From positions 2,145 through 44,602 of the forward strand of contig CAZOLB010000002.1 of NCBI GenBank assembly GCA_964580825.1: a DNA stretch of 42,458 bases, read 5' to 3'. The DNA comes from an uncultured Gammaproteobacteria bacterium. Its GTDB lineage: Bacteria > Patescibacteriota > Patescibacteriia > UBA2591 > UBA6264. Shown here piece after piece: positions 1-42,458 of the stretch. Made by a program: the position numbers and the translations under genes. Below the pieces are notes generated by a model. The model was not told the DNA's origin and did no database searches. It saw nothing but the letters and a program-made list of their open reading frames with translations. Each line of letters begins with the position of its first letter. The stretch's first letter is position 1.

Positions 1-1158
1 GCCTTTAATCAAAATAATTTCGGCCAGGCTTTCGGCCAAGCCACAGCCGGCCTGCAACAAATCGCTTCCTTAAAAAGAATGATTAAAGAAAGGGAACTTC
101 AGCAAAATGTAGCGCAGGATCGGGTTCAACAAATGGAACAAAAAATGGAAAATCTGGTTAATGATTTTCTGAGAACTAAAACCGAAAGCGGGCGAGGAAC
201 GGAGATAATGGAAAAAATTTCCGATGAAATCAAACAGGGAACACTGGAAAAAGAATGGTTGGAATATCAAAAAGGCGTTGAACCGCCCGCTAACGCAGAA
301 AAAACCACAGAACTGCCTTTGGATAAAATGAATCTCTCCGAGAAAGAAAAAGAACAAATAAAAGACGCAATTAAAATTTTACCCCAACAAATAAAAGAAA
401 AACTGAACGACATTCCGGAAGAAATGCTCATTGACACGACAAAAAAATTAAAAGAAAAAATAATTTCGCCAATAATTACCGAAGAGAAAAAAACCAAAAT
501 CGCCAACCCCGCTTCGGAATACTGCATTAAAATGGGCGGTAAATTAGAAATCAAAACCGATAAAAACGGTGGCCAATTCGGAATTTGTCACTTACCTAAC
601 GGCACGAACTGCGAAGAGTGGGCTTTATTCAAAGGCGAATGTGGTAAAAACAGCGACAAAAAAAAACCGAATAACGGCCCTGCCTGCCCCGAAGCGTCAA
701 AACCGGACTGCGAAAAGGGCGTCTTGGTCGCCGTAGAAAAAGATAAAAACGGCTGCCCCTTGAAATATGAATGTATGGGTTTGGGAGAAAAACCATTGCC
801 AGAAAAACCAATCCCCTCAACTACTCCCTCGCAACCAGCGATTCCGTCTCAACCGCGGATAATCGAACCGACTAAACCCATCCCTTCTTCTTTGCCTGCC
901 AGAGAAAGAGAAACAAACGCTTGTATTCAGGTCATTACTCCGGCGATGAAAGACGGCATATGCAAAGAATTCCCCACCCCCTGCGACGTGCCGAACGGCT
1001 GGTCAAAAGTGGATAAATGCCCGAATTCCGCAGATCCGAGAATTCAAAGAGAAATACCAACCACAAATTCGCAACTAAATCAAATAAAAGAAACGATTCC
1101 CGTCCAAGAAGAAGTTAAAACGCAAAAATCAGTTGATAGAGTAGCGCCCCAAAGATAA
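1..1158 (+). CDS. DUF333-domain, Cys/Pro-rich putative surface protein (5'-partial)
   Basis: Frame is open from base 1 (AFNQNNFGQAFGQ...). Contains the DUF333-like motif IANPASEYCIKMGGKLEI...GICHLPNGTNCEEWALFKGEC, further Cys modules (CPEASKPDC..GCPLKYEC; CIQVITPA...CKEFPTPCDVP.GW) and Pro-rich linkers. Confidence 0.7.
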   Translation, partial: AFNQNNFGQAFGQATAGLQQIASLKRMIKERELQQNVAQDRVQQMEQKMENLVNDFLRTKTESGRGTEIMEKISDEIKQGTLEKEWLEYQKGVEPPANAEKTTELPLDKMNLSEKEKEQIKDAIKILPQQIKEKLNDIPEEMLIDTTKKLKEKIISPIITEEKKTKIANPASEYCIKMGGKLEIKTDKNGGQFGICHLPNGTNCEEWALFKGECGKNSDKKKPNNGPACPEASKPDCEKGVLVAVEKDKNGCPLKYECMGLGEKPLPEKPIPSTTPSQPAIPSQPRIIEPTKPIPSSLPARERETNACIQVITPAMKDGICKEFPTPCDVPNGWSKVDKCPNSADPRIQREIPTTNSQLNQIKETIPVQEEVKTQKSVDRVAPQR

Positions 1159-1170
1159 TAAAAATAATTA

Positions 1171-1207
1171 AAAACAAAGGGGTCGGATTTTTCGGCCCTT
1201 TTGTTTT
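1171..1207 (+). terminator. Intrinsic terminator hairpin
   Basis: AAAACAAAGGGGTCGGA-TTT-TTCGGCCCTTTTGTTTT directly after the stop at 1158. Confidence 0.75.
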
Positions 1208-1253
1208 ACTAAAACTCGGTCTTTTGCTAAAATAAACTCACTATTCAATTAAT

Positions 1254-2645
1254 ATGCCTATAAGAATTCCTGACAGAACAAAATATCACCTTATCACTTT
1301 CGGCTGTCAAATGAACAAATCGGACAGCGAACGAATTGCCGGGGTATTGGAAAAAATCGGCTACCGAGCAACGAACAAATTGTCGCTAGTCGATTTAATC
1401 GTCATTAATATGTGTTCGGTGCGCCAATCAGCCGTGGATCGCGTTTTTAGCAAAATCGGAGATCTTGCTAAATTAAAAATTAAAAATGCAAAATGCAAAA
1501 TTATTTTAACGGGTTGTATTTTAAAAAAGGACTACCATAAGCTCAAAAATAAGGTTGATTTGATTTTTAACATTCGGGACTTACCCAAACTTCCGTCTTT
1601 ATTAAAACTCGCCAAGTCAAAAAATGAATTTGCCAATTATCTCTCCCTTTCTCCTTTACACGCCTCTATCTCTTCCGCTTACGTGCCGATTATGACCGGC
1701 TGCAATAATTTCTGTGCCTACTGCGTCGTCCCCTACACCCGAGGCCGGGAAATAAGCCGACCCGCCGAAGAAATTATTAATGAAATCAAATATTTGGTTA
1801 AAAAAGGATATAAAGAAATTATTTTGCTGGGACAAAACGTCAATTCATACAAGGGAACAATTAAAAATCAAAAATCCCCGCCTACCCAAACAGAAAAAAT
1901 CAAAAATAAAAAATCGAAAAATTTAAAAATAGAAAAATCAATCGATTTTGCGGATCTTCTCCGGTTAATTGATAACCTCCCCGGCGATTTTCGGCTGACC
2001 TTTATCACTTCTCACCCCAAAGACCTGTCCGATAAACTGATTAAAACGATGTCCTCAGGCAAAAAAATAATGCCCTATCTCCATCTGCCGGTTCAATCAG
2101 GCGATAATGAAATCCTTAAAAAAATGAATCGCGGTTACACGGTGGAAAATTACAAAAAAATAATCCGCCGAATCCGCAAAAAAATTCCGGGGCTCAGTCT
2201 CTCGACCGATGTCATTGTCGGTTTTCCCGGCGAAACGAAAAAACAATTCGAGAATACGGCCAAATTAATGAAACAAATCGAGTTCGACATGGTTTACATC
2301 GCCCGTTATTCCCCCCGGCTCGGAACCGCCGCCGCCAATTTCGCCGACAATGTTTCTCAAAAAGAAAAAAAATCAAGAGAAAAAATTTTGACCGAGATCC
2401 TGGTCAAAACCGCCTCGAAAAAAAATAGAAAATATCTTAAAAAAACCGTCGAGGTTTTGATTGAAAAAAATCCGCGTGAAAACAAATCCAGCGCGGGACG
2501 AACAAAAAATGAATTCTGCTTGGGAAAAACCAAAACATTCAAAACCGTCAGGATAAAATCTTCTTCCTTGTCTCTTAATCAAATTACCAAAGTCAAAATC
2601 GTCAAAATCGGCCCCTGGGGACTCGAGGGAATTATTTCCCGTTAA
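1254..2645 (+). CDS. miaB: tRNA-2-methylthio-N6-dimethylallyladenosine synthase MiaB
   Basis: N-terminal TFGCQMNKSDSE, NMCSVRQSA, radical SAM CNNFCAYC, LLGQNVNSY, HLPVQSG, C-terminal TRAM-like domain; lies near miaA. Confidence 0.92.
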   Translation: MPIRIPDRTKYHLITFGCQMNKSDSERIAGVLEKIGYRATNKLSLVDLIVINMCSVRQSAVDRVFSKIGDLAKLKIKNAKCKIILTGCILKKDYHKLKNKVDLIFNIRDLPKLPSLLKLAKSKNEFANYLSLSPLHASISSAYVPIMTGCNNFCAYCVVPYTRGREISRPAEEIINEIKYLVKKGYKEIILLGQNVNSYKGTIKNQKSPPTQTEKIKNKKSKNLKIEKSIDFADLLRLIDNLPGDFRLTFITSHPKDLSDKLIKTMSSGKKIMPYLHLPVQSGDNEILKKMNRGYTVENYKKIIRRIRKKIPGLSLSTDVIVGFPGETKKQFENTAKLMKQIEFDMVYIARYSPRLGTAAANFADNVSQKEKKSREKILTEILVKTASKKNRKYLKKTVEVLIEKNPRENKSSAGRTKNEFCLGKTKTFKTVRIKSSSLSLNQITKVKIVKIGPWGLEGIISR

Positions 2646-2658
2646 TTTAAAATTTTAT

Positions 2659-3378
2659 TTATCGCGAAGATATCCGCCTTATTTTTTTAAAAATAATAAG
2701 ATAAACTCCGACGAGAATAAGGACGATGGGGATAACATTCCACCACCAGCCGAATCCAATAACGGTGTTATAAAACCCATGAAGTAAAATAGCCAAAAAC
2801 AGACCCCAAAACGCCGTTAAAGACCGGCGGCGGCCTATTTTTACTAAACTTAAATAATAGCCGATAATTCCGCCCGAAAGAAAATGAAGGAAAGTGGTGG
2901 TAACCCCCCTGATTAAAATGATCTCGGAACCCCGAATCAAACTACCACTAATCAGGCCGTAAAAAAAATTTTCCACAAAAGCCAAACCGAGCGCTAAAAC
3001 CATGCCATAAATAAAACCATCCCGCAATTCGTCGAAATAAGGAGATTTATAAATTCGCCAGCGCAGAATGAAATACTTAGCCGATTCTTCAATTAAACCA
3101 TCAACTAAAAATGCTGTTATCAAAATAGAGGCGAAAGAGGCCAATTTCAATTTATTTTCGACTAAATCGGTCAAATACCCGGCGATAAAAACAATCGGCA
3201 GGGTCAATATCGCGCCTAAAATAAATGTTTTAAAAATCTGCCTCCCCGGCTCCGGCGCCGAACGGTCGAATCGCAAACAAATCAAAAGCCAAACCAAAGT
3301 CGGCCCGACAGATAATAACAGAAACAATAGCGCTTTTTGGGCTGTCAACCCGGAGAATAAGTAAATAATTGAATCCAT
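2659..3378 (-). CDS. prsW: PrsW family intramembrane metalloprotease
   Basis: Multi-TM protein with PEP, EESAK, GLAFVEN, H-x motifs (FLHF, LLHGFYN). Confidence 0.85.
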   Translation of the reverse strand: MDSIIYLFSGLTAQKALLFLLLSVGPTLVWLLICLRFDRSAPEPGRQIFKTFILGAILTLPIVFIAGYLTDLVENKLKLASFASILITAFLVDGLIEESAKYFILRWRIYKSPYFDELRDGFIYGMVLALGLAFVENFFYGLISGSLIRGSEIILIRGVTTTFLHFLSGGIIGYYLSLVKIGRRRSLTAFWGLFLAILLHGFYNTVIGFGWWWNVIPIVLILVGVYLIIFKKIRRISSR

Positions 3379-3380
3379 AA

Positions 3381-3412
3381 TGTTATAATATTATAGTCAT
3401 AATATTATAACA
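3381..3412. promoter_or_regulatory. Perfect 14-bp inverted repeat in the divergent prsW/miaA promoter region
   Basis: TGTTATAATATTAT-AGTC-ATAATATTATAACA; contains TATAAT on both strands. Confidence 0.6.
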
Positions 3413-3422
3413 CCTTAATAAA

Positions 3423-4412
3423 ATGCGAAAACCTTTTCCTAGTCTAATTGTCATCTTGGGTCCGACGGCTTCGGGAAAAACCGAATTGGCTTTGAAATTG
3501 GCGAAAAAATACAATGGAGAAATCATTTGCGCCGACAGCCGAACCGTCTATCGGGAAATGAATATCGGCACGGCCAAACCAGGGCAAAATGAGAAATTAA
3601 AAATGAAAAATGAAAAATGTAGTGCAAAAAGAAATAGTTACCAAAAACCGATTTTTATCAACCATATCCCCCATTATCTAATTGATGTCGTCAAGCCCGA
3701 TCAAAAATTCAGCGTAGCCGAATTTAAACAAAAAACTCTTAAAATTATCAAAGGCGTTCATCAAAAAAACAAAATACCTTTCCTAGTCGGCGGAACCGGC
3801 TTATATATCAGCGCCGTGGTTGACAATTTAGACATTCCCAAAGTGCCGCCGGACAAAAAACTAAGGGAAAAATTGGAAAATAACATCAAAAAATACGGCT
3901 TGAATTACCTTTGGGGAAAACTGATAAAATTGGACTCCGAGGCCGCCAATTTCGTCCAAAAGCAAAACCCCCGACGAATAATCCGCGCCCTAGAGGTCTG
4001 TTTAAAAACAAAAAAAACTTTTTCCGAATTGAGGAAAAAGGGCGAACAATTACTTAATGTCCTGCAAATCGGGATTAAAATACCTTTTGAAAAACTGGAG
4101 TGGAAAATCGGCCAAAGGACTGACCAAATGATAGAAAACGGCTTAATTGAAGAAACCGAGAACCTGATTAAAAAATATTCTTCTTCCCCTCTTTTGAACA
4201 CTATCGGCTATCAAGAAATTGTTTCTTATCTACAAAACAAAATCTCCCTGGATCAAGCAATCAGCTTAATTAAAAAAAATACGCGCCGTTACGCCCGGCG
4301 CCAAATGACTTGGTTTAAACGAGATAAACGAATACATTGGATAAAAAATCAAAAAGAAGCGGAAAGACTCCTTAAAAACTTTTTGCGTGTCAAGACTTTA
4401 AATCACCAATAA
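3423..4412 (+). CDS. miaA: tRNA dimethylallyltransferase MiaA
   Basis: GPTASGKT, ADSRTVYREMNIGTAKP, VGGTGLY, RRIIRALEV, TRRYARRQMTWF. Confidence 0.96.
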   Translation: MRKPFPSLIVILGPTASGKTELALKLAKKYNGEIICADSRTVYREMNIGTAKPGQNEKLKMKNEKCSAKRNSYQKPIFINHIPHYLIDVVKPDQKFSVAEFKQKTLKIIKGVHQKNKIPFLVGGTGLYISAVVDNLDIPKVPPDKKLREKLENNIKKYGLNYLWGKLIKLDSEAANFVQKQNPRRIIRALEVCLKTKKTFSELRKKGEQLLNVLQIGIKIPFEKLEWKIGQRTDQMIENGLIEETENLIKKYSSSPLLNTIGYQEIVSYLQNKISLDQAISLIKKNTRRYARRQMTWFKRDKRIHWIKNQKEAERLLKNFLRVKTLNHQ

Positions 4413-4416
4413 CAAA

Positions 4417-5907
4417 TTACAAATTTTTAAGTTTCCTTTTCAACATTTCTTGTATCAATTTTGGCTCGGTTCGACCCCGGGCCTTTTTCATTGCCTGACC
4501 GATCAGATATTGAATAACCACTTCTTTCCCCTCTTTATATTTCTCGACTATCTCCGGATTATTTTCAATAACCTCCTCAATTATCGCCTCTAATCCTTTG
4601 GCAGTTTCGGCCGCTTTAAATTTGAACTTCGAAATAACTTCGTCGACCGTTTCCCTATTTTCAAACATCGCTTTCAATATCTCTTGGGCCGCCGCATTGG
4701 GAATTTTTTGCTCAAAAATCGCGTTTAAAAAATCAAAAAAAATTTCCGGCGGAATTCGGAATTCCTTTTCCGACGAACTTTTTTGTAAAACCATCAGTCC
4801 GTTTATGAACCACTTAACCAATAATTTGCCGATTTTTCTTTTATTATCGCGCGATTCCGCTTCGGAATCGTCTCCCGAAACAGGGAATTCTTTTTCCAAT
4901 AAGGAAATAACGCTTTGGCCGTACGCCCCGGTTATCGCGTCTCTCGTCAAAATTTTCGCCTGATTTGGATCAAGCCCGTATTCTTTTTTATAACGCTCTC
5001 TTTCGTAAAACGGCAATTTCGGCAATCCCGCTTTAAGAACGTCCAAATCAATACCCTGTCGCTTAAAATAACCGCGATTGAGCGGCGGCAAGTCGGGTTC
5101 CGGAAAATAACGATAATCCTGTTCCCCTTCTTTAGTCCTTTGTTCGACAGTTATTCCTTCTTTTTCGTTCCAGCCACGAGTGGATTGAATTTTAGGCGGC
5201 CGCCCTTGATCCCACAATCTTTCCTGTCTTTTTATTTCGTGAGACAAGGATTCTTCCACCGCTTTAAAAGAATTGAGGTTTTTAATCTCCGTTTTGGGAT
5301 AATATCCTTTTTCTTCCGGCGGACGGAGAGAAATATTGGCATCGCATCTCATTTGTCCTTTTTCCATCTCGGCGTCAGAAACATCCAAACGTCTGACGAT
5401 TCTTTGTAACTCCTCCAAAAAAATCTTTGCCTGGCCAGGCGTTTTTATCTCCGGTTTGGTTACTATTTCCAAAAGAGGCACGCCAGCGCGATTAAAATCA
5501 AGTAAAACCGAACTTTCAAAATGAAAAATTTTGGCGGTGTCCTCTTCCAAATGAATTCTTTCAAAATAAACAACGCCATTTTCCGTCTCCACTTCTCCGC
5601 CGACAATCAAAGGCGCTTGATACTGGCTAATTTGATAACCCTTGGGCAAGTCGGGGTAAAAATAATTTTTTCGGTCGAAATGACAATTCTCATTTATTTT
5701 GCCATTTAAAGCCAATCCTAATTTAAGGGCTTTTACGACCGCTTCTTGGTTAATGGTCGGCAAAACGCCGGGGTGACCCAAACAAATCGGACAAACGTTG
5801 ATATTCGGTTTCTCCGCTTCTTGATTCGGGCAATCGCAAAAAAACTTGCTTTTTGTTTTAAGCTCTAAATGTATTTCCAAGCCGATAACGGGTTCGAAAT
5901 TGGACAT
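4417..5907 (-). CDS. gatB: Asp-tRNA(Asn)/Glu-tRNA(Gln) amidotransferase subunit B
   Basis: VIGLEIH, DRKNYFYPDLPKGYQISQ, RIHLEED, NRAGVPLLEIVT, RCDANIS, YRYFPEPDLPP. Confidence 0.97.
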   Translation of the reverse strand: MSNFEPVIGLEIHLELKTKSKFFCDCPNQEAEKPNINVCPICLGHPGVLPTINQEAVVKALKLGLALNGKINENCHFDRKNYFYPDLPKGYQISQYQAPLIVGGEVETENGVVYFERIHLEEDTAKIFHFESSVLLDFNRAGVPLLEIVTKPEIKTPGQAKIFLEELQRIVRRLDVSDAEMEKGQMRCDANISLRPPEEKGYYPKTEIKNLNSFKAVEESLSHEIKRQERLWDQGRPPKIQSTRGWNEKEGITVEQRTKEGEQDYRYFPEPDLPPLNRGYFKRQGIDLDVLKAGLPKLPFYERERYKKEYGLDPNQAKILTRDAITGAYGQSVISLLEKEFPVSGDDSEAESRDNKRKIGKLLVKWFINGLMVLQKSSSEKEFRIPPEIFFDFLNAIFEQKIPNAAAQEILKAMFENRETVDEVISKFKFKAAETAKGLEAIIEEVIENNPEIVEKYKEGKEVVIQYLIGQAMKKARGRTEPKLIQEMLKRKLKNL

Positions 5908-5936
5908 AATAAAAAAACAATAATCGCCGTTAAACG

Positions 5937-7316
5937 TTAGAAAGCGTCTCTGGCGGAAAAAACAACGGGAATGGTTTTGAACATTATTTGCAAATCAAAC
6001 ATTAACGACCAATTTTCGACGTAATAAACATCGAGATTAAACTCTTCTTCAAACGACAATTTTGACCGGCCGGAGATTTGAGCCAAGCCGGTCATCCCCG
6101 GCTTAATAGTCAAAAGCTGCTTATAGCGTTTTTGATATTGAGCGACTTCTTCCGGCTCGTGAGGCCGCGGCCCGACCAAACTCATCTCGCCTTTCAAAAC
6201 ATTTATTACTTGAGGAAGTTCGTCAAGGCTGGTTCGACGCAAAATTCTGCCAAAACGAGTAATTCTCGGATCGTTTTTCATTTTAAAAAGCGGGCCGTCT
6301 TTCCTTTCATTATACTTGAACAGATCCTTTTTCATTCGGCTCGCTCCTTTGACCATTGAACGAAATTTATAAATTCCGATCTTTCTCCCTCTTTCTCCTA
6401 CCCGCGGCAACTTTACAAAAACCGGCCCCGGGGAATCCATTTTAATAATTACAGCCACTAGGGCAAAAAGAGGAGAAAAAAATATCAAAATAAAAAACCC
6501 GCCAATCAAATCGGCAATTCGTTTAACCACGCGTCCCCAGCCATTAAGGGCCGTCTTTTGAATAACAATTATCGGAACGCCGGCCAAGGTCTCGGTTCTA
6601 ACATTGCTGGACAGGGCGTCGAAAATATCAGCCGCATATTTAAAGATAATCTGATGCTCATTGCAAAATTCCACCAGCCTTAAGATATGCTCTCGTTCAA
6701 GATGTGGCTCAACTTGAATAATTTGACTAACATCATAGGCCTTTGGCGACCAATTTTCCAATAACTCCTCAATGGTTCGCGGATTGCCTAAAACCTTATA
6801 TCCCGACCCTCGGTTATTTTCAAGATAAACAGAAATTTTTCTGGCCAATTCCGACGAGCCAAAAATCAGTATCGGTTCCAACCCCCAGCCCCGCCGATAG
6901 CAAGCCAACTGAAAAAAATGGGTTAAAATACGTCCCAAATTGACAAAAATAATAGTCATCAGCCAGCCGGCTAAAACGATAAAACGCGAAGAAAAATACT
7001 CCCCTCGAAAAAATACAAAAAGAACAATCAACATCGTGCCGACCGAACAAGCCAAAAAAATTTGGGAAAATTCTCTGGAAAAATGCCTTTTTCTATTCAA
7101 ACTATAAAGTCCGGCTAAAGCAAAAATACCCAGCCAAGCCAAAAAGATTATTAACAAGGAAACGAAATATCTGCCGAAATGTATTTCATAAATTACCGGC
7201 CGCAAGGAAACCAAAGCATTAAAACGCAAATAATAAACAAAAATTCCGGCTAAAAGTAGCATCGCATAGTCAAGGGGGATTAAAAATGCGGAAATTGTCA
7301 AATCAAACTTCTTCAT
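5937..7316 (-). CDS. Polyprenyl glycosylphosphotransferase (WcaJ/WbaP-like sugar transferase)
   Basis: N-terminal TMs plus Bac_transf domain (KFRSM, DPRITRFG, LDELPQ..NVLKGEMSLVGPRP, PGMTGLAQ). ATG at 7316 preferred because a TAAAAT box lies 7 nt upstream. Confidence 0.9.
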   Translation of the reverse strand: MKKFDLTISAFLIPLDYAMLLLAGIFVYYLRFNALVSLRPVIYEIHFGRYFVSLLIIFLAWLGIFALAGLYSLNRKRHFSREFSQIFLACSVGTMLIVLFVFFRGEYFSSRFIVLAGWLMTIIFVNLGRILTHFFQLACYRRGWGLEPILIFGSSELARKISVYLENNRGSGYKVLGNPRTIEELLENWSPKAYDVSQIIQVEPHLEREHILRLVEFCNEHQIIFKYAADIFDALSSNVRTETLAGVPIIVIQKTALNGWGRVVKRIADLIGGFFILIFFSPLFALVAVIIKMDSPGPVFVKLPRVGERGRKIGIYKFRSMVKGASRMKKDLFKYNERKDGPLFKMKNDPRITRFGRILRRTSLDELPQVINVLKGEMSLVGPRPHEPEEVAQYQKRYKQLLTIKPGMTGLAQISGRSKLSFEEEFNLDVYYVENWSLMFDLQIMFKTIPVVFSARDAF

Positions 7317-7341
7317 AGTGTTTATTTTAGCAAAAAAAAAC

Positions 7342-7369
7342 TTGACAATCAAGGAAAATCGGATATAAT
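7342..7369 (+). promoter_or_regulatory. Sigma70 promoter of rnpB
   Basis: TTGACA(7342-7347)-16 bp-TATAAT(7364-7369), 7 nt before the P1 helix. Confidence 0.85.
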
Positions 7370-7376
7370 GAAAAAT

Positions 7377-7870
7377 GGCTTAAGTGGGCTAGCGACCGCG
7401 CTTATCCGCTTTGCGGGTAAGTGAGGAAAGTCCGAACACTCCCCCGCCCCTTCTTAAATACGGAAATCAGCCGGAGTTGAAAAAATTTTACTCTATCCAA
7501 ATAAAAAAATATTTACGGTCTGTATTTAAGAAGGAGCGGGGAGGCGGGTAGCGGGTAACGCCCGTCGCCGATTTTGTCCGCAAGACAAAATCGGCAGAGG
7601 TGCGAACAGAAACGCTGGAGGAGAAATCCAAAAGAAACCTGTATCCTTGAAAAACTCGGATAAGTTCAGCAGGTTGACCTCGATTATAAAAGGATAGAAA
7701 AATCGAGATGAAACGGCTAAATCCTTACCTGGGTGAAAGGCCAAAAAAAATCCCTGAATTGAAAAATTCAAGGAAGGTAGGCCGCTTGAGGCCAGCCGCA
7801 AGACTGGTCCTAGATAAATGGTCGCCCCTTTTTAAGGGAAACAGAATTCGGCTTATGACCCACTTAAGCC
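7377..7870 (+). ncRNA. rnpB: RNase P RNA
   Basis: P1 GGCTTAAGTGGG/CCCACTTAAGCC. Conserved GAGGAAAGTCCG, ACAGAAA, TGAAACGG, AGATAAATGGTCGC, ACAGAATTCGGCTTA. Confidence 0.95.
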
Positions 7871-7878
7871 TATTTTTA

Positions 7879-8280
7879 TTATTCTTGATTTTCGTCGATT
7901 GCCCGATTAACCAATTTGTCGGCTCGTTTGTTCTTATCCCGACCAAGATGATAAAAATTAACCCTTTTAAACGACTGAGACAAATTCCAAACTTTAATAA
8001 ATAAAGACCCTAAACCGGGGTTTTTAATTTTATATCTGCGGCTCAACTGCTCGACCGTCAACTTGCTGTCCAAATAAAAATCTATCTCCGTCGCCTGAAA
8101 CGCCTTGGCTTTTTCCAGGCCCAGAATCACCCCTTCGTATTCCGCCTGATTATTGGTGGTTTTGCCCAAAAATCGAGAAAATTCTTTTATTTTCTTATCG
8201 GGAAAAATCAAAACCGCGCCGCAACCGGCCGGCCCGGGATTACCCCGCGCTCCGCCATCGGTATAGATAATAAGCTTCAT
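7879..8280 (-). CDS. rnhA: Ribonuclease HI (archaeal/actinobacterial-like)
   Basis: YTDGGARGNPGPAG, TNNQAEY, DSKL, NKRADKLVN. Confidence 0.9.
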   Translation of the reverse strand: MKLIIYTDGGARGNPGPAGCGAVLIFPDKKIKEFSRFLGKTTNNQAEYEGVILGLEKAKAFQATEIDFYLDSKLTVEQLSRRYKIKNPGLGSLFIKVWNLSQSFKRVNFYHLGRDKNKRADKLVNRAIDENQE

Positions 8281-8297
8281 AAATAAAATAAAAATCT

Positions 8298-10010
8298 TTA
8301 ATATTTTTGCAACTTTTTAAGATCGACAACCTTCATTTGCAGTTCTTGCTGACCGTTCCATTGGTTGACGCCTAATTGAAAAATCACGTCGATTTTGTCG
8401 CCCGGTTTCAAGCCTCCAACTTTTGAATTGGCGCTGAAATAAATCATTTTTTTCCCTTCGCCGACAATCAGCCGGCAATGTTGGCCGTTCTGGCCGACCG
8501 GCGACATTTCGTTTAAACGGATATTTTTAATCAAAAAATTCGGCAGAAAATTACTCCGACCAAAAGGTTCGAATTTTTTTAACTCTTCATATAAAGACCA
8601 ATTAACTTCTCTCATTTGGACTAAGGCATCCACCTTTATTTTTGGCGCCAGATCCCATTCTTTCATCGCTTCTTTTCCAGCTCTAGCGACTTCTTTTTTG
8701 AAATCAGGAAAATCAGCCTCTTTCAGGGTTAGTCCCAAAGCGCCGGCATGACCGCCAAAAGCGATAAAATATTTTGACAAACCGTCTAAAACGCGATATA
8801 AATCAAAACCCAAAATTGAACGCCCCGAACCGACGACTTCATCGTCTCGCCGAGTCAAGACAACAGCCGGCCGAAAATACTGCTCGACCAACTTGCTGGC
8901 AATTAATCCCAAAATTCCTTTTGGCCAATTCCCTAAAACCACTAAAATTTTTTCTTTTGGTTCTTCGCCTATTTCAGTTTTAATTTCCTGAAAAACGCTT
9001 TCAACCAGCCGCTGCCTTTCCGAATTAAAAGAATTTAAAACGCCAGCCAGTTTATCGGCTTCGGTTTTATCCTCGGTTAAAATCATTTTTAACGCCTCAT
9101 CGGCATGTTTAATTCTAGAAGCGGCGTTGATTCGCGGACCAAGCTGATAAGCCAAATGTTCGGCGCTTAGCGTTCCCAGCTCTAAACCGCTCTTTTCCAC
9201 TAAGGACCTAATGCCGAAATTCGCCGTCTTGTTTAAAACCAATAAACCATACTTAACTAAAGTCCGATTCTCTCCCAGCAAAGGCATGCAATCAGCCACT
9301 GTTCCCAGAGCGACCAAATCAAGCAACCACTTTTCCGCCGCCTCCTTATTTTCCAATCGGCATCTAGAATCGGACAACAGCGCCTGGATCATTTTAAAAG
9401 CCACGCCGACGCCGGCCAAATGCTTAAAAGGATATTTTTCTCCTCGCGAATTAGGATTAATAACGGCAACGGCTTTAGGAATTTTTTCCGTCGACCGATG
9501 ATGGTCGGTAATAATCACCTCTATCCCCGACTGTTTGGCCAGCTCAACTTCGTCAACGCTGGTTATTCCGCAATCGCAAGTGATAATCAGATCAATTTTC
9601 CGCTTGATAAAATCTTCAATCATTTTGCCGGTCAAACCGTAACTTCCGTTTAGCCTGTCCGGGATATAAGTAGTCGCGTCTTCCAGTCCCAATTTTTTGC
9701 AAATAATCCATAAAACCGCCGTCGAAGTGATACCATCAGCGTCATAATCGCCGCAAATAATCACTTTTTGTTTATTTTCCACCGCTTGAAAAATGCGGTC
9801 AACCGCTTTTTTCATATCCCGAAATAAAAACGGATCATGAAGGTCTTGAGAATAATCTGGCAAAAGAAATTCGTCTATTTGCTTTTGAGTGCGCAAACCT
9901 CGATTATAAAGCAATTGTAAAATCACCGGCTGAATCTCCGGAAACTTATTTTTAAAATCCTCCGGAGCCGGAGGCAAAATTTCCCAAATTTTATCTAAAC
10001 CGGAAGCCAT
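8298..10010 (-). CDS. recJ: Single-stranded-DNA exonuclease RecJ
   Basis: GDYDADG, TCDCG, TDHH, LAGVGVAFK, GTVAD, PRINAA, GSGRS, GGHAGA, EPFG. ATG at 10010 chosen as start. Confidence 0.95.
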   Translation of the reverse strand: MASGLDKIWEILPPAPEDFKNKFPEIQPVILQLLYNRGLRTQKQIDEFLLPDYSQDLHDPFLFRDMKKAVDRIFQAVENKQKVIICGDYDADGITSTAVLWIICKKLGLEDATTYIPDRLNGSYGLTGKMIEDFIKRKIDLIITCDCGITSVDEVELAKQSGIEVIITDHHRSTEKIPKAVAVINPNSRGEKYPFKHLAGVGVAFKMIQALLSDSRCRLENKEAAEKWLLDLVALGTVADCMPLLGENRTLVKYGLLVLNKTANFGIRSLVEKSGLELGTLSAEHLAYQLGPRINAASRIKHADEALKMILTEDKTEADKLAGVLNSFNSERQRLVESVFQEIKTEIGEEPKEKILVVLGNWPKGILGLIASKLVEQYFRPAVVLTRRDDEVVGSGRSILGFDLYRVLDGLSKYFIAFGGHAGALGLTLKEADFPDFKKEVARAGKEAMKEWDLAPKIKVDALVQMREVNWSLYEELKKFEPFGRSNFLPNFLIKNIRLNEMSPVGQNGQHCRLIVGEGKKMIYFSANSKVGGLKPGDKIDVIFQLGVNQWNGQQELQMKVVDLKKLQKY

Positions 10011-10015
10011 AAAAC

Positions 10016-10043
10016 TTGACAAAGAAAATAAAAAACTTATAAT
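10016..10043 (+). promoter_or_regulatory. Sigma70 promoter for the small ORF at 10072
   Basis: TTGACA-16 bp-TATAAT, followed by SD AAAGGAGA before the GTG. Confidence 0.75.
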
Positions 10044-10071
10044 TAAATTATTAAAATAAAAAAGGAGAAAA

Positions 10072-10332
10072 GTGATCAGTAACTTAAGATTAAAAGCAAT
10101 TCTTGAAATCTTGAAGGGATGTTACGCCGACCTCACTTATTGCGATGGAGGCGGCAGGGATACAAAAAATACCATCTCAATTGAAAAATGCCTGGTGATA
10201 GGGTATTTTTCAGAAGGCGGACGGGATTGGGGCCACTTTAAATTCCTAACCCCGACAGAGATGAAAAAGGAAATTATCCTAAAAATCTCCTTGGGAAAAA
10301 TCAGGAAATTGAGTTTTTTTACCAGTAATTAA
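10072..10332 (+). CDS. Hypothetical 86-aa protein
   Basis: Fills the recJ-serS gap, with its own consensus promoter, SD (AAGGAG) and downstream hairpin. Confidence 0.7.
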   Translation: MISNLRLKAILEILKGCYADLTYCDGGGRDTKNTISIEKCLVIGYFSEGGRDWGHFKFLTPTEMKKEIILKISLGKIRKLSFFTSN

Positions 10333-10346
10333 AACGAAAGGGTCTT

Positions 10347-10377
10347 AAAGGACGAGTTGTTAACACTCGTTCTTTTT
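10347..10377. terminator. Probable bidirectional terminator between ORF10072 and serS
   Basis: AAAGGACGAGT-TGTTAAC-ACTCGTTCTTTTT. Confidence 0.65.
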
Positions 10378-11644
10378 ATTTTCCGTTCTTCTGGATTTTT
10401 TTTATCCCGCTGATTTTTTGTAAAACCCTAGGTACCTTGACGCTCCCGTCCTTTTGTTGGCAATTTTCCAAAATGGCGATTAAAATCCGGCCAATGGCAA
10501 AAGCCGTGCCGTTTAAAGTGTGGACAAATTCCGGTTTTCCATCTTTATTGCGAAAACGGACGCCTAAACGCCGGGCTTGAAAATCAGTACAATTGGAAGT
10601 GGAATGAGTTTCCCGATACCGATTTTGCCCGGGCAGCCAACATTCAATATCGTATTTAGCCGCGGCCGGGTCGCCTAAATCCCCGGTGCACATCTCCACC
10701 ACTTGATAAGGAATCCTTAACGCCTGAACCATTTCCTCTTCCATTTGAAGAAGGAATTTGTGTTCATCCGCCGATTTTTCCGGCAAACAAAAACTGAACA
10801 TTTCCACCTTGTCAAATTGGTGCGCCCTTAAAATGCCTTTAACGTCTTGGCCGTGAGAGCCGGCTTCCCTTCTAAAACAAGTGGAGAAAGCGACGTAACG
10901 CCGAGGTAAATCTTTCATCTCAAAAATCTCGTCCAAATGCATGGGCCCGACTGACTGTTCGGCCGTGCCGACCAAATAAAAATCGTCTTTAGCCGTTTGA
11001 TAAACTTCTTCTCCGCCCCGCTCCAAATAACCCATCGCTCTCATCGCCTTTTCTTTAATCATCACCGGCGGCACCACGGGAATAAATCCTTTTCGGCTTA
11101 AAAAATCAAAAACGAACTGAACCAAAGCGTATTCCAATCGAGCGGCTTGGTTCTTTAAATAACTAAAACGGCTGCCGGAAACCTTTCCCGCCCGCTCAAC
11201 ATCGATTAAATCCAATTCTTGACCGATTTGCAAATGGTCTTTCGGCTTAAAATTGAATTTGGGAATCTCACCCCATTTTTTAATAACCGTATTTTCCGTT
11301 TCGTCCTTGCCTGCTTTAACGTTGGATAAAGCCGGATTGGGAATCGACAATATCAGCCGGTTAAATTCTTTTTCCGCTCCCGCCAATTCTTTTTCTCCTT
11401 TTTGAATTTCTGCCGCCAATTCTTTCGCCCGGGAAATAATTTCTTCTCTTTCTTGTCCGACCAAACAAGGCACTTTTTTTGACAACTTATTATGTTCCGA
11501 CTTCAAATTATCCGTTTTCTCGATTATTCTCCTTCTTTGCTCGTCTATTTTTAAAAGCGCCTCAATGTCAACCTTGGCGCCTTTGTCTTGGCAGGCCTTT
11601 TTGATTTTTTCCGGATTTTGGCGGATTAATTTTATGTCTAACAT
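10376..11644 (-). CDS. serS: Serine--tRNA ligase
   Basis: MLDIKLIR, GTAEQ, STCFRREAGSHG, HQFDKVEMF, RETHSTSNCTDFQARR, HTLNGT. Confidence 0.97.
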   Translation of the reverse strand: MLDIKLIRQNPEKIKKACQDKGAKVDIEALLKIDEQRRRIIEKTDNLKSEHNKLSKKVPCLVGQEREEIISRAKELAAEIQKGEKELAGAEKEFNRLILSIPNPALSNVKAGKDETENTVIKKWGEIPKFNFKPKDHLQIGQELDLIDVERAGKVSGSRFSYLKNQAARLEYALVQFVFDFLSRKGFIPVVPPVMIKEKAMRAMGYLERGGEEVYQTAKDDFYLVGTAEQSVGPMHLDEIFEMKDLPRRYVAFSTCFRREAGSHGQDVKGILRAHQFDKVEMFSFCLPEKSADEHKFLLQMEEEMVQALRIPYQVVEMCTGDLGDPAAAKYDIECWLPGQNRYRETHSTSNCTDFQARRLGVRFRNKDGKPEFVHTLNGTAFAIGRILIAILENCQQKDGSVKVPRVLQKISGIKKIQKNGK

Positions 11645-11675
11645 AAACTCTTCGCAAAATAAATGTTTTGAATTT

Positions 11676-13121
11676 TTAATTTTTTGGTTTCAGGGTCGGG
11701 AATAAAATCACCTCTTTGATATTACGCGTGTTGGTCAAAAGGCAAGTCAAGCGGTCGATGCCAATACCTTCCCCAGCGGTTGGCGGCATACCGTATTTAA
11801 GGGCATTGATAAAATCTTGGTCAAAAGGCTGGGTTTCCTGGTCTCCTTTATCCAATAATTTCTGCTGCTCTTTAAACCGTTCTTCTTGGTCAAAAGGATC
11901 GTTTAACTCGGAAAAAGCGTTGCAAATTTCCAAACCAGCCACCAATAATTGGAATCTTTCCGTGTAATTCGGCCTATCCGGCATCCGCTTGGCCAAAGGC
12001 GAAACTTCTAATGGATGGTTTATTAAAAAAGTCGGTTTAACGATATTGGGCCTGACTTTTTCTTTATAAATCTCATCGATTATTTTTCCTTTGTCCCAGG
12101 TTTTATCCACAGGAATTTTAAATTCTTCCGCTTTTTTAATCAGGGTTTTAAGATCCTTTTCTTTATCAAGGTCGATTCCGGCGCAATCTCGCACCGCTTC
12201 CCGATAATCAATTCTCGGATAAGGAGGGGTGAAGTCGATTTTTTTTTCTTGATACTCAACAACCGAACCGCCGGTTACTTTTTTAAGCAAAGCCTTGAAT
12301 AAATCTTCGGTTAATTTCATTAAATCCTGATAATCGGCGTAGGCCTGATAAAACTCGATTTGAGTAAACTCCGGATTATGCGCCCAATCAATACCTTCGT
12401 TGCGGAAACAGCGGGCGATTTCATAAACCCTTTCAAATCCGCCGACAATCAACCGCTTTAAATACAATTCCGGCGCAATCCTTAAATATAAATCAAGATC
12501 CAAAGCTTGATGATGGGTGACAAACGGTCGAGCCGCGGCGCCGCCGGCCAATGGCTGCAACACCGGCGTTTCCACTTCGATAAAATCCCGCTGATTGAAA
12601 AATTCTCTGATGGCCGAGATAATTTCGCTTCTTTTGACGAAAACTTTTTTTACTTCCTCGTTGGCCAAAATATCAAGATAACGCTGCCGAAAACGCGTTT
12701 CGACGTCGGACAAGCCATGCCATTTTTCCGGCAAAGGCAAAATCGCCTTGCTTAAGATTTCCCAAGACAAAACTTTTAAGGTTTTTTCTTTGATTTTCGT
12801 TTCAAATAATTCTCCTTCGACCTGTAAGAAGTCTCCGACATCAATTTGTTTGGCAAAAAAACGGTAGTTCTCCCGCCCCAAATCCCCTTCATTTAAAAAT
12901 ATCTGAAAACGGCCGCTATTGTCTTCCAAGTGGGCGAAACAAGCTCGGCCGTGCAATCTAATTGAAACCAAACGGCCGGCCAAAATCGCCTTTTCCCCTA
13001 AATCAAACTTCTCCGCCGCCTCCCGACAAGTAAAAGTCCTTTTTGACCGCGAGGGATAAGGATTTACCTTTTCTTTTTTTATCTCGTTTAATTTTTTAAT
13101 TCTATCCTTTTCTTCGCTCAT
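11676..13121 (-). CDS. lysS: Lysine--tRNA ligase (class II)
   Basis: [61 protein letters not shown]. Confidence 0.97.
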
Positions 13122-13129
13122 ACGGAGTT

Positions 13130-13157
13130 ATTCTAACATTTTAACATTTTAACACAA
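13130..13157 (-). promoter_or_regulatory. Candidate lysS promoter (near-leaderless)
   Basis: Minus strand reads TTGTGT-16 bp-(TGT)TAGAAT-8 nt-ATG. Confidence 0.5.
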
Positions 13158-13183
13158 GGATTCTTGCCGAGCAAGAATCCTTG
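13155..13183. terminator. Hairpin downstream of greA
   Basis: CAAGGATTCTTGC-CGA-GCAAGAATCCTTG, a perfect 13-bp stem. Confidence 0.6.
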
Positions 13184-13211
13184 ATAAAAATAATATATTA
13201 ACCGTAGTAAT

Positions 13212-13664
13212 TTATTCAATGTTCAAAATCTCAAAACTAACGCTGCCGCCCGGCGCGTTCATTTCCGCTTGCTCCCCGACTTTTTTATCAAACAGCGCTT
13301 GTCCCAACGGCGATTGGTAAGAAATGCGGTTATGGGCAGGATCGGCCTCTTCACTTCCGACAATATTATAAACCATCATTTTATCGCCAACCCTAATCTC
13401 AACCTTCGAGCCAATACTAACTTTATCCCGTTGACCGCCCTCGCCCACCAGCTCGGCACTTTTTAATAAATTCCTCAATTCTTCTATTTTCCCCTCAATT
13501 CTCTGCCTTTCATCCGTGGCGAAAAAAAAGTCTGAATTATCGCTGACATCTCCCTTTTCCACTGCCTCTTCTATTACCTTAACCACCTTCAACCGTTCTT
13601 CTTCGAGGCTTCCAAGCTCCTGCTCAATTTTATTTTTCCCTTCCGGGGTTAAAAATTCCGACAT
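13212..13664 (-). CDS. greA: Transcription elongation factor GreA
   Basis: LTPEGK, GDVSDNSDF (canonical GDLSENAEY), IVGSEEADP..RISYQSPLGQAL. Confidence 0.9.
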   Translation of the reverse strand: MSEFLTPEGKNKIEQELGSLEEERLKVVKVIEEAVEKGDVSDNSDFFFATDERQRIEGKIEELRNLLKSAELVGEGGQRDKVSIGSKVEIRVGDKMMVYNIVGSEEADPAHNRISYQSPLGQALFDKKVGEQAEMNAPGGSVSFEILNIE

Positions 13665-13776
13665 AAAACTCTATCTTATTACCCTAATTCTTTATTTCGT
13701 CTTTCGAAAATTAAAACTAAAAAAACCCGAAACATCTTATTTTTAGGGTATATTTGAATATTATTTAGACGTTTTA

Positions 13777-13804
13777 ATAATAGCACTTTCCCTGTTAAAA
13801 TCAA
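13777..13804 (-). promoter_or_regulatory. Candidate greA promoter
   Basis: Minus strand reads TTGATT-16 bp-TATTAT with extended TG. Confidence 0.5.
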
Positions 13805-13821
13805 GCCGCAACTGTGGAAAA

Positions 13822-14292
13822 CTAATCATCAAGCCCTGTTTGGCGTCTTAGCCGTTTTTTACCCGAATGCTCCTTTTTATCCCGCAATCTCTTCTCCACC
13901 GCTCCTTGTCCGGGGCGAGACGGAATTCTTTCTTTAACCGGAGTTAAGGCGAAATTCACTATTTCCCGCAATTTTTCAATAACCCGTTGTTTGTTTTGCT
14001 CCTGAGATCTTGTTTCCTGGGAATAAATAATAAGATTACCCTCTTTATCAAGGCGTTGGGAAAAAACAGAGATTATTTTCTGTTTTTGTTCTTCTGACAA
14101 AACTTCCGACCGTTCTATATTCCAAATCAACATTGTTTTAGTTTCTCTTTTGTTGACGTTCTGTCCTCCGGGACCGCTGGAACCGGAAGTAATTATCCTA
14201 AACTCTCTATCGGGAATAACTATATCCTGGTCCGGAAAGGACTCCCCTTCCCAATTGTCCTTAAAAATTTTTTCCGGCGTTAACATAGGCAT
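13822..14292 (-). CDS. arfB: Alternative ribosome-rescue peptidyl-tRNA hydrolase ArfB (YaeJ)
   Basis: SSGPGGQNVNK, RSQEQNK, basic C-tail KRLRDKKEHSGKKRLR. Confidence 0.9.
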   Translation of the reverse strand: MPMLTPEKIFKDNWEGESFPDQDIVIPDREFRIITSGSSGPGGQNVNKRETKTMLIWNIERSEVLSEEQKQKIISVFSQRLDKEGNLIIYSQETRSQEQNKQRVIEKLREIVNFALTPVKERIPSRPGQGAVEKRLRDKKEHSGKKRLRRQTGLDD

Positions 14293-15086
14293 TTTTTAAA
14301 TCTCCCGGACTCTTTATTCTGATATTGTCCATGGAAAATCACCTTAGTTTTGCTCGATTCTGGAAATTGGGACTCAATTTTTTCTCCTAACAATTTAGCT
14401 AAAATAGACAAATTTTCCGCCCAGCCCATATAACCGCGGCAATGACGGGAAATATAAAACAATACTCTTTGGCAACTCATTAGCGACCGATAAGAAAGAT
14501 TAGCGGAAATATTCATTTCCTTTTCCCTAATCGACCTGGCAAGTCGACTTTTTTCTTTTTCCCAAAAACGCTTTTCCACCAAAGCTTGATAAAGCTTCGC
14601 GTTAAAAAGGACAAGATACCAGTTAATTTCTTCGATTCTTCTCTCTCCAATATTTTCAATCGCTTCGTTTAACTCGTCATCTTGCTCGGAAAAAATCTTT
14701 GCCAGTAAATCGTTGACTTCCGCCACAAATTTCCTGCCCACCAACCAAAGCGAGGGAGCGCCAATTCCCAACTGCCGTCCGGCATTACCCGCTTCAATCA
14801 CGGCCACTCTTACCCTTTTGGGATCCAGTCCCCGTTTTTGAAGGTCTTTTTTAATCGTCTCCACCACCAAGGCAAAGGTTTTTTCCATATCGGCGAAAAC
14901 AATGGCGGGGTTATCCGGATCTTCTCCTCGGGCAATATGCTCAACGCGGCTGGCAAGAGTATTTTGAAAAAGTTCGCAGCGGTCACCATAATCGCATCTT
15001 TCGCACCAGCGGTCGCAAAAATTAAAAGGCGCGTTCTGAAAAAAATCCGCTTCCGCTTCATTTTGTTCTTTTATTTCAATTCCCAT
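14280..15086 (-). CDS. Hypothetical protein with N-terminal 4-Cys motif
   Basis: Long ORF with FNFCDRWCERCDYGDRC, otherwise helical; overlaps the arfB start. Confidence 0.75.
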   Translation of the reverse strand: MGIEIKEQNEAEADFFQNAPFNFCDRWCERCDYGDRCELFQNTLASRVEHIARGEDPDNPAIVFADMEKTFALVVETIKKDLQKRGLDPKRVRVAVIEAGNAGRQLGIGAPSLWLVGRKFVAEVNDLLAKIFSEQDDELNEAIENIGERRIEEINWYLVLFNAKLYQALVEKRFWEKEKSRLARSIREKEMNISANLSYRSLMSCQRVLFYISRHCRGYMGWAENLSILAKLLGEKIESQFPESSKTKVIFHGQYQNKESGRFKKCLC

Positions 15087-15138
15087 GATAACCAAATTAA
15101 AAATCCAATTTCAAATTAAATTCAAAAAATATCCCGAG

Positions 15139-16263
15139 TTAGCGCAAGAAAAAATAAACCACCTGAGTCACCATTCCCGCCGCGAGTAAAAAAACCAAAA
15201 GATAAATGACGGGATTCGCCCGCCTTTGAAACCTTTTTTTAAGAAAACTGCGATAAATCAAAACCACGATAATTCCTTCCAGTCCCAAAAAAATCGCGCC
15301 CGTCAGGCCAATAATATCGATAAAATTCCTTAACCCCAATAAAAATAAAATTAAGGGCAGAAAACAAGCGATTAACCAAGAAACACTCTGAGGCAATTTT
15401 AAATCGTACCAAAAAATTTTTTTAAGAGTCAATCCAAGGGTGATAAAAGAAGTAAAAGTGGCGATTAAACCGAAAATAAAACCAACATTCACCACTCCTC
15501 GGCCGACGGTTCCGCTAAAACCCGAAATAGCGTCTTTCGTCGTATTCAAACCACTGACCCCAAGTATGGTTAAAATAAAAAAAACATAACAAAGGGCGAC
15601 AATCACGATGCCCGAAGCTAAAACGGCCAACATTTTTTTTCGGTCGCGTTCGACCATTTCTTTTATTTCGGGAACAAGGGCAATGCCCCATAAAGAAAAT
15701 AAAACCACGCCATAAGGCAGGGCGATTGATCGGACGTCAAAGGTGAATAAATTGTCCAAATCAATAAACGAAAACGCCTCAAAAAAGAAAAAGACGAGAA
15801 GAAGGATCAAAACCGTCTGAATAACCAATTGGAAAGAAGCGATGGTCTCGGTGCCGCGGTAAATCAGAAAAGAGCCAAAAAGAAAAAAAATCAATGTATA
15901 AAGCAGAAGCGAACCGCCAAAAATCGGAGATAAAAATGAGTTTAAAAATTGGCCGCCCAAAATAAGATAAGCCAATAAAGCGCCAATTAATCCGGCAGAA
16001 GAAACAAATAAACTCACTTTTTTAGCTTTGACGCCTAAATATTCTTCGGCATAGCCGGGAATTCTGGCGACGCGATGAGTGTCGCAAGCCACCTCGCCTA
16101 AAAGATAATGAACGGCAATTGCTAAACCAGACACGAATAAAAAATACAAAACAACAACGAGAAAACCGCTTTTCAAAGCAATATAAGGCAAACCAAAAAT
16201 GCCCACCCCCAGCACTGTGCCGCTAAAAACGGCCAAAGCTTTGGCAAAATCAATTTTTTTCAT
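15139..16263 (-). CDS. Aromatic amino acid permease family (HAAAP/APC) transporter
   Basis: About 11 TMs; GTVLGVGIFGLPY, LPYGVVLFSLWG, TSFITLG. Confidence 0.8.
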   Translation of the reverse strand: MKKIDFAKALAVFSGTVLGVGIFGLPYIALKSGFLVVVLYFLFVSGLAIAVHYLLGEVACDTHRVARIPGYAEEYLGVKAKKVSLFVSSAGLIGALLAYLILGGQFLNSFLSPIFGGSLLLYTLIFFLFGSFLIYRGTETIASFQLVIQTVLILLLVFFFFEAFSFIDLDNLFTFDVRSIALPYGVVLFSLWGIALVPEIKEMVERDRKKMLAVLASGIVIVALCYVFFILTILGVSGLNTTKDAISGFSGTVGRGVVNVGFIFGLIATFTSFITLGLTLKKIFWYDLKLPQSVSWLIACFLPLILFLLGLRNFIDIIGLTGAIFLGLEGIIVVLIYRSFLKKRFQRRANPVIYLLVFLLAAGMVTQVVYFFLR

Positions 16264-16315
16264 TGCTTATTAAAAATAAAAATTCGTTTTCAACATCCGC
16301 CATTTATAAAACCCG

Positions 16316-16654
16316 TCAAACGGATATTTCTTTCAATTCCTCGATAATTTCCGCCGGAACAGGCAAACCTTTATTTTTTTTACTGACGCCCGGATAACGC
16401 CAGGTCGTAATTATCTTTATCTTTTTATCGGACGGATTCAACTGATACATCAGCCAGATTTCCGTCGGATGTCCCCTTGACCCAGACGGCTGCATTATAG
16501 CCACCGTCCCCGGGGCAATGCCCGGCTCCCGCCGGCGATAACGCCTGATTAAGCGCCGAAGACGGATTTCCGATAAACCGTATTGGCGCATTTTAGAAAG
16601 CGCATGCCTGGTCCAGATAATTTTGTCGTCATTTTTAGGCATTTTAAATCGCAT
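16316..16654 (-). CDS. Hypothetical protein, DUF4258/RelE-BrnT-like
   Basis: WTRHALSKM...GLS, C-terminal KIITTWR. Confidence 0.6.
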   Translation of the reverse strand: MRFKMPKNDDKIIWTRHALSKMRQYGLSEIRLRRLIRRYRRREPGIAPGTVAIMQPSGSRGHPTEIWLMYQLNPSDKKIKIITTWRYPGVSKKNKGLPVPAEIIEELKEISV

Positions 16655-16796
16655 ACCAATTTAATCAATTAAAAATTGAATAACGACTTAAATCTTTCAT
16701 TTTTTAAAAAAACGAAATAACAAATTTTCTATTTCGCCTGATTTTCCCGATATTTTTCTGAAATGGAAATTGAAAAAATCCCGAAACAAGCGACAA

Positions 16797-18059
16797 TTAC
16801 GGAAATAAGCTTTTGAGCCAATTTTTTGTTTTTGAGCCCAAATTGGAAACAAAATTTATACTTTTCTCCCCACTGCCCATTTCACGTTTTCCCCATAAAA
16901 CCAAACCGATGGCGGTCGAATAGCCGACATCAAAGGCCTTGTTTATTTCACTGACAAATCCTTGAGGAGTTCCAATGGAGGCGGGAATTTTAAAAACCTT
17001 TTTGGCGGTTTCAACCAATCCGTCTAATCTGGCGCCGGCACCGGTCAAAACCACTCCCGCCGGCAATTTGCCCCTTCGGTTAATCGCGCCCAATTCATCA
17101 TCTATTATTTTGAATATTTCTTCGCACCTGGCTTCAACAATTTTAGCCATTTCTTTTCTTAAAGCCACACCCTCTTCCACTTCGCTCAAATCTCTAAAAC
17201 TAATTTTTTCGCTTCTATTTACTTTATTCGGCAACGAAGTTCCAAAATTCAATTTAATCGCCTCCGCCAAATCTATCGGAATGCGCAAACCAATGGCGAT
17301 ATCGGAAGTAATATGTCTAGCGCCAATCGGCAAGACCTTCGCTGTTAAAACATTACCCTCTTCAAAAACTGCGATACTGGTCGTCGTATCCCCCAAATTG
17401 ACGACCAAAACTCCCAATTCCTTCTGTCTTTTATCCAGCACCGCCTCGCTAGTCGCCAAAGACGTAAAAACCAACTCGTCAATCCCGACCCCAACCCGAG
17501 AAAACGACTTGGTTAAACTTTTAATTTGATTGGAAAGTCCCAAAATAATCTGCGCCTCAACTTCAAGCCGGATTCCGGTCATGCCCACCGGGTCGATAAT
17601 TCCCGGCTGATTGTCCACGGAGTAGCTTCGCGGCAAAATGTGAAGAATCTCATAGTTGGCGGGGGTGGCTACGGTTTTAGCGGCTTCCAAAACCCGGCCC
17701 ACGTCTTCTTCTTTAATCTCTCCTTCCGGACGAGAAATCGCCACCACTCCCCGGCTCTCCTGCGAAATAACATGACTGCCCGAAATTCCGACATAAGCGT
17801 ATTCAAGTGGCAAACCAATGGCTTTTTCCACTTTCTCAACGCAAGCCGTGATACTTGAAATCGTATCTTCTATATTAATAATTATCCCCTTGCTGATTCC
17901 CTCCGAAGGGCCTTCGTCCAATCCAATAATATGCAAATCCTCTTCAGTCGGCCGTTTTGAAGAAGCAGAGGATTCTCCTTCGTAAACTTGTCCGACCGCG
18001 ACCTTAATCGACTGGGAACCAAGGTCGATGCCGGTAATTATTTGTTGACGACGAGACAT
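16797..18059 (-). CDS. ftsA: Cell division protein FtsA
   Basis: GIDLGS, DPVGMTGIRLEVE, HITSDIAIGLR, AEAIK, GVVLTGAGARL, YSTAIGL. Confidence 0.95.
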   Translation of the reverse strand: MSRRQQIITGIDLGSQSIKVAVGQVYEGESSASSKRPTEEDLHIIGLDEGPSEGISKGIIINIEDTISSITACVEKVEKAIGLPLEYAYVGISGSHVISQESRGVVAISRPEGEIKEEDVGRVLEAAKTVATPANYEILHILPRSYSVDNQPGIIDPVGMTGIRLEVEAQIILGLSNQIKSLTKSFSRVGVGIDELVFTSLATSEAVLDKRQKELGVLVVNLGDTTTSIAVFEEGNVLTAKVLPIGARHITSDIAIGLRIPIDLAEAIKLNFGTSLPNKVNRSEKISFRDLSEVEEGVALRKEMAKIVEARCEEIFKIIDDELGAINRRGKLPAGVVLTGAGARLDGLVETAKKVFKIPASIGTPQGFVSEINKAFDVGYSTAIGLVLWGKREMGSGEKSINFVSNLGSKTKNWLKSLFP

Positions 18060-18158
18060 AATTACAATTTTTAAACTTAATTTTCAAAACCCCATCAAAA
18101 ACCATTTAAAAATTGAAGTTGGTAATTTATTGAAATTAGATTGATAATTAGATTAATT

Positions 18159-18566
18159 TTATTTGGGTTTTGATATTTTACTTCTTATTTCTTTCGCTTT
18201 TTTCTCCATTAATAATCCCTGTTTTTTTGTCTGATGGTCATAACCAAGAATATGGAGCAAGCCATGAATCAATAAAATTTTCAATTCTTCTCCTTGGCGG
18301 CGCTTTTGCTCTTTTGCCTGTTTGACCAACATCTCCCAGCAAATCATTATCTCGGGAGGGTCTTCAAAAGATAAAACGTCAGTCGGTTTGTCGATTTGGC
18401 GATATTTCTTATTAACGGCCCTAATTTCTTTTTTATCCACCAAGGCAACCGACAGAAACTTTATTTTTTTTTTAACCCTAACCGCTCGGAATGCTTGGCT
18501 TAAAATCGTTTTGATCAATTTCTTGCTCGGACGACAATCAATTGTTTTATTGATTTCAACAATCAT
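18159..18566 (-). CDS. ybeY: rRNA maturation endoribonuclease YbeY
   Basis: NKKYRQIDKPTDVLSF, IHGLLHILGYDH. Confidence 0.93.
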   Translation of the reverse strand: MIVEINKTIDCRPSKKLIKTILSQAFRAVRVKKKIKFLSVALVDKKEIRAVNKKYRQIDKPTDVLSFEDPPEIMICWEMLVKQAKEQKRRQGEELKILLIHGLLHILGYDHQTKKQGLLMEKKAKEIRSKISKPK

Positions 18567-18586
18567 AAGGCCTTTTATTTTTTCGT

Positions 18587-18793
18587 TTATTTCTCCCGAA
18601 TCGGTTCAACTTTAATCGCCTGCACCGGACAACTTTCAGCTGCCGACTGGCTGCAACCCAGCTCCTCTATTTCCTCTTTTTTCGCTTTCGCTTTCCCTTC
18701 GTCGCTTACTTCAAAACTTAAAGGGCAAATGGCGGCGCAACTGCCGCAACCGATACATTTCTCTTTGTCGATAAAAATCTTAAATTTTAACAT
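18587..18793 (-). CDS. Single-cluster [4Fe-4S] ferredoxin
   Basis: IDKEKCIGCGSCAAICP...AAESCPVQAI. Start is the ATG at 18793; the longer ORF overlaps the YtxH gene. Confidence 0.88.
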   Translation of the reverse strand: MLKFKIFIDKEKCIGCGSCAAICPLSFEVSDEGKAKAKKEEIEELGCSQSAAESCPVQAIKVEPIREK

Positions 18794-18851
18794 ATACCAA
18801 AATGTTAAAAGCTGAAAAAACGAACAAATCAAAAATCCTCGTTTTTCCCTT

Positions 18852-19097
18852 TTATTTTTCTTCCTTAAACATGTCCTTAATCTCCTCCACTCCCTGCTTA
18901 ATCTCTCCTTTAATCTCTTTGGCGCCGTCGGCCGTTTTTTTGACCGCATCGACCATTTTGTCTTTTGCCGAATCCATTTTTTGTTTTAATTCTTCGCGAG
19001 TTTCCTGTCCAGTTTTTTTGGCGAAAAGCAACCCCAAAACCGCACCTAGGGCCGTTCCCAACGCCCCGGCTTTAAAAATCTTTCTAATCTGTCCCAT
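18852..19097 (-). CDS. YtxH domain-containing protein
   Basis: GALGTALGAVLGLLFAKKTGQETREEL. Confidence 0.82.
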   Translation of the reverse strand: MGQIRKIFKAGALGTALGAVLGLLFAKKTGQETREELKQKMDSAKDKMVDAVKKTADGAKEIKGEIKQGVEEIKDMFKEEK

Positions 19098-19131
19098 ATT
19101 CGTGTTTAATTAATTGATTAAAAATTAAAGC

Positions 19132-20439
19132 TTAGCCGATAAATTCTTTTAAAATCGATTGTTTAGGCACGACGGAAACATCGCGCCAAATATTCACCTG
19201 TTTAAGCAGACTGTAAACTCTTTGAGCTCGCAAATAAGCGTCTTGCCGCGACGGTTCTTTTTTATATTTTTGAATAATTTTAGGCAAAAATTTGAAAAGA
19301 TAATATTTTAAAATCGGCAATTCATAAGGTAAAGAAGTATTTAAAATATAATCCGCCCGAGAAATATAAGGAATAATATTTTTTATCTCCCCACGCCTGA
19401 CATAATGCCAATGCCCAACGGTCATGGTCGGATTATAAGACCGAAACTGGGCGTCTCTAATCATCCGGCGCAATAACCGGATATCAGTCCAACGAACAAA
19501 ACGATTATCCTTATCTTTTAATTGGCAAAATGTTTCCAAATAAATCTTATATTTTTCCGATTCGGGAACGCTCTCGGTCAGTTTGTCATAAATGCCGAAA
19601 TGAGAATCAATCAACAATATCTGTCCCGGTTTGAGACGCAAATTGTCGGTCTCTTTTTCTCGAATGCCCACTTTAAAATTATATCGCGGGACTTTAATTT
19701 CTCTGCCGGCCATCAGATTCGCCAAGTGCCGATTAATCAAAGGCAGATCCAGGGCGTAAGGGCCTTCGCAATCATAATCGCCCTGATCGTCATAAAGATA
19801 ATGTTTCGGGCTGCAAAAATAATTATCAATATTTAATTTAACAAAACTGAATTTTCCTCTTTTATTCAATTCTCTCGCCAGGCGTTCGGTCGTAGTCGTT
19901 TTACCGGACGAAGACGGCCCGCAAATCGACAAAAGCCTGATTTTGCCCAATTTCCGCTCAAGAGCGGAAATCAAATCCGAAATTTCTTGTTCATAAACCT
20001 CTTCCGCTTCTTTAACCAATTTAGGAAACGTCCCTTTTTTAATATGCCCATTGAGTTTGCTAATGGTCTCGCAAGCATGATCAAGATTCCAGACTAAAAC
20101 TCGCCAAATTATCTTATAGGGAACTGTTTCTATCTCCTGGCTCTCTTTTCTATCTCTCATTTCTCGGCGTTTTTCGCGATAAACGATATAAGCTTTGGCT
20201 ATTTTGTCGTAACCCTTTTCGATTAAAACCCGTTCCACCACGTCCTGAATGTCTTCCACGGTCGAAATCGCATCGGGAAAATGGTGTTCAATAATCTCCG
20301 CGACTCGATCGGAAATTTTTCTGGCCAAATTCAAGTCGTATCGCCCGACTTCAGCCGCCGCTTTATAAACGGCTTGAACTATCTTATTTTGGTCAAAAGA
20401 AACGACCGCGCCGTCCCGTTTATAAACTTTGGTAATCAT
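19132..20439 (-). CDS. ATP-cone domain fused to uridine-kinase-like P-loop kinase
   Basis: N-terminal VYKRDG..V.FDQNKI...VEDIQDVVE..L...AKAYIVYR (ATP cone). GPSSSGKTT, IDNYF, RLLRRM.RD...R, RRGE..NI.PY..AD. Confidence 0.8.
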   Translation of the reverse strand: MITKVYKRDGAVVSFDQNKIVQAVYKAAAEVGRYDLNLARKISDRVAEIIEHHFPDAISTVEDIQDVVERVLIEKGYDKIAKAYIVYREKRREMRDRKESQEIETVPYKIIWRVLVWNLDHACETISKLNGHIKKGTFPKLVKEAEEVYEQEISDLISALERKLGKIRLLSICGPSSSGKTTTTERLARELNKRGKFSFVKLNIDNYFCSPKHYLYDDQGDYDCEGPYALDLPLINRHLANLMAGREIKVPRYNFKVGIREKETDNLRLKPGQILLIDSHFGIYDKLTESVPESEKYKIYLETFCQLKDKDNRFVRWTDIRLLRRMIRDAQFRSYNPTMTVGHWHYVRRGEIKNIIPYISRADYILNTSLPYELPILKYYLFKFLPKIIQKYKKEPSRQDAYLRAQRVYSLLKQVNIWRDVSVVPKQSILKEFIG

Positions 20440-20462
20440 ATTTGACGACTTCTTCGCATTTT

Positions 20463-21776
20463 TTAATTTTCTTGCCCTTTTACCATCTCTCCTTTCATTC
20501 CTTCCTTATATAATTCCGTCAACTTGACGCTGATGATCCGATTCGACAAATTACTTCTTGATTTGACAAAAACTCTAAGATAATTTGGCGAAAAACCCGA
20601 CCAATAAAAATTTTTTTTAGATTCAATTAAAACCGGTAAAGTTCGCCCGAGGTATTTTTGTCTTATTTTTTCAGACGCCCGGCGTCCCATTTCTATCAAG
20701 ACCCGCGATCTTTCTTTTTTGACTTTGTCCGAAACGACGCCTTTTAAAATTCCGGCTTTTACGCCCGGGCGAAGCGAAAATCTGAAAACATGAATCTTTA
20801 AAAAATCCGCCCATTTAACGAATTCGCAAGTTTTTTTAAAATCCGCTTTTTCTTCTCCGGGAAATCCAACAATGATATCCGCCGTCAAATTCATGTCCGG
20901 AATCCGCCTCAACTTTTCAATAATTTTTTTCAACTCGTCTTGCCGATAACCTCTTCCCATTAATCTCAAAATTTTGTCCGAAGCCGATTGAATCGAAAGA
21001 TGAACACAAGGGCAAATTCTCGGCTCAGTTTTAAACAACTTTAAAAGATTAGAGTTAATAGCGGAAGGCCAGAACGATGAAAGACGAATTCTAGGAATGG
21101 CGGTTTGTTTTAAGATTTGCCTTAGTAAAAAGACTAAATCTCCTTTTATTTTCGCTTGGCAATCGGCGTCGCTATGTCCCGCTTGAAAGGAATTTTTCAT
21201 TGAAGAAATTCGACAACCGTACTCACTGATATTAACGCCGACCAAAACAACTTCTTGAATTCCTTGCCGGTATTTTTCTTTTATCTCTTTGATAATTTGA
21301 TTTAACGGCTTATTATAACATTTTTTCCGCAAATAAGGAACAAGGCAATAAGAGCAAAAATGCCGGCAACCGTCCTGAATTTTAACAAACGCTCTTGTTT
21401 TATTCCCGATTTCCCCTTTTTTAAACGAGGATTTCGCCGCTCTTTCAAACAAGTTGGAAATTATTTTTTCCGCTTCGTCCTTTTGTTTATTGTCAAGCCA
21501 AAGGGTAACCTTATTTTTTTCCCGAAGAACGGTTTCCTTTGAAAAACAACCGACGACAACCAGACGGGTTTTCGGCGAATAACGATTTATTTGATGGATA
21601 AGTTGTCTGACCTCGCCTTCCGCCTTTTGCGTCACGGCGCAAGCATTAACCACCAGGACATCGCTTTTTATCGATGAATTTAACCGCCAGCCGCTACTCC
21701 CGAACTTATTCATTAATTCTTCTGTTTCCGCCTGATTCAATTTGCAGCCAAAAGTACGAAATGAAATAGTAGGCAT
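20463..21776 (-). CDS. mtaB: tRNA t6A methylthiotransferase MtaB
   Basis: TFGCKLNQAE, NACAVT, TRAFVKIQDGCRHFCSYC, HVFRFSLRPG. Confidence 0.85.
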   Translation of the reverse strand: MPTISFRTFGCKLNQAETEELMNKFGSSGWRLNSSIKSDVLVVNACAVTQKAEGEVRQLIHQINRYSPKTRLVVVGCFSKETVLREKNKVTLWLDNKQKDEAEKIISNLFERAAKSSFKKGEIGNKTRAFVKIQDGCRHFCSYCLVPYLRKKCYNKPLNQIIKEIKEKYRQGIQEVVLVGVNISEYGCRISSMKNSFQAGHSDADCQAKIKGDLVFLLRQILKQTAIPRIRLSSFWPSAINSNLLKLFKTEPRICPCVHLSIQSASDKILRLMGRGYRQDELKKIIEKLRRIPDMNLTADIIVGFPGEEKADFKKTCEFVKWADFLKIHVFRFSLRPGVKAGILKGVVSDKVKKERSRVLIEMGRRASEKIRQKYLGRTLPVLIESKKNFYWSGFSPNYLRVFVKSRSNLSNRIISVKLTELYKEGMKGEMVKGQEN

Positions 21777-21836
21777 AAAACTTCTAAAAACTAAATGGCA
21801 AACTCTTAACGGATTTTAACTGTTCAATTAAATCGG

Positions 21837-23366
21837 TTATCTGATGCGCTTTTTCAATTCCTTGAATATTTTATTTTGGTCAACCACTTCCTGGTTCCCC
21901 GTACTCATATTTCTAATAATTATAGTGTTGTCAATCACTTCTTGCTGGCCGAGTATCAAGGTCAGCTTGACTCCCAATTTATCAGCGGCTTCCATTTGGG
22001 ATTTTAAGCTATTTTTGGCAAGATTTTCAGCCACTCTGAGGCCTTGTTTTTGCAAATCGTCAAAAATTTTCAAAGCCCGCCGCGAGGCCCTTTCTCCCAC
22101 TTGGGCCAAAAAAACTTGAGGAGACCTCAATCTCGGAAGGCGGATATTCTGTATTTTACTTTCTTCGATTATTCTTTCCAAACCGTAAGCCAAACCCGAA
22201 GCCGGCGTTGGATGTCCGCCCAAACCTTCAATTAACGAATCATATCTTCCCCCGCCCCCTAAAGCGCTTTGAGAACCGAATTTTTCCGCTTCTTCTTTTA
22301 TCTCCAACTCCCCTTTTTCTTGAATCTTCTTTAAAGAATCGGCGCGATTCGGCCAAACCTCGAAAACAGTCCGCGTATAATAATCCAAACCTCTCACCAA
22401 ATAAGGATTTAAAATATAAACCACGCCCGCCTCGTCAAGATATTCCAAAGTTCTGACGAAATGATTCCGACACTCGTCGCACAAATCATCGACTAGCTGA
22501 GGCACTTGTTGAACCAATTTTTTGCAATCCTCGTTTTGGCAGTCCAAAATCCGCAAAGGATTTTGATTTAACCGCCGCTGGCAGTCCGAGCATAACCATT
22601 TCCGTTTAAACTTAAAATAATTCACCAATTTCGCGCGATACGCCTTTCGACAATTAACACAGCCCAAGCTGTTTACCTGAATGTCCGCTTTTATGCCTAA
22701 GTTATTAAACAGGGTTTGGGAGAATAAAATTAATTGGGCGTCAACCGCCGGTTCGGCCGAACCGATAACTTCAAGTCCGAATTGATGAAATTGCCTCAGG
22801 CGTCCGGCTTGCGGCCGTTCATACCGGAATAAGGGCCCAAAATAATACAATTTGACCGGTTGGGGCAAATTGGACATTCCTTGTTCAAGATAGGCGCGAG
22901 CGACGCTCGGCGTAAACTCCGGGCGGAGAACCACCTGATTGCCCGCCTTGTCTCTAAACTGATACATTTGTTTTCCCACCACTTCCGTCGTCAAGCCAGT
23001 GGTTTTTTCGAAAAGGAGCTGTTTTTCAAGCACGGGCACGATAATTTTTTTAAAATTATAATCTTCGGCCAAATTAGTCAACTTTCCGACTACATAGTCC
23101 CAGGCCGACATCTCATCGCCAAAAACGTCTCTCATGCCTCTTAAAATCTTTACCCCCTCTTTGATTTTACTTTCTATTTGAGGGGATTCGCTTTTAAACT
23201 GAGGCTCTTCTTCTGTTTCGCTCTGAACAGGTAAACGATTTTTTCTTTCCAACTTTTTAAAGGACGCGGCCGCGTCGCTTTTTCTTTTTCGGCTTTGACG
23301 CGGTTTCTTGATTATTCTTGTTTTTTCCCGGGAACTGATTTTTCCCGCCTTTTTCTTTTTTATCAT
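21837..23366 (-). CDS. hisS: Histidine--tRNA ligase with N-terminal extension
   Basis: RGMRD, LRPEFT, FRYERPQAGRLRQFHQ, LVRGLDYYTRTVFE, GGGRYD, GLERI. Confidence 0.96.
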   Translation of the reverse strand: MIKKKKAGKISSREKTRIIKKPRQSRKRKSDAAASFKKLERKNRLPVQSETEEEPQFKSESPQIESKIKEGVKILRGMRDVFGDEMSAWDYVVGKLTNLAEDYNFKKIIVPVLEKQLLFEKTTGLTTEVVGKQMYQFRDKAGNQVVLRPEFTPSVARAYLEQGMSNLPQPVKLYYFGPLFRYERPQAGRLRQFHQFGLEVIGSAEPAVDAQLILFSQTLFNNLGIKADIQVNSLGCVNCRKAYRAKLVNYFKFKRKWLCSDCQRRLNQNPLRILDCQNEDCKKLVQQVPQLVDDLCDECRNHFVRTLEYLDEAGVVYILNPYLVRGLDYYTRTVFEVWPNRADSLKKIQEKGELEIKEEAEKFGSQSALGGGGRYDSLIEGLGGHPTPASGLAYGLERIIEESKIQNIRLPRLRSPQVFLAQVGERASRRALKIFDDLQKQGLRVAENLAKNSLKSQMEAADKLGVKLTLILGQQEVIDNTIIIRNMSTGNQEVVDQNKIFKELKKRIR

Positions 23367-23454
23367 AAATATTCAAATTAACGCCGCGCCAATTTAGTCC
23401 GCTCGCCAAACGGACATACTTAATCGCAGCGGTCAATTATAAAAATTTTTTAAT

Positions 23455-24087
23455 CTAATAAGCAAAACTTGGGGTTTTAATTAAGCCCATTGTCTCAAAT
23501 GGCCAACCCCTAAACCACGCTCGGCCGACAATATCCTCTTCTTTTATCGGACCGAATGACCGCGAATCCAAGCTCATATTTCGATTATCTCCCAAAAGAT
23601 AATACTCTTCTTTTGACAGAATCAAGTCGATTTCTCCCGGCGTGCCTACGCCCGGAAGCAAATATCCGCTGCTAGTTAGCAAAAACCCTTGAGGAAAAGA
23701 GTCGTTGTAAATATGTATTTCTCCTTTGCTAATCACTATCCTTTCTCCGGGCAATCCCACCACTCTCTTAATCAAATAATCTTTTGGATCAAACGAAGGG
23801 CGAAAAATGACCACCTCGCCCCTTTGCGGCCGGCCAAAATGGTAACTGATTTTTTCTATAATCAAATAATCTTTATCGTAAAAATTCGGTTCCATAGACG
23901 GTCCGACAACGTAAAATGGCTGGAAAATAAAACGATGAATCGGCCAAACAATGATAAAAGCGATGATCACCAATTTAATTACGTCAAAAATAAAAACCAA
24001 AACTGGCGGCCATTTTTTAAAAAAACCGCGTTCTGGCTTAGGTTCGCTTTCAAGACCCTTAAGGGCGTTAAATGTTTCTTGGGTCAT
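23455..24087 (-). CDS. lepB: Signal peptidase I
   Basis: TM segment then GPSMEP, LIKRVVGLPG, GDNRNMSLDSR. Confidence 0.95.
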   Translation of the reverse strand: MTQETFNALKGLESEPKPERGFFKKWPPVLVFIFDVIKLVIIAFIIVWPIHRFIFQPFYVVGPSMEPNFYDKDYLIIEKISYHFGRPQRGEVVIFRPSFDPKDYLIKRVVGLPGERIVISKGEIHIYNDSFPQGFLLTSSGYLLPGVGTPGEIDLILSKEEYYLLGDNRNMSLDSRSFGPIKEEDIVGRAWFRGWPFETMGLIKTPSFAY

Positions 24088-24108
24088 AAATAAAAAATCC
24101 GGTTATCA

Positions 24109-24489
24109 TCATAATTCCATCTCTCTTCTAGATTTTACGCTATCGTCGGCAGCCGACTCGTCGGCGGCCGGATTTTTTAAAGCTACGGCTCTGACTATTT
24201 TTGTAATATCCCTTTCCATTTTTCCCAGCCGCAGTCGTAACCGAAAAATAAGATAAAATAAAACGGCGATTCCCAAATAAAGCAAAATTTCTATACCCGA
24301 ACCGGAAAATCCCAAAGAAGCCACCAGGCGGTCAATCCATTTCAAACAAATAATTAAAACTCCCGTCAACAACCAAAAAATAAGCCAAAAAACAAACTCA
24401 TTGACGCCGATCTGTTTGTTTTTTTTCTGCCAAAAAAGACGAGACAGAAAGAAAACTATGATCACTAATGCTAGTATTCGCTGAAGCAT
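24109..24489 (-). CDS. DUF2304 family membrane protein
   Basis: 3 TMs, W..FW, LGF.SG, ITKIVRAVAL; typical partner of the upstream GT2 gene. Confidence 0.8.
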   Translation of the reverse strand: MLQRILALVIIVFFLSRLFWQKKNKQIGVNEFVFWLIFWLLTGVLIICLKWIDRLVASLGFSGSGIEILLYLGIAVLFYLIFRLRLRLGKMERDITKIVRAVALKNPAADESAADDSVKSRREMEL

Positions 24490-24584
24490 GTGAAAAAATT
24501 ATTTATTAATTTTGAAAATTCGCTTTTTATTTTATACTTGAATTTTCCGCTCTGCCGAACGGATTGGAATGTCAGACAAAACCG

Positions 24585-25247
24585 TTAGTCCATTAATTTT
24601 GCCAACAATAAATCTTTGATAATCTCAACTCCCCCTTTAAATCTTTGGCCAAATCCGCGATAAATCACGGTCATCGGCACTTCTTTAATCTTGAAGCCGC
24701 TTTTAAAAACTTTGTACTGAATTTCCGTGTTATGAGCCATTTTATCGTTGACAATCTCGATTTTCTCCGCCGCCTCTCTGGATAAAGCCCTGAAGCCGCT
24801 CTGGGGGTCGGTTAATTCTTGATTAATAAATATTTTATTCACCATCCGAGCCAAGGGCAAAATTATCTTTTTTTTAAACCAGGGAATTTCCGATTTTTTT
24901 TCCAAAAACCGCGAACCAAACACCGCCTCGGCTTCTTTTTCTTTGATCGGTTTGACTAAATCGGCGATCTCCGAGGCCAAAAATTGACCATCAGCGTCAA
25001 AATGAACAATAACGTCAGCGCCGGCGGCTAAAGCTCCCTGATTGCCCGTTTGCAAAGCCGCCCCTTGCCCCCGGTTAACAAGATGGCGCAATACTTTTAC
25101 CTCTTGTTCCTCGGCTAAACGGTAAGTGTCGTCGGTGGAGCCGTCGTCAACGACGATTATTTTATCAACTAACGGTTTGACTTCTTTAATTACTTTAACA
25201 ATCGTTTCTTTCTCGTTATAAGCCGGAATTACGGCAATGACTTTCAT
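24585..25247 (-). CDS. Glycosyltransferase family 2 (DPM1-like)
   Basis: IPAYNE, VDDGSTD, NRGQGAAL, FDADGQ, GSRF, DPQSGFRA. Confidence 0.92.
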   Translation of the reverse strand: MKVIAVIPAYNEKETIVKVIKEVKPLVDKIIVVDDGSTDDTYRLAEEQEVKVLRHLVNRGQGAALQTGNQGALAAGADVIVHFDADGQFLASEIADLVKPIKEKEAEAVFGSRFLEKKSEIPWFKKKIILPLARMVNKIFINQELTDPQSGFRALSREAAEKIEIVNDKMAHNTEIQYKVFKSGFKIKEVPMTVIYRGFGQRFKGGVEIIKDLLLAKLMD

Positions 25248-25358
25248 AGTAACATGGCGCTTAAATTTCTAAAAATCTAAATCCTAAACTTCGAATCCAT
25301 TTCCCGCAATAGTTGTCTTGCCACCGCGGATTGAAGATTCAGCGACAAAACAACGTTA

Positions 25359-26402
25359 TTACTCTTCGTCGTATTTATTAACCAAGGGCTGGAGTAACAT
25401 TCTATTTGCCCTAACATAAGCAATAAGTTTTTCCAAACCGTTATTCAAATCCGTTACCGGAAACCACTCTAATTTTTCTTTGGCTAAAGTTATATCCGGC
25501 AATCCCAAAGGCCTCATAAAAGGCAAAGGAGGCCTGAATTCAATCTCTGATTTAGAACCGGTCATTTCGATAATTTTTTTCGCCAAATTAGCCAATAAGC
25601 AGGCCTCCGGCCCGCCAAGGTTAATCGGTCCCGATTCTTCCGAATTCATCAACCTGATAATGCCTTCGATTACATCGTCAACGTAGCAAATCGAAGTGGA
25701 AAATTTTTCATCGCCGTAAATAATCAGCGACCTGTTATTCAAAGCTTGAAGCACAAAATCCGGAATCATTTGACCGTCAAAAAGAGATTCTCTCGGACCA
25801 TAAGTCCTAAAAATGCGCGCAATTTTGGCGTCAACGGCAGACATATCGCGATAAGTGATTATCGCCGCTTCCGAAAATCTTTTTCCTTCGTCATAACAAG
25901 ACCGAGGACCAACAAAATCGACTTGGCCGAAATCCGTTTCTTTAAAAGCCCGACCTTCCAAACGCTGGCCATAAACCACCGAGGAAGAGGCGAAAAACAT
26001 TTTGGCTTTATAAAACTTAGCCCATTCCAAAACATTAATCGTTCCCAAACTGCTGGTCCGCAAGGTTTCAATTCTTAATTTGTCGAAATCTTTAGCCGAA
26101 GTCGGGCAGGCAAAATGGTAAATTTCGGAAATTCCGCGTACGCCAATTTTAAACTCATCCAAGTCGGAAATTTTTTCAAAATCCACCTGACGATTGACGT
26201 CCTGATTGATAAAGCGAAAATTGGGATTTTGCAAAAGGTGTTTGATATTGTTTATATCTCCGCCGCCGGTAAAATTATCCAGACAAATGACGTTATTTTC
26301 GCTTATCAGGCGATCGCACAAATGCGAACCCAAAAAACCAGCTCCGCCCGTTACTAAAACGACTTTTTTTTCTCCGGGATAAAACTTTTTTTGTTTATCC
26401 AT
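25359..26402 (-). CDS. NAD-dependent epimerase/dehydratase, UDP-glucuronate decarboxylase-like
   Basis: VTGGAGFLGSHL, HFACPTS, RSCYDEGKR, ARIFRTYGPR. Confidence 0.88.
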   Translation of the reverse strand: MDKQKKFYPGEKKVVLVTGGAGFLGSHLCDRLISENNVICLDNFTGGGDINNIKHLLQNPNFRFINQDVNRQVDFEKISDLDEFKIGVRGISEIYHFACPTSAKDFDKLRIETLRTSSLGTINVLEWAKFYKAKMFFASSSVVYGQRLEGRAFKETDFGQVDFVGPRSCYDEGKRFSEAAIITYRDMSAVDAKIARIFRTYGPRESLFDGQMIPDFVLQALNNRSLIIYGDEKFSTSICYVDDVIEGIIRLMNSEESGPINLGGPEACLLANLAKKIIEMTGSKSEIEFRPPLPFMRPLGLPDITLAKEKLEWFPVTDLNNGLEKLIAYVRANRMLLQPLVNKYDEE

Positions 26403-26428
26403 AATGGATTCTGATATAATTTGATTAT

Positions 26429-28705
26429 TTATCGTTTATCATGGCTATATCTCGAAGGCCGTCGCGAACTGCCGGAAGCATAAGGGGAAAGACGCGCTCC
26501 TTCGCGGCGCGGCCGAAAGCCCGGTCGGGAACTCGGACGAGGTTTAGGGCCAACCGCCGATAAATCCATGGTCAAATTGACTCTTCCTTGCTTGTCAATT
26601 TCGATTATTTTTACCGGAACAATATCGCCTATTTTAACTAAATCACTCGGATGCTCAACGCGATAATCCGCCATATCGGAAACATGAACCATTCCTTCTT
26701 GGCCGGGAACAAGTTCCATAAAAGCGCCAAAATCCATAATTCTGGTCACTTTTCCTTGAAAAATCTCCCCCACTTTAAATTCCCGAGTGATATTTTTCAC
26801 CCAGTCAGTGGCTTTGCTCAACGAGTCGCTGTCCGGCGAAGTAATTGAAACCGTGCCATCCTGTTCGATATCAATCATCGCGCCGGTCTTGTTAATAATC
26901 TCATTGATTATCCGCCCTCCGGGACCGATGACGTCTCTTATTTTATCAGGATCGATTTTGAAAACAATAACGCGCGGGGCGTAAGGAGAGAGCTCCGGCC
27001 GCGGTTCGGCTAAAACCCGCCCCATCTCGTTTAAAATCTCCTGCCTGGCCTTGTTTGAAACTTCAAAAGATTGCTGAATAATTTCAAAGTTAAGGCCCTT
27101 TGTTTTCGTATCCATTTGAACGGCCATAATCCCGTCAGCCGTGCCGATGACTTTGAAATCCATTCCGCCGGGACCGTCCTCCAAATCCTGAATATCAGTA
27201 ATGATTTTATAACGTTCAAAACCGCTTCCTTCTTTATTTTCTTCCGAAGCCAAGCCGACGGCAATTCCGGCCACCGGTTTCTTAATCGGCATGCCGGCGT
27301 CCATCGCCGCTAAAACCGAAGCGCAGACCGAAGCCATCGAAGTCGAACCGTTTGAAGAAAGAACTTCCGAAACGATTCTAATCGTATAAGGAAACACTTC
27401 TTTCTCGGGTATAATCGGCAGTAATCCTTTCTCCACCAAAGCTCCATGCCCGGTTTCCCTTCTTGAAGTCGATTTGGAATTTTTGACTTCGCCAGAACAA
27501 AACGGAGGAAAATTATAATGATGCATAAACCTTTTTCTCCCGCTTTCCTCCATCGTATCCAAATATTGCTCCGCGCCTGGAGCGCCTAAAGTAACTACGG
27601 AAAGAACCTGAGTTTCTCCACGGCTAAAAATGGCCGAACCGTGAACTCGGGGTAAAACGCCGACTTGACAATCAATTGGCCGAATTTGATCAAGTTTTCG
27701 GCCGTCAACTCGCCGGTCATTGTCCAAAATCGCCCGACTGACTTGGGTATAAATCAATTTATTGGCGTATTCAATCGCTTTAGCCCTTTTTTCCTTACCA
27801 ATTTGCTTTTCAATCAGGGCCTGCTCCAAACGCACGCGGATATTTTCCGCCGCTCCCAAGCGATCTTCTTTGGTTTTTAAAATATTTTTAAATAAATACT
27901 CCGGCGCTTCTTTATTGATTATCTCTTCGGTTATTCTTTTAAGCTCTTGTTTGGCCAAAACCTCTTCGCTGGTTAAGTCGCCGATCAAAGGAATTTTCTT
28001 TTTCCCCACCTTTTCCTGTATCTCCTTGATGAAACTATTAATCTTCTCAAAGTGTTTGACGCTGTATTTAATCGCCTCAAACATCAAGTCTTCTTTTATT
28101 TCTCTGGCGCCGGCTTCCAACATTAAAATCCGTCCTTGAGCGCCACAGACGACCAAATCCAAGTCGCTCTTTGCTCTGGCCTCATAAGTCGGATTTAAAA
28201 CCCATTCTCCTTTCCGCTCCGGAACGGTTGGCTGTTCGGCTGAAGCAATCAAGCCGACCCTGACCCCGGCCACCGGCCCATCCCAAGGAATATCGGAAAT
28301 GGATAAAGCGAGAGAAGCGGCCCAAAGGGCGACAATATCCGGATCATTTTCCTGGTCGACCGAAAGAACCGTCAAAATAATCTGAACCGCGCGACGACTT
28401 TCGTCGTCAAAAAGCGGCCTAATTGAACGATCAACTAAACGGCCGGACAAAATGGCCTCATCAGGCGGTTTAGTTTCTCTTTTAATAAAACGCGATCCTT
28501 TTATTTTCCCCGCGGCGTAAAACCGCTCCTCAAATTCGACTGACAAAGGAAAATAATCCAGGTCTCCCTGCTCTTCTCCTAAAACCGCTGTCGCCAGCAC
28601 CGTCGTTTCGCCGTATTGGACAAGACAGCTTCCATTGGCTTGTCCGGCGACTTCGTCGGTCTTGGCTATTAATTTTCTCCCCCCTATCTCCGTTTCAAAC
28701 TGCAT
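26429..28705 (-). CDS. pnp: Polyribonucleotide nucleotidyltransferase
   Basis: AAGKIKGSRFIKRE, DRSIRPLF, HYNFPP, RRETGHG, SNGSTS, GMDFKV, KH and S1 domains. ATG 28705 has a GAGGTG SD. Confidence 0.97.
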   Translation of the reverse strand: MQFETEIGGRKLIAKTDEVAGQANGSCLVQYGETTVLATAVLGEEQGDLDYFPLSVEFEERFYAAGKIKGSRFIKRETKPPDEAILSGRLVDRSIRPLFDDESRRAVQIILTVLSVDQENDPDIVALWAASLALSISDIPWDGPVAGVRVGLIASAEQPTVPERKGEWVLNPTYEARAKSDLDLVVCGAQGRILMLEAGAREIKEDLMFEAIKYSVKHFEKINSFIKEIQEKVGKKKIPLIGDLTSEEVLAKQELKRITEEIINKEAPEYLFKNILKTKEDRLGAAENIRVRLEQALIEKQIGKEKRAKAIEYANKLIYTQVSRAILDNDRRVDGRKLDQIRPIDCQVGVLPRVHGSAIFSRGETQVLSVVTLGAPGAEQYLDTMEESGRKRFMHHYNFPPFCSGEVKNSKSTSRRETGHGALVEKGLLPIIPEKEVFPYTIRIVSEVLSSNGSTSMASVCASVLAAMDAGMPIKKPVAGIAVGLASEENKEGSGFERYKIITDIQDLEDGPGGMDFKVIGTADGIMAVQMDTKTKGLNFEIIQQSFEVSNKARQEILNEMGRVLAEPRPELSPYAPRVIVFKIDPDKIRDVIGPGGRIINEIINKTGAMIDIEQDGTVSITSPDSDSLSKATDWVKNITREFKVGEIFQGKVTRIMDFGAFMELVPGQEGMVHVSDMADYRVEHPSDLVKIGDIVPVKIIEIDKQGRVNLTMDLSAVGPKPRPSSRPGFRPRREGARLSPYASGSSRRPSRYSHDKR

Positions 28706-28882
28706 AATTTTCACCTCGCGACGCCAAATATACCAATACATGCTAATGGCGCGAATATCTTTTACGTCCATTTTACCGATAAACGATTCGCATCATTGAC
28801 ATCTATTCGTATATCAGCGTCAATTTATTTTTTAATTAATTAACTTAAATATTTTATTTCCATTCTTAATTTTAGCGAACCT

Positions 28883-30193
28883 TCATAAAACTTCCAAGAT
28901 ATAAAATCCTTTTCTCTCTCCCGGCGCCGAATCGCTCTTAATGCGGACGCGGTATTTTTTCCCGGGCTGATAATGAAAATTTTTGGGGAAAATAGCCAAT
29001 TTCCCCAAATCCCAAGTAATCACTTTAATTTGGCCTTCTTTATCGCGCGAGAGTTTGGGCAAAACCACGTAATCTTTAAATCGCAAATCCAGGGCTTCAA
29101 TCGTATCTTTTAATTTTCCCGCCTGAGGTATTCGTCCTTCCAATTTCTCCAATATTTTCCTCAGCGGAACTTGAAGGGAATCTTTTTCGTCTTGAAGTTT
29201 GATCCACATATTTTTGCGGACGTTCACTCCTTGGATTAATTCCAGTTTAGATAAATCCGCGTCTTTGATTGAGATAAAAAAACTTTCCAGGCGCGGATTG
29301 TATAAAACGTAGCCGTCATAACCCGCCGCTCTCGCCGCCCGATAACCGCCCGCTAATTTTCCGCCGACATCAACCACCACCTTGCCGAATTTCGTCCCAA
29401 TAACAAAACCTTCCTGCTCTAACTCCTTAATAGCCTTTTTTGAACTTTCAATCAAACCCTTTTGTCTTTTGCTTTGCTCCTCTAGTCCGTATTTTTTTAG
29501 GTCGGCGGCGGAAAGAACTTCCTCCGGCGAGCGCCCTTGTTTAAAATAATCATACAAATTTTCAAAACTGAAAAATTTTTCCAGTCCCAAAACCGTCTTA
29601 TCGCTCTGATAAAAAAGAGTTTCGCTGTCGGGATATTTTTCGCGGTCTACCCGGGAAACAAACTGAACTAACTTTTCCAAAGCCGCGTCCTTTTTTAAAA
29701 ACCCCTTGGCTAAAAGCCCCAAATGAACCCAGCGCGCTCCGCACATGCTCGCCCGATCGGCGTCTTCGCCATGGTGATCAAACCAAGCGGTCTTATCTTC
29801 AATTTCTATGCCAGTCTTGTTTCCCGTATCCAAATTAATCGCTCCGGATTTAAAATCTCCGGGGCGGACATAAGTCACTTGACTGACATCAAATCCGGCC
29901 AATTTGAACAGCCCCAAACAAGCCTTCCCGTCCAAATCGGAAAATGGCAATAACTTTATTTTTTTCTCCTTTGGGTCAAATCTTAAAACTCCATGAACAA
30001 CAAAATCTTTCCACAACTCTCTTGATTTTTCTCTGAATATTTCTTCTGACTCCTCTCTCTCGCCGACTTTCGCTTCTTCGCTTCGGGAGAAAGTAATTTC
30101 TTCCATTTTTCGGCTGGCCTCGCCTAAAATATCCGCGTATCTTTCCGTTTGCGATTTATGAGGACTGATTTTAAATTCTTCCATTTTGCCCAT
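28883..30193 (-). CDS. Hypothetical protein, divergent DHH-superfamily phosphoesterase-like
   Basis: Ordered motifs SDLDG, INLDTG, FDHHG, SRVD resemble DHH motifs I-IV. Confidence 0.55.
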   Translation of the reverse strand: MGKMEEFKISPHKSQTERYADILGEASRKMEEITFSRSEEAKVGEREESEEIFREKSRELWKDFVVHGVLRFDPKEKKIKLLPFSDLDGKACLGLFKLAGFDVSQVTYVRPGDFKSGAINLDTGNKTGIEIEDKTAWFDHHGEDADRASMCGARWVHLGLLAKGFLKKDAALEKLVQFVSRVDREKYPDSETLFYQSDKTVLGLEKFFSFENLYDYFKQGRSPEEVLSAADLKKYGLEEQSKRQKGLIESSKKAIKELEQEGFVIGTKFGKVVVDVGGKLAGGYRAARAAGYDGYVLYNPRLESFFISIKDADLSKLELIQGVNVRKNMWIKLQDEKDSLQVPLRKILEKLEGRIPQAGKLKDTIEALDLRFKDYVVLPKLSRDKEGQIKVITWDLGKLAIFPKNFHYQPGKKYRVRIKSDSAPGERKGFYILEVL

Positions 30194-30223
30194 GTTTTTA
30201 AAAGCGCCAGGCGCGAAAAATCT

Positions 30224-30772
30224 TTACGAAACCGATTTCTGTGCCCGCGATTTTACGAACCTTCCTTCTTTCGCGGCGTCTATTAGAAATCTCTTTTTCG
30301 ACTTACTCAAATCAGTGTACTCGTCAACCACTTCAATCAGTTTGGAAGAAGTGGTTTCGCCAAAAGCCATCACTTCAACCCGACATCCTTTGTTTTCGCG
30401 CAGATAAAAAATCAAAGGGATATAATCCCCGTCGCCGGTAACCAAAACGATAGTATCCAGTTTATCCGCCAATTTAATGGCGTCAATGGCTAAACCGACG
30501 TCCCAATCCGCCTTTTTCATTCCTCCGGGAAAAATCTGCAAATCCTTGATTTTTAACTCAAATCCCTGTTTAAAAATGGCGTCGAAAAAATTCTGTTCCT
30601 CCCGCGTTTTGGATCTGATAACATAAGCAATCGCCCGAATAAGCTGACGTTCGGCCACCGCAGTTTCCAAAACCTTGGCAAAATTGACATTCGCTCCGTA
30701 CAGATTCTTAGCCGAATGATACATGTTTTGGACATCGACAAAAATCCCAACTCTCTGATTCTTATATTTCAT
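30224..30772 (-). CDS. NYN domain (LabA/DUF88, PIN-like) protein
   Basis: IFVDVQN, KADWDVGLAID, LVTGDGDYIP, GCRVEV. Confidence 0.92.
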   Translation of the reverse strand: MKYKNQRVGIFVDVQNMYHSAKNLYGANVNFAKVLETAVAERQLIRAIAYVIRSKTREEQNFFDAIFKQGFELKIKDLQIFPGGMKKADWDVGLAIDAIKLADKLDTIVLVTGDGDYIPLIFYLRENKGCRVEVMAFGETTSSKLIEVVDEYTDLSKSKKRFLIDAAKEGRFVKSRAQKSVS

Positions 30773-30836
30773 ATAAATATAATACTAATAAATCTATAAA
30801 TAATAACTGATCTACCGCCAGATAAACAAATTCGTA

Positions 30837-31115
30837 TTATGCTTTTATTCTCTTGACCATCTTCTCGTAACTTTTAGGATTGTTGACTCTCAGGTATTTC
30901 AAGAGATTCCGGCGTTGGCCGACTTTCTTTAATAAGCCGCGCCGAGAAGAAAAATCATGAATATGAAAATTTAAATGTTCGGTCAAATTTTTTATTTCTT
31001 TGGTTAACAAACCGATTTGCACTTCGGCCGAACCCGTATCTTTTTCATTCTTTTGCGTTTCTTTGATGATTTTCATTTTTTCCGGTTTTTCCCTTTTATT
31101 CTTATTTTTAGACAT
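30837..31115 (-). CDS. rpsO: 30S ribosomal protein S15
   Basis: DTGSAEVQI, HDFSSRRGLLKKVGQRRNLLKYL. Confidence 0.97.
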   Translation of the reverse strand: MSKNKNKREKPEKMKIIKETQKNEKDTGSAEVQIGLLTKEIKNLTEHLNFHIHDFSSRRGLLKKVGQRRNLLKYLRVNNPKSYEKMVKRIKA

Positions 31116-31250
31116 AAATATTTCTTTAATTGATTATTACGGAAAGAGGCGTTCCGTCGAATTAACGTAATTAACGTTTTTAATTTTAACATAAAACCGA
31201 TTTAATGGCAAGCTTCATTTTAAAACAAATTAGCCGAAAACTAAACACGA

Positions 31251-31278
31251 TTGACAATTTCTTTTTCTCGAATATGAT
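31251..31278 (+). promoter_or_regulatory. Promoter of the VanZ-family gene (leaderless)
   Basis: TTGACA-16 bp-TATGAT, then 7 nt to the ATG at 31286. Confidence 0.7.
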
Positions 31279-31285
31279 AAACCGT

Positions 31286-31639
31286 ATGATTAAAAAATTC
31301 GTCGGACTTTGGTTGCCCGTAATTTGCTGGGCGGGGTTAATTTTTTTTCTTTCTTCCCTCCCGAACTTGCGCACTAACTTTGAAGCGCTCTGGGACACTA
31401 TCTTAAGAAAAGCTGCCCATTTAACCGAATACGGCATTTTATTTCTGCTATTGTCCCGGCCAATGAATAAATCCTTGAAATGGGCTGTCATTCTTTGTTT
31501 TATTTACGCCCTTTCCGACGAATTCCATCAGTCGTTTATTCCGGGCAGAGAAATGGCTTTGGCTGACATTTGTTTCGACAGCGCCGGCGTTTTGACCGGT
31601 TATTTGGCAAACAAGAAGCGGAGTGTCGCAAAATATTGA
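31286..31639 (+). CDS. VanZ family membrane protein
   Basis: W..IFFLSS, RKAAHLTEYGIL, YALSDEFHQSFIPGR, D...DSAG. Confidence 0.88.
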   Translation: MIKKFVGLWLPVICWAGLIFFLSSLPNLRTNFEALWDTILRKAAHLTEYGILFLLLSRPMNKSLKWAVILCFIYALSDEFHQSFIPGREMALADICFDSAGVLTGYLANKKRSVAKY

Positions 31640-31663
31640 CAATTTATCCAAAACTGCCAAAAT
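31636..31663 (+). promoter_or_regulatory. Candidate promoter of the tyrosine recombinase gene
   Basis: TTGACA-16 bp-CAAAAT, then 8 nt to the ATG. Confidence 0.55.
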
Positions 31664-31671
31664 AATCCAAT

Positions 31672-32652
31672 ATGCTTCAAAATTTAAAAATTTTGATCAC
31701 GGAATTTCTGGAACATTTGGAGATCGAAAAAGGCGCCAGCCAATTGACAATAAGAAATTATCATTTTTATTTAAAAAGATTTCTTGACCAAACGGCGGCC
31801 GAATCTCCGGACCAAATCACCACCGAAACGACCAGAAAGTACCGTTTGTGGCTGTCCCGCCTTAAAAATCCGCGTGGCGGCAATCTTTCTCCGGCTACGC
31901 AAAACTATCACTTGATCGCCCTGAGGGTTTTTCTGAAATATTTGGCTAAACGCGACATTAAATCTCTGGCGCCGGAAAAAATCGACCTGGCTAAAACCGG
32001 CGAAAGACAAATTTCTTTTTTAGAAGGAAACGATTTGGAAAAATTCCTGGCGGCGCCGCTGACGCCGATCAAAAACAAAAACAGCGAAATCATTCAGTTA
32101 AGAGACAAATCTATTTTGGAACTGCTTTTCTCAACCGGTCTGCGGGTCAGCGAATTGGCCAATTTAAAAAAAGAAGACATTAATCTGGAAAAGGATGAAT
32201 TCTCCGTCCGCGGCAAAGGCAGTCGGTACCGGGTAGTTTTTCTTTCCCATCAGGCGAAATACTGGCTTAAAAAATATCTTGAAAAACGCCTTGACTTGGA
32301 ACCGTTTTTGTTTATCCGCCATGACCGGGCGGCAAACAAAAAAACGACTAATAATAAAAATGTTCCTTTTGAAAATCTGACTCCCCGCTCCGTTCAACGA
32401 CTGGTCAAAAGATACGCCAAAATGGCTGGCTTAACTAAAAAAATCACCCCCCACAGCCTGAGGCATTCTTACGGCACCGACCTTTTGGCCGGCGGGGCCG
32501 ACATTCGGGCGGTCCAAGAACTGCTGGGGCACAAAAATATCACTACGACCCAAATTTATACCCACATTACCGACCAACACCTCAAAGAGGTTTATCAGGC
32601 CTTTCACGGCCGACGGCGAAAAACACGGGAAAACCAACAACACTCCCTGTAG
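31672..32652 (+). CDS. Tyrosine recombinase, XerC/XerD family
   Basis: SAM-like N-domain; TGLRVSEL, RGKG, HSLRHS, LLGH, TQIYTH catalytic set complete. Confidence 0.9.
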   Translation: MLQNLKILITEFLEHLEIEKGASQLTIRNYHFYLKRFLDQTAAESPDQITTETTRKYRLWLSRLKNPRGGNLSPATQNYHLIALRVFLKYLAKRDIKSLAPEKIDLAKTGERQISFLEGNDLEKFLAAPLTPIKNKNSEIIQLRDKSILELLFSTGLRVSELANLKKEDINLEKDEFSVRGKGSRYRVVFLSHQAKYWLKKYLEKRLDLEPFLFIRHDRAANKKTTNNKNVPFENLTPRSVQRLVKRYAKMAGLTKKITPHSLRHSYGTDLLAGGADIRAVQELLGHKNITTTQIYTHITDQHLKEVYQAFHGRRRKTRENQQHSL

Positions 32653-32717
32653 TTCAACGGACAGAACGAGGGCCTTCTAAGCCCTAGATAGAGGTCCGAC
32701 TCCTCTCAGGGAGACCA
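32643..32717 (+). tRNA. tRNA-Arg(TCT)
   Basis: Acceptor CTCCCTG/CAGGGAG-A-CCA. Anticodon arm AGGGC-CTTCTAA-GCCCT. T arm AGAGG-TCCGACT-CCTCT. Confidence 0.92.
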
Positions 32718-32743
32718 AAATTTAAAATTAAATCTTCGAAAAT

Positions 32744-32815
32744 GGTGGCTATAGTTTAATGGTAAAACTGCGGATTGTGGCTCCGCTGACGAGAGTTCGA
32801 TTCTCTCTAGCCACC
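32744..32815 (+). tRNA. tRNA-His(GTG)
   Basis: G-1 plus GTGGCTA/TAGCCAC-C. Anticodon arm GCGGA-TTGTGGC-TCCGC. T arm GAGAG-TTCGATT-CTCTC. Confidence 0.95.
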
Positions 32816-32904
32816 CCTTTTAATGTTTATACAAAACAAAAAAATCGGAATTTTTCCAACTTTTTTGTTTTCCTCAAATCAAATCCATCGGCCGGCCAAT
32901 AATA

Positions 32905-32932
32905 TTGACAACTCGCAAGAAAATACTAAAAT
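32905..32932 (+). promoter_or_regulatory. Sigma70 promoter for the ORF at 32979
   Basis: TTGACA-16 bp-TAAAAT; GGGGGTGG SD-like sequence before the ATG. Confidence 0.7.
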
Positions 32933-32978
32933 TAAATAAAGATCTTTTAAAACTTTTAAAAAACAATGGGGGTGGATT

Positions 32979-33272
32979 ATGAGAAAAGAAAGGAAGATTG
33001 TCCTTTTTGATTGTGAGAAAGAAATAATCGAAATATTAAACTCATGCCTGGAGAAAAACCTAACTGTCAACATCACCTATGCCGAGGATTCTAAAAGCCG
33101 CGAATGCCAGATCACGGGGAAAATCAGATCGATAAAAAGAATAAATGGAGAAAACAGCCAATACTACTGCAATCTGCTAACGCCAAACAATCAATTCATC
33201 TGTTGTCGCCTTACAGGGATTCGAAAAATCGAACAAATTCTCGAAGAGAACGGTTTCCGCCATTCTCAGTAA
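32979..33272 (+). CDS. Hypothetical 97-aa protein, possibly YolD/WYL-like beta-barrel
   Basis: Has its own promoter, SD and terminator. Pattern LNSCLEKNLTVNITY...ITGKIRSI...LTGIRKIE. Confidence 0.7.
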   Translation: MRKERKIVLFDCEKEIIEILNSCLEKNLTVNITYAEDSKSRECQITGKIRSIKRINGENSQYYCNLLTPNNQFICCRLTGIRKIEQILEENGFRHSQ

Positions 33273-33275
33273 TTT

Positions 33276-33308
33276 ATAAAAACAGACCTCCTGGGGGTCT
33301 GTTTTTAT
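33276..33308. terminator. Bidirectional intrinsic terminator
   Basis: ATAAAAACAGACCTC-CTG-GGGGTCTGTTTTTAT between convergent genes. Confidence 0.8.
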
Positions 33309-36271
33309 TTTTGGCGGTATTGGCAAATATCCCTAAAATCGCAAAACTGGCAAAGGCGGCTTGGGGTCGGCAGAAAATCGCTCTTTTTTATTTTCTCAAT
33401 AGTCGAAACGATTTCCTCTTCCGTTTCCCGTAAATCCTTTTCTTTGCCTAAAAAAGAAATTTTCTCTCCTGTTTCTAAATAATAAAAAGTCAAACGGCAA
33501 ACCGGCTTGTCAAATACCTCAGTCAATTTCTCCGCTGCCAACTGATAAATATAAAGTTGTCTTTTCTTCTCCAAATCGAGATTTTTACTCCCTTCTTCGC
33601 CGGTCTTATAATCAATAAGTTCATAGCCGTCTTCATTTTCATCGACTCGATCAATATAGCCCTTGATAATATTCCCGGCCAATTTAAAATTAAATTCTTT
33701 CTCCAAATATTTTATTTTCGGCCTGTTTTTTTCTAAATCGTCATAAAACGCTTTTAACGCCAATCTTCCTTTCTCTTTGTATTTTTTTTGGTGTTCCTTG
33801 TCTTTGTACCACTCGTCAATCCATGACTGCTCGTAAATCTTTACTAAATCATCAAAGTCAAGCCCCTCTTTTTTCTCATCCCTCTTGCCAAAAAGGTTTT
33901 TTTGGCCGATTCTTTCCCTCTCTCGCCAAAATTGACAAAACTGATAAAGCGCCTGATGCAAACTTTTACCAAAACTGAGTGCATATCTTCCGCGCCGAGG
34001 AATATTCAGAACAAAGGCGAATTTGTACTGCAAGGGACAGGCATTAAAAGCGGCCAACTGGGAAAAACTGAATCTTATGGGTAGAATCGAAGAAGATCTG
34101 CTCTTTTCTTTTTTTAACGTCTCGTTTTTATTGAAAATTGCCGCTGGCCGGCTTTCTTTTTTACTCTCTTTATCCGCCAATCCCAGTTCATACAAAAAGC
34201 GAGAAGGTTTTTTTGCCGTTTTTCCCCCGCAATCTTCAGCCGAAGTCAAATATAATTCTTTTTTAGCCCGAGTCAAAGCGACATAAAATAATCTCCTTTC
34301 CTCTTGCAAATGGACATCACCGACGGGAATAATTTCTTTAAGCAATCCCTTGGGCAATTCTATGGTTTCCCGGCGTTCAATGCTCGGAAATCTTTTGTCT
34401 ACCAGATTGACGATAAAAACATACTTAAATTCCAAACCCTTAACTCCATGAATAGTACTCACTTTTACCGATTCCGGACCGCCTTCCATCTCCGCCTCCA
34501 AACTTCCGGTGTCGCCGCTAGCAATCATCAAATCAATCATTCTGGTAAAATTGCCGATTGATTTGTCGAAGTTAACCGTTTCGAAATTCTCCACTTTTTT
34601 AAAAAATTGATTGAGCCAAAAAATGTTTTCTCTGGTTTTTAGGGCGTCTTTTTCTTCTTCTTGAGATAATATTTTCAAATAGTTCGAATCCTCTAAAAAA
34701 GAGAATATCACTTTGCCGACGCTTTCGGTTCTAGCCAACTCCGCGTGTTTTTGAATCAAAGACAAAAGAACGTTTAAATACTCGGTTGTTTTGGAGGAAA
34801 TCTTAGGAACGAGATTTGATTTCTGCATCGCCTCGTAAAGCGACCATGATTTTTTATAAGCGAAATTTGTTAAATTAACCAAATCGTCGCCGCTGACCTT
34901 GCCGTAGAAAATCGGCGAATTTAAAATCCGATAAACCGCCGGACTCTCATGATAATTATCGAGCAACCGCAAATAAGAAAGAATATCCAGAACAATCGGC
35001 TTGGAAAACAGCCCTGAACGCCCTAAAAATTGATGGGGAATGCCGATCGAATCCAAAGCCTGGGCGAAAATTTCCGCTTGATTATTGGCTCGGGCCAAAA
35101 CGGCAAAATCATTCCAACTCGCCCCTGCGTCTTTCTTTTTTAGTTTAACGATTTCTCGCGCCACCGCTCCCGCTTCGTCCTCCTGGCTCCGAAAACGGAA
35201 ATAAGCAATTTTCCCCTTTTCTTTGTCTTTAGCCTTAAGTTTTTTAACCACTTCTTTTTCTTTGGCTTCCAATCTTTCCGGATTGTTCAATTGGATAAAA
35301 TTGTAAGCCAAATCAAGGATATTTTGGCAGGAACGATAATTCTCGGTTAAAACCGCCCGTTCCGACCGGGGATAATCGTTTTTGAATTGGAGGACATTAT
35401 TATAAGAAGCGCCTCGCCAACGATAAATCGCCTGATCATCGTCGGAAACGACTGAAAGATTATTTTTTGGCGCGGCTAATAACTGCAATAATTTATACTG
35501 AGCCCAATTAGTGTCCTGGAACTCGTCAACTAAAATATACTTAAACTGCCGGCGGTATTTCTCCAAAATCTGCGGCCGGCAAGTAAAAAGTTTCAAAGAA
35601 TAATTTATTAAATCTCCGAAATCCAAAGCGTTATTTTCCAAAAGCAATTGCTGATAAAGATGATAAGCTTCGGCCACCTCTTTTAAGCGGCTGGTTTCTT
35701 GATCCAGTTGTTCGCCGGACATCATCGTATCTTTGTCCATTTTTAAGTTCTCGATGTATGCCAAATACTCCTCCGGACTAATCGATTCGTCTTTGGCTCG
35801 GGAAAAATGCTTAACCAAACTCTGGATGAATTTTGTCGGATTGCCCAAGGGCCGATAATAATCCAAACTGAATCGATTAAAATTTTCTTGGACTAAAAAA
35901 CACTGCTGGGATTCGTTTAAAAGTTTAAAATTCAAAGGCAAGCCGATGTCCAGAGCATATTCCTGCAAAATCCTTTCGCAAAAAGAATGAAAAGTAGAAA
36001 TCCAAAGATCGACATAACCATAGGGCAGCAAACGATCGACTCTTTCCTCCATTTCTTGGGCCGCCTTTTCCGTAAAAGTTAAAGCTAAAATCTCGTCGGT
36101 TTTTGCCAAACCGTTTAAAACCAGCCAGGCAATTCTTCTGGTAATCACCGCAGTTTTACCCGTACCAGCGCCGGCAATAATCAATAACGGCCCGTCGCCG
36201 TAAATCACCGCCCGCTTTTGTTCTGAATTTAATCCTTTTAAAATTTTATCCGCCAATTCTTTTTCCGACAT
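33305..36271 (-). CDS. UvrD/PcrA-type SF1A helicase with C-terminal PD-(D/E)XK nuclease domain
   Basis: AGAGTGKT, TFTEKAA, DEFQD, NYRS, TIHGVKGLEF, EERRLFYVALTRA. Nuclease GYIDRVD/IDYKTG/QLYIY with Cys in CP and CQFCDFRDIC. Confidence 0.9.
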   Translation of the reverse strand: MSEKELADKILKGLNSEQKRAVIYGDGPLLIIAGAGTGKTAVITRRIAWLVLNGLAKTDEILALTFTEKAAQEMEERVDRLLPYGYVDLWISTFHSFCERILQEYALDIGLPLNFKLLNESQQCFLVQENFNRFSLDYYRPLGNPTKFIQSLVKHFSRAKDESISPEEYLAYIENLKMDKDTMMSGEQLDQETSRLKEVAEAYHLYQQLLLENNALDFGDLINYSLKLFTCRPQILEKYRRQFKYILVDEFQDTNWAQYKLLQLLAAPKNNLSVVSDDDQAIYRWRGASYNNVLQFKNDYPRSERAVLTENYRSCQNILDLAYNFIQLNNPERLEAKEKEVVKKLKAKDKEKGKIAYFRFRSQEDEAGAVAREIVKLKKKDAGASWNDFAVLARANNQAEIFAQALDSIGIPHQFLGRSGLFSKPIVLDILSYLRLLDNYHESPAVYRILNSPIFYGKVSGDDLVNLTNFAYKKSWSLYEAMQKSNLVPKISSKTTEYLNVLLSLIQKHAELARTESVGKVIFSFLEDSNYLKILSQEEEKDALKTRENIFWLNQFFKKVENFETVNFDKSIGNFTRMIDLMIASGDTGSLEAEMEGGPESVKVSTIHGVKGLEFKYVFIVNLVDKRFPSIERRETIELPKGLLKEIIPVGDVHLQEERRLFYVALTRAKKELYLTSAEDCGGKTAKKPSRFLYELGLADKESKKESRPAAIFNKNETLKKEKSRSSSILPIRFSFSQLAAFNACPLQYKFAFVLNIPRRGRYALSFGKSLHQALYQFCQFWRERERIGQKNLFGKRDEKKEGLDFDDLVKIYEQSWIDEWYKDKEHQKKYKEKGRLALKAFYDDLEKNRPKIKYLEKEFNFKLAGNIIKGYIDRVDENEDGYELIDYKTGEEGSKNLDLEKKRQLYIYQLAAEKLTEVFDKPVCRLTFYYLETGEKISFLGKEKDLRETEEEIVSTIEKIKKSDFLPTPSRLCQFCDFRDICQYRQK

Positions 36272-36281
36272 AACAACATTC

Positions 36282-37085
36282 TTATAATTTTATATTGAAT
36301 AACGCCTGCGCGTTTTTGGTCGTTTGTTCCACGACTTTCTCAAAAGAAATTTTTTTAATTTCGGCTATTTTTTGCGCGATAAAACGGACGCAAATCGGTT
36401 CGTTTCTCTGTCCCCGGCGCGGTTCCGGCGCCAAATAAGGTGAATCGGTTTCCAATAAAATCCTGTCCAAAGGCGTCTTTTCCACCGCCGTCAGAACCTC
36501 GAAGTCGACGTTTTTAAAAGTAATCGGGCCGTCGAAGCCGACATAAAAACCGAGGTCTAAAAATTCCCTGGCAGTTTCCCAATCAGCGGAGAAACAATGA
36601 ATCACCCCATTAGAGACAAAGTCTCTATCGGAGCAAACCCCTTTAATTATTTCTAATAATTCTAAATAAGCGTCTTTTGGGTTTTCTTTGTCGCCCCGGC
36701 AATGAAGAATTATCGGCAGGTCAAATTTTCGAGCCAAATCCGCATGTTTTAAAAAAATTCGCTTTTGTTTTTCAACGTCCTTTTTCGAATGATAAAAATC
36801 AAGGCCGGTCTCGCCGACGGCTTTAATCCTGGTTTTGTTCTTTTTAATCAAGTTTTCGTATTTTTCCTCTTCGAAGTCCTCGTCGTTAACGTGGATCGGA
36901 TGCAAACCAATGGCGGCGTAACAACCACTGAAGTCCGCCGCGATAGCCATCGCTTTTTGGCTGGTTAAAAAATTCGAGCCGACGTTAATCACGGCTCTTA
37001 ATCCATTTTTAAAATTATCGCTAATCACCGCTTGATAGTCGTCTTTAAAAGACTGAAAATTCAAATGAGCGTGGGTGTCAATCAT
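36282..37085 (-). CDS. tatD: TatD family nuclease
   Basis: DTHAHL, GLHP, GETGLDF, ILHCR, IHCFS, LETDSPYLAP. Confidence 0.93.
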   Translation of the reverse strand: MIDTHAHLNFQSFKDDYQAVISDNFKNGLRAVINVGSNFLTSQKAMAIAADFSGCYAAIGLHPIHVNDEDFEEEKYENLIKKNKTRIKAVGETGLDFYHSKKDVEKQKRIFLKHADLARKFDLPIILHCRGDKENPKDAYLELLEIIKGVCSDRDFVSNGVIHCFSADWETAREFLDLGFYVGFDGPITFKNVDFEVLTAVEKTPLDRILLETDSPYLAPEPRRGQRNEPICVRFIAQKIAEIKKISFEKVVEQTTKNAQALFNIKL

Positions 37086-37153
37086 AAATAAAAAATAAAA
37101 TATAAAAAATAAAAAATTAAGGAACTAAAAAAACGAAAAAATAAGAAATCAAT

Positions 37154-37624
37154 TTATTTCCGACTCTTGTCAAAGCCGATTCCTAAATTTTTCGGGCCGA
37201 AAACCAAGGGTAAAAGTTCGGAAATTTTGGCAACAACGATTTTGCTTTTGTCAAAATTCGACATTACCACCTCTAAATCATTTCCCGAGATCTCGGAAAA
37301 CTCGAATAATGTCTGACGGCAAGCGCCACAAGGACCGAATACTCTTTTATTTGCCCCACCCCGGACAATCACGGCTACGGCTCTAAAGCGCCGCTGCCCC
37401 AAAACATTGGCCCGGGCAAGCGCCGCCTGCTCAGCGCAAACTGTCAAACGATAAGACGCGTTTTCCATATTTGAACCGGTAATAATTCGACCGCTTCGAG
37501 TTAAAAGCGCGGCGCCGACGGCAAAATGGGAATAAGGACAATAAGAAGTTTTTACCGCTTTTTCCGCCGCTTTTAACAATTTCTGATATTGTTTGCTCAA
37601 TTTTTTAAATTCAACTGTTTTCAT
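37154..37624 (-). CDS. cdd: Cytidine deaminase (homotetrameric type)
   Basis: PYSHFAVGAA, NMENASY, CAE, PCGACRQ. Confidence 0.93.
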   Translation of the reverse strand: MKTVEFKKLSKQYQKLLKAAEKAVKTSYCPYSHFAVGAALLTRSGRIITGSNMENASYRLTVCAEQAALARANVLGQRRFRAVAVIVRGGANKRVFGPCGACRQTLFEFSEISGNDLEVVMSNFDKSKIVVAKISELLPLVFGPKNLGIGFDKSRK

Positions 37625-37756
37625 ATTCACATTCTATCATATTTAAAATAAATAAAAAGGGGACTAAATTTCGTCATCCCTAAATTAACCTCCAATCTTA
37701 ATAGACTTTTTAAAGGGCGTAAAAAATATTTTAAAACGCCTTTGAACGCATTTTCT

Positions 37757-37987
37757 CTAATAACCCAGATATTTTTGGGCTAAGGCCAAAGAAATTGCGC
37801 CCCAGAGCAAGGAAAAAACCATCATCAAACGGCCGTCTTTTTTAAGCTCTGGCTGCCGCCACAAAACAAAACTATAAATCAACCCCGCGGGCAAAGGATT
37901 AAAAATCGTGATTAGCAGCCCAACATTAATCAATTTATACTTTGAAATTAAAATTCCATCCTGATTTTTATCCGTTTTTTGCAGCAT
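37757..37987 (-). CDS. Small hypothetical membrane protein
   Basis: 76 aa, 2-3 hydrophobic segments, co-oriented with neighbours, ATG start. Confidence 0.6.
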   Translation of the reverse strand: MLQKTDKNQDGILISKYKLINVGLLITIFNPLPAGLIYSFVLWRQPELKKDGRLMMVFSLLWGAISLALAQKYLGY

Positions 37988-38161
37988 AAAATTTAAATTC
38001 GGTCTAAAATAAAAACCGAAATTTTATTCTCAAGTAAATATTTTTGAATCAGCGGAATCAAATGTCCGACCGCTAAAATTAAAACAAATGAGAAACGTCG
38101 TTTCCGTTTCTTTTTTTCTTTTTTATTCGGCTTAATTCTTTAAAATCGAAAGAATCGACTC

Positions 38162-38419
38162 CTATTCAGCCGCCAAATACACTTTATCGCCCTCTTTGAC
38201 GACGCCGTCCAATTTTAAACCGATCGCTTCTCCCTTTTTCGCCTTTTTAATACTTTCGTGTTCAACCTGCATTGATTCAACTGTCTGTTCAAAGTCCCGA
38301 TCGCCGCCGATAATATGTATTTTATCTCCGACTTTCAAACCGGCGATCAATTCAATCACGCCAACGCCGATTTTCCCAAAATAATGGGTAATTTTGCCAA
38401 TTTGTTTTTCTTTAGCCAT
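38162..38419 (-). CDS. Small translation-factor-like beta-barrel protein (EF-Tu domain II / U32 C-terminal-like)
   Basis: IGKITHYFGKIGVGVI.L...LKVGD.I...FEQ.VESMQ..H..I..AKKG..IGLK. Confidence 0.8.
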   Translation of the reverse strand: MAKEKQIGKITHYFGKIGVGVIELIAGLKVGDKIHIIGGDRDFEQTVESMQVEHESIKKAKKGEAIGLKLDGVVKEGDKVYLAAE

Positions 38420-38577
38420 ATATTTCCTCGCTTTGCTCAATCAAATATAAGATGACGGAGCAAAACTAAAAAATTATCAATCAACAATATTATAATTAAA
38501 CCCCTTTAAAAAATCAAGAGAATTTTAGATTTTTTGAAAATTGAAAATTAAAAATTAAAAATTTAAATGAAGTGTTC

Positions 38578-40026
38578 TTATTCTCCTTTAATTACCGCTA
38601 AAGGAACTAATCTCGCCACCTTTTTAGCCAAACCGGCGCGCTCAACTGTTTCCACTATCTGATCCACATCTTTATAAGCCGCCGGCGCTTCTTCGGCAAT
38701 ACCGCGCATTGAACGGCACTTGACCAAAATTCCTTTTTCTTTCAAATGTTTGACCACTTCTTCTCCTCTTATCGCTCCGATGGCCGCATGTCTCGACATT
38801 TTTCTTCCGGCTCCGTGATTAACCGAATAAAAACTCTCTTTTCCCTTTTCCGCGCCGACCAGAACATAAGAAGCCGTGCCCATGCTGCCGGGAATTAAAA
38901 CCGGTTGCCCGACCCGGCGATAAGCCTCGGGCAATTCGAAATGGCCTGGAGGAAAGGCCCTAGTCGCCCCCTTTCGATGAACCGCGATCTCCACTTCCTT
39001 ACCCTCAAAATCATATTTCTCTTTTTTTATGATATTATGAGCGACATCGTAAACGACCTCAAGATCCGAAATCCGATCAGTTAAAACTTCTTTCCAGGCC
39101 TTTCTGATTAAATGAGCGATCATTTGACGGTTGGCCCAGGCATAATTGGCCGCTGCCGCCGAAGCGGCTAAGCCGCGCTGCCCTTCCGGAGAGTTAAAAG
39201 GAACGCAGGCGAATTCTCGATCAGGAACCTTAATCTTATATTTATTTTGCATCAAAGGAATAAACTCTCTTAAATTATCTGTGCAAACCTGGTGTCCAAG
39301 CCCGCGCGAACCCGTATGAATCATGATTACGATTTGTCCTTCAAATAAGCCGAAAGATTTAGCGGTTTCCGCGTCAAAAACCCGCTCAACTTTTTGAATT
39401 TCCAAAAAATGATTTCCGCTTCCCAATGTCCCGACTTGGTCCCGCCCCCGGCTCTTAGCTTGCTTTGAGACGACCGAGGCGTCAGCCCAAGCCAATCGGC
39501 CGCCGGCTTCGCAATTATCCAAATCGCTTTTTGTTCCATATCCTTGCTCAACCAATTTCTGCGCTCCCCTTTCCAAAATTTCATCCACGCTGGCGACATC
39601 CAATTTAATTGACTGGCCCTGCCCTAAACCCGAAGGAACTTTTTCATAAATCTTATCGGCCAAATTTTCCAAATAAGGACCAATTTCCTCGGCGGAAAGA
39701 GACGATCTAAGCAATTTCATGCCGCAATTGACATCATAACCCTGCATGCCGGGAGAAATAATTCCTTCTGAAATTTTAATCGCCGCAACCCCGCCAATCG
39801 GACTAGCATACCCCTCGTGGCAATCGGGCATAGCCAAAGCGTATTTCTGAATCCCCGGCAAAACAGCCACATTGACTAATTGTTCAAGCGATTTATCCCG
39901 AGAAATCTGGTCTAACATTTTTTCGTCGGCGTAAATTCTGGCCGGCACCTGCATATCAGAACGAAAAGATTTAGGAATCTCCCATAAATAATCATTAATT
40001 TTTTTGAAATTTTGTCTAGTTAACAT
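38578..40026 (-). CDS. rtcB: RNA 2',3'-cyclic phosphate/3'-phosphate-5'-OH ligase RtcB
   Basis: PDCHEGY, GYDVNCG, GSGNHFLE, HTGSRG, HNI, HRKGAT, PGSMG, HGAGR, EEAPAAYK. Confidence 0.96.
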   Translation of the reverse strand: MLTRQNFKKINDYLWEIPKSFRSDMQVPARIYADEKMLDQISRDKSLEQLVNVAVLPGIQKYALAMPDCHEGYASPIGGVAAIKISEGIISPGMQGYDVNCGMKLLRSSLSAEEIGPYLENLADKIYEKVPSGLGQGQSIKLDVASVDEILERGAQKLVEQGYGTKSDLDNCEAGGRLAWADASVVSKQAKSRGRDQVGTLGSGNHFLEIQKVERVFDAETAKSFGLFEGQIVIMIHTGSRGLGHQVCTDNLREFIPLMQNKYKIKVPDREFACVPFNSPEGQRGLAASAAAANYAWANRQMIAHLIRKAWKEVLTDRISDLEVVYDVAHNIIKKEKYDFEGKEVEIAVHRKGATRAFPPGHFELPEAYRRVGQPVLIPGSMGTASYVLVGAEKGKESFYSVNHGAGRKMSRHAAIGAIRGEEVVKHLKEKGILVKCRSMRGIAEEAPAAYKDVDQIVETVERAGLAKKVARLVPLAVIKGE

Positions 40027-40052
40027 AAAGATTCTTTACTTTCGCAGAGTCT

Positions 40053-40511
40053 TTATATATCAAAAAGCACCGTCGCCTCCCAATAATCGTCGCGTTTTTT
40101 AATTTCAAGTTCGTGCCAGGTGGCCGCCTTGATTTCCGCTTGCTGCCGCGCAATTTTCCGGCCGATAATTTTACCTTTTAATTCCCGCGGCGTTAAAATT
40201 TCAAAATCAATAGCGGAATAAACTTCATCATTGACGTCGCTCAAATACAGGATTTGAGATAAAAAATCAATCAACAATGATTCCAAATTTTCCGCTTTAA
40301 GCCGAATTTCTCTGACCGTCGGCTTTTGATCCTCAAATTCGGGACGGCAAAATTCAAATATTCCTTTTAAAAAATTGGAAAACGCCTCTTTTAAATCCCG
40401 CCCTCGCGTCCTAATCTTCAAATCCGCCGCATGTTCCAGTATTTCATACTCCTTTACTTCAGGGCACTGCTTCGCCGTTTTATCGTTTTGCGTCCCGCCA
40501 GAAATTTTCAT
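40053..40511 (-). CDS. Archease
   Basis: YEILEHAADL, LLIDFLSQ, EIKAATWH, C-terminal LFDI; immediately upstream of rtcB. Start uncertain. Confidence 0.9.
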   Translation of the reverse strand: MKISGGTQNDKTAKQCPEVKEYEILEHAADLKIRTRGRDLKEAFSNFLKGIFEFCRPEFEDQKPTVREIRLKAENLESLLIDFLSQILYLSDVNDEVYSAIDFEILTPRELKGKIIGRKIARQQAEIKAATWHELEIKKRDDYWEATVLFDI

Positions 40512-40607
40512 AATTGGCTTTTGTAATATTAGATTTAAACACCCCGGCAAAAAAATTTTCTAACGGGGTTAATTTTGCCCGCCGGCTGGCGGATTGCCTT
40601 TTTAATT

Positions 40608-41291
40608 TTAGATAACGTACCGGCCGTCGTTGATTTGATCTCCGATTATAACGCCCCGATCAAGCGTAATCACCCGTTTCCTTAAAAAATTGACTATTTC
40701 CCGATTATGAGTGACTAAAAGCACAGTTGTGCCGAATTCATTGATTTTCGCCAACAACTCGACAATATCGCGGGTGGTAATCGGGTCGAGATTGCCGGTT
40801 GGCTCGTCCGCGATCAATATCTTAGGCCGATGAACCAACGACCTGGCAATAACCGCCCTTTGCGCTTCCCCGATTGAAAGCTGCCGGGGAAAATAATTAG
40901 TTTTCTTTTCCAATCCCACTATTTTTAAAACTTGGCGGACAATCGGACTTATTCGCCGACGAGGCGTACCCACCACTTCCAAAGCAAAGGCGATATTTTC
41001 GCCAATGGTCTTTTTTTCCAACAATTTAAGATCTTGAAAAACGACGCCAACCTGGCGGCGAAGCGCCGGAATTTCGCCGGGTCTGATATTGGTGATGTCC
41101 CACCCGCCAACGACTATTTTACCCCGACTCACCCGCTCCTCGGCAATTAACAATTTAATAATCGTGCTTTTGCCAGCGCCCGACTGGCCAACAATAGAAA
41201 CGAATTCTCCGGGCTGAATATGAAAAATAGCGTTACGCAAAGCGTAGATATCGGGTCGATAAAACTTAGTGACATTGACGAACTTAATCAT
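40608..41291 (-). CDS. ftsE: Cell division ABC ATPase FtsE
   Basis: MIKFVNVTKFY, GQSGAGKST, LRRQVGVVFQD, ADEPTGNLDP, GTTVLLVTH. ATG at 41291. Confidence 0.85.
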   Translation of the reverse strand: MIKFVNVTKFYRPDIYALRNAIFHIQPGEFVSIVGQSGAGKSTIIKLLIAEERVSRGKIVVGGWDITNIRPGEIPALRRQVGVVFQDLKLLEKKTIGENIAFALEVVGTPRRRISPIVRQVLKIVGLEKKTNYFPRQLSIGEAQRAVIARSLVHRPKILIADEPTGNLDPITTRDIVELLAKINEFGTTVLLVTHNREIVNFLRKRVITLDRGVIIGDQINDGRYVI

Positions 41292-41365
41292 ACTTAATTG
41301 ATATAAATAATGCGAATGCCGCAGAATAATTAAGGAATCAAAACGAGGATTTTCGCCAAAAATAC

Positions 41366-41475
41366 CCTGACCGCCATCACCAAAGCCCACGGCTGGAGTC
41401 GAACCAGTAACCTATCGCTTACGAAGCGATTGCTCTACCAATTGAGCTACGTGGGCTTAGGTCATGGCGGACAGG
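41366..41475. repeat. 19-nt imperfect inverted repeat enclosing tRNA-Thr
   Basis: 41366-41384 CCTGACCGCCATCACCAAA versus the reverse complement of 41457-41475, CCTGTCCGCCATGACCTAA (16/19). Confidence 0.8.
41384..41456 (-). tRNA. tRNA-Thr(CGT)
   Basis: GCCCACG/CGTGGGC-T. Anticodon arm ATCGC-TTCGTAA-GCGAT. T loop TTCGACT. No encoded CCA. Confidence 0.93.
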
Positions 41476-41497
41476 TCTACCACTGAACTATGTCTGC
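41476..41497 (-). pseudogene. Orphan tRNA 5' fragment (acceptor 5' strand plus most of the D arm)
   Basis: GCAGACA-TA-GTTC-AGTGGTA-GA has tRNA positions 1-22 geometry, then breaks at the inverted repeat. Confidence 0.6.
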
Positions 41498-41533
41498 ATA
41501 AACTGTAAAAAAGTTTCCCTGCCGTTTTTTCCC

Positions 41534-41608
41534 TGGAGCGAGTGAGCGGAGTCGAACCGCCGTCTTCTCCTTGGGAAGGAGATATAATAACCGTTATATT
41601 ACACTCGC
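41534..41608 (-). tRNA. tRNA-Gly(CCC)
   Basis: GCGAGTG/CACTCGC-T-CCA. Anticodon arm TCTCC-TTCCCAA-GGAGA. T arm GGCGG-TTCGACT-CCGCT. Confidence 0.93.
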
Positions 41609-42093
41609 AATACCCTTTTTAATTTCCTCACGGCTTTTAATTTTTTAAAATATGAGACCCTGTCAGTAATGAGCACTCCATCCAAATGGTCAATTTCATG
41701 CTGAAAAACTCGAGCTAATAAGCCATCGGCTTTAATCTTAACCCTTTGCTTTTGCTCCAATAAATAACCCTCTATTTCTATTTCTCTGGCTCTTTTTATT
41801 TTTAAAACTACTTTAGGCAAACTTAAACAGCCCTCATAATCATATTGAGATTCTTTTGATTTGCCGATAATTCGAGGATTAATTAAAGAAAAAGACCTTT
41901 GGCCGATATCCGCAATGATAATCCGCCTTTTATCTCCCACTTGAGGCGCGGCCAAACCAATGCCTTTTTCTTGACGCATAATTTCCAGCATCGCCCTAGC
42001 AAGCATCTCGACTTCCAGATTCATTTCTCCGACTTCCTGGCATTTTTGACGCAGAAGCGGATCCCCATATTTTATTATTTTCAGCAAAGACAT
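41599..42093 (-). CDS. def: Peptide deformylase
   Basis: GIGLAAPQVG, EGCLS, QHEIDHLDG. Confidence 0.96.
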   Translation of the reverse strand: MSLLKIIKYGDPLLRQKCQEVGEMNLEVEMLARAMLEIMRQEKGIGLAAPQVGDKRRIIIADIGQRSFSLINPRIIGKSKESQYDYEGCLSLPKVVLKIKRAREIEIEGYLLEQKQRVKIKADGLLARVFQHEIDHLDGVLITDRVSYFKKLKAVRKLKRVLRV

Positions 42094-42179
42094 ATTTTCA
42101 ATATTTTAACATTTACAGATAAAAAAACAATCCGATTAAGGATTTTTTTTAAAAACTTCCATTGTATATTTTATTTCCC

Positions 42180-42458
42180 TTATCTTTCAAACCTTAACCT
42201 CTTGATCATCTCTTTTCTCAATTTGTTGGCCGGCAACATTTTATAAACCGCCCGACGAAGAACTTCTCCCGGATTTTTTTCAAACACTTCGCCCATCTTT
42301 TTGGTTTTTAATCCTCCGGGGTGGCCGCTGTGATGATAATATTTTTTTTGCTCCAATTTTTGCCCCGTAATTTTTATTTTTCCGATATTCTTGACCACGA
42401 CGATATCGCCGGTATCAAAATTGGGAAGATACTCAACATTTCTCTTGCCGTCCAAAAT
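42180..42458 (-). CDS. rplM: 50S ribosomal protein L13 (5'-partial)
   Basis: DTGDIVVVKN, TGQKLEQKKYYHHSGHPGGLK, AVYKMLP.NKL. Confidence 0.95.
   Translation of the reverse strand: MLDGKRNVEYLPNFDTGDIVVVKNIGKIKITGQKLEQKKYYHHSGHPGGLKTKKMGEVFEKNPGEVLRRAVYKMLPANKLRKEMIKRLRFER

Follow-up and report, generated by a model that had tools for sequence, protein, structure and literature searches.

The analysed stretch of DNA (the window, 42,458 nt) comes from the 644 kb genome of an ultra-small bacterium of the Patescibacteria, labelled G000 among the genomes compared, and carries two tRNA clusters, each of which opens inside the 3′-end of a protein-coding gene. On the + strand, the CDS of a xerC/xerD-like tyrosine recombinase (31672..32652, 326 aa in the ORF list; Pfam Phage_integrase, 1.1e-42; NCBIfam XerD/XerC, 236 bits, under the equivalog cut-offs), here called xerC, lacks a stop codon of its own and runs into tRNA-Arg(TCT) (32643..32717; RF00005, 65.0 bits), the first tRNA of a cluster continued by tRNA-His(GTG) (32745..32817). 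Direct reading of the sequence together with frame analysis gave a 10 nt overlap (32643..32652), in which tRNA positions 1–7 supply the final base of a His codon and the Ser and Leu codons of xerC, and positions 8–10 are its TAG stop (32650-32652). On the − strand, the peptide deformylase gene def (41599..42093, 164 aa in the ORF list, C-terminus ...LRV; Pfam, 1.2e-46; NCBIfam TIGR00079, 149.7 bits against a cut-off of 103.95) likewise enters tRNA-Gly(CCC) (41608..41534; RF00005, 62.2 bits) by 10 nt (41599..41608), its TAA stop (41601-41599) again being positions 8–10 of the tRNA, and this junction is conserved in relatives. The second tRNA of this cluster, tRNA-Thr(CGT) (41383..41457, − strand), is followed on the same strand by genes for an FtsE-like ABC ATPase, archease and RtcB. 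Both overlapped tRNAs pass the RF00005 gathering score (29 bits) and were folded by ARAGORN into cloverleaves with TCT and CCC anticodons. By their frames and their Pfam and NCBIfam identities, xerC and def are genuine same-strand genes whose first in-frame stop lies inside the downstream tRNA, and the two borrowed stops described in an earlier, sequence-only reading of the window are thus upheld by the sequence, ARAGORN and RF00005 alike.

Across the host genome, 4 of the 46 tRNAs are entered by a genuine upstream gene, the two further cases being rplT, which stops at position 8 of a tRNA-Asp, and a small GIY-YIG gene, which stops at about position 21 of a tRNA-Glu. The stops met by an entering frame, as well as the gaps upstream, were surveyed in 182 tRNAs from five genomes of the order (the host, G009, G011, G037 and part of G002, partly tiled). 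The first in-frame stop fell before tRNA position 8 in 1.8% of the tRNA × frame combinations and exactly at position 8 in 16.3%; for the codon phase 2–4/5–7/8–10, the stop stood exactly at position 8 in 89 of the 182 tRNAs. Because stops are rare before position 8 and frequent at it, 10 nt is the shortest overlap that a tRNA normally permits, and the identical geometry of the xerC and def overlaps is not an independent coincidence. Position-8 entries made up 4/9 of the cases, compared with 16% expected from random frames (binomial P = 0.045, with gene–tRNA pairs and positions counted post hoc). Such a mild excess is compatible with purifying selection for the shortest overlap, and also with a selected geometry.

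Based on ORFs of ≥80 aa and not on curated genes, the gap survey found a same-strand ORF ending within 400 nt upstream of 121 of the 182 tRNAs. A gap of ≤12 nt or an overlap was found for 39 of them, with many gaps of 0–5 nt, one of −1 and 10 overlapping, at least two of the listed overlaps appearing spurious (an 80-aa ORF in G037 and a 114-aa ORF on contig C21 of the host). The −1 case is a tRNA-Leu(CAG) of G011, which shares only the G of TAG with the upstream ORF. In a phylum-wide sample of other families, the same measure gave 3 of 63. The packing appears unusually tight when set against this sample of the Patescibacteria and against model bacteria.

Among the relatives, the def/tRNA overlap was found at 10 of 33 loci and the rplT/tRNA overlap at 11 of 39, each in many genera of the family. 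The rplT overlap is limited to one family (f1) plus a single genome of family f4 (G023); at the L20 loci of the Patescibacteria, 6 of 80 showed an overlap, and all six match, by contig coordinates, f1 relatives already sampled. The position-8 overlap of xerC occurred in the host alone among 36 loci, so that the concern that the overlaps might be confined to this one assembly holds for xerC and fails for def and rplT, which recur across genera. The relatives' XerC proteins end in GRRRKK, and the host copy carries a TRENQQHSL tail. In nine relatives, a htpX-like gene, 294 aa long as read in G002, lies between xerC and tRNA-Arg(TCT); the host has no such gene at this locus and only a 28%-identical paralogue elsewhere. 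The comparison indicates that the host xerC overlap followed the loss of this intervening gene, that is, that it is of deletional origin.

Frames also enter tRNAs to other depths, with def stopping at position 13 in G020 and 14 in G023, xerC at position 36 in G035, and GIY-YIG genes at about positions 21 and 27, as would be expected if frame entry is unselected. On a quick single-gene tree of xerC, in which many nodes are weak, at least six state changes were counted for the rplT overlap across 30 genomes and at least five for the def overlap across 23 labelled genomes; overlap state differs within supported sister pairs, and flips recur between close relatives. In G005 and G012, def retains, as a fossil, a tail and stop derived from the tRNA (in G005 a 37/38 nt match to the 5′ half of the host tRNA), and an intact tRNA-Gly lies 59–68 nt downstream. 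These fossils indicate that the overlap was undone without harm and is unneeded. The terminal residue of def varies among relatives (V, E, G or D) in step with the acceptor stem, which marks it, on sequence grounds, as a passenger of that stem. Nevertheless, rplT and def are essential, and the persistence of their overlaps in many genera may reflect some benefit or, failing that, strong tolerance.

The RNase P RNA gene rnpB, arfB, archease and rtcB all lie in the window, as the sequence-only reading had stated and as matches to RF00010, NCBIfam and Pfam confirmed; given a genome of this small size, the sharing of 42 kb by housekeeping genes means little. The type A rnpB (7380..7871, + strand, 492 nt) was aligned to model positions 1–367 of RF00010 with 91.8 bits (E 1.7e-28) against a gathering score of 100; its catalytic core is conserved, including the GAGGAAAGUCCG and ACAGAAUUCGGCUUA blocks, and its middle is expanded and poorly aligned. 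The sequence-only reading had called its insertion unusual, but the length and low score of this RNA are typical of the order, in which full-length matches range from 315 to 574 nt and 9 of 41 genomes fall under the gathering score, and long or diverged RNase P RNAs have been described for the CPR (10.1101/2020.03.05.979740). The length of rnpB does not track the overlaps, being 371 nt in G002, which has both overlaps, and 321 nt in G014, which has the def overlap, and the rnpB–xerC distance of 17–27 kb among relatives reflects conserved backbone synteny. Elsewhere in the host genome lies rnpA (78.8 bits), and the window also encodes PNPase (26429..28771, − strand; Pfam RNase_PH, KH and S1).

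The rtcB (38578..40026, − strand; Pfam RtcB, 2.9e-165) and archease (40053..40550, − strand; Pfam Archease, 2e-31) genes form an ordinary RNA ligase pair, which lies beyond the tRNA cluster in the downstream direction and is unlinked to the overlaps. RtcB ligates 3′-phosphate or 2′,3′-cyclic phosphate ends to 5′-OH ends, and RNase P leaves 3′-OH and 5′-phosphate ends. An RtcB–PrfH repair pair was considered and rejected, as the match to TIGR03073 (release-factor-associated RtcB) reached 169.4 bits against a cut-off of 271.8, and rtcB adjoins archease and not a release-factor homologue, arfB being about 24 kb off.

The product of arfB (13822..14292, − strand, 156 aa) scored 121.8 bits against the NF006718 cut-off of 100, and by this equivalog match, its GGQ motif (SGPGGQ) and its basic C-terminal tail (KRLRDKKEHSGKKRLRRQ) it is a genuine ArfB. 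Within the order, 6 of 41 genomes yielded an ArfB, comprising 3 of the 20 with a CDS/tRNA overlap and 3 of the 21 without, and the query used returned none in the overlap-bearing G002, G003, G005, G007, G009 and G011. ArfB presence is thus unassociated with the overlaps. In contrast, tmRNA is near-universal, exceeding its cut-off in 39 of the 41 genomes. The host tmRNA (contig C3, 45938-46364; 130.7 bits against 47) encodes the tag ANRNLAFAVA, and with SmpB (174.7 bits) both components of trans-translation are present. The host ssrA heads the string ssrA-infC-rpmI-rplT-tRNA-Asp, the same one that contains the overlapped rplT. According to a survey of 15,259 genomes, arfB is found in 58% and trans-translation in >97% (PMC11633108).

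We consider that the overlaps are probably near-neutral by-products of deletional compaction in a lineage that places tRNAs directly behind protein genes. The idea that U8-A9-R10 acts as a stop trap under compaction, put forward earlier as the null hypothesis, is the best fit to the data. Deletion of a gene's own stop or spacer would let its frame run on into the tRNA, where positions 1–7 are almost stop-free and where about half of tRNAs have TAG or TAA at U8-A9-R10, so that a 10 nt overlap with a borrowed stop would be the shortest and least harmful outcome. One transcript would then carry both CDS and tRNA. On the uncut precursor, ribosomes would stop normally at the UAG or UAA encoded in the tRNA; once the tRNA has folded, RNase P (rnpB plus rnpA) would cut at tRNA +1, and the upstream mRNA would thereby lose its last 7 sense nucleotides and its stop. 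The remaining mRNA would be expected to decay from its 3′-end via PNPase, and ribosomes trapped on it could be freed by tmRNA-SmpB or, in the minority of genomes having it, by ArfB. In short, RNase P probably cuts the cotranscripts, and generic decay and rescue probably deal with what is left.

Short CDS–CDS overlaps, which arise when co-oriented genes lose the spacer between them, are tolerated and common in small genomes; unlike in those, the CDS here overlaps a structured RNA gene, and processing of that RNA would destroy the shared bases for the mRNA. In animal mitochondria, tRNAs punctuate the transcript, and Ojala-type processing leaves a partial stop (U or UA) that is completed by polyadenylation. 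The host resembles them in that same-strand tRNAs flank or overlap CDSs directly and with no spacer, and in that the mRNA 3′-end would be set where RNase P excises the tRNA, with the stop damaged or removed. It differs in being a cellular bacterium with tmRNA-SmpB and in having the stop wholly inside the tRNA: as a cut at tRNA +1 would fall 7 nt before the stop, no partial stop would be left for completion. Coliphage T5 provides a second precedent for the CDS/tRNA overlap layout already known from mitochondria, since its annotation (NC_005859) has same-strand CDSs ending 6–24 nt inside tRNAs or flush with them (T5.057/tRNA-Met, 6 nt; hegC/tRNA-Ser, 14 nt; hegD/pseudo-tRNA-Gln, 23 nt; T5.069/tRNA-Asn, 24 nt; T5.065/tRNA-Lys, flush). 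Homing-type nucleases are among the T5 overlaps, as GIY-YIG and HNH-like ORFs are in the Patescibacteria set, but unlike the T5 accessory region, the Patescibacteria overlaps hit chromosomal housekeeping genes (rplT, def and xerC), two of them conserved across genera. In E. coli secG-leuU, with a 14 nt spacer, one RNase P cut is reported to free the tRNA, after which a PNPase-type 3′ exonuclease removes the upstream mRNA, giving exonucleolytic decay with a half-life of <30 s (Mohanty and Kushner, PMC2241853). The order CDS then tRNA is the same in the host, where a single transcript and the RNase P cut would follow by analogy; secG, however, has its own stop and spacer, whereas spacers in the five-genome survey were 0–12 nt for 29 of the 182 tRNAs and negative for 10. 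Finally, tmRNA, SmpB and ArfB, the non-stop rescue factors (PMC11633108, PMC3061065) that would clear ribosomes from mRNAs cut before the stop, are all present in the host, but they are generic factors, and nothing links them specifically to the host junctions.

Regulatory coupling without a dedicated factor, in which L20 and Def output and the maturation of tRNA-Asp and tRNA-Gly limit each other, seems unlikely to us, although several observations are compatible with it. Ribosomes over tRNA nucleotides 1–10, with a footprint reaching further in, would block tRNA folding, and the RNase P cut would kill the mRNA, giving a crude link to growth rate. The long-lived overlaps do involve translation-related genes that are retained in many genera, ssrA-infC-rpmI-rplT-tRNA-Asp is a conserved same-strand string, no promoter-like site was found on the + strand from the xerC start to tRNA-Arg, def contains a single weak (9/12) promoter-like match, and the secG mRNA is reported to be destabilised by RNase P cutting downstream (PMC2241853). 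However, close relatives switch freely between overlap and gaps of 1–50 nt, the def fossils speak against any need for the overlap, and the rplT overlap has the narrow family range given above. As gaps of 0–12 nt would couple nearly as well, the overlap itself would add little. A broader version, in which tRNAs punctuate transcripts throughout the family, RNase P sets the 3′-ends of upstream mRNAs at about one fifth of tRNAs and deletes the stops of L20 and deformylase, and RNase P and tRNA folding limit these proteins through trans-translation, strikes us as rather improbable.

We give very little credence to a dedicated system as proposed in the sequence-only reading, in which a specialised RNase P would make non-stop mRNAs that ArfB, instead of tmRNA, resolves without tagging, with RtcB and archease joining in. 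Every gene named is in the window, ArfB is genuine, and stop deletion by an RNase P cut follows directly from the sequence. Yet neither ArfB presence nor rnpB length goes with the overlaps across the order, most of its genomes have tmRNA, diverged RNase P RNAs are already published for the CPR, the spacing between rnpB and xerC is mere backbone synteny, and the ends that RtcB joins differ from those RNase P produces. An artefact of assembly, base calling, or the calling of tRNAs and ORFs is scarcely credible as the source of the overlaps: the xerC overlap is known from one metagenome-assembled genome only, but its tail departs from the relatives at many bases and not by one stop-codon change, the tRNAs were called by two methods, and many genomes assembled independently show the same def and rplT junctions.

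The RNase P/ArfB/RtcB proposal in its specific form can be dropped, and compaction onto tRNAs that act as stop traps remains our preferred reading. Annotation pipelines that bar CDS/tRNA overlap will miss or truncate such genes. The layout offers a natural test case for how much non-stop mRNA is made by RNase P in bacteria and how tmRNA handles it. For the lineage itself, about one fifth of the tRNAs are packed within 12 nt of an upstream gene, and essential genes (rplT and def) whose stop is owned by the next tRNA are tolerated in free-standing bacteria, beyond organelles and phages.

At both tRNA clusters of the window, the gene upstream was found to end inside the tRNA that follows it. ARAGORN and Rfam agreed on four tRNAs: tRNA-Arg-TCT (32643-32717, + strand) and tRNA-His-GTG (32745-32817, +) in one cluster, and tRNA-Gly-CCC (41534-41608, − strand) and tRNA-Thr-CGT (41383-41457, −) in the other. 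By direct reading, the xerC/xerD-like ORF (31672-32652, +; 326 aa), which lacks a stop of its own, ends in ...CAA CAA CAC TCC CTG TAG, where the C of CAC is tRNA-Arg +1 and the TAG falls on tRNA-Arg positions 8-10 (hereafter, position 8). Similarly, the def ORF (42093-41599, −; 164 aa) ends in ...GTA TTG CGA GTG TAA, where the G of TTG is tRNA-Gly +1 and the TAA falls on tRNA-Gly positions 8-10. The identities of the window genes at these junctions are firm, and the identical 10-nt overlaps with a tRNA-supplied stop that had been proposed by the sequence-only reading were borne out at both. A possible overlap of the FtsE-like ABC ATPase gene with the 3′ end of tRNA-Thr (41291-41390, −) was rejected; its longest ORF opens at a GTG inside the tRNA, and the likely start, MIKFVNV, lies about 91 nt downstream of that GTG. 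Elsewhere in the window, a 182-aa NYN-domain (PF01936) protein, possibly an RNA nuclease, is encoded at 30224-30772(−), near pnp; its neighbours are rpsO and a 436-aa ORF that matched nothing in Pfam. A poorly coding stretch of about 950 nt between cdd and rtcB holds two short ORFs (38162-38440 and 37757-37987, both −), one with a weak EF-Tu domain-2 match (1.4e-06, under its cut-off), and may be a gene remnant.

Upstream frames running into each of the 46 tRNAs were then examined across the whole genome (G000; 644 kb in 32 contigs, 97.9% complete), and four of the tRNAs were found to be entered by real genes, namely xerC, def, rplT and a GIY-YIG gene. Three of the four stops lie at position 8, including that of rplT (L20, Pfam 6.2e-34), which ends in ...ATG GTC CGG TAG with the TAG on positions 8-10 of tRNA-Asp(GTC), while the 87-aa GIY-YIG gene (Pfam 9.7e-15) reads into tRNA-Glu and ends near position 21, on a D-loop TAG. 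Three further ORFs were dropped as probable non-genes: a low-complexity 114-aa ORF entering tRNA-Asn on contig C21 of G000, and ORFs of 80 aa and 75 aa entering tRNAs in a related genome, G037. Two atypical tRNAs were also recorded in G000. One, at C7:13301-13384(−), is an 84-nt type-II-like tRNA with anticodon UUA ('tRNA-Stop' in ARAGORN; RF00005 39 bits vs a gathering score of 29), with weak anticodon-stem pairs and an unsure anticodon call; the other, at C12:18361-18434(+), has an 8-nt anticodon loop with a four-base anticodon 'tgaa' (Ser or Phe; RF00005 51.1 bits).

The recurrence of the 10-nt overlap was evaluated on tRNAs of G000, three relatives tiled in full and a fourth tiled in part (G002: all of C1, 80 kb of C2, and 20 kb from each of C3-C5), where 190 tRNAs were called and 182 retained after leaving out eight too near contig ends. 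Among all tRNA × frame combinations, the first stop occurs before position 8 in 1.8% and at position 8 in 16.3%; in the phase with codons at 2-4, 5-7 and 8-10, a stop exactly at position 8 was found in 89/182 tRNAs. Since stops are rare before position 8 and frequent at it, 10 nt is the least overlap that a tRNA normally permits, and the same geometry in two or three genes is therefore no added coincidence. Position-8 stops made up 4/9 post-hoc events compared with 16% expected (binomial P = 0.045), an excess that is only suggestive, as kin are not independent.

Next, each protein was searched in 40 relatives (20 from the family of G000 and 20 from its order), and junctions were read in 30 loci per gene plus the remaining listed matches. 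For def/tRNA-Gly(CCC), 10 of 33 loci have the stop at position 8 (one judged by eye at a contig end), one each has it at positions 13 and 14, and two carry fossils of the overlap. For rplT/tRNA-Asp(GTC), the stop is at position 8 in 11 of 39 loci, and most of the remaining ones have gaps of 1-10 nt. For xerC/tRNA-Arg, only G000 among 36 loci has it there, and in the relative G035 the frame reads into tRNA-Arg(CCT) to position 36. Thus, the overlap is confined to this assembly for xerC, but not for def or rplT. Among L20 loci from GTDB Patescibacteria, 6/80 were overlapped and 42 lay more than 1.2 kb from any tRNA. From their contig coordinates, the six overlapped loci all seem to belong to relatives that the sampling of the family-level group f1 had already covered. 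The overlaps are real and conserved within a family-level lineage, and are not CPR-wide.

The same tRNA set also revealed very tight spacing in general. In a census based on ORFs rather than curated gene calls, an ORF on the same strand, ≥80 aa long and terminating either inside the tRNA or no more than 400 nt upstream of it, was found for 121/182 tRNAs, and in 39 of these the gap was ≤12 nt. Gaps cluster at 0-5 nt where a long gene precedes the tRNA; examples are tRNA-Leu(CAA), preceded by a 704-aa ORF, and tRNA-Gly(GCC), preceded by one of 435 aa. One gap of −1, in which the G of TAG is tRNA +1, was found in addition to 10 overlaps. This −1 case is the tRNA-Leu(CAG) at C4:9454-9540 of the relative G011, where position 1 is also the G of the TAG that ends a 571-aa ORF, and an RNase P cut would leave 'UA', an incomplete stop of mitochondrial style; the homologous junction in G000 (C9) has a 1-nt gap. 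In other Patescibacteria families (29 loci from 29 families, a sample biased to best-scoring tRNAs), gaps of ≤12 nt were found in 3/63 assessable tRNAs, one of them doubtful. The order stands out within the phylum by extreme CDS-to-tRNA packing, a continuum of which the overlaps form the far end.

Relatives were also compared for the gain and loss of overlaps. In nine relatives, an htpX-like gene (294 aa as read in G002) separates xerC from tRNA-Arg, and at the junctions that were read it stops 0-1 nt short of the tRNA; G000 lacks it at this locus, and its sole paralogue, at another place in the genome, is just 28% identical. The xerC overlap, with its new tail of 8-9 codons, is thus a recent deletion product. 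In G005 and G012, def retains the tRNA-derived tail and stop, and an intact tRNA-Gly is present 59-68 nt downstream. Between the G005 fossil and the 5′ half of the G000 tRNA-Gly, 37/38 nt are identical, and the fossil breaks just past the anticodon loop. Such tRNA 5′-half fossils were read immediately behind def (Gly-CCC; G005 locus L003, ~1977-2117) and behind xerC (Arg-TCT; G027 locus L047, ~2434-3287), in the orientation of the respective gene. Both break just past the anticodon loop and are followed, after 27 nt and ~740 nt respectively, by a distinct tRNA that is intact and shares the anticodon, a pattern suggestive of either replacement of the tRNA or an insertion at its anticodon loop. 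Mapping on a rapidly built tree of xerC alone, many of whose nodes are weak, required at least six state changes among 30 genomes for the rplT overlap and at least five among the 23 labelled genomes for the def overlap, and supported sister pairs with opposite states were found (e.g. G010/G016, G017/G020 and G000/G005).

A dedicated system, in which RNase P and ArfB resolve tRNA-punctuated mRNAs with RtcB at hand, was not supported, although rnpB, arfB, archease and rtcB do all lie within the window. The partner of RtcB is archease, not a release-factor homologue, the release-factor-associated RtcB model was not reached, and RtcB chemistry is unsuited to RNase P products. The arfB gene (13822-14292, −) scores 121.8 bits vs 100 for the NCBIfam equivalog and encodes the GGQ motif, but strong ArfB matches occur in only 6/41 genomes (one query; genomes 75-100% complete), and no correlation with the overlaps was found (3/20 genomes having any overlap vs 3/21 having none). 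In a broader survey, arfB was present in 58% of 15,259 genomes (PMC11633108). tmRNA was above cut-off in 39/41 genomes, and G000 has tmRNA (tag ANRNLAFAVA), SmpB and RnpA. In rnpB (7380-7871, +; 492 nt, conserved core aligned, 91.8 bits vs the Rfam gathering score of 100), where an unusual insertion had been claimed, ~290 nt separate conserved blocks of the core, far more than the model predicts. All 41 genomes have an RNase P RNA (full-length matches 315-574 nt, nine under the gathering score); long RNAs recur in the order, and RNA length shows no relation to the overlaps. CPR RNase P RNAs that are diverged and extended have been described earlier (10.1101/2020.03.05.979740). That the named genes share 42 kb is no evidence in a genome of 644 kb, and the rnpB-xerC distance of 17-27 kb, kept in many relatives, reflects backbone synteny. 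A role in C-terminal identity is unlikely, because the last Def residue (V, E, G or D among relatives) just follows the acceptor stem.

The junctions lie in same-strand strings, VanZ-xerC-tRNA-Arg-tRNA-His, rplM-def-tRNA-Gly-tRNA-Thr-ABC ATPase-archease-rtcB, and the tight ssrA-infC-rpmI-rplT-tRNA-Asp (G000 C3:44600-46364(−), locus L062); as judged by coordinates, tmRNA adjoins rplT in most of the 40 relatives. Promoter and terminator scans, using sigma-70 and intrinsic-terminator consensus from which CPR promoters may differ, gave no firm signal, and between CDS and tRNA there is no room and no strong sigma-70-like site. Given this arrangement, the most economical assumption is that CDS and tRNA are cotranscribed. 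Ribosomes translating this precursor would then terminate at the borrowed UAG or UAA, and RNase P would subsequently release the tRNA, leaving an mRNA without seven sense nucleotides and the stop. The cut mRNA would be expected to decay fast from its 3′ end (PNPase is encoded in the window); the half-life of E. coli secG mRNA, once RNase P has cut, is under 30 s (PMC2241853). Late ribosomes would be cleared by trans-translation, or by ArfB where present. With no more than about one such rescue per transcript to pay for, the overlaps would be cheap enough to be tolerated.

Some tRNA junctions also carry selfish-looking small nucleases. Half of the small GIY-YIG ORFs in five genomes (5/10) lie −29 to +65 nt from a same-strand tRNA start, encode 81-94 aa, and each precede a different tRNA (Glu, Phe, Asn, Arg-CCT and Gln): G000 C5:30222-30485(−) upstream of tRNA-Glu, G011 C3:14869-15129 (locus L117) upstream of tRNA-Phe, G011 C1:514-777, G037 C1:166419-166682 and G037 C2:22257-22502. 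This suggests mobile nuclease genes homing beside tRNAs or riding tRNA transcripts, comparable to the tRNA region of phage T5. In G037, a 109-aa ORF rich in Cys/His motifs has its stop on tRNA-Met positions 8-10; it had no Pfam match at E up to 0.01, and its motifs can be read as HNH-like.

The layout at the G000 junctions is shared with mitochondria, in their gene/tRNA overlaps and tRNA punctuation, and with coliphage T5, in whose tRNA region annotated CDSs run 6-24 nt into tRNAs before ending. It is also an extreme form of the mixed mRNA-tRNA operons of E. coli. In open-access papers and bioRxiv, no description of CDS stops inside tRNA genes was found for Patescibacteria or other cellular bacteria, and a check of PMC6581868 for overlap turned up nothing relevant. 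The conserved rplT and def cases, together with the lineage-wide packing, are the points worth a note.
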